Source: Candidatus Multivorans sp. | Lineage (GTDB): Bacteria; Acidobacteriota; Thermoanaerobaculia; Multivoradales; Multivoraceae | Length of the DNA stretch: 64,000 nt | Reading direction: 5' to 3' | NCBI GenBank assembly: GCA_965238135.1 | Contig: OZ250177.1 | Location: forward strand, 4,192,599-4,256,598 | Shown here: piece after piece, positions 1-64,000 of the stretch | Position numbering within the stretch: position 1 is the first letter of the stretch | How the letters are laid out: each line of letters opens with the position of its first letter | The notes under the pieces: generated by a model | The model's input: the letters and a program-made list of their open reading frames with translations, nothing else | Databases searched by the model: none | What the model was told of the DNA's origin: nothing | Position numbers and translations under genes: made by a program

Positions 1-1
1 C

Positions 2-316
2 GTGCTGCTGCCGGGCGGGGGGCGGCGCCTCCCGGAGGAGAACGTCCGGCGCTTCCGCAACCGGCTGCGGGGTTTGCGGGACAGGTGGCGGCAGGGAACG
101 GTGGCCGAGGACGAAGTGCGACAGCGGGTGCAGTCGTGGATCGCGCACGCCGAGCACGCGGACACCTGGCGTCTGCGTCAAACGATCTTCCGCGACGGGT
201 GGTTCGACCCGTCGCGGGGGCCTGGCTCTCCCCCGACGCGTTTTGCGCGGTGGTTCCTGGAACAACAAACCGAGGAACCTCCGCTCCGCGAACCGCAACA
301 GGAACACCACCGATAA
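2..316 (+). CDS. C-terminal fragment of a reverse transcriptase, most likely DGR-type (partial, runs off window start)
   Basis: Translated tail ...VRRFRNRLRGLRDRWRQGTVAEDEVRQRVQSWIAHAEHADTWRLRQ... resembles the conserved C-terminus of diversity-generating retroelement RTs (sW-GHa-hg-TwrLR pattern). The last ~30 aa are low-complexity because the ORF overlaps the AAC-rich TR-like segment. Confidence 0.4.
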   Translation: MLLPGGGRRLPEENVRRFRNRLRGLRDRWRQGTVAEDEVRQRVQSWIAHAEHADTWRLRQTIFRDGWFDPSRGPGSPPTRFARWFLEQQTEEPPLREPQQEHHR

Positions 317-356
317 CCGCAACAACAACAACGGTTTCCGTGTAGCCCGCACGCTC
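234..356 (+). repeat. AAC-codon-rich FGE/C-type-lectin-fold segment out of frame with its surroundings; candidate DGR template repeat (TR)
   Basis: Frame 0 translates to RRVLRGGSWNNKPRNLRSANRNRNTTDNRNNNNGFRVARTL, the RVxRGGSW...GFRxAR C-terminal signature of formylglycine-generating-enzyme-fold DGR variable regions. There are 11 AAC codons in ~100 bp. No FGE-like sequence lies upstream in that frame and the homology starts abruptly. Confidence 0.4.
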
Positions 357-367
357 AGCAGCCGGAG

Positions 368-391
368 CCGGCGCCGTCACGGCGGCGCCGG
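368..391 (+). other. GC-rich hairpin (9-bp perfect stem CCGGCGCCG/CGGCGCCGG, 6-nt loop) just 3' of the TR-like segment
   Basis: Direct reading of the sequence. DGR TR/VR regions are typically followed by GC-rich stem-loops. Confidence 0.35.
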
Positions 392-614
392 GAGTGCAGT
401 GAGCGTCCAGGGAGGGTCATGATGAGAACCCGGTTGGCCGCCCCTCTTGCCCCGCTTGCGGGGGAGGGGCGGCGGCCAGGTGGCCCACGAGGCCGCTTCG
501 TTTGCTTGCATCGCCTGCCGGGCGAAGGTAGATTGCGCGTAGATACCCGCCGGCAGCGTGCTGTCGGCTCAAGGGCTGCTCTTCGGGGCAGCCCTTGCTT
601 TTCTTAGGGACCGC

Positions 615-767
615 ATGAGGACGAGCGTCTACATTGACGGCCTGAACCTGTACTACGGAGCTCTGAAGGGAACACCGTTCAAGTGGCTTGACCCCATCAA
701 GTTGAGCACCGCTGTCCTGCCGCGGCAGTGTGTCGTTCGTGACGCCGATCCGGATCGTTACTTCTGA
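615..767 (+). pseudogene. NYN-domain (LabA-like) N-terminal fragment, truncated after ~50 aa
   Basis: MRTSVYIDGLNLYYGALKGTPFKWLDPIKL matches the NYN domain N-terminal strand (VYIDGxNLYY), followed by an early stop. Confidence 0.4.
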
Positions 768-1025
768 GCGAGGCAAACCGGTGTTCATTGTCTGTCCAGG
801 GCGATGGCAGGTCGCGCCGAAGCTCCGCCAGGCGGCGAGCCACGTACGCCATGTTCGTAGGGCGATGCTCAAGGCGGCGCAGTTTCCCAGCACGCTTCCG
901 GGCACCGCAATCACCAAGCCGGCAGGTTGGTGAACAGCGGGCCGATCTGTGGTCTGGCTATAGCGTTGGACTCCGGATTCGTCGAGTACGGAATGGGCCT
1001 GAGTCAACGCCACCCACTCGTCGGC

Positions 1026-1421
1026 CTAAGACCAGATCCGTCCCTGCCAGCCCGCCATCCCTTCAAGCGCATCGAACTCGGCGTCCTTGGAGATCAGCGG
1101 GCAACGCAGTTCGATCGAGGAAGCGGCGATGAGACGGTCGAACGGATCGCGATGCACCCAGCCGAGCATGCCGGCACGAGCTGCGATGGCCCGAGTGAAG
1201 GGAGCGGATAGCGTCTCGGTCTCGGTCACCAGGGCGTCCACATGCGGCGCCATGTCCGGCCACTTGCCCAGTCGCACCTTTCTCGTCACCTCGTAGACAC
1301 TGATCGGGCTGACATAGACCACGTCGGCATCGAGCACGGCAGCCTTCGCGGTGCCGGTGAGACGCCCTGGTTCCATGAGACTCCAAATCCACGCGTGAGT
1401 GTCGAGCAGGACGGAACTCAG
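1026..1421 (-). CDS. vapC: VapC-family PIN-domain toxin (type II TA)
   Basis: PIN signatures (...SPISVYEV..., DPFDRLIAA, RCPLISKD). The listed ATG at 1376 lacks the first conserved Asp. The same frame is open upstream and encodes LSSVLLDTHAWIWSL, the canonical VapC N-terminus, so the true start is a non-ATG codon near 1421 overlapping the antitoxin stop. Confidence 0.7.
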   Translation of the reverse strand: MSSVLLDTHAWIWSLMEPGRLTGTAKAAVLDADVVYVSPISVYEVTRKVRLGKWPDMAPHVDALVTETETLSAPFTRAIAARAGMLGWVHRDPFDRLIAASSIELRCPLISKDAEFDALEGMAGWQGRIWS

Positions 1422-1648
1422 GACGTTCCCTCCCAGAGAGCCAACTCGGCGTCGTCCATCGCTTCATTGAAGTCAGGCACGGACTTGACCAGATGGGCCA
1501 GGCTGCCGAAACGGAACCTCTCCGACGTTACGGGAACCAGCCTCACCGCAGGCTTGCCCCTGCGGGCGATGATCACGTCGTCGCCCGCTTCGGCGGCGAC
1601 GATGAGCTTCGACAATTGCGACTTGGCGGCGTGCATGTTAACGAGCAT
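1418..1648 (-). CDS. Phd/YefM-family antitoxin
   Basis: MLVNMHAAKSQLSKLIVAAEAGDDVIIARRGKPAVRLVP is the classic Phd/YefM N-terminus. Its stop overlaps the toxin start. RBS AGGGGG lies upstream. Confidence 0.8.
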   Translation of the reverse strand: MLVNMHAAKSQLSKLIVAAEAGDDVIIARRGKPAVRLVPVTSERFRFGSLAHLVKSVPDFNEAMDDAELALWEGTS

Positions 1649-1660
1649 CTTTCCCCCTAT

Positions 1661-1680
1661 CTAGCTAGTCTAGCTAGATC
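1661..1680 (-). promoter_or_regulatory. Tandem palindromes CTAGCTAG-t-CTAGCTAG immediately upstream of the antitoxin RBS; putative TA operator
   Basis: Two 8-bp palindromes seen directly in the sequence at the expected autoregulatory position of a type II TA operon. Confidence 0.4.
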
Positions 1681-1814
1681 ACAATAGCAGTGGGTCTCTG
1701 AGCAGGTCAAACGCGCCGCGACGAAGCGGATACGGCGACCAGCGCGGCAGAACAACCGGATGCCGGCGGGGGCGCCGGCGCACCCAGTTTCTGCTGAGCA
1801 GGTTCTTGGCGTGG

Positions 1815-2756
1815 CTACGACCGGCTCTTCCGGAGCAGCCGGCGGACCGCCTCGTCGTCGATCTTGTCGAGGTCGTCCTGGTACTTGAGGAGCACGCCCA
1901 GGGTGTCCCGCAGGATGCCGTCGGAGAGAGTTTCCTGGTCGAGGGCGATCAGGGCGTTCGTCCAGTCCAGGGTCTCGGCGACGCCCGGTTGTTTGAACAG
2001 ATCCTCCTCGCGCAGCGCCTGCACCAGGCGGACGATCTGGGCGGCGAAGTGCTCGGGCGCTTCGGGCACGCGCCGCAGGACGATCTGCACTTCCTTCTCG
2101 TAGTCCGGGAAGTCGATCCAGTGGTAGAGGCAGCGCCGCTTCAGCGCGTCGTGCACCTCGCGGGTGCGGTTCGAGGTGACGACCGCGACCGGGGGCGTCT
2201 CGGCCGAGATCGTGCCGATCTCTGGAATCGTGATCTGGAAGTCGGCCAGGATCTCGAGCAGGTAGGCCTCGAACTCCTCGTCGGCCCGATCGAGTTCGTC
2301 GATCAGCAAAACCGGCGGGGCCTCGCCTCGGCGGCTTGAGCGGACCGCGCGCAACAGCGGCCGCTCGAGCAGGAAGTCGGAAGAGAAGACATCGTCCACC
2401 ACCGCGGGAGCGTCGGCGCCGCCGGCTGCCTCCACGCCGCGCAGGTGGAGCAACTGCCGGCGGTAGTTCCACTCGTAGACGGCAGTCGAGATATCGAGAC
2501 CCTCGTAGCACTGGAGCCGGATCAGTTCGGAGCCCAGGCAGCGCGAGAGGGCCTTGGCGACCTCCGTCTTGCCGACGCCGGGTTCGCCCTCCAGAAAGAT
2601 CGGCTTGCCCATGCGCAGCGACAGGTAGATCGCGGTCGCCAGGTCCCGCTCGGCGATGTAGTCCTCGGCGCGCAGGGCGGCGACGACGGCGTCGACATCG
2701 GGGAAGCCCCGGTCGGCGCCGGGGCTGGAGCGCTGGAAGTTGGGCGAAACCGTCAT
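1815..2756 (-). CDS. MoxR-family AAA+ ATPase (CoxD/CbbQ-like, AAA_5)
   Basis: Walker A GEPGVGKT, Walker B LLIDELDRA, ~310 aa, MoxR-like architecture. Confidence 0.8.
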   Translation of the reverse strand: MTVSPNFQRSSPGADRGFPDVDAVVAALRAEDYIAERDLATAIYLSLRMGKPIFLEGEPGVGKTEVAKALSRCLGSELIRLQCYEGLDISTAVYEWNYRRQLLHLRGVEAAGGADAPAVVDDVFSSDFLLERPLLRAVRSSRRGEAPPVLLIDELDRADEEFEAYLLEILADFQITIPEIGTISAETPPVAVVTSNRTREVHDALKRRCLYHWIDFPDYEKEVQIVLRRVPEAPEHFAAQIVRLVQALREEDLFKQPGVAETLDWTNALIALDQETLSDGILRDTLGVLLKYQDDLDKIDDEAVRRLLRKSRS

Positions 2757-2772
2757 GGTGGGTAGCCGGCCG

Positions 2773-4260
2773 TCAGAGATCGAGGATGGCGTCCACGTCG
2801 CGTGGAAGCGGACGCGGTTTCGACAGCAGTGAGATGCCGAAGAACAGGGTCAGCGACAGCAGCAGCGAGATGGCGCCGCCGTGGATGCCGTGGGGCACCT
2901 GGATCTTGAAGATCTCGATGGAGAAGTTCACGGCGAGGCTGGAGATGATCGCAACGTTCGCTGCCAGCGCCGTCGCGCGTTTCCAGTTGAAGCCGATCGC
3001 CACGGTCGGCACCAGCGCGGCGGCGAATGTCCCCCAGCCGAAGGTGCCCAGCAGCGCGACCAGGTCCTCCTTCGAGAAGCGCACGAAGAGCGCCGCGCCG
3101 ACCGCTATGCCGAGAGTCGCCGTGCGAGCCCAGAACAGCTCCTTCTTGAGCGGCTTGCCGAAGAGCGCCTTGGGAATGTCGTGGATGATCGCGGCGGCGC
3201 CGATGTTCAGGAACCCGTCCGCGGTCGACATGATGGCCGCGAAGAGCCCCGCGAAGACGACGCCGGCGAGGATGGGATGGGCGTACGCCTGCAGGAAGGC
3301 GTAGGCCGCGTCGTCGGCTTGCCCGAGCTCGGTGTGATCGCCGCCCACGACCAGCGCCCGCATCGCGAAGCCGATCGCGATCCACAGCATGGCAGCGAGG
3401 ACGCCGGCGATCATGCTGACCCAGATGATCTGTTTGAAGTCGCGGATGCGCTTGTTCATCATCAGCTTGGTGATGACGTGCGGCTGCCCGCACGCGCCCA
3501 CGACGAAGAGGAGGTAGTAGGACAGCGCCCCCATGATGCCCAGGGTGCCCCACGGTCCGATCGCCTCCGGATCGTCGTTCATCATCGTCGTCACACCGCC
3601 GGCGACGCCGCCGTCGACCGCCTGGATCGCCGCGATCAGCACCAGCACCCCGGCAGCCGCCATCACGGCGCCCTGGACGACATCGGTATAGACGCCCGCG
3701 ATGATGCCGCCGGTCACGCAGTAGAAGACGAGGACGGCGACAGAGATTGCCATCGCGCCGCCGAGGCTGACTTCAGGGATGCCGTCGACGTTGTTCAGGA
3801 TCTCCTGGAGCACGACCGCCATCGCCATGATCTGCGCCGCCAGATAGCCCACGACGCCGAGAATGATCGCCACGGCGGTCAGGAACCGGGTGAGTTCGCT
3901 CTGGTAGCGCAGCGCCACCGTGTCCGGGAGCGACACCGTCTGGTACACCTCCGAGAAGATGCGCAGTCGCTTCGCCACCAGGAAGAAGGTGAAACAGATC
4001 GCCACCGTGCCGCAGACGATCATCCACACCGAGGTCATCCCCTGGGAGTAGACGAGACCGGGGCCGCCGACGAAGCCGAAACCGGAGAGCGTGCTCGAGA
4101 AGAGCGCGAACGCCGTGACCATGATGCCGAGTTCGCGGCCGGCCATGAAGAAGTCCTGGGAGGACTTCGTGCGCCGCATCGCCCAGAGGCCGACGCCGAT
4201 GCACAGCGCGAAGTAGATGACGAGGCAGGTCAGGACGACCGCGTTGCGGCTGTCCTCCAT
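2773..4260 (-). CDS. Sodium:solute symporter family (SSF) transporter
   Basis: 495 aa polytopic membrane protein. N-terminal DFFMAGRELG...SSTLSGFGFVGGPG is typical of SSF (PutP/ActP-like). Confidence 0.8.
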   Translation of the reverse strand: MEDSRNAVVLTCLVIYFALCIGVGLWAMRRTKSSQDFFMAGRELGIMVTAFALFSSTLSGFGFVGGPGLVYSQGMTSVWMIVCGTVAICFTFFLVAKRLRIFSEVYQTVSLPDTVALRYQSELTRFLTAVAIILGVVGYLAAQIMAMAVVLQEILNNVDGIPEVSLGGAMAISVAVLVFYCVTGGIIAGVYTDVVQGAVMAAAGVLVLIAAIQAVDGGVAGGVTTMMNDDPEAIGPWGTLGIMGALSYYLLFVVGACGQPHVITKLMMNKRIRDFKQIIWVSMIAGVLAAMLWIAIGFAMRALVVGGDHTELGQADDAAYAFLQAYAHPILAGVVFAGLFAAIMSTADGFLNIGAAAIIHDIPKALFGKPLKKELFWARTATLGIAVGAALFVRFSKEDLVALLGTFGWGTFAAALVPTVAIGFNWKRATALAANVAIISSLAVNFSIEIFKIQVPHGIHGGAISLLLSLTLFFGISLLSKPRPLPRDVDAILDL

Positions 4261-4892
4261 CAGTCGGCCCCCAACCGCGGCGGGTTACTGGCACTGTCCG
4301 CCGCCGCGGTCTCCTGCTCTCGCTGACGTTGGGCCGCGGCGAGTTCGGCCACGCGCCGTTCGTCCTCTTCGGTGAAGAACCAGCGGTCGAACAGCCGGTA
4401 GTAGGCGACGATGAAGAACGCCGGGAAGGGCCACACCGCGAAGAACACCCATGCCGAGGGCTTGGGGAAGCCCAGGAACAGCGTGTGGGTATCCTCGGCG
4501 GCGTAGCGCTGGTACGAGAAGACGAGGGCGGTGAAGATCGCCGCCAGGACCAGCGTGCCGAAGATCAGCGGCCGCTTTGCCGGCCCCAGGGACGCGCCGC
4601 CCGCTCGGCGCCGCTCCATTCCCATCGCCAGGCAGCCGCCGAAGAAGAGCACCTGGAAGAGCACGAAGGCCCAGCCGATCCAGAGGGTCGTGGCGTGACG
4701 CTCGGCGCCTGATCCGCCCTGGCGCATGGTCGGGAAGCGATCGTGCTCGAAGCCGCGGCTCTTGATCACGCGCTCCGTCGTGCCGTCATCCAGGACTACG
4801 TCCTCGTAGGGCGTCTGCGGGGCGATGAACGCCGCGCCGACGGCGAGGCACATGCCGATCAGGGTGAGAAAGACGAACCAGTGCAGCTTCAT
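4260..4892 (-). CDS. Hypothetical membrane protein co-transcribed with the symporter (stop/start overlap TGATG)
   Basis: Several hydrophobic helices (MKLHWFVFLTLIGMCLAVGAAFI...) and translational coupling to the SSF gene. No recognisable family. Confidence 0.45.
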   Translation of the reverse strand: MKLHWFVFLTLIGMCLAVGAAFIAPQTPYEDVVLDDGTTERVIKSRGFEHDRFPTMRQGGSGAERHATTLWIGWAFVLFQVLFFGGCLAMGMERRRAGGASLGPAKRPLIFGTLVLAAIFTALVFSYQRYAAEDTHTLFLGFPKPSAWVFFAVWPFPAFFIVAYYRLFDRWFFTEEDERRVAELAAAQRQREQETAAADSASNPPRLGAD

Positions 4893-5044
4893 GGAGTGCG
4901 CGCTACGGCCATGGATGACGAAACGACTTTGGAACCTGAATGGCAAAGCGACCATGCCCGCTTGCGGCGGGGAAGGCTGCGGCAGCCTACCCCAGCAACT
5001 GCTGGCGGCTGCCCACGGCCGTCGCGTTGCTATGGTCCCTCGCC

Positions 5045-6889
5045 ATGGACGGTGAGCCGGGAGGAAGCGAGAAGCCGCTCAGCCGCCTGTTCGGGTACAT
5101 GCGCATGGCGCCCGGCGCCTACGTCCGGGGCGGGATTCTCACGCTCCTCTACGTCGCCTTCTTCCAGCTCATCCCGCTGGCGGGCCGGAACATCGTCGCC
5201 GCGCTCGAGGGCCCCTCGGAGCGGTTTCAGCGCGAGGTGCTCTTCCTCGTTCTGGCCGCGGTCGGCCTGGCCCTGGCGCGGCTGTTCTCCCGCATCGTCA
5301 TGTTCAACATCGGCCGGCAGATCGAGTACCGCATCCGGAACGACTACTTCGCCCACCTGCAGAGCCTGCCGCAGTCGTTCTACCTGGCGCATCGCACCGG
5401 CGATCTGATGTCGCGGGCCGTGAACGACATCAACAGCATCCGGATGTTCCTGGGGATGGGTTTCCTGAACCTGCTGCAGACGCCGGTGCTGTTCCTGGGC
5501 GCCTTGGTGGTCATGCTCCGCGTGGACGCCACGTTGACCCTCTGGTCCATGGCTTCGTTCCCGCTGTTCGTGCTCGTGACGCGCCACTACAGCCGGTTCA
5601 TGTTCCAGGCCAACCTGGCCGGCCAGGAGCAGCTCGGCAAGGTCTCGACCGTTGTGCAGGAAAACGCCTCGGGCGCCCTGGTGGTCAAGGCCTACGACTT
5701 GGCGGACCTGGAGCGCCTCCGCTTCGACGACCAGAACCAGGAGTTGTTTCGGCGCATGATGAAGGTCGGCGTCATGCAGACGACGATGTTCGCTTCCGTC
5801 GGTCTGGTGCCGTCCATCTCGGCTGCCCTGGTGCTGTGGCTGGGAGGTCAGAGGGTGCAGGCGGGGCAGCTCGGCATCGAGGATCTGTGGCTGTTCTGGG
5901 GTTACATCGCGATGCTGACGTTCCCGACCATGATGCTGGGGTTCGTCGTCTCGATCACCCAGCGCGGGCTCGCGGCGCTCGAACGGTTGGGCTCGGTGCT
6001 GGACATCGTGCCCACGATCCGGGACCGGGAGGATGTAGCCGATGTCTCGGAGGTGGCGGGCCGGGTCGAGTTCCGCAACCTGACATTCACGTATCCGGGC
6101 AGCTATGTGCCGGCGCTCAGGGGGATCGACCTCACGGTAGAGGCCGGCAGCACGGTCGGAATCGTCGGGCCGGTGGGGTCGGGCAAGACGACCCTGGTCA
6201 GCCTGGTTCCGAGGCTGCTGGAGATCGACGACGCCGCGATTCTGATCGACGGTGTGGATCTCAACCGGTTGCCGGTTCAGGTTCTGCGTTCGAGCATCGC
6301 CATGGTGCCGCAGGACAGCTTCCTGTTCTCCATCTCGGTGGAGGAGAACATCCGCTTCGGCGTCCCCGACGTCGATCCCGGCGAGGTTCGGCGGGCGGCT
6401 GCCCGGGCCCAGGTTGAGCGCGAGATCGAAGAGTTCGAGGACGGCTTCGGCACCGTCGTCGGCGAACGCGGCGTCACCCTCTCCGGCGGCCAGCGCCAGC
6501 GGGTCGCCCTGGCGCGGGCGATGATCCTCCGCCCCTCGATTCTCATCCTCGACGATTCGCTGTCGAGCGTCGACCACGGCACCGAGGAGGCGATCCTGGG
6601 CGATATCGAGGGGCGGCGGAAGGGCCGCACCTGCTTCATCGTCGCCCACCGCATCTCGGCGGTGCGTAACGCCGATCAGATCGTCGTGCTCGAGGACGGC
6701 CGCATCACCGAGCGCGGAACGCACCGGGAACTGGTGGCATCAGGCGGCTTCTACGCCCGCCTGCACCGCCGCCAGGAACTGCTGTCGGAGCTTGAGCTAG
6801 GGGATGGCGGCGACGTCATTCCCGACCCGGCCCACGCGCGGGACACGGCCAGTGCGTTGCCCGCGGCGCCGGCGGGAGAGTCGCCGTGA
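5045..6889 (+). CDS. ABC exporter, fused permease/ATPase subunit A (heterodimeric MsbA/Rv1272c-like)
   Basis: 6-TM domain followed by Walker A GPVGSGKT and ABC signature LSGGQRQRVALARA. Start assigned to MDGEP to avoid overlap with the divergent gene. Confidence 0.85.
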   Translation: MDGEPGGSEKPLSRLFGYMRMAPGAYVRGGILTLLYVAFFQLIPLAGRNIVAALEGPSERFQREVLFLVLAAVGLALARLFSRIVMFNIGRQIEYRIRNDYFAHLQSLPQSFYLAHRTGDLMSRAVNDINSIRMFLGMGFLNLLQTPVLFLGALVVMLRVDATLTLWSMASFPLFVLVTRHYSRFMFQANLAGQEQLGKVSTVVQENASGALVVKAYDLADLERLRFDDQNQELFRRMMKVGVMQTTMFASVGLVPSISAALVLWLGGQRVQAGQLGIEDLWLFWGYIAMLTFPTMMLGFVVSITQRGLAALERLGSVLDIVPTIRDREDVADVSEVAGRVEFRNLTFTYPGSYVPALRGIDLTVEAGSTVGIVGPVGSGKTTLVSLVPRLLEIDDAAILIDGVDLNRLPVQVLRSSIAMVPQDSFLFSISVEENIRFGVPDVDPGEVRRAAARAQVEREIEEFEDGFGTVVGERGVTLSGGQRQRVALARAMILRPSILILDDSLSSVDHGTEEAILGDIEGRRKGRTCFIVAHRISAVRNADQIVVLEDGRITERGTHRELVASGGFYARLHRRQELLSELELGDGGDVIPDPAHARDTASALPAAPAGESP

Positions 6890-8745
6890 GCGAGGAACGG
6901 AGAGAAGCTGCCGAGCCGGGCCGCGAGCGCGACCTCGGCAAGGTCTACGACAGCGAGCTGCTCAAGCGGCTCTGGCCCTTCATGCGGCCCTACCGGGGTT
7001 GGATCGGCTTCAACTTCGCCCTCGTTCCGGTGCGCGCCGTCCTGGAACTGATGCCGGCGCTGGTGATGGGCGCGGCGCTCAACTACCTGACCGAAGGTGT
7101 CGCGACGTCGGAGGTGGGGTGGATGGCCCCCTTCGTAGCGCCCCGGCTGGGCTTGGCCCCGCTGGCCTGGATGTTCATCCTGGTGCTCGTCGTCTCGATG
7201 CTCACGCTCAGCATGGAGTGGCTGCGCGCTTTCACGATGATCTCGCTCGGCCAGCGCACCATCCGCGATGTCCGGAGGGCGCTGTTCGATCATGTTCAGC
7301 GCCTGCCGATGCGCTTCTTCGACCGCTACCCGGTGGGCCGCCTGGTGACGCGGCTAACGAACGATCTGGAGAACCTGGCGGAGATGTTCTCGGCGGGTGT
7401 GATCGCGATGGTCGCCGACGTCTTCGTGATGATCGTCATCCTCAGCATGCTGTTCTCGCTCAATCCGCGTCTGGCCCTGGCGGCCCTCGCCCTGGTGCCG
7501 TTCCTGGCGGTTGCGGCGGCGATCTTCCGCTACAAGGTGCGCGAAGCGTTCCGCGAGGTCCGGGTCAAGATCGCCCGCCTCAACGCCCACCTGCAGGAAA
7601 CGATCACCGGCATGAAGGTGGTCCAGTTGTTCGCGCGGGAACGGCGTAACCAGAGGGACTTCGAGCGCGAGAACGCCTCCCACCGCGATTCGTGGCTGCG
7701 CTCGATCCAGTACGACGCGCTTCTGTTCTCGTCCGTCGACCTGGCGACGAACCTGACCCGGGCGCTGATCTTCTGGTACGGCGCCAAGCTGATGGGGGCC
7801 GGCGAGATCACGCTGGGCACGATGTACATCTTCTCCGACTACATGGGCCGCTTCTTCCGGCCGCTGATGGACCTGTCGGCGAAGTACTCGGTGATGCAGT
7901 CGTCGATGGCGAGCGCCGAGCGCGTCTTCCAACTCCTCGACGAGCCGCGGGAACCGGCGGGCCGGATCGAATCACGGGACTTGGCCGGCGTAGGGGCGGA
8001 ACCCGGTGGCTGCGAGGTCGAGTTCGACGGCGTGACCTTCTCCTACGGTGCGGAGACCGTCCTGCGCGATGTCTCGTTCCGGGTCGCCGCCGGCGAGCGA
8101 GTGGCGATCGTCGGCCACACCGGCTCCGGCAAGACGACCACTCTCAAGCTGCTGGCGCGCCTCTACGAACTCCAGGAGGGTTCGATCCGCGTCGATGGCC
8201 GGGACATCCGGGAGATCCCGAAACCCGAACTGCGCCGCCGGTTGGCCTTCGTGCTCCAGGACGTGTTCCTGTTCGACGGCGACATGCGCTACAACGTCGT
8301 GCTCGGCCGGGACGTGGCCGACGAAGTGGTCGACGAGGCCGCGCGCGCCGCCCACGTCGACGCCCTGGTCGAGCAGTTGCCCAATGGCTGGCAGCACAAG
8401 GTCAGCGAGCGCGGCGTGAACTTCTCGACCGGCCAGCGACAGTTGCTCTCCTTCGCCCGCGCCTTGGCCCGCGAACCGCAGCTCCTGCTCCTCGACGAGG
8501 CCACCTCCAGCGTCGACACCGAGACCGAGGCCCTGATCCAGGACGCCCTCCACCACCTGATGGAAGGCAAGACCTCGATCGTCGTCGCCCACCGCCTGTC
8601 GACGATCAAGGACGTGGACCGTATCTACGTCTTCCACCACGGCGCCATCTGCGAACACGGCACCCACGACGAACTCCTCGCCCGTCGCGGCGTCTACTGG
8701 CGCCTATACCAGTTGCAGTACGCGCAGCAGGCGGCGGCGGCGTAG
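6886..8745 (+). CDS. ABC exporter, fused permease/ATPase subunit B
   Basis: GTGA start/stop overlap with the upstream subunit. Walker A GHTGSGKT, signature FSTGQRQLLSFARA, Walker B LLLDEATS. Confidence 0.85.
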   Translation: MSEERREAAEPGRERDLGKVYDSELLKRLWPFMRPYRGWIGFNFALVPVRAVLELMPALVMGAALNYLTEGVATSEVGWMAPFVAPRLGLAPLAWMFILVLVVSMLTLSMEWLRAFTMISLGQRTIRDVRRALFDHVQRLPMRFFDRYPVGRLVTRLTNDLENLAEMFSAGVIAMVADVFVMIVILSMLFSLNPRLALAALALVPFLAVAAAIFRYKVREAFREVRVKIARLNAHLQETITGMKVVQLFARERRNQRDFERENASHRDSWLRSIQYDALLFSSVDLATNLTRALIFWYGAKLMGAGEITLGTMYIFSDYMGRFFRPLMDLSAKYSVMQSSMASAERVFQLLDEPREPAGRIESRDLAGVGAEPGGCEVEFDGVTFSYGAETVLRDVSFRVAAGERVAIVGHTGSGKTTTLKLLARLYELQEGSIRVDGRDIREIPKPELRRRLAFVLQDVFLFDGDMRYNVVLGRDVADEVVDEAARAAHVDALVEQLPNGWQHKVSERGVNFSTGQRQLLSFARALAREPQLLLLDEATSSVDTETEALIQDALHHLMEGKTSIVVAHRLSTIKDVDRIYVFHHGAICEHGTHDELLARRGVYWRLYQLQYAQQAAAA

Positions 8746-8749
8746 GGGG

Positions 8750-8777
8750 CCTGGGAACGCGGTCGTCTCGCCCGCAT
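8750..8777 (+). repeat. 28-bp direct repeat copy 1 (CCTGGGAACGCGGNCGTCTCGCCCGCAT)
   Basis: Identical except one base to the copy at 9037-9064. Sits directly after the ABC gene stop. Confidence 0.6.
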
Positions 8778-8818
8778 CCGGCGCGAAGCGCCGGTTCCGG
8801 TTCGGGTTAGCGGCTCCC

Positions 8819-9030
8819 CTACCGCGGCCGAGACTGATGCTGCGGCGCCTCCACCTCCGTCTGCAGCCCCAGGTCTCCCTGGTCCTCCATCCACGCCCGC
8901 AACGGGCCCAGCATCCCCTCAATCCGCTCCCCGTGCTCCGGCGTGTCCGCCAGATTCACCAGCTCATACGGATCCGCGTCCAGATCGAAGAACTCGAACT
9001 CCGGCCGGTGCTGGTAGCGCTCGAAGAGCT
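8819..9030 (-). pseudogene. Sulfatase C-terminal fragment (~70 aa)
   Basis: RELFERYQHRPEFEFFDLDADPYELVNLADTPEHGERIEGMLGPLRAWMEDQ matches the conserved C-terminal tail of arylsulfatases (LYDL-DP-E--NLA). There is no N-terminal catalytic domain. Confidence 0.5.
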
Positions 9031-9036
9031 CCCGGG

Positions 9037-9064
9037 CCTGGGAACGCGGGCGTCTCGCCCGCAT
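9037..9064 (+). repeat. 28-bp direct repeat copy 2
   Basis: See copy 1. The two copies bracket a 260-bp sulfatase gene remnant. Confidence 0.6.
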
Positions 9065-17834: not shown

Positions 17835-18242
17835 CTCGTCCCGCAGACGGAGGCTGCGACTGATGATCGGGTAGAGGAAGCACTCCGTCTTGCCGGAGCC
17901 GGTGCCGGTAGAAACGAGTGTCGAGCGACCCCCGACGATCGCGCGGATCGCCTTCTCCTGGTGCCGGTAGAGCTGCGAGACGGCGCTCGGAATCCGCTGC
18001 TCCAGATGAGGATGAAGCAGCCCCTCGGCCGCCAGGTTCGCCACCGCCGCGCCGCCGCGAAAGGGCCGCGAGAGGCTGACGAACGGCCCTTGCAGCAACG
18101 GCGACCGCCGCGCCTCGTCAAGCGACAGCAGTTCCCGCATTTGCCCATGCAGGTGCGGGTCCGCGAACGGATAGGCCCGCAACTGGTAGCGGAGAAAGCT
18201 CTGGAGGACCTTCTCCGTGAAGACGACTGGGTTCAGAGCCAT
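17835..18242 (-). CDS. Giant helicase, 5' portion (codons 1-136, Walker A STGTGSGKTECF), separated from the rest by the IS110 element
   Basis: MALNPVVFTEKVLQSFLRYQL...STGTGSGKTECFLYPIISRSLRLRDE. The paralogous copy at 19915-20700 reads straight through ...RLRDEGAAAGISAVIVYPMNAL, which pins the insertion point. Confidence 0.8.
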
Positions 18243-18551
18243 GGGGCCGGCAAGGCTACCGCTTCTGACGACAGCTTCTTGGCGCCGCGAGCTTGACGAC
18301 CCCGACATGCAGGCTGCGCCCGCCGCGATGGAGCGGGCCGTCCGTCGCGCACACAGGGACGCGCAGCGACACGGCACCGGTGTTCTCGTCGTCGTGAACG
18401 GCGAGATGGTGGAGGTGGAGCCGGACCCGGCGCTGTACGAGGACGACCCGGCCGCGAAACCGAGGAAGCGGCGGTGCGCCACCGAGCTTCGGCACAACAG
18501 AGTTGAAGCCCGGTTCAACGGAGTTGACGGGAGTCGTGCGTCGCTGGCGTT

Positions 18552-19022
18552 CTACGGCCGCTCCAAGCTGACGGTCCGTGCCGGTCCGTCGTAGGTCAAC
18601 ACAAGGTCGTTGAGGATGTCACGTCCGACTACGGCGATGAGGTGGAATCTCGCCAAATCGAGGCTGGCAACTCGGAGCGGCCACGATCCCATGCCGTCGA
18701 GCACCACTTCGACCTCGAAGCTCGGAGAGTTGATGTTCTTGTGACTGTCGTAGCGGAGGAAGGGAATCGAGTCGACCGACACCAAGCCGGCGTTCAACGC
18801 GGTTGTGGCGTCAATAACGGTCGTGTCGGCCCCGGTATCGAGGAGGGCGAAGCCCGACACGATGTCTCCCACGCGAACTCCTTCGCGCGCCTTTCGGCCC
18901 CGGTACGCGGGGTGGTAGCGAAGCGTGATGGGGAAGGTGGGGCGCCCGCGCTCGTCGTAGCGGGCCCTAGGCACGAAGGAGGGTCGGCATGAATACCGGC
19001 TCGGGGCGGGTGCCGCACTCAC
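18552..19022 (-). CDS. Retropepsin-like (clan AA) aspartic protease
   Basis: ALLDTGADTTVID contains the D-T/S-G-A catalytic motif in a ~150 aa single-domain protein. The start codon is uncertain because it overlaps the upstream small ORF. Confidence 0.6.
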   Translation of the reverse strand: MSAAPAPSRYSCRPSFVPRARYDERGRPTFPITLRYHPAYRGRKAREGVRVGDIVSGFALLDTGADTTVIDATTALNAGLVSVDSIPFLRYDSHKNINSPSFEVEVVLDGMGSWPLRVASLDLARFHLIAVVGRDILNDLVLTYDGPARTVSLERP

Positions 19023-19227
19023 GGACCAGCATCTTTCGGACGCCTAGTCGATACCCTTCGTCGATCGCTTCGCGGCGAGTCGGAAAGACGCCGATCAACT
19101 CTTGACCGCAGATCAGGACGTACTGGTCTGGAAACCTCGTCGCGTAGTCGTCGAAGTGCTCCTCATAGAACTCCAGTTCAACGGCGAGGAGCGACCCTGG
19201 CTGAGTCTCGGCGTCTCTCGCTGGCAT
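18967..19227 (-). CDS. Small conserved hypothetical protein (~86 aa) paired with the retropepsin-like gene
   Basis: MPARDAETQPGSLLAVELEFYEEHFDDYATRFPDQYVLICGQELIGVFPTRREAIDEGYRLGVRK... resembles the small proteins (DUF5678-type) often adjacent to bacterial retropepsin-like proteases. Weak. Confidence 0.35.
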   Translation of the reverse strand: MPARDAETQPGSLLAVELEFYEEHFDDYATRFPDQYVLICGQELIGVFPTRREAIDEGYRLGVRKMLVRECGTRPEPVFMPTLLRA

Positions 19228-19329
19228 TGGGTCCCTTCCAAGCAGTAGAAAAGCGCGGCTCGCTGATGACCTTCTCGCTTCACCGTAGCATGAGCACGGA
19301 GCGTGAGGCGGGGGGCATGGCGTCGAGCA

Positions 19330-20700
19330 GGGTGCCGCCGGCACCGCCGAGCAGGTCGGCCGTGCGGACCGTGCGGGCGCGGCAACTGCGGCACCGGTAG
19401 ACGCCGCGATGGGGCGACAGCTTGATCCGGTCGGCGTCGACCTGGTAGACGCCGCTGGCGTTCGGCATCGCGCGGCCGCGGGTGCCCAGAAGCTGCACCT
19501 GCTTCAGCAGGCCGCGCTCGGCCAGCATCTCGAACAAGCTCCGCAGCAGCTCCCCCGCCTGCTCCTGCTCGGCGCCCCACTTCGCGGCCATCTGCCTCAT
19601 CGTGGTCTGGCCGCCCTCGCTCAGCCACTGCAGGACGCGGCTGGGATTGTCGCCGGGGCGGCGTTTCAACTTGACGCCCCGTCCGCGATCAACGAGCGCT
19701 GGCGGAACCGGCGTGCGTGGTCCTTCATCCATCCAGGCGGCATCCTGGCGGTTGTCGCAGAACACGAGCAGCCGCGGCCGCTCCGAGTGGTGGACCATGT
19801 CCTGAGCCAGAACGTGAACGTCGGCGGCGTTGCTGGCGCGCACGGGCCGCGCCGGTTCGCGGTAGCGGCCGCCTCCGCCTCGGCCGCCCAACGCGTTGCA
19901 CGAGAGGCAACTCGTCAGGACCCCTGGAAGAGCTCGGCGTCCCGCTGGCGGGTGAAAAGCAGCTCCAGTTGCTTCACGTTCGTGAGCAGGATCCGCGGTT
20001 GCTCGCCAGCCGAACGCATCGCTTGCCGCGAGCAGGCCTCTTCGGCCGGGAACACGCTCTCGCCGCTCTTGGCCGCCCGTACCGCCTCGAGCTGCGCCTC
20101 GTAGTCCGAGCGGGAAGACCCCGGAGGAAGCCTGACGCCGCCCACGTCGCCTTCCCTCTCCGGCGTCTTGCCGGCGTACATCCCGAACGAAACGCCCGTT
20201 CCCGCCAGCAGCGAGCGCAGCCGCATCAACTGATCCTCGGCCAGCGCGTTCATCGGATAGACGATCACGGCGCTGATGCCGGCCGCCGCACCCTCGTCCC
20301 GCAGACGCAGGCAGCGACTGACGATCGGGTAGAGGAAGCACTCCGTCTTGCCCGAGCCGGTACCGGTGGAGATGAGGGTCGGACGTCCTCCTGCGATGGC
20401 CCGGATCGCTTGTTCCTGGTGGCGGTAGAGCTCCTCGATATCAGCAGGGATGCGCTGCTCCAGATGCGGGTGCAACAGCCCGTCGGCCACCAGATCGGCC
20501 GGTGCCGCGCCGGTGCGGAACGGGCGCGAGAGGCTGGCGAACGGTCCTCGCAGCAAAGGCGACCGCCGTGCCTGATCGAGGGACAGGAGATCCCGCATCT
20601 GGCGATGCAATCGCGGGTCCGCAAACGGGTAGGCCCGCAGTTGGTAGCGGAGAAAGCTCTGGAGGACCTTCTCTGTGAAGACGACCGGGTTCAGTGCCAT
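19330..20700 (-). pseudogene. Decayed partial duplicate (copy B) of the giant helicase 5' region, with internal deletions and frameshifts
   Basis: 20700-19915 encodes helicase aa 1-262 at ~90-95% identity to copy A. Further 3', pieces matching copy-A aa ~700-760 and ~1040-1150 follow in other frames (ORF 19280-20341). The duplication boundary lies only ~22 bp upstream of the ATG. Confidence 0.75.
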
Positions 20701-20887
20701 GGGGGCGGCAAGGCTACCGCCTGGTCCTGGTCGCGCCGCCCGTGGGAAGGCGGGCATCCTCCTCGTATCCGGTGCCGAGGCCCCGGACGAGCTGCCTGTC
20801 CGGTGTTCCAGGGCCGCTCGGTGGCTGGCCGACAGAGCGTCGCCGATCGCTGGCAATGCGGTCCGGCAGTCGGCAGGAGGATGAAGC

Positions 20888-22048
20888 TCAGCCCAGCGGT
20901 TCCAGGTCCAGCAGCAGCCGCGACGCCGCAACGGCCTCGACATTCGGCGCAAGCGGGAAGGTCTCGTTGCCGCCGTGGACGATGAAGGCTCGCTCCAGGC
21001 CGAGCGTGTCCATGGCCGAACGGAGCGACTGGCTGATTCGTGGACTCACCGTGCGCTTGATCTCGAAGCCCAGACGCCGGTTGCCCGCGATCACGAGAAG
21101 GTCGAGCTCGGCGCCGGCATGGGTGGCCCAGAAGTAGCACTGATCGCTGCGCGCCCCCAACCTCGCCGCGATCTGTTGGACAAGGAAGCCCTCCCAGGAA
21201 GCGCCCAGTTGCGGATGGGACTCGACAGCCTCCTTCGTGTCGAGACCGAGCAGAGTGTGCAACAGACCTGTATCGGCGAGGTACACCTTGGGAGACCTCA
21301 CTTGCCGCTTCCCGACATTCTCCAGCCATGGGCCGCACTGCCTGACGACCAGAGTCGATGTCAGCAGGTCGAGGTAGCGCCGCACCGTGGTGTCCGCGAC
21401 ACCGAACGAGGAGGCGAACTGGGAGCTGTTCCAGGTTCGGCCGTGGTAGTGCGCCAGCATCGTCCAGAAGCGCCTGAGCGTGACCGCGGATATCTGGATC
21501 CCGAGTTGCGGCAGGTCCCTCTCCAGGAACGTCTGAATGAAGGCCCGGCGCCATTCGGCGCTCTCCGCGTCGGACTCCGCCAGAAAGGAGAGCGGGAAGC
21601 CTCCGCGGATCCAGAGCCGATCGAAGTCGTGAACTCCCACCTCCTCCAGCCCCAGCGGCTCCAGGTGGTGGTAGATGATCCGCCCGGCGAGCGATTCCGA
21701 AGACTGACGAACGAGGTCGGGCGAGGCGCTGCCCAGGATCAGGAAGCGAGCTCGCCTCTCGGGACGGTCGGCCAGCACCCGGAGCACGGGGAAGAGCTCC
21801 GGCATGCGTTGGACTTCATCGAGGACGACGAGTCCCGCGAGCCCCTCCAGCGCCAGTTCGGGTTCCCGCAACCGCCCAAGATGCCGAGGGCTCTCGAGAT
21901 CGAAGAAGTGGGATTCCTCCTCCCTCTGCGCCAGGACCTCTTTCGCCAGCGTCGTCTTGCCGATCTGGCGCGCTCCCAGAAGACCTACGACCGGGTACCG
22001 GTCGAGCAGGTCCATCAGTCTGTCGATGTGCCGCTTTCGTTGAATCAC
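20888..22048 (-). CDS. AAA ATPase of the DUF4143 family (COG1373)
   Basis: VVGLLGARQIGKTTLAKEVL Walker A and DUF4143-like C-terminal region. Confidence 0.75.
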   Translation of the reverse strand: MIQRKRHIDRLMDLLDRYPVVGLLGARQIGKTTLAKEVLAQREEESHFFDLESPRHLGRLREPELALEGLAGLVVLDEVQRMPELFPVLRVLADRPERRARFLILGSASPDLVRQSSESLAGRIIYHHLEPLGLEEVGVHDFDRLWIRGGFPLSFLAESDAESAEWRRAFIQTFLERDLPQLGIQISAVTLRRFWTMLAHYHGRTWNSSQFASSFGVADTTVRRYLDLLTSTLVVRQCGPWLENVGKRQVRSPKVYLADTGLLHTLLGLDTKEAVESHPQLGASWEGFLVQQIAARLGARSDQCYFWATHAGAELDLLVIAGNRRLGFEIKRTVSPRISQSLRSAMDTLGLERAFIVHGGNETFPLAPNVEAVAASRLLLDLEPLG

Positions 22049-22094
22049 CGACTTATGATACTTGAGATCTCGGCGGTCGCCGCCGGATATTCAA

Positions 22095-22330
22095 GCGCAG
22101 AGATGTTCGATCAGATCGGACTGTTCTTGCGGGACCGCCGCTTCCCTGCGTGCGACGTGAACGAGGACATGGGGAAGCGCCCGGAAGGGCCGGACTACGG
22201 CGTCTTCGATTTCGTCGACCTGTTCGCGCGGGCGGTCCTGAACAAGCCGTTCGTGCGGCTGTCGAAGCGGGAGAAGGCCGCCCTCGTGAAGAGGTTCGAG
22301 CACAAGGTGAGCGATCACCTGCCGCTTTGG
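22095..22330 (+). pseudogene. Possible C-terminal fragment of an endonuclease/exonuclease/phosphatase (EEP) family protein
   Basis: ...FEHKVSDHLPLWIRL resembles the EEP C-terminal SDH-P motif. No N-terminal domain. Weak. Confidence 0.25.
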
Positions 22331-22406
22331 ATCCGACTGCCGATGCCGCGCTACGCCAGGGAAGAGCGGCGGCGGCCGGTGTCGTCCGCCTCCGGGGCGC
22401 TCGGCC

Positions 22407-24026
22407 TCAGGCGGCCCGCGACGGCACTCTCTCCCGCGCCACCACCGCCTCCAGGTGAGGCGGCGGTCGCCACAGGCATTCCATGACGTAGCGCAGGTCT
22501 ATCGGCCGGCCGTCCCAAGCCGGCATCGACTCCTTGCCTGTGATCACGATGCCAGCGTTCTCCAGGTATTCGATCAACTCGCGGGCGGCGTCAGTGCCGA
22601 TTGGTGGCGGCGCGGGACTCCGCTCCAGGGGCCGCCTTCGAGAATCGAAGAACTCCACGGCGCCGTCGTCGTTCATGCGTACGCTGAAGCCGCCTTCATG
22701 GAGTGCGCGATGGTGCCTCCGGCACAGGAGCACGAGGTTCGAGAGCTTCGTTTCGCCGCCCTCGGCCCAGTGGACGACGTGGTGCGCGTCGCAGTGCTGC
22801 GAAGTGCAGCCCGGGAAGCGGCAACCCTCATCCCGGAACCGCAGGGCGCGACGGATGGGCGGCGGGATGGTGCGGGTCTTGCGGCCGACGCTCAGTATCT
22901 CGCCGGATCCGTGCCGCATGGGAACCTTCCCGGACTCGCAGGCGATACGCCGGGCCGTTTCCGCGGAAACAGGCACGTGCGAGGTTCCGAGCCAGGCGCC
23001 GCGGATGGCCGGGCGCTCGGATTGCTTCGTGGTCGCTCGAGGCGCCGACCCAGTGGCGCCTGGCGTTCCCGCGGGAACGTGGACACCTGTCGCGGCGATC
23101 CCCGCTGTGCCCGCGTACGACGTTTCCGCGGGAACGCGTGCGCCTGTCGTCGGCGCGGTGACGGCGTTTGCCGCTTCGCCCGTCGATGGCGTTCCCGCGG
23201 GAACGCCGGTCCGGCACTCATGCACCGGTTCTGCCGGATTCCGGAGTTCCGCTTCGCTCACATGGACCACGACCTGGTACCGGTCGCCGCTCGACCCTGG
23301 GTCGAGACCGCCCTTGAGCGCGCTCTCGGCAACGAGGCCGAGAGCGTCGGCGCGCCGCTTCCCGGCCGGAGGCCGGTTGGCCTCGTCCTTGCTTCCTTCA
23401 GTGCTGGCGTAGAGCTTCTCGTCAGCCGCGTCGAGGGCCCTCAGCAACACCTCGCCCACCTCGGGCGCCAGCCGTCCGCGAATCACGAACATGCCGTTCT
23501 CGTCGATGTGGGTGGAGACGTGACTTGAGGCCTCGCGCACTTCGTCGTCGCTGGCTTCGACCGTGCGATCGATCCTCCGCCACCCTCTGACCACGCGTTC
23601 GATGTGCGCGGCAGTGCCGGCCTTGCCCACGTCGACCAGCGACTCCTCCGTGTCGGGCCTGGCGATGCGGGTCAGCGCCCTCACCTTGGAGTAGGAGAGC
23701 TCGCCCCGCTTCATCGCGGCGCTCATCAGGGGCAGGTCGCCCAGAGCGCGGGCGACGCGCACCTTCTCGCGGGCCGCACCGGGCGCCAGGCCGATCCGCC
23801 AGGTGAGCCACTGCGCGCAACTCAAGAAGCCGTTGTTCCAACCTTCCTTCTCATCGAACTCGCGGATCAGAACCAGGAGTTCGAAGGTTGCCGCGTCGAT
23901 CCGCGCGGCGAGCGCAGCGATCTCCTCGCCCATGCGCTCCTTGGAACTCATGCCGGTTTGTTTGTCAATCATTGGTGTCGAGCGCCCTTGGGATTCCAGG
24001 GTTGGACGTGAATCGGAGGCCGCCAA
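22407..24026 (-). CDS. DUF222-domain HNH endonuclease (actinobacterial 13E12-repeat-type)
   Basis: N-terminal EEIAALAARIDAATFELLVLIREFDEKEGW (DUF222). C-terminal HNH region FRDEGCRFPGC...HCDAHHVVHWAEGGETKLSNLVLLCRRHHRALHEGG. The likely start is the MIDKQTG or MSSKERM codon inside the listed ORF. Confidence 0.8.
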   Translation of the reverse strand: MAASDSRPTLESQGRSTPMIDKQTGMSSKERMGEEIAALAARIDAATFELLVLIREFDEKEGWNNGFLSCAQWLTWRIGLAPGAAREKVRVARALGDLPLMSAAMKRGELSYSKVRALTRIARPDTEESLVDVGKAGTAAHIERVVRGWRRIDRTVEASDDEVREASSHVSTHIDENGMFVIRGRLAPEVGEVLLRALDAADEKLYASTEGSKDEANRPPAGKRRADALGLVAESALKGGLDPGSSGDRYQVVVHVSEAELRNPAEPVHECRTGVPAGTPSTGEAANAVTAPTTGARVPAETSYAGTAGIAATGVHVPAGTPGATGSAPRATTKQSERPAIRGAWLGTSHVPVSAETARRIACESGKVPMRHGSGEILSVGRKTRTIPPPIRRALRFRDEGCRFPGCTSQHCDAHHVVHWAEGGETKLSNLVLLCRRHHRALHEGGFSVRMNDDGAVEFFDSRRRPLERSPAPPPIGTDAARELIEYLENAGIVITGKESMPAWDGRPIDLRYVMECLWRPPPHLEAVVARERVPSRAA

Positions 24027-24315
24027 ACCGGCCTTTCAGGGCCTCCGCGCCGAAGGCTGATAATCTAGCATGGGTGGCCGGTGAACACAAGCAATTCAAG
24101 CCGATGAACCCGTGCGACGCAGGCGGTAGCTGCGGCCCGAGGGACTCGGGCGCCGTGGTCTGCCTCCATTGGCTCCCAAAGGTCGAGGGGTGCCAGTTGT
24201 CCTTCACGGTGCGGAACCCCGGAGCGCCCCCCGCGTCAAAGCGGGCTTCAATAAAGAGCGACAGGTTCTGCGGGAGCCGAAGAAGCGTCAGTTGAGGGGG
24301 GAGGAAGGATGCAGC

Positions 24316-24708
24316 TTAGCCTGCATCTTCCAGAACCACCTGTCGTTCGGCGACCGCGAACTCGGCCACGGACACGGGCTGCTGCTCACCGGAGGCGAGG
24401 CGCCGGAGCCGTGTGTCGTGCTGCCAGTCGAAGTCCCGGCAAACCACGATCGCATGAATTGGAACCCGTTCCCTTGCGCCACGCACCTCCCGAAGCAGTC
24501 CATCCGCCAAATCGAACGCGTTGGACATTCGGCCGGACATTGTGCTGATCGCGGCCAACTGGTCGCTGATCAATACTGCTGGCCGATAAAGAGTGGCCGC
24601 GGCGGTAAGTACGAGAGCAGGTGATTCCTCGAGACCGAGGCGTTGCCCGACTTCGGTGGCCGTCCTTTGGGAGGCAAGACGGTCGAACCGGAGTGCGAGA
24701 ACAGGCAT
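24316..24708 (-). CDS. Hypothetical protein (130 aa) in a lower-GC patch abutting the ISL3 element
   Basis: ORF only. An in-frame stop lies 70 bp upstream. No recognisable family. Confidence 0.3.
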   Translation of the reverse strand: MPVLALRFDRLASQRTATEVGQRLGLEESPALVLTAAATLYRPAVLISDQLAAISTMSGRMSNAFDLADGLLREVRGARERVPIHAIVVCRDFDWQHDTRLRRLASGEQQPVSVAEFAVAERQVVLEDAG

Positions 24709-24886
24709 GCCTCGCTTCCGTAAGCCCGCCCACGGCCTGAACGACGCGAGCCGCCTTCCCTGACCCCGCTTTCCCTGTCACTATGCTGTCGGTTGAGGTG
24801 CCGCCGAGTCGCGAAAGCAGGGTCTCTGCCGGCTCCCTCGGGATAGGCCTCTGCCGAATGAGGCGGCCTTGTGCACCTTCAAGATA

Positions 24887-26190
24887 GAGCTCTTCAGGCT
24901 TTCGTGTGGAATGTGAGCGAATCGGGGTAGAGGTCGAGTCCACCGAGATGGAAGTAGATGGCGTTGCGGAACCGGTCTCGGTTTCGGTAGCCGCGAGCTG
25001 ATTTCTTGAGCCATTGAATGACCGAGTTGATGCCTTCAAGGCGGGCGTTGGTGACCCCCCGCTCGATCGCGTTCAGCACTCCTTCGAGATGGGCCTTGAG
25101 CATCCGGGCCACACGCTTCATCGGCTCCAGCCGGCTGCGGATCGCCCACGAGTACCAGCCCTTGAAGGTTGCCAGCGCCTCGGCCCGGTCCGGCACCTCC
25201 CACATCAGCATGGCGAACTCCTTCAGATGCCAACAGCGGGCAGTCTTCGAGGTGCCGTCGATCAGGTCCTTGAAGCGGACCCAGGATCGCGCCGGCACCC
25301 GGTCCGGGTGGTACAGCCACAGATAGCGCGTGTCGGCAAGACGCTCGTCGCCCAGGCTGAGAAGGAGCCGGTGCTCCTGTCGCCGCACCTCGTCCACCGC
25401 ACCGCCGAGATGAGCCGCGACGTGGAACTTGTCGAACGCGATCTTCTTGTCTCCGTCCGAAAGGCCGGACACCGTCGCACTGATGTACCCGGGCCACATG
25501 TCCATCGCCACCGTCTCGATCTTCGCCCGCTCCGCCTCGGACAGCGAGCGGTAGTACGACGACAGAGCTTCCTTGCCGCGGCCGTCCGCCACGTGGTGCA
25601 CCCGCGGCGTGCCTTCAAGGTCCGCCACCACGGTCACGTATTCGTGCCGCTTCTGAAACGACGTCTCGTCCACCCCCAGAAGCCGACACCCAGACGCAGC
25701 GCCGCGACGCTCAAGACCACGCTTCACCGCCCGACCCATCACGCCGTCCACCTGGTCCCAGCTCAAGGCCAGATGCTGAGCCACCGCCGAGATGCTCGCC
25801 GCCCCCAGCCAGTCGATGATCAAAGCCTCGAACAGCGCGGTGAAACGCGAACCCGCGTCCGACCACGGCACGCCGATCGTCCGCACTCCGTGCTCGGCGC
25901 ACCTCACCCGAGGCACCTCGGCGGTGAGAATCGTCCTGTATTGGCAGGTCGGCAGATGACGCCAGCTACGACGACGGGCGTCGTGGCGCTTGACCGACCC
26001 CCCGCACTCCGGACAACCCAACGACTCGCCGCCGCCATGAGCGACGAAGACCTCCACCTCGCACGCCTCAAGCCGCAGCTCGACGCCCGTCACTTCCCAT
26101 GGACTCTCGATACCCAGAATCCGACCGTACAAGTCTATGTCTCGCATCCCGCGAGACTACGGCATCTCCACCATCAACCCGGAAGAGCCC
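24887..26190 (-). mobile_element. ISL3-family insertion sequence with imperfect terminal IRs (GAGCTCTTCAGG / GGGCTCTTCCGG) and a 7-8 bp target-site duplication AAGATAG
   Basis: IRs and flanking direct repeat read directly (24880-24888 and 26191-26198). Confidence 0.8.
24894..26147 (-). CDS. ISL3-family transposase
   Basis: 417 aa. Zn-finger CPECGG followed by the ...LLGVDETSFQKRHEYVTVVADLE... and ...YRNRDRFRNAIYFH... motifs typical of ISL3 transposases. Confidence 0.9.
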   Translation of the reverse strand: MRDIDLYGRILGIESPWEVTGVELRLEACEVEVFVAHGGGESLGCPECGGSVKRHDARRRSWRHLPTCQYRTILTAEVPRVRCAEHGVRTIGVPWSDAGSRFTALFEALIIDWLGAASISAVAQHLALSWDQVDGVMGRAVKRGLERRGAASGCRLLGVDETSFQKRHEYVTVVADLEGTPRVHHVADGRGKEALSSYYRSLSEAERAKIETVAMDMWPGYISATVSGLSDGDKKIAFDKFHVAAHLGGAVDEVRRQEHRLLLSLGDERLADTRYLWLYHPDRVPARSWVRFKDLIDGTSKTARCWHLKEFAMLMWEVPDRAEALATFKGWYSWAIRSRLEPMKRVARMLKAHLEGVLNAIERGVTNARLEGINSVIQWLKKSARGYRNRDRFRNAIYFHLGGLDLYPDSLTFHTKA

Positions 26191-26402
26191 AAGATAGTAG
26201 CGATCGGTGGCGGTACGAACCGCGACTGCCTCTTGGGCAGGTTCGTTGATTCGCCGCATGGGATAGCCCCGACTGGCCAGTTCGTCCGCCTGGAGGCATC
26301 GCTCGGAAACTGAGCCACTCATCGCTCGGAAAGTGATCCACCCTCGGCCCTTGGCCGGTAGCTTGGTCTTGTACAGGAGACCAAGGCGATCGGAGGAAGG
26401 AC

Positions 26403-27845
26403 TTGCTGAGGATGGATCAGGTTCATGTTATTCGGTACCAGGTGCTGAGGGAGGGTCGGAGCCAGCGCTCGGTGGCCCGCGAGCACGGTGTGAGCCGCAA
26501 CACGGTGCGCAAGTACCTGGATCAGAGCGAGCCGAAGCGGGTGGAGAGCAAGCCCCGGCGTCGCTGGGTGACGGAGCGGATGGCGCCGCGTCTGGAGGAG
26601 TTGCTGCGCAGGTGGTCTCGCCGGACGACGGCGAAGCAGCGTCTGACGGCTACGCGCCTTCATCGGCAGTTGCTGGAGGATGGCTACGAGGTCGGGATCA
26701 CGACGGTGCGCAGCTACGTTCGGGAGTGGAAGCGTCAGCGGCGGGAGACGTTCATTCCGCTGGTGCACCGTGCCGGCGAGTGCGGCCAGGTGGACTTCTT
26801 CGAGGTGACGGTGGAGGAGGACGGTGTGGCTCACCGGGTGTGGAAGTTCCTGCTGCACCTGCCGTACTCGGGCCGTTCGTTCGTGTGGCTGTACGACCGT
26901 TGCGACCAGGTGGCGTTTCTCGACGGCCATGTGCGGGCGTTCGCTCACTTCGGCGGCGTGCCGCTGCGGCTGGTCTACGACAATCTGAGTGCGGCGGTGC
27001 GTCGTCGGGTCGGCGCCGAGCGTCAGTTGACGGATCGATTCCAGGCGCTGGTGAGCCATTATCTGTTCGAGCCGTGCTTCGCCCGTCCCGGCGAGGGCCA
27101 CGACAAGGGCAGTGTGGAGTCACGGGGCAAGGGGATCCGCCTGGCGCACATGAGTCCGGTGCCCCAAGGGCGCACTCTGGAGCAGATCGCAGGCGAGGTG
27201 CTGGCTTCGGTCGACGCGGCACACAGTGAGCGCGCCCGGTGGGAGGAGGAGCAGGAGGCACTGCGAGAGCTGCCGGCGGCCGGCTTTGAGCCAAGGAAGC
27301 TCAAGATCGTGCGGGCGTCGCGCCAGGCGACGGTGCAGTTGGGCGGTGCGACCTACTCGGTTCCCTCGCGCTGGAAGAGCCTCGAGATCCACGCCCTCGT
27401 CGGCGCCAGCGAGATCACCTTCACCTGCCGCGACGAGGAGTACTGCTGCGACCGCATGCGGCCGGGACAGCGCTTGGTGCGCTACGCGCACTACTTCGAG
27501 GAGCTGTCCAGGAAACCTCAAGCGGTGCGTCAAGTCGCTCCAGAGCTGCTCGCAGAGCTCGGTCCGGCGTACCGCAAGCTATGGAGAATGCTGGAGTTGC
27601 GGCACGGCGCCCTGGAGACGGCGCGGCTCTTCGCCAAGCTGTTGAGCGTGGTCACAGACCACGGCAGCGAGGAGGTCGCCTCCGCCCTCGAGGAGGCCTT
27701 GGCCGCCGGCCGCTTCGACCTGCTGAGGCTCGTCGAGCGGCGTCCCGCCCCCGAGATCGAGGTGCCGGAGACGCTCCGGCGCCACGAGGTCGAGAGCGCC
27801 AGAGCCGCCGACTTCGACGTGCTGCTTCAGGAGGCGGCATCGTGA
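26403..27845 (+). CDS. istA: IS21-family transposase IstA
   Basis: N-terminal HTH (VIRYQVLREGRSQRSVAREHGVSRNTVRKYL) plus DDE core. 480 aa. Confidence 0.9.
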   Translation: MLRMDQVHVIRYQVLREGRSQRSVAREHGVSRNTVRKYLDQSEPKRVESKPRRRWVTERMAPRLEELLRRWSRRTTAKQRLTATRLHRQLLEDGYEVGITTVRSYVREWKRQRRETFIPLVHRAGECGQVDFFEVTVEEDGVAHRVWKFLLHLPYSGRSFVWLYDRCDQVAFLDGHVRAFAHFGGVPLRLVYDNLSAAVRRRVGAERQLTDRFQALVSHYLFEPCFARPGEGHDKGSVESRGKGIRLAHMSPVPQGRTLEQIAGEVLASVDAAHSERARWEEEQEALRELPAAGFEPRKLKIVRASRQATVQLGGATYSVPSRWKSLEIHALVGASEITFTCRDEEYCCDRMRPGQRLVRYAHYFEELSRKPQAVRQVAPELLAELGPAYRKLWRMLELRHGALETARLFAKLLSVVTDHGSEEVASALEEALAAGRFDLLRLVERRPAPEIEVPETLRRHEVESARAADFDVLLQEAAS

Positions 27846-28594
27846 GCCGGGCCGCGCGCAGGGCCGTCATCAAAGAGGGCCTCAAGACGCTCAAGATGCC
27901 TTCCGTGCTGCGCGACTACGAGCAGAGGGCCCGTCAGGCCCAGGACGCACAGTGGGACTACGAGGACTACCTCTGGCAACTGCTCGAGGCCGAGATCCGG
28001 GATCGTGAGGCCCGCACCGTCGAGCGCCGGTTGCGAGCGGCTCGCTTCCCCGACCACAAGACGCTCGAACAGATCGACTTCGAGGCCTTGCAAGGCGTCT
28101 CCAAACCGAGGCTGCGCGAGCTGGCCTGCTGCGACTACATCGACCGCGGCGACGACGTGGTCCTGGTCGGACCCATCGGCACCGGCAAGACGCATCTCGC
28201 GATCGCTCTCGGCATCGAGGCCGCAAAGCGCCGGTACCGGGTCTGGTTCCGCAAGGCCTCCGATCTCGTCCGCGATCTGATCGAAGCCCGCGATCAGCGG
28301 GAGCTGGGGCGCCTGCAGCAGCGGCTTCAGCGAGTGGACCTGTTGATCTGCGACGAGCTCGGCTTCGTGCCCTTCGACCGCGCCGGCGGCGAGCTGCTCT
28401 TCAACGTCTTCGCCGACCGCTACGAGCGCCGCTCGACCATCGTCACCTCCAACCTCGCCTTCTCCGAATGGGTCCGGGTCTTCGGCGACGAGAAGCTGAC
28501 CACCGCTCTGCTCGACCGCCTCTCCCACCACGCCCACATACTCGCCACCAAGGGGTCCTCCTATCGGACACGGCTGCGGACCAAGACGTCATGA
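27842..28594 (+). CDS. istB: IS21-family helper ATPase IstB
   Basis: GTG start overlapping the istA stop. Walker A GPIGTGKTHLA, Walker B LLICDELG, ...SNLAFSEW... motif. Confidence 0.9.
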   Translation: MSRAARRAVIKEGLKTLKMPSVLRDYEQRARQAQDAQWDYEDYLWQLLEAEIRDREARTVERRLRAARFPDHKTLEQIDFEALQGVSKPRLRELACCDYIDRGDDVVLVGPIGTGKTHLAIALGIEAAKRRYRVWFRKASDLVRDLIEARDQRELGRLQQRLQRVDLLICDELGFVPFDRAGGELLFNVFADRYERRSTIVTSNLAFSEWVRVFGDEKLTTALLDRLSHHAHILATKGSSYRTRLRTKTS

Positions 28595-28857
28595 GCCTCA
28601 ACGGCGAGATACGCACAGCCTACGACCCCAAGTACCCGCCGCCGCTCAGCGAGCTGACCCGGTGCGGTCGGCTGCGGAATCTGCCGGTCTGGCGGAAAAC
28701 GGCGGACCGTTTCCCGCCAGACCTTGGAAAACCGGCAGACCGGTTTCCCACAGCTACCGCAGCCGCGGCGGCTACTCACTGAAGGAGACCCAAAAGGGCA
28801 GACTCGCGTACACTCGAAACACGGCCGAGGTGGCTCACTTTCAGATCGCTGATTGGC

Positions 28858-29442
28858 TCACTTTCCGATCGTCGCCAACATCCGCCAACCACTTCCGGCT
28901 GATCGTCTTGTGTAGGGCGTCGTGAGCGATCGCTGAGAGCGTCTGTTGGACGTCCCTGGGGTCGGCGATGAAGTGCGCCTCCAGTCCCCACTCCACCTTT
29001 CCCCAAGCTCCGCCTCGCCAATCGGTCGGACTTGGACTCGCCGGAGGCGTCGGAACGGGCCCGCGGCATTGCATGTCCAGGAGCGACAGAGTTGCTCGAA
29101 GGGCTCTCTGCGGGTTTTGGCTGCCAGGAAGACGCCGGTGAACGCCTCGAGGGTCGCCGATTGGTCGGCTGCGTCACACAACTCGGAGAGCTGCGGAGCC
29201 TCGGAGCCCGATGCGAAGACGAATCTATCGACGTTGCCAGCCAGTTCTTCGTCGATCGCTTGAAGAAGCCCGATGGAAGCGGAGGTCGGCCAACTCCACT
29301 TGCCGGATGTGCTGCGGCGTTTTACTTGGTGGAGTTCGCGCCGGTGCCCTTTCGTCACAACGAACTCGGCCTTGTCGAGACCGGGCTCTTCAAGGCGAAT
29401 GCTGTCCGAATCTCCGCGCCGGAGACGGACGGACTCGGCCAT
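28858..29442 (-). pseudogene. Hypothetical gene truncated by the IS21 insertion (189 codons, then read-through into the IS right end)
   Basis: The ORF runs 5 codons into the IS21 terminal repeat. The N-terminal region (AEFVVTKGHRRELHQVKRRSTSGKWSW...) has no clear family. Confidence 0.35.
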
Positions 29443-29582
29443 CGTCCACCCTTCTCGTAGCGGATACCCAGCTTGGCGGCGGGCCCTCCGGGCAGGGTCA
29501 TGTTCCGGGAACCCAGAACGGCGAGAGCAGCAACGTTGCTTTCTTGGCCTGCCTCATGAACCTGGGGCGACGAGCATCAGTG

Positions 29583-30662
29583 TCACGCATCCGTGGGGAA
29601 CCCCAGCAGGCCACCCAATCTCTGCTCCGCGAACAGGAGTCGGAGGCAGTCAGGAAGCTGCCTCTGCGGATTCTGGTAGAGCCGGACGCGAGCGATCCGC
29701 TCCGCACCCAGCGTGGCGTTGTCGCAGATCAGAACAGCCGCGGCGCGTGAAAGATAGGGCGCGAAGGGTCGGTTCTCAACGCCGGTTTCTTCTGGTGAGT
29801 CTGGCGCATGTATCGCCCGGAGTTCGTCCAGGTTCCAGGCAAAATCGGGGTTGCAGATGTTGACGGCGATCAGAAAGCACTTCTCCTTGAGGTTCGTCCT
29901 TCGCCAGTCTTCGGCCTTCTTGGCCAGGGCCCGAGTGAGTGGCGCCTGCGCGCTTACCGCGCCGCCTCGTGCTGGACCCCAGACTCGGCCCTGGCCGTTC
30001 GATGCGCGGGGTGGATCCAGGCGGCCGGTCAGTTCCCAGCCTCCTTCGCTGATCGTCTCTGACAGATAGCACTCTGCTTCGTGGCGACCCAGCCGCGAGT
30101 GCAACTCCCGCACTTCGTCTGGAGTGTGCGCCTTCATGAGGTCCTGGAATGGCCTGACGAGACCCCTTTGCCCCAGGGTTCTGCGAAGCTCGCCTTCGGC
30201 CCGAAGCCAGAGGTCCGAGTGCAGTCCCGTGAGGCCCTCCCCGATCTTGCGAACTGCGTCCTGCTCGTTCGCGTTCGAACTGAGAACGCCCCGGCCAAAG
30301 CCGCAGACGGTTGCCTCGACGTAGAACTCGTCCTCGCCGTGGCCCGCGAGAAAGTCGACGGTTGCACCAGAGGCACCGGGGAAGCCCGGCTCGACTTTGA
30401 TGGAGCAACCGAGGCGTTTCAGAATCGTGAAGACTTGTAGCTCGAAGTACGCGCTGAGGAATTCGGCGTCTCTGGACGATTGAAGGCGGTGCTTGAGGCG
30501 GTGCCTGCCGCTTTCAGGGAACGCCAGAAACCAGTGTTCCATCCACTCACGAATTGGGATCGCTTCCCTGCACGCTCCGCGCTCAAGGAACTGAAATGTG
30601 GTTTCGCCGTTATCGGCTGGCCCGTGTTTCTGTGCCACGGGTCGGAAGAGTGCGGTAGTCAT
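29583..30662 (-). CDS. Hypothetical protein (359 aa) in the DrmD/methylase operon
   Basis: ATGA overlap with the upstream DUF3644-like gene. Possible nuclease-like core (VDFLAGHGEDEFYVEATV), but no confident family assignment. Confidence 0.5.
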   Translation of the reverse strand: MTTALFRPVAQKHGPADNGETTFQFLERGACREAIPIREWMEHWFLAFPESGRHRLKHRLQSSRDAEFLSAYFELQVFTILKRLGCSIKVEPGFPGASGATVDFLAGHGEDEFYVEATVCGFGRGVLSSNANEQDAVRKIGEGLTGLHSDLWLRAEGELRRTLGQRGLVRPFQDLMKAHTPDEVRELHSRLGRHEAECYLSETISEGGWELTGRLDPPRASNGQGRVWGPARGGAVSAQAPLTRALAKKAEDWRRTNLKEKCFLIAVNICNPDFAWNLDELRAIHAPDSPEETGVENRPFAPYLSRAAAVLICDNATLGAERIARVRLYQNPQRQLPDCLRLLFAEQRLGGLLGFPTDA

Positions 30663-31726
30663 GGCCTGTTTGGCCCACTCTTGGGCCTCCAGCCCTTCAC
30701 CCGGTCGAACTCAGCTTTGTCACTGAGCTTCCGGAGAAGGAACTTCACCCAAGCCTCCTTGTAGCCGTAGCTCCTGGCCAACTCGTCGTAGATGCAGAAC
30801 TCCGGCCGAGTGGATGCCGGATTGTCGGCGCCAGTTGGAGGCCGGGCATTGTACGTCTTCCAGGCTTGCGTGTGGGTGTGCATGGAGAACTCCACGGGCA
30901 GGTGCTCGCGAAGGCGGCCCACGACTTCAGAAGGTCTGATGAGGCCGGCGCTAGCGACGGGCGTCCGCTTCTCTTTGATCATCGCAGCAAATTGCTTCAA
31001 CCGCTTCATCTCTTCTGGTTTCGTTGTGTCGTAGGGCACAAACTCCACTGCGAGGTCGGCTGCGCTGGCCCGGAGTGCGAGCTTTGGAAGCAAGAAGACC
31101 CTGACTGAGTACGACGAGCTCTCCAGCACTTCTGCCGGAAGACCGGCACGGTAGCTCTGGATGAAGTCCAAGAGGTCCTTGGCTGCCGACGAGCTCAGGC
31201 GTCGCAGCGCCTCCTTCTGCCCCTCGGGCCGGAAGGCAGAGAACTGGAGAGCCAAATCGAGATGCTCGGCAAGTGCTTGGTCAGTGCCGAACTTCGCGAC
31301 GAGAAGTTCCTCGAAGTTCATCAGCAGCGCTTGGCATTCGCCATAGAGCGCGGGATCAAGTTCGGGATGATGTCGATGTGCGATCTTGTTCCGGAGAAGC
31401 GACATGAACTCGAGGTTTCTGCGTTGTGGAGGGTTCTGGTCGCGATAGAACTGTCTGACACATGCGTTCAGTTCCCAGTGCTTCGGTTCGCCGTCGACTC
31501 TCTCGTACCTGGTGCCGCGTCCGGTGCCGCTTCGCACATACCATGGCTTTTGGCCGCGACGGTAGAAGATCGCGTGGAAGAGAGACGTCCACGCTATCGT
31601 CATGAGGACGGCAAACGTCCGCGTCCGAAAGGCGACGCCGGGCCTGTTGTAGATCTCAACCGCAGCCAGGCAAGCGTCTTCGGCCTGCTTCAGGTGGTCC
31701 TTGACGATCTTCGGGAGTCCGGCCAT
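30659..31726 (-). CDS. DUF3644-like protein
   Basis: Real start MAGLPKIVKDHLKQAEDACLAAVEIYNRPGVAFRTRTFAVLMTIAW matches the remembered DUF3644 N-terminus (IEIYNKP...F.ILM..AWE). ...LRNKIAHR... follows later. The first 142 codons of the track ORF are Pro/Arg-rich antisense overlap with the methylase gene. Confidence 0.5.
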   Translation of the reverse strand: MAGLPKIVKDHLKQAEDACLAAVEIYNRPGVAFRTRTFAVLMTIAWTSLFHAIFYRRGQKPWYVRSGTGRGTRYERVDGEPKHWELNACVRQFYRDQNPPQRRNLEFMSLLRNKIAHRHHPELDPALYGECQALLMNFEELLVAKFGTDQALAEHLDLALQFSAFRPEGQKEALRRLSSSAAKDLLDFIQSYRAGLPAEVLESSSYSVRVFLLPKLALRASAADLAVEFVPYDTTKPEEMKRLKQFAAMIKEKRTPVASAGLIRPSEVVGRLREHLPVEFSMHTHTQAWKTYNARPPTGADNPASTRPEFCIYDELARSYGYKEAWVKFLLRKLSDKAEFDRVKGWRPKSGPNRP

Positions 31727-31779
31727 TGTCAGTCGATTCTCGTCTCTCGTGGGCTTTGGCCTGGGCAGAATTTCGGTGG

Positions 31780-34700
31780 TCAGTCGAACAGGTCGGTCTG
31801 GTCGGCGTCGTCGGGATTGGGGGTCTTCGGGTCGTCCTCGTCGGAGGTGGTGAGCCATTGATCCCAGCGATGGCGGTCTTCGGCTACTTCGGAGAGTGGC
31901 TGGTCGGCGGTGGGGGAGGGTTCCTCGGCTGGGCTTTGTTCGAGATCGGCGAGGAGTCTGCGGTAGGCGTGTTCGCCGAGGAGGTGGCGGGCGTGGAGAT
32001 GGGTTTCGGCCCAGGCTTCTTCCGGGGTTTGGGCGAGTTGCCAGTCGTAGAAGCGGGGGCCGAGTTCGCTGGCGACGGGTTGGTGCTCTCTGGCGCGGTC
32101 GTCGTGGCCGAGGCCGTGGTCGGCGAGGCGGAGGGTTTCGGGTAGGCGCCAACCTTCGCCTTGGTTCTGGTTCATGAAGGACTGGATGCCGGCGTCGCGG
32201 TCGCCGCGAGCGGAGTCGATGTGGTGCTGGAGGTCGGCGAAGGCGATCTGGGCGAGGACGGTGAGGCGGAGTTCGGGGGGCTTGGTTTTGTCGACTCGCC
32301 AGAAGCCGCGAGGGTCGAGCCTGTTGGCGGCTGACGACCGTGTGGCGATTCTTGTTGTTGGCAGGTCAGTGTTGTCCAGCACGTGACGCAGGTCCGCAGT
32401 TTCGCAGTTGAACATCGAAGCTGAGATCGCGTCGATCGCCGCGCGTAGTCGCAGCCGTTCGGCGGGACTGAGCGCGTCGATAAGGCCGGGTCGGGTGTCT
32501 TGCTTGAGGCGGAAGGGGGCGAAGACCTTCGGGAAGAAGTTCATCTTGCTCGTGAGCATCGACAGGGCTCCCAACGTAGTGGGTCCGCTGCGGAGAACGA
32601 GGATCGTCTCTCGAAGGACATGCCAATTGAGAGTGGCGCCGGCGAGTCGACGGCGGAGTAGCCAGTCGAAGACGAAGCTGGCCAGCAGGGCTTCGGCACA
32701 GGCAATGTCTTGGATGGTTGACTCGGCGCGGCAGCTGCTGAGAACTGGAACCTTGTTGCCGCATGGGAAGGGAGGAACGACGGCGCCGATGAACGACCGG
32801 GCGTCGGTGCTCCGCGCTATATCCCGAAATCCTATTCGTGCGCTCCAAGTTCGCAGCAAGCCTTGGGCCGTCTGGCGGTCCATCAGGTATTGCGGATTCC
32901 AGACCAACGCGTCTGGAGTGTTGTAGTCCCACTTGGCTTGCAGGCCGGTGCCGCTCAGCCAGCCTCGGGCACTCGGCATGAATGGCTGGATCATGATTCC
33001 CTGGTACAGAGGCAGCGCCACGTCCTTGATATCGGTCTCCTGGATCCAGGCGTCGGCCTCTCTTGACAGGATGATGCCCTTCGGGATGGCGACCCTGGGG
33101 ATGGGCAGCCGGTCGTAGGGCGGCTGGGCGCATCGGATGCGTGAGGGTGTGCCCTGGACGTCGCCGGGGGCGAGCAGGTGGCCGTGGATGAAGGTCTGTT
33201 CGGCTTTGCGGCGCTCCGGGCCGGCCTCGCAGTCGAAGAGCCAGTCTTCGAGTTCGACTGCTGCCGGTTCCGGTAGGCCGGAATCGACGCCGAGTTCCAC
33301 CCACAACTCCCGGATCGGCCGCCAGTTGCCGAGCAGCCAACGGCTGTACTCGTCGGGGCGGTAGCCCTTCGCCTCCCACTGGGGCCGGGGTGGGAAGAGC
33401 TTGGAGTCGTTCGTCATGTGGAACTCTGTCGCGTAGCGGATGCCCCAGCCGTCGGGGCCGTCGTCGCCCAGGAGGACGGAGTTCGCGTAGATCTTCTCCA
33501 GGATCTCCAGGTCGCGCTGTGACTCGATCTCCAGGATCGCGCGGCTGTTTGGGCTGAACTGGAGCACCTGCTCGCGGCTGTACGGCACGGCCAGGTCCTC
33601 GGCCCGCTCCCAGTCGGTCAGGTCGCGGCGCATGAAGACGGCGCGGATGGCCTTGGTTGTACCGCCTTTCCGGACGATCACCGGGTTGAACTTGAACCGG
33701 CTGTCGATCGGGAACAGCTTGGCCCGGTTCTCGAAGCCGAACACCCACTCCCAGGTGCAGCGCTCCAGGAACAGGTCGCGCAACGCTCCGGTGCCCTTGT
33801 CGGAGTAGAGGCCGGAGGGCACGATGAAGCCGAGTCGGCCACCGTCGGCGAGCAGCGCGTGGGCCTGCTCAAGAAACAGCTTGTAGAGGTTGAGGTCGGC
33901 CGATCCCTGATGCCTGAAGGAGTGCTCCGTGTCGGCATAGCCGCGGGAGCGGCGTCTGGCCTTCCGCCAGCGGTCGTGCAGCCGGAGGTTCGGCTTCCCC
34001 CGGGCAGCGACAAAGCGGCGCTGGCTCTTGTCGTTCTCTTCCGGGTCACCGAAGGGTGAGGCGGCACAGGTCACGAAGTTCGATTGAGCGCGGAAGCGGG
34101 CGTTGTAGTTGAGCCAGTCTCGTTCGCTCGTTTCGTCGTCGTTGAAGTAGTCCTTCTGTCGGCGTACGGCTTCCTGCTTGCCGTAGGAGCGGTAGAGCGG
34201 ATCGATGCTTGAGAAGAACTCCTGAGACTTGGGTTTGGCGATGTCCCACGGCGGGTTGCCCAGCACCGCGTCGAACCCCGAGCCCCGCTCCCTGAACACG
34301 TCCGGGAACTCCAGTTCCCAGTGGAAGAAACGCATGTCCGCTGCGATGCGGTCGGCCACGGCGAGCGTGCCCGGTTCAGGGTCGGTGAAGGTTGTGGGCA
34401 GGGGAGGGCAGTCCAGTTCGTCTGCGGGCCAGAACCAGCAGGCGCACCACAGGTCCATTGCCTGCTTGAGCGAGCGCCATTCGCTTGAGCCGAGGAGTTC
34501 TGCGCGGTAGAGGCGGGCGCGGGCCGCGGAGTCCTGAATCGGCAGGTGATGCATGCGTTCGAGTGCTTCAAGCGCGGTGCGGTGTACGCCGGCCGCTTGT
34601 TCGAGCAGGTCTTCGTGAAAGAGAGTCGGGCCTTCCAGCACGTGGCGGAGGTCCGGGGTCAACTCGTCCTTGACCCATGCCTTGATTGCCTTCGTCTGGG

Positions 34701-37253
34701 CGCCCTTCTGGTAGTGGACGCCGTTCGAGTGGTTCTTGTCGCCGGCTTCACGGTTCTTCCAGGCCATGGAGGGGTAGTGCTGGAACTGGTCGAACCATGC
34801 GCCGATGAGTGAGTTCCCGCACCGGATCTTGTGATCGAGGAAGGAGAACGGCAGGTCGCGGTCCATCGTTTCGATCCAGAGCGACAACTGGCAGAGGGAG
34901 ACAGCCAGCGGATCCACGTCGACGCCATAGATGCAGCGTTCCACCACGTAGCGCTTGAGCTTGGCCCGGAGCCGCGGCTCGAAGTCGTCGGCATCGGGAG
35001 GGCAGGGGATCAGTTCGTCGCCGGGTTGCTCGACGGCGCCGGAACCTGTTCCGGGAGCGCCTTCTGACCTTCCGGCCAAGCCCAGCAAGCGGACCAGAGC
35101 GCGGTTGTCCTGCTTCTCGATCCGGTCGTGGTGCTCCAGCGAGGCGTAGAGCGCGTCGGTCAGGAAGCGTAGCGCCGCCAGTGGGAAGCTGCCCGAGCCG
35201 CACGCCGGGTCGCACACCTTCAGGCTCAGGATGTCTTCCGGCCGCTTGGGAGTCCAGTTCGCGGGCGGCGCGTGGCGGTCGGGTTCGCCGTTGGCGTCAA
35301 GCGGCGGGTCGTACGCGAGTGGGCGGAGAGTGCGCTGCACGGTGGGCACGGCGAGGCCGGGTCGGGTGTAGAAGCTGCCCGAGCCCTTGCGGGTGCCGCC
35401 CCAGCGGACCAGGTACCACTCGCCGGGGAGGACGACACGGCTCACCAGTTGACTCGCGCGCTTGCGGAGCGCCTCCTCGTGGGGGCCGAGGAACGTAGCC
35501 TGCGGCTTGGAGCGGCGCGGCTTCTTCACCAGGCCGGCGGCAAGGGCGGCGCGGCGCGCCCAGGTTTCGGCGCGGGTGCGGGTGGCGTGGCGGAGATCGT
35601 CGGTTGTGGCGGCGCCGTCCGAATCGCCTGAGGGCTCGGCGTGCTTCGCGGCGGGTGCGGGCAAGATGCCCACGTTCTCAGGCTCGTCTTCGTTCGGCTC
35701 GTCCGCCGGTTCGGCGTCCTTCTTGCCGGCCGTCTTCTTCATCGCCGCGAAGAGGTCTCGCAGTGCCTTGTCGTCCATCGCCTCCAGGCGGGCCAGGGGC
35801 AGCGCGGGCTGCTCGCCGACCGAGAGGAAGATGACCGAATCGTCGCTCGGCGCCGTCTTGAGTTCATAGTCCAACAGGCCTTCGTAGAGCACGCCGATGT
35901 ACTCGGTCGAGAGATCCGAGAAGTCCACCGGCGCCGACACCAGGCGGCTGCCGCGGCCCTGGCGGATGCGGACCTCGGTTCGTGTCAGGCGCTCCAGCAG
36001 ATCGTGAACCAGGGAGTCCGGCAGCAACTCTTCCCGCAGGCATGCGGTTTCGAAAGTGGCCAGGGAGCGGGAGAGGCCGTCCGCGGCCTCGGGCGAGCCG
36101 GGCGCGAACAGGTCGCCGCCGTAGGCGGGAACCGGCAGATCAGGATGGTGCGACCCGTCCCGCACCAGGTTGAACAAGGCCAGCAGCCGCGGCCAGGCGC
36201 CGTAGCTGCGAGTCTGCGAGCGGCCAGCCGCCGAACGCCTTCTGAGCGCTTCGTGCAGACCCCCCAGCCCGTAGCCGTCGTGGTAGACGGCGTCGTCGCG
36301 CGGCAGGAGCCCCCGCGCTTCCGCGAAGAGGATGACGACGAGGCGCATGATCACGCGGCAGGCGGCGCGGTAGATGTCCGCCGGATCGACCGTCGGGCAA
36401 TCTCGTTTCAGCGCTTCACCGTGGCTCTGGATCAAGAGTTCGACCGCCTCGCGCACCCGCTCGCCGAGGGCCTCCGAGAGTTCGGACTGGCCCTTGCGGC
36501 TGTCTCTTACGGCTTGCAGCAAGGGCGAATCGGACCCATCCTCGGGCGGCGTCCACAGGGGCGGCTGGATCAGGGTGGTGAGGGCGTTCAGGGCCGGCGT
36601 CGGCGCGCCGTCGGCGACCAGAGGTCGATGTCCCACTCGCACCAGGCATCGAAGTCGAGACCGGCGAAGAGGAGCCGCCACTGGCGGCCGTTCGTGACCA
36701 GGGCCAGCCGTTCGTTGCCGGCGCGAAGCCAGCCGAGGACGCGACTCGTTTCGCGCCGGCCGCGGCCGATGCCCACCTGCTTGTCGGAGGAAGCGAAGAC
36801 GGGCAGCACCGCGCCGCGGGGGCCGAGCCAGAGCTGGCGCGGCCGGACGCTCTCGCCGGTCAGCGCGCGGCGACTCCACTCGGCGGGCACGCGGTTGCCG
36901 CGCAGCCAGGACCCGCAACCGGGCTCGAACCCGCACAGGCGCTCCAGTACGAAGGCGATGAACTCCGACCTCTCGCTGGTGCTGCTCGGGCCGTGACCGC
37001 GCATCAGCTCCGCTCGTCGACGGAGATCGCTTTGGAGCCATGATCCGGGGGATTCCGGCGTGGAGTGGGCGGCGATCTCGCCCTGGCGCTGAGCGTCGAG
37101 CAGCAACCCGCCGTGGCGCAGGTCGTTCCAGCCCGGCAGGCCGGGGCGGGACCCGGATGCGGGCAGGATGCCCGCGTTCCCAGGGCCGACGGGGGCGCGG
37201 CTGCCGCCAGCGGCGCTGCCGTGCCCCTGACGACGAGGCGGGCGGCGGCTCAA
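31780..37253 (-). CDS. PglX/DrmMI-like (Eco57I-type) N6-adenine DNA methyltransferase, ~1.8 kaa, carrying a frameshift near 36615
   Basis: Motif I VCDPACGSGSFP. Motif IV LGNPPWD. Long C-terminal specificity-like region. The N-terminal ~210 aa are encoded in a different frame (36588-37253, TTGA overlap with the SNF2 stop) from the remaining 1610 aa. Confidence 0.8.
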
Positions 37254-40200
37254 GGTAATCGCACCTCAATGGTCACGGGGAAGGCCTGTGCCTTTCCCGC
37301 TAACGAGTGCCGCTTTGGAAGCAGGCGGTTGACGATCCGCTTCCGCTCACGCTCCAACTGGTCCCGCGCATCTTCGTAGTGCTGCCGCCGGCGTTCGATC
37401 TCCCGTTGCTTCTCCTGGATCGAACTGGCGAGCCGGTCGAGGCTGCTGCGCTGTTCGAAGAGCAGGCGTTGCTGCTGCTCGCGGCGGAGCTTGTCGATCT
37501 CGCGCTCCAGCCGCTTGAGGCTGGCCTGCTCGATCAGTTGGGAAACCTCGCCCTGGCGGCTCCGGTAGCGGTCGTTCTCCCGCTTCAGGGCGCTGTCGCC
37601 GTCGGTCCGCAACTGTGCGTGCAGCGAATCGGTGAGCTCGTCTGCGTGGCGCGCCGCCACCCCTTCGAGAGCGGCTTCGACGCTGAGGAAGATCTTCTGC
37701 GCCTGGTCCCGTTCTGCCGGCGTCGGCGCTGCGGCGTTGTCCGGGCACGACCCGGCGCCGGCGACGTACGCAGTGCTTGCCAGATTGCGTGCGGGAGCAT
37801 GGGCCATGGGCTCTTCCAGCACGCCGTCCCTCACCGGCAGGGTCAGCGTTCGCACCCAGTGGTGGAACGTTTCGCGGAGTTCGTTGACCGCGAGTTCCTC
37901 CAGACTGAGCAGGATGAGGGCGTCGAAACCGCGCGGCACGCCGCCGCGCCGGACCGTCCAGCGCGCCACCTGGCCCGAACCGGGCAGGCGCCGCATGGTG
38001 AGAACTCGCAGCGCGCGTTCGACCATCGGATGCGCCAGGTGCAGCAGTGCGACTTCGGGCCGCGGTGAGAACACGTCGCGTTCGCCGACCTGCTGTAGCA
38101 GCGAGTCGGGATCGAAGGCGAGGTGCTGCGTGGCACCGAGGACGCCGTCGGGGGACGGAAGCCGCAGCGATTCGTCGATCGTGTCGCGCCATCCCGGGAG
38201 GTCGGTGCGAAGCACGCGCCAGAAGTCGGCTTCGGTGCCCCGTTTCTGGGCGGCCGCGCTTCGAACCCGATCGACTTGAGGCCGGCCAACGTTGATCGCC
38301 ATCGCCGCTTCGAGCGTCTGCCGAAGTGCTGCGGGATCGAAGTCGATCTCGCTTGCCAGGTTCCTGAGGAGACCGGACGCGTTCTGGTCGTCTCCGTCGG
38401 GGCGCGGGAGATCTGGTTCACTGGGCGCCTGCCTCTTGTCGACATCGGTCTGCTCTGCGGCGGCGAAGAGCTCCGGAATCTGGTCTTGCACCCGGCGGAT
38501 CTCACGGGTCAGCTTGTGGTCCAGTTCGAACTGGACTCTCGAGAGGTCGGCTCCTTCGATCAAGCGCTTGTGGGCAGCGGTGTCGAACAGTTCGTTCACC
38601 GAGCCCAGATCCGCGCGGATTTCGTCCGCCTTGCGGATGACGTGGTCGAGGAACTTGAGGTCGGGGTCGTCGTCGCTGAGGAAGTGATGCACGGTCACGT
38701 CGCGGGCCTGGCCGTAGCGGTCGAGGCGGCCGTTCCGCTGTTCCAGGCGCGATGGGTTCCATGGACAGTCGTAGTGCAGTAGGTAGCGTGCGCTCCGGTG
38801 GAGGTTGAGTCCTTCGGAGGCTGCGTCGGTGGCGACGAGTATGCGTACGCTGGATTCCGGGGCATTGAACGCCTCCCGGACCCGGTTGCGTGCGGCGTCG
38901 TCCATTCCCCCAACGCCGCCTGAACCGAAGAGGGTCAGGATGCGGGCGCCGTCGGCCGGGTCGCCGTTGCCCGGGTCGTAGTGCTCTCGCAGGCGACGTT
39001 CAAGGTAGTCGAGGGTCGTCTTGTACTCGGTAAAGACAATGAGGCGTTCGTCGTCGCGAAAGCGGGTTGCGGCGTTGCCGCCGCCCGGGACGAGCAGAAG
39101 TTCCTCGATCAGGGCCGCGAGAGCGTCGAAGCGGGCGTCGACCTCCGGGTTCTGCTCAACTGTTGGAGGGCCGACCAGGTCGAAGCCGAGAGTTTCCAGG
39201 GCGTCGTCGATGGCAGCCATTTCGTGCTCCACGGCGCCCGCGACGTTGCGCAGCCACGCGCCGACGACGCCGGCGGCGGTGCCGGTGCGCTGCTCCGTTT
39301 CCCGGTCGTCGGAGCTCTCCCGCTCGACGGATCGCTTCGCCGCCGCGACATCGGCATCCGTGGTGCGGGCAGCCTCATCGGCTCGGGAGTAGCCGTCGCG
39401 CGCACGGCGCCAGGAGTCGGCGAACGCCGTCGGGCAGGACAGCAGACGCTTGCCCAGGATCTCGATCGCAAAGCTCCCGGCCCGTTCGCCCACTTCGCCG
39501 GCAGCGATGGTGCTGCGCACCGCCTTGCGGAAGGCGTCGAAGGCGTCGGACAGGGCGGCCTCGCGCCGGTCGCGGTCCAGGAGGAGAGGCTGAGGCTGGT
39601 TCCGTTTGCAGAATCGAGGTGCGGCGCTCTGTTGGTTCAGTTCCCGCTTCAAACGGCGGACCACCAGTTGGCCGATCCGCGCCCGCTGCCGGGCGGTCAG
39701 TTCGTCGGTCTGACTGACGCGCACGGGATCGAGAACCTCCAACAGGCCGGTGAACGAGCGCGTGTGCCCGTTGTGCGGCGTGGCGGACAGGAACAGTCGA
39801 TGTTCGAAGCAGGGAGCAACCTGCCGCAGCATCTGGCACAGCTCGCTGTCGTCGCCGAACGGTGACGGCATCAGGTTGTGGCACTCATCGACGATGAGCA
39901 GATCCCAGGGGAGACGGGGCGAGCCTTCCGGTGTTTGGCTGGCTGCCAGGAATTGCTCCTTGATGTCCGGCTGGCGAAGGTAGTGATAGGAGGCGATGAT
40001 GCGGCTGAACGAGCGCCAGGGACTCGCGTCGATGCCCAGTTCCCGGCGCAGTTGCTCGGTGCGCCCCCGGTCGACGATCTCGAACGGCAAGGCAAACTTG
40101 GTTTCGAGTTCGTCGCGCCACTGAAGGCGCAAGGCCGCTGGTACGAGGATCAGGACACGGCGAATGCGGCGGCGAAGCAGAAGCTCCTTGAGAATCAGTC

Positions 40201-40678
40201 CCGCCTCGACCGTCTTGCCCAGGCCGACATCGTCGGCGATCAGCAGGTTCACACGGGGCATCCGCAGCGCTTGCAGCAAGGGGACGAGCTGGTAGTCCTC
40301 TACCCGGATGCCGCTGTGTAGCGGACTCGATACGGGTTGACGATCGAGCGGGCCCTCGCCGTCGGGGTCGAGGTATGGCATGAGCGATGTCCAACGCGCA
40401 GCCCGCAGCAGGGCGTCGAAGTCATCGGCCGGCATGGGACCGGTCTCGTGGACCTGGGGCATCCGGCTCGGCTCGAGCAGCTCGCGTCCCGGTTCGAGTT
40501 CCCACAGGAGGCGCTCGCTGTGCGGCGAGTCGTGGTCCTTGTAAGCGACCTGTACCAGGTGGAGCCGGCCGGCTTCGCCGTCGTACGGATTGACGGCGGC
40601 GACGATGCCGCGGCGGTTGCGGACTCGGGCCAGCATGCCGACGCGTGGTACGTCGGTGGTTGTTTCAGTGTGGGGCAT
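37250..40678 (-). CDS. SNF2-family helicase (DISARM DrmD-like)
   Basis: LIADDVGLGKT (motif I), LLIVDECHNL (II), FLSATPHNG (III) and the SNF2 C-terminal helicase region. 1142 aa. Confidence 0.85.
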   Translation of the reverse strand: MPHTETTTDVPRVGMLARVRNRRGIVAAVNPYDGEAGRLHLVQVAYKDHDSPHSERLLWELEPGRELLEPSRMPQVHETGPMPADDFDALLRAARWTSLMPYLDPDGEGPLDRQPVSSPLHSGIRVEDYQLVPLLQALRMPRVNLLIADDVGLGKTVEAGLILKELLLRRRIRRVLILVPAALRLQWRDELETKFALPFEIVDRGRTEQLRRELGIDASPWRSFSRIIASYHYLRQPDIKEQFLAASQTPEGSPRLPWDLLIVDECHNLMPSPFGDDSELCQMLRQVAPCFEHRLFLSATPHNGHTRSFTGLLEVLDPVRVSQTDELTARQRARIGQLVVRRLKRELNQQSAAPRFCKRNQPQPLLLDRDRREAALSDAFDAFRKAVRSTIAAGEVGERAGSFAIEILGKRLLSCPTAFADSWRRARDGYSRADEAARTTDADVAAAKRSVERESSDDRETEQRTGTAAGVVGAWLRNVAGAVEHEMAAIDDALETLGFDLVGPPTVEQNPEVDARFDALAALIEELLLVPGGGNAATRFRDDERLIVFTEYKTTLDYLERRLREHYDPGNGDPADGARILTLFGSGGVGGMDDAARNRVREAFNAPESSVRILVATDAASEGLNLHRSARYLLHYDCPWNPSRLEQRNGRLDRYGQARDVTVHHFLSDDDPDLKFLDHVIRKADEIRADLGSVNELFDTAAHKRLIEGADLSRVQFELDHKLTREIRRVQDQIPELFAAAEQTDVDKRQAPSEPDLPRPDGDDQNASGLLRNLASEIDFDPAALRQTLEAAMAINVGRPQVDRVRSAAAQKRGTEADFWRVLRTDLPGWRDTIDESLRLPSPDGVLGATQHLAFDPDSLLQQVGERDVFSPRPEVALLHLAHPMVERALRVLTMRRLPGSGQVARWTVRRGGVPRGFDALILLSLEELAVNELRETFHHWVRTLTLPVRDGVLEEPMAHAPARNLASTAYVAGAGSCPDNAAAPTPAERDQAQKIFLSVEAALEGVAARHADELTDSLHAQLRTDGDSALKRENDRYRSRQGEVSQLIEQASLKRLEREIDKLRREQQQRLLFEQRSSLDRLASSIQEKQREIERRRQHYEDARDQLERERKRIVNRLLPKRHSLAGKAQAFPVTIEVRLP

Positions 40679-40795
40679 TCCTTCTGTGGCCGGCCCGGCT
40701 GGTGGCGTCGCCGCCGGTCCGGATGTTCGGTTCGACGGCGGCGGGATGTTGTCCTTTTGGAAGGGGGGAGTGTATGCCTGCCGCCAGGTTGTCGC

Positions 40796-40861
40796 CTCCG
40801 ACTCCGAGATTTCAGCGCTCCGACTCCGAGATTTCAGGCTCCAGACTCCGAGATTTCAAGG
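40796..40861 (+). repeat. 3 x 22-bp tandem direct repeat CTCCGACTCCGAGATTTCAG(NN) in the 180-bp region upstream of the SNF2 gene
   Basis: Read directly. The third unit has a 1-nt insertion and overlaps the last codons of the GT2 gene. Confidence 0.7.
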
Positions 40862-43144
40862 TCCTGGGGCGCGGCGACGGAACATCGTCGCGCCGATCAG
40901 CAGCACAGCCGCCGCCGCGTACGGCAGCGCCAGCAGGCGGATCATCACGGGCACGTGCGCCTGGGTGTGCGCGAAGAAGACGGCGTACCAGGCGGGGACG
41001 GACCAGCCGGCGGCGAGGATGCCGGCCCAGCGCCAGGGGTCTTCGAGGGTCCACCAGCGGCGCAGGACGTAGACGGTGGCGGCGGCGAGCGTGGCGGCTG
41101 TGGCGCCGATCAGGATGAGGGCAAGCAGATCCGAGCCGAGGCCGACGGTGCCGAGGTGGTCGCCAACTCTCTCGAGGGTCCGTTCGAGGGTCGGCCGGCT
41201 GGCGAAGAAGGGATCGATGTCCGGGTGGATCGAACTGCGCGGGGCGCCGTAGAGCCGGTGGGTGAGCTGGTCCCAGAACTTGAACAGGACGGGTTCGCGG
41301 AACACGAGCTCGGCGAGGAGGACCCGCAGCAGGAAGACGGCGGCGAGGCAGCCGACGTAGGCGCCGGCGCAGCGGATCAGCAGCCGGCGGCGCCAGGTCC
41401 GCGAATCGCCGGGGTGGCCGGACGGTTCGGCGGCGTGGTCAGGGGCCGGCGGCGGGGCGATCGCAAGAGCCACAAGCAGGACGGAGAGCCCGATCAGGGC
41501 GCTGCCGAACAGGAGTTCGTGGTAGGCGATCAGGGCGCCGAAGGCGGCAAAGAGAACGATCTGGAGGCTTGGCCGCCAGTGCGCGATACGGAGTCTCGGC
41601 ACGGCGAGGAACAGGCCGACCGTCAGCACGTTCGAGGCGCCGGCGGTGAAGCTGCCGGCGCGGTCGTCGAGGTCGAGGAAGAGCAGGAGGCTGCCGAAGA
41701 GCGCGGCAAGCGCAACGGCCTGGAACAGGGTCTGGCGCCTCACGAGTGGGTTCGGCGTCACACCTGGGGTGGGCGGGAGACCGAGTCTTTGCCGGAGGCT
41801 GGCTGGACGCGCGGGTTCCCAGGCCGGAGGCAGGGTGGCTATCGCTGTCGCGATGATCAGGGCGCCGGCGAGTCCGAGGCCCAGCAGACCGAACGTCAAC
41901 ACCCGCAGCCGCTGCCGCAGTCCCTCGACGCCGACTCGGGGCAGCAGCCATTGCAGCATGACGCGCTGGCCGGCCCAGTACTGGTGGTAGAAGACGGTCA
42001 GGTAGTCGGAGTCGTCGACGGCGCCCTGGTCGAGGCGTTGCTTGAGCGCGTCGCAGGGGCGCTGCGGGCGCGTGTAGCGGTACACGCGGCGGCCGGAGAC
42101 GGTCAGTTCCAGGGTCGAACCGCCGCGGTCGAGGGCCATCAGGCTGAGCAGGCAGTCGTTGAAGCTCTCGCGCGAGTCTCCGATCGTGCGTCCCGGCTGT
42201 TCGTAGGAGGCGCGCAACGCTTCGGCCACCGGCGCCGGATCGGCGCGGACGGCGAGCCAGTTCAGCGCCAGGAAGACTGCGGTGGCCACGACGGTGACGG
42301 TGGCGACCAGGGCGGTGGCGCGGAGCGGCCCCAGGCGTGCGGAGTGCGGGCTGGAAGTCCGCGGGGAAGAGAACAACGCACGCAGGATCCGGAAGCCGTC
42401 GCGGAACGCCCTCAGTTTGCTCGTCGATCCTTCCGGCCGGGCGAAGTAGGGGCAATGGACTTCATCCCAGGCGAGGTCCGAGGACGCGGCGAACAGGGTC
42501 AGCTCGGTCTCGATCTCGAATCCGTTCGACCGCGCCGGGAAGTGGTCCACGAAGCGGCGCGAGAAGGCCCGGTAGCCGGACAGAAGGTCATGGACCTGGG
42601 GGCCGCAGCGCCAGCGGGCGAGGGCGGTGAAGAGGCGGTTGCCGAGGCGGCGCAGCGGGGTGTAGGCGTGCGCGTCGGCGCGTTTGCGGGCCGCCACGAG
42701 CATGTCGAGGTCACGCTCCTGGAGCGTCGAAACAAGGTGGCCGGCGCTCTCGGCGTCGTAGGTGCCGTCGCCGTCGGCCATCAGGTAGATGTCCGCGTCC
42801 ACCTCGCGGAACAGGCGGCGGATCGCCAGGCCCTTGCCGCGCCGGGGTTCGGCGATGACGGTCGCTCCGGCGGCCGCGGCAGCATCGGCGGTGCCGTCGT
42901 CCGAACCGTTGTCGCAGACGTAGACCGTCGCCTCGGGCAGAGCCAGCCGGAACGCAGCCACGACGTCGGCGATGGTCTCCTGCTCGTTCAGGCAGGGGAG
43001 GAGGACGGCGATGCGGGTGGGGTTCAGGGTGCGTCGCCGCCTGCGGTGGGCTCTGCTTGCCTGCCGGCTGCCGGGCCGAGCGCGAACAGGTGTTCCCGGC
43101 TCCTGATGTAGAGCCGGTCGCCGACGATTGCCGGCGTCGCCCAC
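40856..43144 (-). CDS. Family-2 glycosyltransferase fused to a C-terminal polytopic membrane domain
   Basis: IAVLLPCLNEQETIADVV...VYVCDNGSDDGT...RGKGLAIR...MADGDGTYD is the GT2 (DPM1-like) core. The true start is probably near 43020 (just upstream of TRIAVLLP), because the listed start overlaps the upstream gene by 120 bp. Confidence 0.65.
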   Translation of the reverse strand: MGDAGNRRRPALHQEPGTPVRARPGSRQASRAHRRRRRTLNPTRIAVLLPCLNEQETIADVVAAFRLALPEATVYVCDNGSDDGTADAAAAAGATVIAEPRRGKGLAIRRLFREVDADIYLMADGDGTYDAESAGHLVSTLQERDLDMLVAARKRADAHAYTPLRRLGNRLFTALARWRCGPQVHDLLSGYRAFSRRFVDHFPARSNGFEIETELTLFAASSDLAWDEVHCPYFARPEGSTSKLRAFRDGFRILRALFSSPRTSSPHSARLGPLRATALVATVTVVATAVFLALNWLAVRADPAPVAEALRASYEQPGRTIGDSRESFNDCLLSLMALDRGGSTLELTVSGRRVYRYTRPQRPCDALKQRLDQGAVDDSDYLTVFYHQYWAGQRVMLQWLLPRVGVEGLRQRLRVLTFGLLGLGLAGALIIATAIATLPPAWEPARPASLRQRLGLPPTPGVTPNPLVRRQTLFQAVALAALFGSLLLFLDLDDRAGSFTAGASNVLTVGLFLAVPRLRIAHWRPSLQIVLFAAFGALIAYHELLFGSALIGLSVLLVALAIAPPPAPDHAAEPSGHPGDSRTWRRRLLIRCAGAYVGCLAAVFLLRVLLAELVFREPVLFKFWDQLTHRLYGAPRSSIHPDIDPFFASRPTLERTLERVGDHLGTVGLGSDLLALILIGATAATLAAATVYVLRRWWTLEDPWRWAGILAAGWSVPAWYAVFFAHTQAHVPVMIRLLALPYAAAAVLLIGATMFRRRAPGP

Positions 43145-44421
43145 ACCGACTCGCCGAGTGAGAAGCTGCCGAGCACTTCGTGCGTCCTGCCGGCGCGCAT
43201 GATCGCGATGTCGCCGTCGGTGTTGGCCATCAGGATGCGGCCGCCGCCGCCGACCATGGAGGCGGAGTAGCGGCCGCGGATCGGCAGCCGGCCCCCTTCG
43301 TAGACGACCTTGCCGGTGCGGGCGTCGAGGCAGGTGATCACGCCGCCGTCGTTGGTCAGGTAGAGCAATCCGTCGTAGAGCAGGTTCGAAGGCACATAGC
43401 CGGTGCCCTTGCGGTAGGTCCAGACCCGCGCGTCGCTGCCGGTCAGGTCGCCCCGGCTGTCGAGGCGGATCGCGAACACCAACTTGCCGGGAAAGCCGGA
43501 GCTGAACACCGCCAGGTCGCCGACCGTCATCGGAAGGTGGACCGCGTTGTTCAGTAGACCCCGGGCGCGCCAGAGCTCGCGGCCGTCGGCGGGGTCGTAG
43601 GAGATGACGAACTCGTTGCCGCTGGTCAGCAACTGGCTCTGACCGTTGTGTTCGACCACGATCGGCGTGGTCCAGCTCGCCTGCACCGGCCGCTTGCGCT
43701 TCCAGACCTCCTCGCCGGTCAAAGCATCGAGCGCGACGATGAAGGAGTCGTCGCCGCTGTCCTCGTCGGCCTGAATGACGAGCAGGCCATGGGCGAGCAC
43801 GGGCGACGTGCCGACGCCGAGGCCCACCGTCTTGATGTCGCCGATGTCACGCTGCCATGCGGGCTCGCCGTCCACGGCGTAGGCGTAGACGCCCTCCGAG
43901 CCGAAGTAGGCATACACGCGCTCGCCGTCGGTTGCCGGTGTCGGCGAGGCGTAGGACGAGTTGGAGTGACGGTCGTCGAAGACGCGGCCCGCGTAGGCCG
44001 TGTGCGACCACAGAGCTTTGCCGGTGTCGGCGTCGAGCGCTATCACCTTCATCGTGTGGTGGCGGTTGCCGTCTGTTGCCTGGGGGTGGCGGAAGGGCTG
44101 GCCGCCGAAGGTGTGGTCGGGGGCGGCAGCGCCGGGGATCACATGGCCTGTGATCGCCGTGGTCAGGAACACGCGACCGCCCGAGATCACGGGCGAGGAG
44201 TGGCCTCGGCCCTCAACCTTTGTCTTCCAGAGCAGGTTGCGATCGATGTCGAGGTCGGCTGCCGGGCCCGGGCCGGAGCGTGCGATGCCGCTGCCGTCGG
44301 CGCCGCGAAAGCCGGTCCAGTCGTTGGCGTCGCTTCCGCCCGGCAGCGACGACGACACAAGGACGCCTGCGACCAGCGCCGCCGCGACGATCCCGAGGTT
44401 CTGCGAGGGGTTGCTCTTCAT
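43024..44421 (-). CDS. Secreted PQQ-repeat beta-propeller protein
   Basis: Signal peptide followed by repeated PQQ/WD-like blades (GRVFLTT..., ALDADTGKALW..., ALDALTGEEVW..., CLDARTGKVVY...). Confidence 0.75.
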   Translation of the reverse strand: MKSNPSQNLGIVAAALVAGVLVSSSLPGGSDANDWTGFRGADGSGIARSGPGPAADLDIDRNLLWKTKVEGRGHSSPVISGGRVFLTTAITGHVIPGAAAPDHTFGGQPFRHPQATDGNRHHTMKVIALDADTGKALWSHTAYAGRVFDDRHSNSSYASPTPATDGERVYAYFGSEGVYAYAVDGEPAWQRDIGDIKTVGLGVGTSPVLAHGLLVIQADEDSGDDSFIVALDALTGEEVWKRKRPVQASWTTPIVVEHNGQSQLLTSGNEFVISYDPADGRELWRARGLLNNAVHLPMTVGDLAVFSSGFPGKLVFAIRLDSRGDLTGSDARVWTYRKGTGYVPSNLLYDGLLYLTNDGGVITCLDARTGKVVYEGGRLPIRGRYSASMVGGGGRILMANTDGDIAIMRAGRTHEVLGSFSLGESVWATPAIVGDRLYIRSREHLFALGPAAGRQAEPTAGGDAP

Positions 44422-44425
44422 GCCC

Positions 44426-47400
44426 TCACTCCTGCTCGGTCTTGATCGGATCGGCGGGTCGGCCGGGCAGGGTGCGCGGATCCTCGGCCAGTTTCTCGAG
44501 CAGCAGGTCGACTGCCTTCTCGAGCTGCGGATCCCGGCCGTCCAGGAGATCGCGAGGCAGGTTCGTGACCTCGAAGTCCGGCTCTACACCGTAACCCTCG
44601 ATCACCCAGTTGCCTTCCGGGTCGGCGGAACCGGCCTCGGGCACGTTGACCGAGCCGCCGTCGATCAAGGGCGCGCGGCCGTAGATGCCGACCACGCCGC
44701 CCCAGCTTCGCTTGCCGACGATGGCCCCTAGGCCGGCGCGGCGGAACTGGTAGGCGAACTGGTCGCCGTCCGAGGCGGTGTCCTCGTCGATCACGCACAC
44801 GAGATAGCCGTGGAAGACGCCGCCCGGGGAGGTGTCGACCGAGTCGCGGTTGCGCTCGAAGTCGAGCATCAGGGTCTCGCGGCGCAGGCGCTCGATGATC
44901 ATCGGCGATACGTTGCCGCCGCCGTTCGAGCGCACGTCGACGACCATGGCCTCCTTGCGCACCTGGCCGTAGTACCACTTGATCCACTCGCGGATGCCGT
45001 CCGCCGACATGTCCGGGATGTGGAGATAGCCGATCCGCCCCTCGCCGCGCTCGGCGACGATGCGGCGGCTGCGCTCGGTCCAGGCCAGGTAGATGAGGGC
45101 GTCTTCGCTCGAGATCGGGTCTACCAGGACGTTCCGGGTTTCGGTGCGGTCGGCGCTTGAGCCGACTGTGAGTTCCACCGGTCCCCGTCCTGCCTCACGC
45201 AGGAGCTGGAACGGGTTTCCGGTCGCGCCGAGCTCGCGGCCGTTGATCGTGAACACGTAGTCGCCTTCCTCTACGCCGACGCCGATTTCGGTCAGGGGCG
45301 AGCGGTATCGCGGCTCCTCGTTCTGGCCCTCGAAGATGCGAGCGATGCGGTAGCGCCCGGCGTCGGGATCGAGTTCGAAGCGGGCGCCGAGCAGGGCGGC
45401 CCGCGGCCGGTCCGGGACCTCGTAGTCGCCGCCGGTGACGTAGGCGTGGGAGACGTTCAGTTCGGCGACCATCTCACTCATCACATAGTTCAGATCGCTT
45501 CGGTGGCCGACATGAGCTAGCAGGGGACGGTACTGCTCGCGCAGCGCCTCCCAGTCGTAGCCGTGCATGTTCGGCGCGTAGAAGAAATCGCGGAAGCGGC
45601 GCCACACCTCGTCGAAGATCTGCGCCCACTCCTCGGTCGGCACCCGGTCGACGACCAGACCGGCGAGGGAGAGGGTCTTGGCGTCGTCGCCGCCGACGTC
45701 GAGGAGCCGGAACGATCTGCCCTCGCCGACCAGCAGTTTCTTGCCGTCGCGGGACAACTCGAGGCTGCCGATTCCCTTCGCCAGGCTCTTGCCCTCGCGC
45801 TTCTTGAGGTCGTACGAGAAGACCTCGGTCTGAACGTCGGATGAGCGCCCCAGGTAGCCGGCGCCGGTGCGGACGTAGAACAGCTTGCCTTCGGCCGCGC
45901 CGAGGCCGCCGTAGTTGTCGGCCTCGAGTGGGAAGCGGGCGACGCGGCCCGCCAGACCGTCGAGGTCGATGCGGTCGCGGGCTTCCTCGTCCTCGGCGTC
46001 GCCGTCGTCATCGTCATCGTCGGCGTGCTCAGCATCCTCGTCGCCGTTCCCGTGCTCGCCGTCTTCGTCTTCGTCTTCATCGTCGTCTTCGATCTCGACT
46101 TCGTCGCTCCGCGGTGGGAAGGGGTGGGGCGTGTCCTCGCGCAGGGCGAGCGCGTAGATCCAGGTCTCGCGGTCGGCGGCGTAGTTGTACTCGAAACTCC
46201 CGATCTGCGGCTGGAACTGCCGGTCGGACAGGAAATAGAGGTAATCCCCGCCGGGCTCGAAGACGGGGAAGAAGTCGTTCCACATCTCCGATGTCACCCG
46301 GGTCATGGTCCGGGTCTCGACCTCGAACAGGTGGATCGAGCTGAACTCGTTCTCGTCGCCGAGTTCGACTGCCAGGAAGTCGCCGCCGGGCGACCAGTCG
46401 TAGGCGGTGCCGAAGGGGCGCGGATCGTCGGCGACCTCAATCACCTCGCGCGCTCCGGTCGTGGCACCGGCGTCGACGATTCCCAGCCGCCCCTGCTGGT
46501 CGACGAAGGCGATGCGGTCGCTCCCCGGCGACCACAGCAGGTTGTTGTAGTGGCGGCCGACGCTGTCCTCCGTGAGCTGAACCGGTTCGCCGCTGCCGTC
46601 CTGGTCGACCGTCCAGATCTCGGTCTCGCCGCTCTGGTCGGAGACGAAGGCGATGCGCCGGCCGTCGGGCGACCAGGCGGGATCGCGGTCGTTGGCGCCG
46701 GAAGTGCGGGTCAGGTTGCGGGTGGGACCGTGCTCGATCGGGACGCTGAAGATGTCGCCGCGGGCTGAGAAGGCGGCCCGCTTCGCCTTGGGGCTGAGCG
46801 AGAAGCCGGAGACCTGGCCGGCCGCCGAGACCCGGCTAGGCCGGCGTGCGAGCTGATCCGTCGGCACGTGGATCGGGACCGGGCGCGCCGCCGCGGATGC
46901 GAGATCGAAGACCTCGAGCGATCCGGCCTTCTCGTACACGATCCGCCGGTTCGCCTTGTCCGCGCTCGGCCAGCGCACGTCCCACTGGTCCTCGTGCGTG
47001 AGTTGGGCGAGGTCGCCTGAGTCGACATCGTAGGAGTACAGGTTCAGGGTGCCGTCGCGGTCGGAGGAGAAGTAGATCGTGTCGTCGATCCACATCGGGT
47101 CGCGGTCCGAGCGGCGGTGGTTGGTGACCTGGACGGACTCGAGGCTGTCGAGGTCGAGGATCCACAGATCCTGCGCCCAGCCGCCCTCGTAGCGCTTCCA
47201 GTGCCTGAAGTCGCGGGTGACCGGCGAGTAGACGACGCGCCGGGCGTCGGGTGAGAGGTCGCCGCCGCCCGACTCGGGCATCGGCAGCGCCCGGGGCAAT
47301 TCCCCGGCGGTGTCGACCAGGAACAGCTTCGTGTCGCCCAGGTCCCAGCCGTCCCGCAGCGACCGGAACAGCACGGACTTGCCGTCGGGCGACCAGCCGT

Positions 47401-47797
47401 AGACCTGGTAGTCGTAGCCCCAGCGCGGCGCCAGCGGACCTGCGGCGGGGTAGAAGGTCAGTTGCCGGGGCGCGCCGCCCGCGGTGGGCACGACGTAGAC
47501 CTGCTCGTCGCCGTCGTACTGCCCGGTGAACGCGATCTGCGAACCGTCCGGCGAGAACTTGGCGAACAGCTCCAGGCCGGGATGAGAGGTGAGCCGTGTC
47601 GCCGTGCCGCCGTCCGACGATGCGAGCCAGATGTCGCCGGCGTAGGTGAATGCGATCCGGTCACCGGAGAGGTCCGGGAAGCGCAGGAGCCTGGTCGGCT
47701 CGCCGGTCTGGGCCAGTCCGGGCGGCGTCGAGAGGACGGCGGCGAGAAGGGCGGTGGCGCACAGGGCTCTGCGCGCAACTTCACGGGGGACGATCAT
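44426..47797 (-). CDS. Tricorn protease homolog (TolB-like propellers + PDZ + S41 peptidase)
   Basis: 1123 aa. Signal peptide. FSPDGSQIAF/WSPDGK propeller repeats. C-terminal S41 region (...VRSNGGGNVSPMIIERL...). Carries an acidic D/E-rich insert. Confidence 0.85.
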   Translation of the reverse strand: MIVPREVARRALCATALLAAVLSTPPGLAQTGEPTRLLRFPDLSGDRIAFTYAGDIWLASSDGGTATRLTSHPGLELFAKFSPDGSQIAFTGQYDGDEQVYVVPTAGGAPRQLTFYPAAGPLAPRWGYDYQVYGWSPDGKSVLFRSLRDGWDLGDTKLFLVDTAGELPRALPMPESGGGDLSPDARRVVYSPVTRDFRHWKRYEGGWAQDLWILDLDSLESVQVTNHRRSDRDPMWIDDTIYFSSDRDGTLNLYSYDVDSGDLAQLTHEDQWDVRWPSADKANRRIVYEKAGSLEVFDLASAAARPVPIHVPTDQLARRPSRVSAAGQVSGFSLSPKAKRAAFSARGDIFSVPIEHGPTRNLTRTSGANDRDPAWSPDGRRIAFVSDQSGETEIWTVDQDGSGEPVQLTEDSVGRHYNNLLWSPGSDRIAFVDQQGRLGIVDAGATTGAREVIEVADDPRPFGTAYDWSPGGDFLAVELGDENEFSSIHLFEVETRTMTRVTSEMWNDFFPVFEPGGDYLYFLSDRQFQPQIGSFEYNYAADRETWIYALALREDTPHPFPPRSDEVEIEDDDEDEDEDGEHGNGDEDAEHADDDDDDGDAEDEEARDRIDLDGLAGRVARFPLEADNYGGLGAAEGKLFYVRTGAGYLGRSSDVQTEVFSYDLKKREGKSLAKGIGSLELSRDGKKLLVGEGRSFRLLDVGGDDAKTLSLAGLVVDRVPTEEWAQIFDEVWRRFRDFFYAPNMHGYDWEALREQYRPLLAHVGHRSDLNYVMSEMVAELNVSHAYVTGGDYEVPDRPRAALLGARFELDPDAGRYRIARIFEGQNEEPRYRSPLTEIGVGVEEGDYVFTINGRELGATGNPFQLLREAGRGPVELTVGSSADRTETRNVLVDPISSEDALIYLAWTERSRRIVAERGEGRIGYLHIPDMSADGIREWIKWYYGQVRKEAMVVDVRSNGGGNVSPMIIERLRRETLMLDFERNRDSVDTSPGGVFHGYLVCVIDEDTASDGDQFAYQFRRAGLGAIVGKRSWGGVVGIYGRAPLIDGGSVNVPEAGSADPEGNWVIEGYGVEPDFEVTNLPRDLLDGRDPQLEKAVDLLLEKLAEDPRTLPGRPADPIKTEQE

Positions 47798-48016
47798 GGG
47801 TGAACCTCCGGTCGCGGGACGGCGCTTCGCAGCGAGCAGCGCCGCGGCATTGTCTCACGTTCGACCCGACCCCGTCGGCGTCTGCCGCCACCGGGGAGTG
47901 CTCGTTCCGGTAAGCTGCCGCCGCTTCGCCCGGCGGGGGTACGCGTCTCGCGGGGGAGGCGGCAACAGACGACGAAACGAGACGCCGGCCGCGGGCCGGC
48001 TGCGGGAGACGGCACC

Positions 48017-49588
<1,572 letters not shown>

Positions 49589-49635
49589 TTCCGGGCCGCA
49601 TCCGGTTTCAACCCGCTGCGCTACGCTCTCGGCCG

Positions 49636-50922
49636 ATGCAGCACGCGATCGAGCTGGACGCGCTGCGGCGGGAGGTCGGCGACTCGGCCTCGGCGATGGC
49701 GAACGCGGTTTCGGCCTGCGTCCACTGCGGCTTCTGCCTGCCGACGTGCCCTACCTACGTCGAACTGGGCGAGGAGATGGACTCGCCGCGCGGCCGCATC
49801 GTGCTGATGAAGGAGGTGCTCGAGGGCCGCCTCGACCTGGAGGAGGCGTTGACCCATATCGACCCCTGCCTGGGCTGCATGTCGTGCGTGACGGCCTGCC
49901 CGTCGGGCGTCGAGTACGGCGAACTGCTGATGCCGTTCCGGGAACTGGCGGAGGCCGGCCGGCGGCGCTCTCGGTTTGACCGCTGGTGGCGCGGCCTGAT
50001 GCTGGACACGCTGGCGAGCCCCGCCCGCCTGCGGTGGATGCTGCGGCTGGGTCGTCTGGCGGCGCCGTTCCGCGCGCTGCTGCCGGCGCGGCTCGCCGCG
50101 CCGCTCGATCTGCTGCCCAGGACCGCGGACCGCGCGGAAGTCGGCTTCGGCGTGTTTCCCGCGGTCGGTCAGCGGCGGGCCCGGGTGGCGCTCCTCGCCG
50201 GTTGCGCGCAGCAGGTGCTGGCGCCACGCATTCAAGGCGCGACGATCGAAGTGCTGACCCGCCGGGGAGTCGAGGTCGTCGTCCCGAAGGAGGAGGCGTG
50301 CTGCGGTTCGCTGGCTTTTCACGCCGGTGACGCGCCGCGCGCCCGCGCCGCCGCCGGTTCCCTGCTGCGGGTGTTCGGGCCCGAGGGTCTCCTGGCCGAT
50401 GTCGACGCGGTGTTGACCAACGCCGCCGGCTGCGGTTCGGGCCTCAAGGAGTACGGCCTGCTGTTCGCGGGGCGGCCCGAGGAGGCTGCGGCCCGCGCCC
50501 TGGCCGCCAAGGTGCGGGACGTTTCGACGTTCCTGGCCGCGCTCCAGACGGATGCGCCGCCGCCGCTGCCGCAGCCCTTGCGCGTCGCTTACCACGACGC
50601 CTGCCACCTGGCCCACGCCCAATCGGAGCGGGCCGGGCCCCGCCAGTTGCTGGCCCAGGTGCCGGGCGTGACCCTGGTGGAACCGCGCGACTGGCAGATC
50701 TGCTGCGGTTCGGCGGGCATCTACAACCTGGAAGAGCCCGAACTCGCGGCCCGTCTGGGGCGCAAGAAGGCCGAGGCTCTGCTCGAGGGCGAACCGGACG
50801 TGATCGCCACCGGCAACATCGGCTGCCTGACCCAGATCGAGAGTCACGTGCACCGTCTGGGCGCCCGGATTCCCGTGCGGCACACGATGGAGATCCTGGC
50901 CTCGGCGCACGGCGCCGACTGA
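49636..50922 (+). CDS. (Fe-S)-binding protein, GlcF/heterodisulfide-reductase-like (two CCG domains)
   Basis: CVHCGFCLPTCPTY and CLGCMSCVTACPSGV ferredoxin-type motifs plus two cysteine-rich CCG-like repeats (CCGS..., ICCGSAG). Confidence 0.75.
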   Translation: MQHAIELDALRREVGDSASAMANAVSACVHCGFCLPTCPTYVELGEEMDSPRGRIVLMKEVLEGRLDLEEALTHIDPCLGCMSCVTACPSGVEYGELLMPFRELAEAGRRRSRFDRWWRGLMLDTLASPARLRWMLRLGRLAAPFRALLPARLAAPLDLLPRTADRAEVGFGVFPAVGQRRARVALLAGCAQQVLAPRIQGATIEVLTRRGVEVVVPKEEACCGSLAFHAGDAPRARAAAGSLLRVFGPEGLLADVDAVLTNAAGCGSGLKEYGLLFAGRPEEAAARALAAKVRDVSTFLAALQTDAPPPLPQPLRVAYHDACHLAHAQSERAGPRQLLAQVPGVTLVEPRDWQICCGSAGIYNLEEPELAARLGRKKAEALLEGEPDVIATGNIGCLTQIESHVHRLGARIPVRHTMEILASAHGAD

Positions 50923-51029
50923 GGATTTCCGCAAGTCGGATTCGGATACAGACAGGGTTGTCAGGGTCGGTTATCCTGCCCGCGCCCGTTGACTGCTTCT
51001 TCTTCCGCACTCACTACTTTCGGACTTGG

Positions 51030-52067
51030 ATGACGACACCTACTCGCATTGGAATCATGGGCTTCGGCCTTCTCGGTCGAAGCCTGTTCCGCCTCTCTCT
51101 TGACCGGCCCGAAATCGAGGTCGCCGCGGTGGCCGATACCGCGGATCCCGAGATGCTGCGCTACCTGCTGCGCTTCTCGACCCTGCCGTGGCCGCTCGAC
51201 GCAGATGTCGCGCTCGAGAACGGCAGCCTGTGCGTCGACGGCTCGTGCGCCAGCGTGGTGCGCGCCGGCAGCGCCGGCGAGGCGCCCTGGGGCGACCTCG
51301 GGGTCACGACCGTGGTCGACTTCCGGGACACGCAGCCGACGCGCACCGAACTCGAGGGTCACCTTACGGCCGGCGCCGAGCGCGTGGTGCTCTGCGCGCC
51401 CCCGGGCGGGGAGCTGGACCGGACGGTCGTGGTCGGTCTGAACGAGGACCGGATCGAGCCTTCCGACCGGATCGTGTCCGCCGGCTCGTTCACCGCGCAC
51501 TGCGCCGGGCCGTTGCTGCGCATCCTCGACGGGGCCTTCGGCGTCGAGCAGGCGTTCATCAGTTCGGTGCGTGCCTACGGCGCCGGTTCGCGGCTCGCCG
51601 ACGTGCCGGCGCCCGAGCTCCGCTCCGGCCGGGCGGCGGGCGAGAACATCATTCCCTCGGCGACGGAAGCCGCGTCGGAACTCGAGACCGTGCTGCCCGA
51701 ACTCGGCGGCAAGCTCTCGGCTTCGGCGATGAACGTGCCGGTGTCGAACGGCTCCGTGGTCGACCTGGTGTGCTGGCACCGCGACGCGGTGAGCGTTGCG
51801 TCGGTCAACGAAGCGGTGGCCACCGCTGCCGACGGCGAATGGCGCGGCAGGCTGCGCTTCGAGCGCGAGGCGATCGTCTCGGCCGACACCGCAGGCAGCC
51901 GGGCGACCTGCATCTTCGATTCACAGGGAACGATGACCCTGGGCGATCATGTGTCGAAGACGATCGCCTGGTTCGACAACGGCTGGGGCTACCTGCACCG
52001 GCTCCTGGAACTTCTCGCCACGCTCGACGCTGCGCCGGCGGCGGGCGCTGAAGGGGGTGCCTCATGA
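51030..52067 (+). CDS. GAPDH-family paralog lacking the catalytic Cys and His (likely non-catalytic or altered function)
   Basis: GAPDH fold throughout (RIGIMGFGLLGR NAD-binding, ...WFDNGWGY C-terminus). The active-site SNASCTTNCLAP reads SAGSFTAHCAGP here (Cys149 to Phe), and the TTIHAYT stretch reads SSVRAYG (His176 to Arg). Confidence 0.7.
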   Translation: MTTPTRIGIMGFGLLGRSLFRLSLDRPEIEVAAVADTADPEMLRYLLRFSTLPWPLDADVALENGSLCVDGSCASVVRAGSAGEAPWGDLGVTTVVDFRDTQPTRTELEGHLTAGAERVVLCAPPGGELDRTVVVGLNEDRIEPSDRIVSAGSFTAHCAGPLLRILDGAFGVEQAFISSVRAYGAGSRLADVPAPELRSGRAAGENIIPSATEAASELETVLPELGGKLSASAMNVPVSNGSVVDLVCWHRDAVSVASVNEAVATAADGEWRGRLRFEREAIVSADTAGSRATCIFDSQGTMTLGDHVSKTIAWFDNGWGYLHRLLELLATLDAAPAAGAEGGAS

Positions 52068-53080
52068 TTCGCGTCGGCATCAACGGGTTCGGTCGCATCG
52101 GGCGCAGCGTCTTCCGCATCCTGGCCAGCCGCCCCGACGTGCAGGTCGTCGGCATCAACGACCTGTTCGATGCGGAGCGCCTCGCCTACCTGCTGCGCTA
52201 CGACACGGTGCAGGGAGTCTTCGGCCAGGAGGTCGAGGTGACCGGGAACGGCCTGCGGGTCGGAGGCCGGCAGATCCGGCTCAGTGCGGAGCGGGATCCG
52301 TCCCAGCTCCCCTGGAGCGAACTCGGGGTCGACATCGCGGTCGAGTCGACTGGTGTGTTCCGGACCCGCGCCCAGGTGGCGCAGCACCTCGAAGCCGGCG
52401 CCTCGCGGGTGGTGCTCACGGTGCCTGCCAAGGACGAGATCGACGCCATGATCGTGCTCGGGGTCAACGACGGCGATCTCGGTCCGGAGCATCGCGTGGT
52501 CTCCAACGCCTCCTGCACCACGAACTGTCTGGCGCCGCTGGCCAAGACCCTCGACGACGCGTTCGGTTTCGAGGAGGGGTTCATCACCACCATCCACGCG
52601 TACACCAACGGCCAGCGCCTGGTCGACTCGCCGCACAGCGACCCGCGGCGCAGCCGCTCGGCGACCGCCAACATCATCCCGACCACGACGGGCGCCGCGC
52701 GCGCCGTGGGCAAGGTGCTGCCGCACCTGAACGGCCGCCTCGACGGCATGGCGATGCGGGTGCCCGTGGCGGACGGCTCGATCGTCGATCTGACCTGCAG
52801 GCTGCGCGGCGACGCCGCGGCGGAGGACGTGAACGCGGCGGCTTCGGCGGCGGCGGAGTCGAACCTGGCGGGCATCCTCCAGTACTCCGAAGACCCTCTG
52901 GTTTCGAGCGACATCCTCGGCAATCCCCATTCGTCGATCTTCGACGCGCCGCTGACCCGGGTCACTCCGGCTGAGGGCGGCGGCGTGTACGCCCGCGTCG
53001 TGTCGTGGTATGACAACGAGTGGGGCTACTCGAACCGGGTCGCGGATCTGATCGAGCGGCTGGCGCAGCTCGGGCCCTGA
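52064..53080 (+). CDS. gap: Glyceraldehyde-3-phosphate dehydrogenase, type I
   Basis: INGFGRIGR, SNASCTTNCLAPLAK, TTIHAYT, WYDNEWGYS. ATGA overlap with the upstream paralog. Confidence 0.9.
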   Translation: MIRVGINGFGRIGRSVFRILASRPDVQVVGINDLFDAERLAYLLRYDTVQGVFGQEVEVTGNGLRVGGRQIRLSAERDPSQLPWSELGVDIAVESTGVFRTRAQVAQHLEAGASRVVLTVPAKDEIDAMIVLGVNDGDLGPEHRVVSNASCTTNCLAPLAKTLDDAFGFEEGFITTIHAYTNGQRLVDSPHSDPRRSRSATANIIPTTTGAARAVGKVLPHLNGRLDGMAMRVPVADGSIVDLTCRLRGDAAAEDVNAAASAAAESNLAGILQYSEDPLVSSDILGNPHSSIFDAPLTRVTPAEGGGVYARVVSWYDNEWGYSNRVADLIERLAQLGP

Positions 53081-53137
53081 CCCAAGTCGGTACCGCCCCG
53101 TCCGGGGCCGCCCGCCCCGTCTTCGGTTTTCCGTTCG

Positions 53138-53800
53138 ATGGACATTCGTTCCCTACTTGATTCGGCGCCCATCCTGCCCCTGCTCCGGATCGAGCGGGAG
53201 GAGGATGCCGTGCCCCTGGCCGGCGCCCTGCTCGAAGGCGGCATCGTGGTGCAGGAGGTGGCGCTTCGCACTCCGGCCGCCCTGCCGGCGATCGCCCGCA
53301 TCGCGAACGAACTCCCCGAGGTCATCATCGGCGCCGGGACGGTGCGCAGGGCGGATGACGTCTACGCGGCCCGCGACGCCGGCGCCCGTTTCGGGGTCAG
53401 TCCGGGGATCACCCCCGTGATCGCGATGGCCGTGCACGACGCCCTGATGCCCTTCCTACCCGGCGTGGCGACGCCGTCCGAGATCCAGGGCGCGGTGGAC
53501 CTGGGTTTCTTCACCTGCAAGTTCTTCCCGGCGCCTGCCTGCGGCGGCTTGGCCTTCCTGCGCGCCGTCCGCGGCCCGTTCCCCGAGGTCGCCTTCTGCC
53601 CGACGGGCAACCTCGACCGCACCAGCTACCGGGAGTACCTCGCCGAGCCGAATGTCGTCTCGGTCGGGGTTTCCTGGATCACGCCGCCCGAGGCCGTCGC
53701 GGCCCGGGCCTGGGGCCGTGTCGCGCAACTGGCCCGGGCGACGGTCGAGGAAGTCCGCGACGTGGCCGGCGCCGTGCCGGCGGCCGCGGCCGGATCGTAG
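53138..53800 (+). CDS. eda: KDPG/KHG aldolase
   Basis: ~220 aa. PLLRIEREEDAVPLAGALLEGGIVVQEVALRTPAAL...GAGTV...FCPTGN matches the Eda family. Confidence 0.8.
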   Translation: MDIRSLLDSAPILPLLRIEREEDAVPLAGALLEGGIVVQEVALRTPAALPAIARIANELPEVIIGAGTVRRADDVYAARDAGARFGVSPGITPVIAMAVHDALMPFLPGVATPSEIQGAVDLGFFTCKFFPAPACGGLAFLRAVRGPFPEVAFCPTGNLDRTSYREYLAEPNVVSVGVSWITPPEAVAARAWGRVAQLARATVEEVRDVAGAVPAAAAGS

Positions 53801-53819
53801 CCGGGAGACGGAGGCAACC

Positions 53820-55271
53820 GTGCAGCGTCGAGCCAAGATCGTCGCCACGATTGGCCCGGCGAGCTCGAACCCCAAGACTCTCGCGCGGCTGATCCGCGCC
53901 GGCGTCAACGTCGTCCGGTTGAACCAGTCCCACGGCACCCGGGAGGAGCATCGCCGGCTCATCCGGCTCGTGCGGCAGGTCAGCGAGGAGGCGGGACGGT
54001 CGGTCGGCGTGATGGTCGACCTGATGGGGCCCCGGCACCGGCTCGACCACTTCGAGGGCGCGCGGGTGCTCAAGCGGGGCGACGTCGTTGCCCTGGGCGT
54101 GGGCGCCGGCGTGGACCTGGCGCTCGACCGGGACATGGTCAAGCACGTGCAGCCGGGCGAACAGATCCTGATCGACGACGGCCGGGTGCAGTTGGAGGTC
54201 CGGTCGAAGGACGAGGAGAAGATCGAGGCGGAGGTCATCATCGGCGGCGCGGTGTCGAGCCGCAAGGGCGTGAACCTGCCCGACAGCCATCTGCCGTTCC
54301 ACATCTCGGACAAGGACCTGGGCGATATCCGGATGGCGGTCGAGGAGGACGCCGACTTTCTCGCGGCCAGCTACATCGGCACCCCGGCGGACGTGCTTCA
54401 GGTGCGGGAAGCGTCGCGCGCGGCGGGCCGCAGCCTGCAGGTCATCGCCAAGCTGGAGCGTCGGCGGGCGCTGGAGCACCTCGACGAGATCGTGCTCGAG
54501 TCCGACGGCGTGATGGTGGCGCGGGGCGACCTGGGGGTCGAGATTCCGTTGCACCAGGTGCCCGTGGTGCAGAAGCAGATCATCGAGAGCGGCTGGCGAC
54601 ACCTGCGTCCGGTGATCGTGGCGACCCAGATGCTGGAGTCGATGATCGAGCATCCGCGGCCCACGCGGGCCGAGTCCTCGGACGTGGCGAACGCCGTGTT
54701 CGACGGCGCCGACGCGATGATGCTCTCCGGCGAGAGCGCCGCCGGCCGCTATCCCCTGGAAGCGGTGCAGACGATGCACCGGATCATCGCCGAGTCGGAG
54801 CGTTACCAGCTCTCGAAGCACACTTCGCAGCCCATTGGTTTCCACACGATGGAAGTCGGCCCCTACGACATCGAACCGCCGAACCGGCTGGGCGGGCTGG
54901 AGATCCCGGAAACGATCTCGGCCGCGGCCATCCTCTCGGCCCGTCATCTGAGCGCGCAGGGAATCGTGGTCCTCAGCCAGGGCGGTTTCACGGCCCGTCA
55001 GGTCGGCTGCCGCCGGCCGTCGACGCCGGTGCTGGCTTTCACCCGCGATCCGCGGACCATGCGCGAACTCCAGCTCGTGTGGGGCGTTCAAGGTGTGCGG
55101 ATGGACCAGGAGGTCTACCACCACGACGAGGTCGTCGCGATGGTGGACCGGCAACTCCTCGCCGGCAGCCTGGCCCTGCCCGGCGACACGATCGTGCTGT
55201 TGATGGGTGACCCGATCCAGGATCGTCCGCCGACGAACCTGGTGCGGATTCACCGCGTCCGCCCACAGTAG
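53820..55271 (+). CDS. pyk: Pyruvate kinase
   Basis: GTG start after a GGAGG RBS. RRAKIVATIGPAS...MVARGDLGVEIP...MLSGESAAG motifs. Confidence 0.9.
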   Translation: MQRRAKIVATIGPASSNPKTLARLIRAGVNVVRLNQSHGTREEHRRLIRLVRQVSEEAGRSVGVMVDLMGPRHRLDHFEGARVLKRGDVVALGVGAGVDLALDRDMVKHVQPGEQILIDDGRVQLEVRSKDEEKIEAEVIIGGAVSSRKGVNLPDSHLPFHISDKDLGDIRMAVEEDADFLAASYIGTPADVLQVREASRAAGRSLQVIAKLERRRALEHLDEIVLESDGVMVARGDLGVEIPLHQVPVVQKQIIESGWRHLRPVIVATQMLESMIEHPRPTRAESSDVANAVFDGADAMMLSGESAAGRYPLEAVQTMHRIIAESERYQLSKHTSQPIGFHTMEVGPYDIEPPNRLGGLEIPETISAAAILSARHLSAQGIVVLSQGGFTARQVGCRRPSTPVLAFTRDPRTMRELQLVWGVQGVRMDQEVYHHDEVVAMVDRQLLAGSLALPGDTIVLLMGDPIQDRPPTNLVRIHRVRPQ

Positions 55272-55338
55272 GACCGCCGGTCCGGCATCGGGGCGTCGGG
55301 CCGCATCCCGGCCCGACGCTCCGGTACGATCAGCCGCC

Positions 55339-56517
55339 ATGACCGACAGCGACCTTCAAGTCTCCATCGAGCAGGACTACCCCTACCTCCGGGATCCGGT
55401 GCGCCGCATCTGCGAGCAGTTCCCGGGCGAGTACTGGCGGCGTCTAGATGCCGCGGCGGAGTATCCGACCGAATTCGTGCAGGCGCTGACCGAACACGAG
55501 TACCTCGGCTGCCTGATTCCCGAGGAGTACGGCGGGTCCGGCCTGCCGCTGCGCGCCGCGTCCGTCGTCCTGGAGACGATCCACTCCTCCGGCTGCAACG
55601 CCGCGGCCTGCCACGCCCAGATGTACACGATGGGCACGATGCTCCGCCACGGCAGCGACGAGCAGAAGCAGGAATACCTGCCGAAGATCGCCAGCGGGGA
55701 GCTGCGGCTGCAGGCGTTCGGCGTCACCGAGCCGGTGACCGGTTCCGACACGACCCAGTTGCGGACGATGGCGGTCCGCGACGGCGACACCTACGTCGTC
55801 AACGGCCAGAAGATCTGGACCAGCCGGGCGCTCCACTCGGACCTGATGATTCTTCTCGCCCGCACCACGCCAGCGGACCAGGTCGAGAAGCGGTCGCGGG
55901 GCCTGTCCGTCTTCCTGGTCGATCTACGCGAGGCGCGCGGCAACGGCCTCGAGATCCAGCCCATCGACACGATGATCAACCACGGCACCACCCAGATCTT
56001 CTTCGACAACCTGCGCATCCCGGTCAGCAGCCGGATCGGCGACGAGGGGTACGGTTTCAAGTACATCCTGAGCGGCATGAACGCCGAGCGCATCCTGCTC
56101 GCCTCCGAGGCGATCGGCGACGCCCGCTACTTCATCCGCCGCGCCGTCGAGTACGCCAACGAGCGCGAGGTCTTCGGCCGGCCGATCGGCCAGAACCAGG
56201 GCATCCAGTTCCCGATCGCCCGCGCCCACGCCGAGACCGACGCCGCCGAGATGATCGTCCGCAAGGCCGCCGCCCTCTACGACGCCGGCCGCGAATGCGG
56301 CGCCGAAGCGAACAGCGCCAAGCTCCTCGCCTCCGAAGCCGCCTGGAACGCCGGCGACACCTGCTTCCAGACCTTCGGCGGCTTCGCCTTCGCCACCGAG
56401 TACGACATCGAACGCAAGTGGCGCGAATGCCGCCTGTTCCAGACCGCCCCGATCTCGACCAACCTGGTGCTCACGTACCTGGCCCAGCACGTGCTGGGGC
56501 TCCCGCGCAGCTACTGA
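55339..56517 (+). CDS. Acyl-CoA dehydrogenase
   Basis: ...GVTEPVTGSD..., ...QTFGGFAFATEYDIERKWRECRL... and a C-terminal helical domain typical of ACADs. Confidence 0.85.
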   Translation: MTDSDLQVSIEQDYPYLRDPVRRICEQFPGEYWRRLDAAAEYPTEFVQALTEHEYLGCLIPEEYGGSGLPLRAASVVLETIHSSGCNAAACHAQMYTMGTMLRHGSDEQKQEYLPKIASGELRLQAFGVTEPVTGSDTTQLRTMAVRDGDTYVVNGQKIWTSRALHSDLMILLARTTPADQVEKRSRGLSVFLVDLREARGNGLEIQPIDTMINHGTTQIFFDNLRIPVSSRIGDEGYGFKYILSGMNAERILLASEAIGDARYFIRRAVEYANEREVFGRPIGQNQGIQFPIARAHAETDAAEMIVRKAAALYDAGRECGAEANSAKLLASEAAWNAGDTCFQTFGGFAFATEYDIERKWRECRLFQTAPISTNLVLTYLAQHVLGLPRSY

Positions 56518-57392
56518 GCTGGGCGCCGGCGGGGCGTCGGCGCGGCGTCCGCTGGCGAGACGGCGGCTGGCGCGGTGATCTCCGATGTAAGAGCTTGGTA
56601 TTCCTGCGCGAGCCTGCTGCCCTGCCGGTCCTTCGTGAAGATCGTCTGGTTGAGGACCGAGAGGCTGTCGTACCGATGGATGCGAAGGGGAGGACTGCCG
56701 AAACCGAGATCTGTCTGGAAGTTCGAGAGTATCTGGTGGAGGACGGGGTCCTCGTCGTCGAGGTCGGGCACGTTGGAGACGACGAAGTGGAGATCGATGT
56801 TCTGTTTGCGGGGACCCGTTCCTTCCGCCCTGATGTCGCGGACGATCTTGGTCAGGCCGCGCAGATTCTGTTGGTTCGGGAAGAAGAAGAGGACGACGGC
56901 GTTCGGAAGGTGTCGGGTGCAGATCCCGCCGATGTCGGTGTAGCCGGTGCGGCAGTCGAGCAGCACATGGTCAGGCTCGATCTCGGCCTGCCATTGGAGT
57001 TTGAGATCTTCCAACAGGAGGTAGCCGTCGTGGTTCTCGTAGAGGTCGTTCCAGTCAATCGAGGAAACTCTGGCCGAGTAGCCGCGGTCCTGGGAACCGG
57101 CGGGCATGATCCATAGCCCGCCGCCATTGTCGCGAGAGTCGGTGGACTCGAACAGGAAGTCCGCGGCGTCCGGCGCCATGCCGGCGTCCAGGTACTCGCG
57201 GACGAAGTCGACCATGCCGGAGGTCGATTCGGCCGGCTGCCCGAGGTCGAAGGTGTCGAGAGCCGGCGCCTCGAGATCGAAGTCCACGATCAGCACCCGC
57301 TTGCCGCGATTCGCGAGTTCGACCGCGACGTTGACCAGGGCCATGGTACGGCCTACTCCGCCTTTGAAGGAGTAGAAGGTCGTGACGTACAT
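56511..57392 (-). CDS. ParA/MinD-family P-loop ATPase (orphan)
   Basis: Deviant Walker A FKGGVGRT at the N-terminus, ...VDFDLEAP..., 293 aa. No parB or min partners are visible. Confidence 0.65.
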   Translation of the reverse strand: MYVTTFYSFKGGVGRTMALVNVAVELANRGKRVLIVDFDLEAPALDTFDLGQPAESTSGMVDFVREYLDAGMAPDAADFLFESTDSRDNGGGLWIMPAGSQDRGYSARVSSIDWNDLYENHDGYLLLEDLKLQWQAEIEPDHVLLDCRTGYTDIGGICTRHLPNAVVLFFFPNQQNLRGLTKIVRDIRAEGTGPRKQNIDLHFVVSNVPDLDDEDPVLHQILSNFQTDLGFGSPPLRIHRYDSLSVLNQTIFTKDRQGSRLAQEYQALTSEITAPAAVSPADAAPTPRRRPAQ

Positions 57393-57401
57393 CAGTTCCC
57401 T

Positions 57402-58367
57402 CTAGGCGGCCGGCTCCAGGTCGAAGTGGCCCTGCTGCTGGCGCACGGTGGCCGTAGGCTCCAGCTTTCGGAATTGACCCGGAGTGTTGGCTCGCGTCTC
57501 GCCTGCCGTCGCCACTTGGGAGGCGTCAGGCCCCACGAGGCGCGCCAGTCGCGACCAGCCGGTGGGCGTGCCGAGCAGACGGAGGTACCGGTCGTTGGCC
57601 GGGTTCTGGATGACAGTGCCATTCTCCCAGCGGTTCAGGGTGGCCTCGCCGAGACCGGTTAGCTGGGCGAAAGCGGCGCGGGTGAGACCATGGCCCTCCC
57701 GAATTCTGCGAACTTCGCCGGGAGTGAGCACGCCAAGATGTCGGCAGACGGCGTCGTGCTTGATTCTCTCCGCCTCGTGGTCCAGAAACTGGAAGTCGCA
57801 CGCCGTGCAGCGACGAACCGGGAGTTCGACATGCAACTTGACGCCGGTCTCGCCGGAGCCGTAGTTGAAGGCGTGTTCGTGCCGGTACGTCACGACGGAC
57901 GGTTCATCGCATCGTGGACAGCACGGGTCGTGATCGGCGGCTACGCTCGCTCTGGATTCGGGGGCCATGGTCGTGCCTAGTCCTTCAGTCGTGTTCCGAG
58001 TAATGGAAGCTGCGCCCGATGACCTCCTGGAACCGAGTTCCAGTTTCGCGTAGAGCTTGGGCGCATCTGGCTCCAGGTCGATCTTCAGGACGTAGCCCTT
58101 GACTCCCTTCGGTTGCCGTAGCCGGACGATCTGTATTGGCTCGCCCTGTTCGATCCGGTCCGCAATCAGCGTCCAAGCGGAGTCTTCATCGAAGTGTGTG
58201 TGGAACTCTGCCCCGGGTCTTCTCACATCCTCCGGTCGCCAGTCGATCGGGCGGTCCGGCGTGAAGGAAGTGACCCGAGTTCGGCGTCGGCGAGCCAGCG
58301 TGGCCAGCCGCCGTCTCGTCGCGTCGCTGAGACCGGCAGGTTGCTCCTGGCCATGAGTGGGCGCCAT
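57402..58367 (-). CDS. In-frame fusion of an MqsR-like toxin-like N-terminal region with an MqsA-like antitoxin (YgiT Zn-ribbon + XRE HTH)
   Basis: C-terminal half (from MAPESR, ~57978) has CPRCDE...RRCTACDFQF Zn-ribbon, then TPGEVRRIREGHGLTRAAFAQLTGLGEATLNRWENG HTH, which is MqsA-like. N-terminal half has ...KGYVLKIDLEPDAPKLYAKLEL, resembling the MqsR C-terminus (VYLKITV..LIVSFKE). No stop codon lies between them. A GAAGGA lies 12 nt before the internal ATG. Confidence 0.55.
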   Translation of the reverse strand: MAPTHGQEQPAGLSDATRRRLATLARRRRTRVTSFTPDRPIDWRPEDVRRPGAEFHTHFDEDSAWTLIADRIEQGEPIQIVRLRQPKGVKGYVLKIDLEPDAPKLYAKLELGSRRSSGAASITRNTTEGLGTTMAPESRASVAADHDPCCPRCDEPSVVTYRHEHAFNYGSGETGVKLHVELPVRRCTACDFQFLDHEAERIKHDAVCRHLGVLTPGEVRRIREGHGLTRAAFAQLTGLGEATLNRWENGTVIQNPANDRYLRLLGTPTGWSRLARLVGPDASQVATAGETRANTPGQFRKLEPTATVRQQQGHFDLEPAA

Positions 58368-58686
58368 TCACACCGTCCGCGATCATATGGTTGGGCGAGT
58401 CGCCGCACAAGCGACGTAGTCGATCATGTGGTTGTCCGCCTGGGCGGGCAGGGCACCCGAACATGGCGGCTAGGGACATAGACGCAGAACGACCCCGGTT
58501 TTTCGGCCATGGGGCTGATCTTCAAGACGGTCGTTGCGGCGCAGGCTGCCGGGTGGGGTCCGTCAAAGCGGAACCCGAACCGACGGAGGTGCAGCGGTCG
58601 CCCTCGACAACGACCGAGGCAGCGGCGCCGACGACCGAGTAGCCGGAGGCCGGGTACCCGAACTTGAGTCAGTCTAACGTCACCGT

Positions 58687-59514
58687 TCAGTCTCTACCGA
58701 TTACGACGACTCCCCAAGCAGCATCTGATTCGGTTCCTTTGCCGGGGACCCAGGGACTCTTGGCTCGCGTGTGGACTAAGGCAGTCTGGAGATCCATGCA
58801 GCTTGCCTGATCCAAGTCAGCCGAAAGGGTCCTGCCTCCTTGCCGATATGAGAGGCGGTAAGGGTGGACCTCGATCGGTGGCGGTCTCGGTGATAGAGGG
58901 TTCCGTTCTGATCCAGAATGGATTGGTATTGGTGGAAACCGGCAAACCCGGACCAGCTGCTGGTCTTCTTCGGAATGATAGAGCAAGACCTCGTCGTTCG
59001 AGTCTGGCATGTGCGCTGCGGTCCAGATATAGGTGGACTGAAAGATCTCGGCCATGTCCGTGCTTTCGGCGGGAAGACGACGGTACAGGCCCTCGAATCG
59101 GAATTTACTCTCGGTGGAAGCCGTGACCAATAGCTCGATCTTTGAGCCTACGATATGCGCGCAGCTATAGTGGTCCAGCAGTAGAGGTTGTTGGGAAGAC
59201 TTGGCAGTCAGCAACTTGTCATCGACCCTTATGCCTATCGGCACGTCCCTTTCCATGCCGGAATGGTGAGGTCGCGATTTCCTGCAGATTTTGTAGGCGG
59301 CAGGCGTGTTGGCATGGACTATTAGAGCCGGTTCGGTTGAGGAGACTCGCCATAGACCCCAGAGGCAGACGTCTGCGACATCGGGGATGCATATGGACCT
59401 CTGTACTGAGGAGATTCCGCCTCCACCTCGCGCCGGAGTGTCCGGCGCTTGGCTTGAAAGGGCGTTGGGCAGGAACAGGGCGGCTGCTAGGAGAATCGAA
59501 GAGTAGAGATGCAT
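58687..59514 (-). CDS. Secreted hypothetical protein in a low-GC (~52%) patch
   Basis: Start MHLYSSILLAAALFLPNALSSQAP (signal peptide). Composition is clearly lower-GC than the flanks. No family recognised. Confidence 0.45.
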   Translation of the reverse strand: MHLYSSILLAAALFLPNALSSQAPDTPARGGGGISSVQRSICIPDVADVCLWGLWRVSSTEPALIVHANTPAAYKICRKSRPHHSGMERDVPIGIRVDDKLLTAKSSQQPLLLDHYSCAHIVGSKIELLVTASTESKFRFEGLYRRLPAESTDMAEIFQSTYIWTAAHMPDSNDEVLLYHSEEDQQLVRVCRFPPIPIHSGSERNPLSPRPPPIEVHPYRLSYRQGGRTLSADLDQASCMDLQTALVHTRAKSPWVPGKGTESDAAWGVVVIGRD

Positions 59515-59654
59515 GTTTGGATCCCCCAAAGTGGCGGTGTTGAGGATCGGCCTCCGGTTGCGGAGATTCCGCTCGCCGAGACGGCGAGGATTCGGGAAGA
59601 AGGCTCCCGGTGGAGGTGTTGTTGTTCGCACCATGGGCCTGGTCGCCATTCGTG

Positions 59655-60503
59655 CTACGCGCGGTCCCGCGCCGCCATAAGGGCCCGCTTGCCGTAGACC
59701 TTGCCGACGTGGACGCGGTAGTCGCCGGAGGCGAAGATGTCGCCGATGGGGTCTTCGGTGTCGAGGCCGGAAGCGGCGGCGGCGATGGCGTCGTCGGAGA
59801 GGTCGCTGCCGACGAGGGAGGACACGTCGACCGCGGTCGGCACGGCGCCGACGCCGCCGACGACGAGGCCGGCAGCGGTGCAGCGGCCGCCTTGGACGGT
59901 GACGGAGGCCGCGGCGCCGACGACGGCGTAGCCTGAGGCCGGGTGCTCGAACTTGAGGTAGGCGGCGCCGGCGCCGGCGCCCAGGGCGGGGACGTCGACG
60001 TGGGTCAGGATCTCGTCCTCACCGACATCGGTCATCAGGAGGTCCTGGAAGAAGTCGCCGGCGGCGACGGAGCGGGTGCCGGACGGGGACTGCAGGTGGA
60101 CAGAAGCGCCCAGCAGGACGAGTACCGGCGGCAGGTCGGAACCCGGGTCGGCGTGGGCGATGTTGCCGCCGATCGTGCCGCGGTTGCGGACCTGGGCGTC
60201 GCCGATGTGGCCGGCCGCTTCGGCGAGGACCGGGCAGTGGGCGGCGAGCACGTCGGAGGCCGCGATCTCGGCGTGGGTGGTCAGGGCGCCGACCCGGACG
60301 TTGCCGCCGGCTTCGGCGATCCCCTTCAGCTCGTCGAGGCGGCCGATGTCGATGACCACGGGAGGCTGCGCGAGGCGCAGCTTCATCATCGGGATCAGGC
60401 TGTGGCCGCCGGCCATCAGCTTGGCGTCTTCGTGCTCCTGCAGCAGGCCGAGCGCTTCATCGACCGATCCGGCGCGGCGGTAATCGAATTGGGCTGGGTA
60501 CAT
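59655..60503 (-). CDS. coxM: CO dehydrogenase / xanthine dehydrogenase-family FAD-binding medium subunit
   Basis: 282 aa. ...AGGHSLIPMMKLRL... and GTIGGNIAHADP FAD-binding motifs. Confidence 0.85.
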   Translation of the reverse strand: MYPAQFDYRRAGSVDEALGLLQEHEDAKLMAGGHSLIPMMKLRLAQPPVVIDIGRLDELKGIAEAGGNVRVGALTTHAEIAASDVLAAHCPVLAEAAGHIGDAQVRNRGTIGGNIAHADPGSDLPPVLVLLGASVHLQSPSGTRSVAAGDFFQDLLMTDVGEDEILTHVDVPALGAGAGAAYLKFEHPASGYAVVGAAASVTVQGGRCTAAGLVVGGVGAVPTAVDVSSLVGSDLSDDAIAAAASGLDTEDPIGDIFASGDYRVHVGKVYGKRALMAARDRA

Positions 60504-60566
60504 ATCGGTGCTCCTGATTCGGCAGCTTCGGTTGTTCGGCTGCGGGATTCTAGACGGTTTGAGGAC

Positions 60567-62921
60567 TTATCCGGCGTTCACGGCTCGCCACACCTTCTCG
60601 GGCGTGAGCGGCATGTCGATGTGAGTGACGCCGAACGGCGCCAGCGCGTCGACGACGGCGTTGACCACGGCCGGGGGCGAGGCGATGGCGCCGGCTTCGC
60701 CGACGCCCTTGACCCCCAGCGGATTGTGCGGGCAGGGCGTGGTCGTGCGGTCGAGTTCGAACGGGATCAGATTGTGGATCTTGGGCAGCGCGTAGTCCAT
60801 CAACGAGCCCGTGACGAGTTGTCCGCTCTCGTCGTAGACCGCGTTCTCCCACAGCGCCTGACCGATGCCCTGGGCCAACCCCCCGTGGAGCTGCCCGTCG
60901 ACGATCATCGGGTTGATCACGTTGCCGACGTCGTCGACCGCGGCGTAGCGCAGCAGTTCGATGGCGCCGGTCTCCGTGTCGACAAGGGCGACGCAGATAT
61001 GGGTGCCGAACGGATAGGTGAAGTTGGCGGGGTCGTAGAACGTGGTGGCGGAGAGGCCCGGCTCCAGGTCGTCGGGGTAGTTGTGGGCCAGGTACGCCTG
61101 GAGCGCCACGTCGCCGAGACCGAGCGCGCGGTCCGGCGAGCCGGCGACCCGGAAGCTGCCGTCCTCGTACTCGAGGTCCTCGGCGGATGCCTCGAGCAGG
61201 TGGGCGGCGATCTTCTTGCCCTTCTCGATGATCTTGTCGACGCTCCCCGCGATGGCCGAGCCGCCGACGGCGGCGCTGCGGCTGCCGTAGGTGCCCATGC
61301 CGAACTGGACCAGGTCGGTGTCGCCGTGGATCACCTCGACCGCCTCCGGCGCGACGCCGAGCCGGTCGGCGACGATCTGGGAGAAGGTCGTCTCGTGCCC
61401 CTGGCCGTGGGACGAGGAGCCGGTGTAGACGGTGACGGAACCGGTGGGGTGGACGCGCACGTCGGCGCTTTCCCACAGCCCGGCCTGTGCGCCCAGCGAG
61501 CCGACGACCGCCGACGGGGCCAGACCGCAGGCCTCGATGTAGGACGAAAAACCGATCCCGAGCTGCCGGCGGCCGCCGCCGTTGGCGCGGCGCGACGCCT
61601 GCTCGCGGCGCAGGTCGTCGTAGCCGACCATCTCGAGCGCGCGGTCCATCGCCGGCGCGTAGTTGCCCGAGTCGTACGCGAGCGCGACCTGGGTCTGGTA
61701 CGGGAAGGCGTCCGGCGGGACGAAGTTCCGCTTGCGAACTTCGATCGGTCCGAGTTCGGTCGCGTCGCCCGCGAGATGCATCAGCCGCTCGACGACGAAG
61801 GTGGCCTCGGGCCGTCCGGCGCCGCGGTAGGCGTCGACGGGCGCGGTATGGGTGAAGACGCCGGTCACGTGGCAGTGGATCGCCGGGATGTCGTACTGGC
61901 CGGACATCAGAGTGCCGTAGAGGTAGGTCGGCACGGCCGGCGCGAAGGTCGAGAGGTAGGCGCCCATGGCGGCCTTGGTGTCGACCCGCAGACCGATGAT
62001 GCGGCCGTCGGCGTCAAACGCCATTGCGCAGTGGGTCGAGTGGTCGCGGCCGTGGGCGTCGGTGAGGTTCGTCTCCGTGCGCGTCGCGGCCCACTTGACC
62101 GGGCGGTCGAGCTTCAGCGAGCACAGGCCGATGATCGCCTCGTCGGCGTAGTGGTGGATCTTGCTGCCGAAGCCGCCGCCGACCTCGGGGGCTACGATCC
62201 GCACCTTGTGCTCGGGCATCCCGAGCGACGCCAGCGTCATCAGCAGCCGGTGGACATGCGGATTCTGGGTCGTCATGTGGATCGTCATGTCGCCGGTCGA
62301 CGAGTCGTACGAGGCGAGCACCGCGCGCGCCTCGATGGCGTGCGGGATGAGCCGGTTGTTGCGAAGATCGAGCTCCACCGTGTGGGCGGCCTGCGCGAAC
62401 GCGGCGTCGACAGCGTCTTGGTCGCCGATCTCCCAGTCGAAGGCGACGTTGCCGGGCGCGTCCTCGTGGACCGTGGGCGCGCCGTCCTCGAGCGCGGCGA
62501 CCACGTCGGCGACCGCGTCGAGCGGTTCGTAGTCGACCGCGACCCGCTCGGCGGCGTCGCGGGCGATGTAGCGGTCCTCAGCCACGACCACGGCCACCGC
62601 GTCGCCGACGTGGCGGACGGTGTCGGCGGCGATCATCGGGTGGGCGGGCGTCTTGAGGCCGGGCAGGAGCCAGCCCACGGGGACCACGCCGGGAATGCCG
62701 GCCGCCGCGACATCGCGCGCCGTGAGCACGGCGAGGACGCCGGGATATGCCTCCGCGGCGGAGGTGTCGATGCCGCGGATGCGGGCGTGGGCGTAGGGGC
62801 TGCGCACCATCGCGGCGTGCGTCATGCCTTCGACCTTCAGGTCGTCGGTGTACTTGCCGCGGCCGGTGATGAGGGCCGGGTCCTCCCGGCGCTTGATCGA
62901 GGTGCCGAGTACGCGCGCCAT
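60567..62921 (-). CDS. coxL: Molybdopterin-binding large subunit, form-II CODH-like (AYRGAGR active-site loop)
   Basis: 784 aa XDH-family large subunit. The active-site loop reads [13 protein letters not shown] (form II) rather than the form-I VAYRCSFR. Confidence 0.85.
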
Positions 62922-62922
62922 C

Positions 62923-63390
62923 TCAGCTCATCCTCTCGGCGGCGTACTTCACGGCCTCCACGATGTTGTGGTAGCCGGTGCATCGGCAGATGTTGCCCTT
63001 CAGCCCCTCACGGATCTCCTCGTCGCTCGGGCTCGGGTTCTGCGCCAGCAGGTAGTTCGCGGACAGGATCATGCCCGGTGTGCAGTAGCCGCACTGCAGG
63101 CCGTGCTTCTCCCAGAAGGCGTCCTGCAGGGGATGCAGCTCGCCGTTCTGGGCCAGGCCCTCGATTGTCTGGACCGCCGCGCCGTCCGCCTGCACCGCAA
63201 GCACGGTGCAGGACTTGACCGCCTGGCCGTCGATCAGAATCGTGCAGGCGCCGCAGAGACTGGTCTCGCAGCCGATGTTGGCGCCCGTGAGGCCCAGATC
63301 TTCCCGCAGGAAGTGGACCAGCAGGCGCCGCGGCTCGACCTCGGCCTGTACCGCCTTGCCGTTGACTTCGAGTTGTATGGACACGGTCAT
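62923..63390 (-). CDS. coxS: [2Fe-2S] small subunit
   Basis: [10 protein letters not shown] and CGYCTPGMI...CRCTGY cysteine motifs. 155 aa. Confidence 0.9.
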
Positions 63391-63497
63391 CTCTGGAGTG
63401 TCTCCTTTCCTGGGCTGCTATGGCGGGGATAGATCACGATCGTCTACCCCGATGGACGACGCGGTGGAGTCGGACGAAGCATTGATCGTGATCCTTC

Positions 63498-64000
63498 CTA
63501 CGAGCAGGTGCGAAGCGAAATGGCGATGGCGGCAAGAACGACCAGGGCGCCGCCGGCAAGGTAGGGCCAGAGTTCCTTGGCCAGACCGGCAGCGAACCGG
63601 CCGGCGAAGGCGGCCTGGGACGGCGCTTCGGCGCCGGCGGTAGCCGCCGCCGCAGCCGCCCGCGCCTCGAGCTGCCTGTCCAGGCCCTGCAGACCCTGAC
63701 GGGTCAACACCTTGGCCGAGCTGTCGAGCAGCCGCTGGCCGACCGCGGCGATGCGGCCGCCGACCCGGGCGTCGATGTCGTAGTGCAGCAGGGTGCCGTT
63801 GTCGTCCGTGTCCTCGAGGCGAATGGCGCCGGTGCCGGTGACGAAGCCCGGCGCCCCCTTGCCGTCCATCTTCAGGTTGTAGCCGTTCGGTGGGTCGAGG
63901 TCGAGAAGTTCGACGCCGCCCTCGAACAGCCCCTGCACGGGGCCGATCTTCATCTTCAGCTTGCCGCGAAACTGGTTGTCGCCGACCGGGGCCATGTCCT
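63498..64000 (-). CDS. coxG: CoxG-like SRPBCC protein (partial, N-terminus beyond window end)
   Basis: ...KMKIGPVQGLFEGGVELLDLDPPNGYNLKMDGKG...GTGAIRLED... matches carbon monoxide dehydrogenase subunit G. Confidence 0.6.
   Translation of the reverse strand, partial: DMAPVGDNQFRGKLKMKIGPVQGLFEGGVELLDLDPPNGYNLKMDGKGAPGFVTGTGAIRLEDTDDNGTLLHYDIDARVGGRIAAVGQRLLDSSAKVLTRQGLQGLDRQLEARAAAAAATAGAEAPSQAAFAGRFAAGLAKELWPYLAGGALVVLAAIAISLRTCS

Follow-up and report, generated by a model that had tools for sequence, protein, structure and literature searches.

The closest characterised system to the element described here is the diversity-generating retroelement (DGR) of the phage BPP-1, in which the components follow the order mtd-avd-TR-Sp-brt and for which a cryo-EM model of the bRT-Avd-RNA complex is available (PDB 8ub7 series). 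In BPP-1 the spacer RNA (Sp), which follows the template repeat (TR), self-primes cDNA synthesis (bioRxiv 10.1101/2023.10.23.563531). Read from its 5' end, this spacer comprises an Avd-binding stem-loop of 11 bp with a UNCG tetraloop (Sp 3-33); a primer strand (Sp 47-56) which pairs with the 3' end of the TR, and in which A56 primes through its 2'-OH and is then followed by G57; and, after a gap of 2 nt, a strand (Sp 59-70) which pairs upstream of the TR to form the 'cPRT Stop' (bioRxiv 10.1101/2023.10.23.563531). This avd:Sp duplex is the site at which cDNA synthesis stops, and beyond it single-stranded RNA leads to a long bRT-binding stem-loop (Sp 95-139) (bioRxiv 10.1101/2023.10.23.563531). 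Among 278 Avd-containing DGRs, Handa et al. predicted Avd-binding stem-loops immediately 3' of the TR, often of 9 bp with a tetraloop, and stop duplexes as well, in 207 (bioRxiv 10.1101/2023.10.23.563531).

DGRs have also been classified by the arrangement of their parts. Wu et al. (2018, NAR 46:11; PMC5758913) defined architecture B by the presence of Avd, with the order avd-RT-TR as architecture B2, and reported that about a third of DGRs, and not all of them, have a GC-rich inverted repeat 3' of the IMH. Schillinger et al. (2012; PMC3521204) placed in their group 3 those elements in which the TR overlaps the 3' end of the reverse transcriptase (RT) ORF, and gave (I/V/L)GxxxSQ in RT domain 4 as a signature of DGR RTs. 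Our search of the literature found no published description of a DGR from the Acidobacteriota or from the genus Candidatus Multivorans.

Here we describe an element at the left edge of a chromosomal stretch of 64,000 nt from such a genome, the whole of which is referred to as the window. The element is a complete DGR with a known minority layout, in a host that is Candidatus Multivorans-like (Thermoanaerobaculia, Acidobacteriota). We consider it very likely that positions 1 to approximately 480 of the window are the 3' end of this chromosomal DGR, that it would work as BPP-1 does, by homology, and that the overlap between its TR and RT gene is non-functional read-through of the ORF. All features given below lie on the plus strand of the window.

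The locus was extended to the left by means of the PIN toxin gene at 1026-1376, an exact-protein look-up of which led to a 4.45-Mb ENA contig. A 20-kb locus from this contig (L001) is the reverse complement of the window and is 100% identical to it over the 11,376-nt overlap, the window position being 11377 minus the L001 position. On L001 the target gene, avd and the RT gene precede window position 1 on the plus strand of the window, and all three are intact ORFs. The target ORF (-2770 to -1349) encodes 473 aa with a PF03781 FGE-sulfatase domain, and its product is a secreted protein with an FGE-sulfatase/C-type-lectin fold. The avd gene (-1229 to -828) encodes 133 aa that match PF22296 (bAvd) and score 107.2 bits against the NCBIfam model NF033474 (DivGenRetAVD; cutoff 80). 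The avd and RT ORFs overlap by 20 nt, which leaves no space for a TR between them. The cassette reads target gene with the variable repeat (VR) in its last 42 codons, GC-rich inverted repeat, avd, RT, TR (232-357) and an Sp-like RNA (358-478).

The RT gene, which codes for 387 aa, extends from -847 to 316 (L001 11061-12224, minus strand), its 3' end occupying positions 1-316 of the window. The initial annotation had taken the second-frame ORF that runs off the left edge for the tail of a DGR-type RT; this was correct, for the ORF, which stops with TAA at 314-316, is the C-terminus of the 387-aa protein, and the RT domain (PF00078, RVT_1) continues past position 1, preceded by the Avd and FGE-sulfatase target genes. 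The protein carries the motif LPIGNLTSQ, within which IGNLTSQ agrees with the published DGR signature. Among solved structures its top match is the bRT of the Bordetella phage (8ub7, E 4.6e-41), the best group II intron RT being matched far more weakly (7.6e-18). The bRT homology stops at about RT residue 341 (near window position 175), about 55 nt short of the TR. A group II intron, retron or DRT identity was rejected, all the NCBIfam models concerned falling below their cutoffs: TIGR04416 gave 123.6 against a cutoff of 300, the Retron St85 model 42.5 against 235, and Drt2 to Drt5 were all far under theirs.

The TR (232-357) is 126 nt long and contains 34 adenines; its first part, 232-316, lies inside the tail of the RT ORF. 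A near-identical copy differing at adenines had been anticipated, with the target gene, outside the window, and such a VR was found 1714 nt upstream of the TR, at the 3' end of the target gene (-1482 to -1357; L001 12734-12859, minus strand). It aligns with the TR without gaps across the last 42 target codons, and 18 of the 126 positions differ, 17 of them at TR adenines (binomial P = 2.9e-9, given 34 adenines in 126 positions). Fifteen of these 17 substitutions fall at codon positions 1 or 2, and the remaining difference is the fixed IMH/IMH* position described below. The segment in the window is the TR and not the VR, since, of the two copies, it is the one rich in adenine and it lacks a gene body. 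Within the 64-kb window itself, neither a repeat search nor a scan of both strands that tolerated changes at adenines turned up a VR, the best match at non-adenine positions being 54%. Two outcomes had been named beforehand as speaking against a DGR, namely the lack of an upstream RT domain and of any adenine-substituted copy, and the presence of an ordinary frameshifted FGE gene; both were checked, and both came out for the DGR.

Comparison with close relatives suggests that this pattern extends beyond a single locus. A scan for related RTs in species-representative genomes gave 14 loci, from Ca. Multivorans, other Thermoanaerobaculia, Azotimanducaceae, Rariloculaceae, Pseudomonadales and Binatia metagenome-assembled genomes, and 12 of these entered the comparisons of TR and RNA. 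All 12 have the same layout, with a VR approximately 1.7 kb upstream and a TR that straddles the end of the RT ORF; the pattern of differences between TR and VR is the same in 10 related loci, and two loci have a second VR and target. When eight VRs and seven TRs from close relatives were compared by column, the VRs varied at 32 of the 34 columns with a TR adenine and at 8 of the 92 others, and the TRs varied at 3 of the 34 adenine columns. At the level of sequence, the comparison of VRs thus shows repeated adenine-directed diversification in this lineage.

The same alignment delimits the 3' end of the diversified region. A344 is mutated among the eight VRs, and A351 and A357 are mutated in none, so the 3' limit of mutagenesis falls between A344 and A351. 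Within this stretch, C350 of the TR is replaced by G in all eight VRs, a fixed difference which, judged from the sequences, marks the 3' end of the VR as an IMH and that of the TR as an IMH* not identical to it. About 40 nt past the VR is a GC-rich inverted repeat, CCAAGGGGG(N7)CCCCCTTGG, and an equivalent hairpin follows the VR in each of the 11 loci inspected.

In six Ca. Multivorans genomes (L004, L005 and L011-L014), as in the contig of the window, the cassette is flanked by VWA/CoxE-like and MoxR-like AAA genes, and in other phyla its context is different. This distribution suggests that the cassette has been inherited vertically within the genus and has moved horizontally outside it, and the occurrence of the same lineage of RT, TR and Sp in Gammaproteobacteria and Binatia also points to horizontal spread. 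We found no relatives of the RT in viral contigs and no DNA match in phage GenBank records; on plasmids, TR-like stretches occurred on cyanobacterial plasmids only, with no match to Sp. A scan of metagenomes and IMG/VR for the core motif of Sp yielded seven further loci (L016-L022) that lack a similar TR and were left out of the comparisons; none of them has an Rfam match, and the ORFs of L016 gave no further clue.

Sequence conservation continues past the TR. In the alignment of relatives, a block of approximately 120 nt (358-478) is retained 3' of the TR in all 12, which come from three phyla (Acidobacteriota, Gammaproteobacteria and Binatia), and conservation then collapses. The block, which is the equivalent of the Sp spacer and which we number with Sp1 at position 358, is a conserved non-coding RNA; its invariant core, GAGCGTCCAGGGAGGGTCATGATGAG (401-426), occurs once in the window. 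A search of window positions 1-1200 against Rfam gave no match to 358-478 and just one weak, terminator-shaped hit at 541-604. Folding of 13 sequences (window 162-500 and its equivalents) with RNAalifold gave six helices outside the TR. Across the 59 pairs tested, pairing holds in 95.2% of cells, and sliding the partners lowers this figure to 45-50%. Compensatory change occurs in 21 pairs, compared with 4-7 after sliding; none of 500 shuffles matched the observed values. Covariation is strongest in helix H4, in H5/H6 and in H1.

Two of these helices lie, wholly or in part, upstream of the TR. H1 is a hairpin in the RT coding tail just upstream of the TR (187-220, with strands 187-200 and 207-220), of whose 14 pairs 93% are paired across the 13 sequences and five show compensatory changes. 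H2 is a long-range duplex resembling the cPRT Stop (223-231/410-419), whose upstream strand abuts the 5' boundary of the TR, the homology of TR and VR starting at 232, directly after this strand. Its 10 pairs are 99% paired, with two compensatory pairs and three one-sided G-U pairs, and it therefore has some covariation support. In the window, the C-run of the upstream strand, at 230-234, is one base shorter than in the 12 relatives, which leaves G412 unpaired; the short run may be a true lesion or may have arisen in assembly.

The predicted template:primer duplex, H3, joins the 3' end of the TR, which is IMH*-like, to Sp (349-357/400-408). Within it, ACGCTCA at 351-357 and TGAGCGT at 400-406 are reverse complements, with a further pair between G349 and C408. 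The duplex is 99% paired, and the only changes are from A-U to G-U; it is near-invariant and lacks compensatory change, and is compatible with pairing. The predicted primer strand (400-408) is followed by an invariant A409, and from the analogy with BPP-1 the candidate priming nucleotide would be C408 or A409. H3 as predicted coincides with the 3' limit of mutagenesis.

The remaining helices are local. The initial annotation had pointed to a perfect 9-bp GC stem-loop at 368-391, and its arms, CCGGCGCCG (368-376) and CGGCGCCGG (383-391), are indeed fully complementary; what did not hold was its isolation, since it is the first element of the conserved RNA that follows the TR. This hairpin, H4 (368-377/382-391), has a stem of 9 bp, or 10 bp if U377-G382, which closes the CACG (YNMG) tetraloop, is counted. 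Four of its 10 pairs show compensatory changes, as in the relative L010, where the arms read CCGAAGGCAC/GTGCCTTCGG, and the loop is CA(C/A/U)G. By position and form, which agree with those of the stem-loops predicted 3' of the TR in other DGRs and with Sp 3-33 of BPP-1, it is predicted to be the Avd-binding stem-loop. A single-stranded, A-rich linker, UGAUGAGAACCCGGU (420-434), is unpaired in the consensus fold and invariant in its 5' half; from its position relative to Sp 79-94 of BPP-1 alone, it may be the A-minor and 'thumb ring' segment. H5 (435-446/464-475, 12 bp) and H6 (450-454/459-463, 5 bp) together form a stem-loop at 435-475, in which a UUG bulge separates the 12 bp of H5 from the 5 bp of H6 and the loop is CUUG. 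Ten of its 17 pairs show compensatory changes, and since it sits where BPP-1 has its bRT-binding stem-loop (Sp 95-139), it is predicted to bind the RT. The fold thus predicts around the TR an Avd stem-loop, a TR:Sp duplex and a duplex of Sp with upstream sequence, the spacer-RNA elements that mark a DGR.

In Sp numbering, the elements of the window are a stem-loop at Sp 11-34, a primer strand at Sp 43-51, a gap of 1 nt (A409), a stop strand at Sp 53-62, single-stranded Sp 63-77 and a long stem-loop at Sp 78-118. Their order, namely tetraloop stem-loop, strand pairing with the TR 3' end, strand pairing upstream, single strand and long stem-loop, is that of BPP-1. The two systems also share a homologous RT, Avd, a C-type-lectin-fold VR at the C-terminus of the target, adenine-specific differences between TR and VR, a fixed non-adenine difference at the 3' ends of the two repeats and a GC-rich inverted repeat 3' of the VR. 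There are several differences. The gap between primer and stop strands is 1 nt in the window and 2 nt in BPP-1. The genes follow the order avd-RT-TR-Sp, with Sp after all of them, in place of avd-TR-Sp-RT, and as a consequence the sequence upstream of the TR is the RT coding tail and not the 3' end of avd as in BPP-1. The window element has the additional conserved hairpin H1 upstream of the stop duplex, for which we identified no counterpart in the description of BPP-1, and unlike BPP-1 it has no predicted short stem-loop after the stop duplex. Finally, the element is chromosomal whereas BPP-1 is a phage, and its target has an FGE-sulfatase-type scaffold in place of Mtd.

With regard to layout, the element corresponds to architecture B2 (PMC5758913) in its core order of avd, RT and TR, its upstream target, its CLec-type VR and its FGE-sulfatase-type target, with no difference in kind. 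It resembles group 3 (PMC3521204) in that its TR shares 85 nt (232-316) with the end of the RT ORF. A TR lying 3' of the RT gene and overlapping it had been described at the outset as an unusual arrangement; it is less unusual than that, given that both catalogues already contain the layout and all 12 relatives have it.

By analogy with BPP-1, the element may be supposed to work as follows. RNA from about 187 to 478 would bind the RT-Avd complex, hairpin 368-391 touching Avd and hairpin 435-475 touching the RT. Pairing of Sp 400-408 with the TR 3' end (349-357) would put C408 or A409 in the active site, and the cDNA would start at about TR position 345-348 and proceed 5'-wards through the TR, with misincorporation opposite adenines, until it stopped at the duplex 223-231/410-419 that abuts the start of the TR. 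The cDNA would finally replace the VR. Two separate observations agree with this scheme, namely the start of TR/VR homology directly after the stop strand and the position of the 3' limit of mutagenesis at the predicted primer duplex. Under the scheme the fixed C350/G difference sits in a stretch that is predicted not to be copied.

The cassette could be a genuine DGR by descent that is now an inactive fossil, such that the differences between TR and VR record past activity. The protein collection yielded no VR variants of the target, whose 90% cluster is one sequence, identical in two contigs; this is weak evidence, because consensus assemblies hide variation within populations. The shortened C-run of the stop-duplex strand also fits a fossil, as does the state of several syntenic Ca. 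Multivorans loci (L011-L014), whose RT genes look disrupted, matching in pieces only, so that decay does occur in the lineage. Against this, the RT (387 aa), Avd and target of the present locus remain intact, the TR keeps all of its adenine-rich codons, and TR and VR have not drifted apart at any non-adenine position other than the fixed one. On balance we regard a fossil as unlikely, although it is the alternative to a working DGR that deserves some weight.

The overlap of TR and RT ORF invites a further question of function. Past the conserved RT fold, the ORF reads the TR in one frame as far as 316 in the window, and in most relatives the one-base-longer C-run puts the RT tail in a different frame. 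The tails also stop at different places, 12 nt before the end of the TR or 45, 66, 166 or 216 nt after it, and the element thereby differs from the group 3 description, relatives' tails being in different frames, with stops that lie inside the TR or at most 216 nt past its end. Because frame and stop vary in this manner, the overlap looks, from the sequences compared, incidental and without a conserved protein feature. A functional RT-TR protein fusion was ruled out on the same variation and on the end of bRT homology well ahead of the TR. A more speculative proposal concerns the RNA: the 3' coding tail of the RT mRNA would be part of the functional DGR RNA, and RT synthesis and use of the template would be coupled or mutually exclusive, as a cis-preference or a translational gate. 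The covarying H1, the stop-duplex strand 223-231 and most of the TR all lie within the RT ORF, and ribosomes ending RT translation would have to unwind these structures. We hold this proposal to be doubtful; if it were true, H1 would be an extra, lineage-specific element of the gate, and such a cis-preference or gate would be one not described for DGRs.

The GC hairpin at 368-391 might be read more simply, as a plain transcription terminator of the RT gene, being a strong GC stem that comes straight after the ORF and the TR. However, it has no T-tract and was not flagged by the terminator scan, and some 90 nt of strongly conserved, covarying sequence lie further 3'. This later sequence pairs back to the TR and to the region upstream of it, which needs one continuous transcript. 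Better candidates for termination are two hairpins, each with a T-rich tail, at 478-498 and 570-597 (region 478-607); the consensus scan returned 3 sites against 0.9 expected, and these hairpins are likely to be the 3' ends of the DGR transcript. From 478 on, the sequence aligns closely with L014 only, part of it being common to L005 and L011. Termination at 368-391 is thus very improbable, and the hairpin is better regarded as the first element of the spacer RNA.

Slighter still is the case for a small protein, in which the core GGGAGGGTCATGATG (411-425) would be a ribosome-binding site and start codon. There is a Shine-Dalgarno-like GGGAGGG 4 nt ahead of an invariant ATG, and a 62-aa ORF follows at 419-607, but translations from ATG-419 in 13 loci have neither a frame nor a peptide in common, the lengths of the indels are not divisible by three, stops come early in two loci, and the variation tracks base-pairing rather than codon structure, so that we give this reading hardly any credence beside that of a non-coding RNA.

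The protein-like character of the TR itself was correctly observed in the initial annotation: the third frame of 234-356 reads RRVLRGGSWNNKPRNLRSANRNRNTTDNRNNNNGFRVAR and contains 11 AAC codons, and this peptide alone matches the FGE-sulfatase family PF03781 (E 1.7e-6, 28.3 bits, cutoff 23.3). Its homology starts abruptly, as had also been noted, because the match is limited to profile positions 213-255 of 255 and nothing FGE-like lies upstream in the frame. That the segment is a frameshifted leftover of an ordinary FGE-sulfatase gene, unconnected with any retroelement, can be set aside as next to impossible despite the Pfam match, since just the last 43 profile positions are matched with nothing upstream in the same frame, and its neighbours are an Avd gene, a DGR RT and an intact FGE copy that differs specifically at adenines; the plain frameshifted gene that had been put forward as an alternative is excluded, and the intact FGE gene is the bearer of the VR.

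The value of these results is mainly confirmatory, and the element is no new kind of system. It is a complete DGR with well-defined limits, from an acidobacterial genus that has been little studied, and provides exact coordinates for a minimal RNA, at about 187-478. The RNA architecture known from the cryo-EM structure of one phage DGR is found again here, in a different gene order and with covariation for part of it, which supports the generality of self-primed reverse transcription among DGRs.

The DGR lies between a MoxR/CoxD-like AAA ATPase gene (1815-2756, reverse strand) and a VWA/CoxE-like gene (14355-15539 in L001, the 20-kb reverse-complement locus that overlaps the left end of the window and extends upstream of it). 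These two genes usually occur as a pair, and the insertion site between them is common to six Ca. Multivorans genomes. In the genome of the window, a type II toxin-antitoxin pair sits with the DGR between the same two genes, approximately 0.5 kb downstream of the DGR RNA (1026-1648, reverse strand), comprising a PIN-domain toxin (1026-1376; PF01850, E = 5.5e-10) and a Phd/YefM antitoxin (1418-1648; PF02604, E = 3.7e-8), both on the reverse strand. Locus comparison found this pair to be missing from most syntenic Ca. Multivorans loci, and it is therefore variable cargo adjoining the DGR. The DGR RNA is also followed by a called gene of 50 amino acids (615-767, forward strand), beginning MRTSVYIDGLNLYYGALKG, which has no Pfam match and looks truncated; its N-terminus resembles the starts of NYN/PIN-like nucleases, and homologous fragments follow the DGR in three syntenic loci (L005, L011 and L014).

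A near-exact copy of the invariant core of Sp, the conserved non-coding DGR RNA, was found beyond these genomes on four JGI metagenome contigs (L016, L017, L018 and L020), where GAGCGTCCAGGGCCGGTCATGATGAG is followed by a GC hairpin. These loci have no Rfam match, and neither an AAC-rich TR upstream of the motif nor an obvious RT ORF near it was found; the match could be due to chance or mark some other retroelement RNA. Five cyanobacterial plasmids from Acaryochloris, Microcystis and Nostoc (NZ_AP026076.1, NC_009927.1, NZ_CP046974.1, NZ_CP025929.1 and NZ_CP117770.1), none of which has an Sp block, contain segments that share 75-81% identity with the core of the TR (window ~244-345). These segments probably belong, as TRs or VRs, to further DGRs of the FGE/CLec type.

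Elsewhere in the window, large direct repeats of 80-95% identity form four pairs within 13561-20591 (13561-13860 with 19364-19663, 14403-14595 with 19735-19927, 15773-16072 with 19922-20221, and 17834-18133 with 20292-20591), which together suggest a partly duplicated multi-gene block. A dispersed GC-rich element of ~35 nt (GGGCCTGGGAACGCGG..CGTCTCGCCCGCATCCGG), resembling a REP/MITE-like repeat, recurs at about five sites that look intergenic, with copies in either orientation (8747-8782, 9033-9077, 20734-20772, 37153-37191 and 41783-41825).

Within the DGR itself, the C-run at 230-234 has five bases, compared to six in 12 aligned relatives. The shorter run shifts the frame of the RT tail and leaves G412 without a partner in H2, the predicted long-range duplex (223-231/410-419); it could reflect either a homopolymer error in the long-read assembly or a real deletion. 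Two VR-bearing target genes are present in each of L005 and L011. Across L011-L014, all from Ca. Multivorans genomes, the RT is matched in pieces, a single segment covering 186-338 of its 387 residues, and this fragmentation suggests that the RT gene of the syntenic DGR locus is frameshifted or decaying in some genomes.

Follow-up and report, generated by a model that had tools for sequence, protein, structure and literature searches.

The window, meaning the whole 64-kb stretch of DNA that was analysed, carries on its minus strand a gene for an SNF2 helicase followed by a gene for a giant adenine methyltransferase. Both open reading frames lay where the earlier note had placed them (37250..40678 and 31780..37269). 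A helicase-nuclease gene lies on the same strand, 13.5 kb downstream. The three genes are named armA, armB and armC here, in keeping with the assignment argued below. The features of the locus were as follows.

37250..40678, minus strand: armA, 1,142 aa, SNF2/RapA-like (BrxHII/DrmD-like) helicase, apparently intact.
36618..37253, minus strand: N-terminal part of armB (aa 1-212), in its own frame, with a TTG start in the TTGA overlap with the armA stop.
36617..36618, minus strand: frameshift in armB, where a single T remains of the TT pair seen in homologues (1-nt gap in blastn with related loci L017, L002 and L045).
31780..36617, minus strand: remainder of armB (about aa 213-1824), comprising a helical region, a gamma-class N6-adenine methyltransferase, a variable TRD-like region and a conserved C-terminal region.
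20888..31726, mixed strands: cargo region between armB and armC.
30659..31726, minus strand: DUF3644/PDC-S19 gene.
29583..30662, minus strand: 359-aa open reading frame.
26412..28594, plus strand: IS21 istA/istB.
24894..26093, minus strand: ISL3 transposase.
22407..23972, minus strand: HNH-DUF222 gene.
20888..22048, minus strand: AAA_14-DUF4143/PDC-S01 gene.
19364..20720, minus strand: second armC remnant, an internally deleted pseudogene, recognised by blastn as four collinear segments with 82-96% identity to parts of armC that are not adjacent there.
10468..18242, minus strand: armC, YprA/DruE-like helicase with fused DUF1998, Vsr-type nuclease and C-terminal S24 domain, read in open reading frames 17370..18518 and 10468..17373.
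16144..17833, plus strand: IS110-family insertion sequence inside armC, with transposase open reading frame 16402..17784.
11044..11430, minus strand: Vsr-type PD-(D/E)xK nuclease domain of ArmC (TTPD ... YLDG..H).
10471..10980, minus strand: LexA/UmuD-like S24 domain at the ArmC C-terminus, with an Ala-Ala-Gly cleavage-site-like motif at 10900..10908, Ser at 10780..10782 and Lys at 10645..10647.

Transfer RNA genes were sought as island borders, and none was found within the 64-kb window.

The armA product contained the Pfam domains SNF2-rel_dom and Helicase_C, and its GLGKT (40211..40225) and DECH (39878..39889) motifs were undamaged. In PADLOC it matched the DrmD model PDLC02621 over its full length (E 4.5e-188) and BrxHII at 235 bits. 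It was 31-33% identical to E. coli ArmA. PDLC02621 was also the top PADLOC model for the validated E. coli ArmA, so this model does not discriminate between DrmD and ArmA. The armA and armB genes overlap in TTGA (armA TGA, 37252..37250; armB TTG, 37253..37251). The sharing of TTGA by helicase stop and methylase start is thus real, but the TTG opens the frame 36588..37253, not that of the long open reading frame.

That long frame (31780..37269, minus strand) comprises 1,829 codons, of which the first 217 or so are Arg/Pro-rich and out of frame. The true ArmB N-terminus (MSRRPP...GLPGWNDLRHGGLLLD...CEWDIDLW) agrees with that of homologues. At the junction of the two frames, homologues have CTCTGGTTCGCC, read as DLWF, and the window has CTCTGGTCGCC; one T is therefore missing at 36617/36618. 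The methylase gene is thus frameshifted, as had been suspected. In the source assembly's own gene call armB is truncated to 1,618 aa. A programmed frameshift was rejected, as the compared homologues read straight through with the extra T. The single-base change could be an assembly error.

With both parts joined, armB encodes about 1,820 aa. The methylase had been described as about 500 aa longer than PglX or DrmMI; this holds against those two families, but the length is normal within its own, which numbers more than 2,100 relatives, mostly of 1,750-1,950 aa among those listed. E. coli ArmB has 1,644 aa. Both methylase motifs previously pointed out were located, motif I (DPACGSGSFP) at 35182..35211 and NPPW at 34246..34257; they are separated by about 320 residues in the window and by 366 in E. 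coli ArmB. Pfam assigned Eco57I (7.5e-22) and N6_Mtase, and gave no significant match for the first 213 and last 539 aa. A search of PDB sequences with an ArmB profile returned no match at E <= 0.01, and likeness to known structures was therefore assessed by fold comparison. Residues 1-212 had a restriction-endonuclease-like fold lacking the conserved catalytic (D/E)xK, and residues from about 1440 to 1600 contained few invariant columns among homologues. The best PADLOC model was REase_MTase_IIG PDLC03622 (1,212 bits), followed by DrmMI PDLC02643 (390 bits) and PglX (24 bits). The validated E. coli ArmB, 24% identical to the window protein (E 2e-32), gave the same order, with type IIG models best and DrmMI lower.

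ArmC joins DEAD, Helicase_C and MZB/DUF1998 in one polypeptide, and Pfam also reported Peptidase_S24. PADLOC DruE models matched it in part only (308 bits, DruE3 models best), as they do E. coli ArmC, and DrmA models scored <= 32 bits. Matches among PDB sequences were the large helicases 9tu7 and 9wae (2,108 and 1,970 aa) and YprA (6znp). A model of the C-terminal 369 aa had a Vsr-like fold with its motif. The pseudogene remnant at 19364..20720 matched the N-terminus of PADLOC DruE.

The boundaries of the IS110 element in armC were set from the uninterrupted genes of related loci L020, L004, L005 and L008, which placed it about 17 codons past the Walker A motif. The element was identified by Pfam (DEDD_Tnp_IS110, 1.3e-34, and Transposase_20). 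Terminal repeats were sought and none was found, as expected for IS110. An intein was considered for this insertion of about 1.7 kb and rejected, its sense translation being non-coding-like and its opposite strand encoding an IS110 transposase. In a separate locus, L052, armB is interrupted by an element related to this IS110.

The linkage of the three genes was assessed in related loci, which span about ten phyla. In 76 of 81 loci the methylase gene is immediately preceded by the SNF2 gene, which mostly overlaps it or lies within about 100 bp. Seventy of the loci reach at least 9.9 kb downstream, and in 50 of these an ArmC-like gene begins in that stretch, on the same strand; it is adjacent (<350 bp) in five of the 50, and L038 and L041 are examples of an adjacent three-gene locus. 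In the other 20 no ArmC was found in the roughly 10 kb downstream; one of these, L051, has ArmC upstream of armA, in armC-first order. Because the distribution of armB-armC distances is flat up to the limit, many of the ArmC-less loci may merely be cut off at the end of the flank. The armB-armC gap is variable in most relatives and holds completely different cargo. In the window, the deleted armC remnant and the IS21 and ISL3 elements lie in this gap. The earlier note had called the locus split: the genes are indeed apart, but what parts them is cargo and insertion sequences in a gap that varies in most relatives. The gap is a variable slot occupied by other defence genes, a detail that may be new.

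Taken together, armA and armB, with armC downstream, very probably belong to a type I ARMADA anti-phage system, judging from sequence comparison. Bell et al. 2025 (PMC12458937) describe ARMADA, the 'disARM-related antiviral defence array', as a 'missing link' that connects DISARM with Druantia. Four features of the type I proteins were present: a YprA helicase with fused DUF1998, a BrxHII/RapA-like SNF2 protein, a PglX-like methyltransferase and a Vsr nuclease, the last being a published feature of the ArmC C-terminus (PMC12458937). BrxA-like, zinc-binding beta-barrel and MarR-like insertions in ArmC also belong to the type I description; the ArmC model made here covered the C-terminal 369 aa. 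Table S1 of that paper lists an 'ARMADA Type I helicase' on contigs CP175563.1 (L015; Syntrophus buswellii DM-2, whose armB is intact), DASYEH010000008.1 (L024) and MEKT01000042.1 (L062). Window ArmC (residues 406-2301) was 57-61% identical to the helicases of these three loci. This identity serves as a proxy for membership of the type I clade, the match to Table S1 being at contig level; for Syntrophus, the locus-tag number in the table agrees with the position of the helicase. The gene order in the window, armA-armB-(cargo)-armC, is not the usual armC-first order of type I, but the order armA-armB...armC is a variant reported in many archaea and cyanobacteria (PMC12458937).

Type II is the ARMADA type that has been tested experimentally. 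It is represented in E. coli by armABCD (EDL933 z5899-z5902; PMC12458937, PMC13463889), which shares the armA-armB-armC order and the PADLOC pattern with the window. Window ArmA, ArmB and ArmC were 24-33% identical overall to the EDL933 proteins. ArmD, a RelE-GajB-like helicase, was absent from the window in a tblastn search with the E. coli protein, which gave one weak partial match (L044) among the related loci. The ArmC tails also differ, with two Vsr domains and EEP in E. coli and Vsr plus S24 in the window. Type II was rejected on the missing ArmD and the low identity, and type I was preferred because neither an ArmD nor a DruH homologue was found in the window. Compared with published type I systems, the window has the same three-gene core, again with no ArmD. 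The S24 domain is an addition, absent from the main text and Table S2 of PMC12458937; a complete LexA-like self-cleavage domain at the end of ArmC, as predicted here from the sequence, may thus be a new detail.

Four other readings were weighed against ARMADA type I. It is very unlikely that the locus holds two unrelated systems in one defence island, an SNF2-methylase module and a separate Druantia-like helicase. The two parts stand 13.5 kb apart, with other genes and three insertion sequences in between, which would fit this, and cargo separates them in most relatives as well. Against it, ArmC keeps the same strand and order in the 50 of 70 loci mentioned, across many phyla and despite differing cargo, including the five in which it is adjacent. 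Identities to the window proteins are correlated among ArmA, ArmB and ArmC (rho 0.57-0.66), a weak argument since they also follow species phylogeny. The published definition of ARMADA is itself built on the association of helicase, SNF2 protein and methylase (PMC12458937). ArmC does resemble DruE of Druantia type III (DruH-DruE), both being giant YprA helicase-nucleases, but DruH was not found in the window or in related loci, the ArmC nuclease is of the Vsr type where that of Druantia III is a PLD, and a methylase and an SNF2 protein are present.

Next in probability, and slight, is the earlier note's proposal that the pair is the core of a class 1 DISARM system (drmD-drmMI) whose remainder has been rearranged. 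Class 1 DISARM comprises drmD, drmMI, drmA, drmB and drmC; DrmD and DrmMI are homologues of the SNF2 protein and the methylase, and a YprA-family helicase with DUF1998 is common to both systems. The PADLOC comparison, which had been proposed as a check, gave a divided answer: the SNF2 protein matched DrmD strongly, but the methylase scored three times higher on the type IIG model than on DrmMI. The DrmD match, shared with validated E. coli ArmA, does not separate the two readings. Separate DrmA and DrmB and a PLD DrmC were not found among the window open reading frames scanned; in the window the helicase and DUF1998 are fused, the nuclease is Vsr, and the helicase is closer to DruE/ArmC than to DrmA (308 bits on DruE models against <= 32 bits on DrmA models). 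The class 1 DISARM core is accordingly set aside. The broader description of the locus as a DISARM/Druantia hybrid fared better, in that DrmD- and DrmMI-like genes are tied to a distant helicase-DUF1998 gene, an intermediate state as in published ARMADA; it is, however, no one-off but a family found across about ten phyla.

Less probable again is a stand-alone type IIG/IIL enzyme, similar to MmeI, DrdV or BpuSI and aided by a helicase. ArmB shares with these enzymes and with BREX PglX a layout in which an N-terminal nuclease fold is followed by a gamma-class methyltransferase with NPPW and by a variable region at the C-terminus. It differs from them in its length of about 1,800 aa, in its dependence on partners and in its catalytic motif: the (D/E)xK sites are not conserved, with SSDK in the window and TADA, DGGR or DDGG in others. 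The methylase gene is moreover an obligate partner of the SNF2 gene and is linked to a helicase that carries a nuclease, and validated ArmB matches the same class of model. A BREX variant (PglX plus BrxHII) is the least probable reading, the BrxHII match and the weak PglX match notwithstanding, as the large open reading frames scanned in the 64-kb window included neither PglZ nor BrxC, in agreement with the earlier note, and neither occurred among the conserved neighbour clusters of related loci.

For an ARMADA type I system, a mechanism can be proposed by analogy with the genetics of ARMADA II and with BREX, DISARM and Druantia III. ArmB would mark the DNA of the host by methylating adenine at a motif that its variable TRD-like region recognises. 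Incoming DNA that lacks the mark would be detected or tracked by ArmA and ArmB. ArmC would then load on the unmodified DNA, unwind it and cut it with its Vsr nuclease, and the cell would not be killed.

In this genome the ARMADA system is most likely inactive, because armB carries the 1-nt deletion at codon 212/213 and IS110 splits armC just past Walker A. The copy thus differs from published type I systems in its frameshift, in the insertion sequence that interrupts it and in the variable defence cargo of its armB-armC gap.

The analysis places a pair of genes that is large, widespread and mostly unannotated in a defence system that already has a name. Relatives of the methylase are usually annotated as 'hypothetical' or 'type IIG', and PADLOC-type models name the parts of ARMADA DrmD, type IIG and DruE. 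The locus documents the decay of an ARMADA system: the methylase gene is frameshifted, an insertion sequence has entered the gene for the helicase-nuclease, and a duplicate of the latter is reduced by deletion. The LexA-like domain of ArmC and the cargo slot within the operon offer leads on the regulation of ARMADA type I and on the growth of defence islands.

Two very large minus-strand ORFs were found head to tail at 37250..40678 and 31780..37269, where the earlier note had placed them, and the SNF2 domains of the first and the DPACGSGSFP and NPPW motifs of the second were both confirmed. The features relevant to the analysis were as follows.

37250..40678, minus strand: armA, intact SNF2 helicase gene (Pfam SNF2-rel_dom and Helicase_C; GLGKT and DECH motifs)
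31780..37269, minus strand: armB, long frame of the methylase gene (Pfam Eco57I; motif I, DPACGSGSFP, at 35182..35211; NPPW at 34246..34257)
10468..18242, minus strand: armC, helicase-DUF1998 gene, split into two ORFs
16144..17833, plus strand: IS110-family element of 1,690 bp within armC, located by comparison with close relatives
19364..20720, minus strand: second armC copy, surviving as four collinear pieces with 82-96% identity to separate stretches of armC

In the long armB frame, the first ~217 codons are Arg/Pro-rich nonsense. The true N-terminus sits in ORF 36588..37253 and agrees with the homologues from its very beginning; its start codon, TTG, and the SNF2 stop overlap in a shared TTGA, as had been claimed. 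At the frame junction, CTCTGGTTCGCC of the homologues is replaced in the window by CTCTGGTCGCC, with one T lacking at 36617/36618; the armB gene call in the source assembly is correspondingly truncated to 1,618 aa. The frameshift attributed to the methylase is thus real in this sequence.

ARMADA comprises a YprA-like helicase, a BrxHII/RapA-like helicase and a PglX-like methyltransferase (Bell et al. 2025, PMC12458937), and was called a missing link between DISARM and Druantia. ArmC has a Vsr nuclease at its C-terminus, ArmD is an additional component of type II, and the order armA-armB...armC was noted as a type I variant (PMC12458937). Table S1 of that paper assigns an 'ARMADA Type I helicase' to three contigs of our locus set: CP175563.1 of Syntrophus buswellii (related locus L015), DASYEH010000008.1 (L024) and MEKT01000042.1 (L062). 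Window ArmC is 57-61% identical to the helicases at those loci over residues 406-2301. The validated E. coli EDL933 armABCD locus was used for comparison. Its Arm proteins are 24-33% identical to those of the window, and their PADLOC profile agrees: ArmA is matched by the DrmD model that also matches the window protein, ArmB scores higher on type IIG models than on DrmMI, and ArmC is matched by DruE models only in part. No counterpart of ArmD or DruH was found in the window, and the sole trace in relatives was a weak partial ArmD-like match in one locus (L044). Because of the Table S1 contigs, the shared PADLOC pattern and this lack of ArmD and DruH, the locus is assigned by sequence comparison to ARMADA type I, in the order armA-armB...armC. 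The earlier reading of a DISARM class-1-like core was right in spirit but named the wrong family: the pair corresponds to armA-armB of ARMADA type I.

Eighty related loci were fetched from one-genome-per-species contigs spanning Acidobacteriota, Gemmatimonadota, Pseudomonadota, Planctomycetota, Spirochaetia, Actinomycetota, Nitrospirota, Verrucomicrobiota and others. The SNF2 gene lies directly upstream of the methylase in 76/81 loci, usually overlapping it or within ~100 bp. Of the 70 loci with ~10 kb of downstream sequence, 50 have an ArmC-homologous giant helicase gene starting there, in the same orientation. No further broadly conserved partner emerged when all flank ORFs of the related loci were clustered de novo. 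Across the three genes, the degrees of identity to the window proteins are correlated (rho 0.57-0.66); this is weak evidence for linkage because it also tracks species relatedness. Chance co-location of armA-armB and armC is unlikely, since order and strand are conserved across phyla although the intervening cargo is unrelated.

A class 1 DISARM system would account for the end-to-end alignment of ArmA with the PADLOC DrmD model PDLC02621 (E 4.5e-188; the BrxHII match is weaker), but fails because a separate DrmA/DrmB pair and DrmC are lacking from the window. On PADLOC models ArmB scores 1,212 bits for type IIG, 390 bits for DrmMI and 24 bits for PglX. A type IIG enzyme fails on both catalytic motif and autonomy. 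The expected (D/E)xK positions vary freely (TDDK, TADA, DGGR and DDGG in homologues, SSDK in the window), so the N-terminal nuclease-fold domain is probably not an active nuclease. BREX fails for want of PglZ and BrxC, neither of which was found in the window.

Frame-repaired ArmB is 1,824 aa and has >2,100 relatives; those listed are mostly 1,750-1,950 aa, 58-80% identical and nearly all without a functional name. The extra length noticed earlier is real relative to PglX/DrmMI but is a family trait. Residues ~1440-1600 are poorly conserved, overlap a weak methylase-model match at 1477-1557, and plausibly form the target-recognition region. In relatives L053, L068 and L078 armB spans 6.5-6.9 kb and contains, within its C-terminal third, 1.3-1.5 kb of inserted sequence unlike IS110. 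Identity to the window protein in L053 and L078 is 63-66% ahead of the insertion and only 42-43% beyond it.

The armB-armC gap of the window (18243..31779, 13.5 kb) contains a DUF3644/PDC-S19 gene, a 359-aa ORF, IS21, an ISL3 transposase, an HNH-DUF222 gene and an AAA_14-DUF4143/PDC-S01 gene. The first two, the 359-aa ORF being unannotated, lie immediately behind armB with a 4-nt overlap (29583..31726, minus strand); in relatives they follow armB singly (DUF3644 in L005, L006, L007 and L010; the 359-aa ORF in L052 and L058). Measured gaps in relatives range from 42 bp to 9.9 kb, and some gaps are longer than that, with only 5 below 350 bp and a flat distribution to the flank limit. Among 103 cargo ORFs from 40 loci were AAA_21/AAA_15 ATPases (AriA/PtuA/RmrA-like; 11 ORFs), Peptidase_M78/CapP-like (7), NsnB (7), Schlafen AlbA_2 (6), AbiEii (5) and ThiF (5) proteins, with E2, JAB, Macro, Fic, patatin and reverse transcriptase domains also present. 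The gap behaves as a variable cargo slot for defence-type genes; it is not discussed in PMC12458937 and may be new.

In the window's sub-family ArmC terminates in a complete LexA-type S24 domain (Pfam 3.8e-09), and PF00717 is present in nearly all homologues of the C-terminus. All 44 sequences compared share the Ala-Ala-Gly motif, the Ser and the Lys, with a spacing that resembles A84-G85/S119/K156 of E. coli LexA. The domain may be a new observation: 'S24', 'LexA' and 'peptidase' are absent from the main text of PMC12458937, and no domain of this kind is given for ArmC in its Table S2.

The IS110-family element interrupts armC ~17 codons past the Walker A motif, with its transposase encoded opposite to armC. 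The fragments at 19364..20720 are the remnant of a duplicated or replaced armC allele. Taken alone, the single-base deletion in armB could be an assembly error; together, the frameshift and the armC disruption point to an inactivated system. A 108-bp piece of the element recurs beside IS21 (28670..28776, 87% identical), and armB of L052 is interrupted at ~11600..13530 by an element 69% identical to it.

Window G+C is ~67%, and an island with lower third-position GC spans ~8.8-40.9 kb, flanked by ABC-transporter genes and a glycosyltransferase gene. No tRNA genes were found in the window. In ~14 Thermoanaerobaculia-type genomes the system occupies the same chromosomal site, adjoining tricorn protease, PQQ-propeller and GT2 genes (window 40856..47797; loci L002-L010, L017, L020, L045, L052, L058 and L082), a pattern more suggestive of a stable hotspot than of a recent mobile insertion. 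A DUF4268/PDC-S11 candidate defence gene (9552..10532, minus strand) overlaps the armC 3' end by 65 nt; the related loci yielded no homologue of it.

Domain composition and the conserved linkage of armA, armB and armC are established here. In ARMADA II defence is non-abortive and requires every gene, the Walker motifs and NPPW (PMC13463889). From these genetics and from DISARM, BREX and Druantia III, we infer for type I that ArmB would methylate host adenines, ArmA and ArmB would tell unmodified DNA apart, and ArmC would unwind it and then cleave it via the Vsr domain, giving defence without killing the cell.

PADLOC models PDLC02621 (DrmD), PDLC02572 (DrmA) and PDLC03622/03614 (REase_MTase_IIG) give end-to-end matches to ArmA and ArmB, those validated in E. 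coli included, so 2023-era tools would likely report ARMADA loci as incomplete DISARM or as type IIG systems. Despite its 'DrmA' label, PDLC02572 matches the SNF2 protein. The window locus adds an apparently decayed copy to an already-known system, ARMADA type I, and two leads were judged worth following: the LexA-type S24 domain on ArmC and the armB-armC cargo slot.
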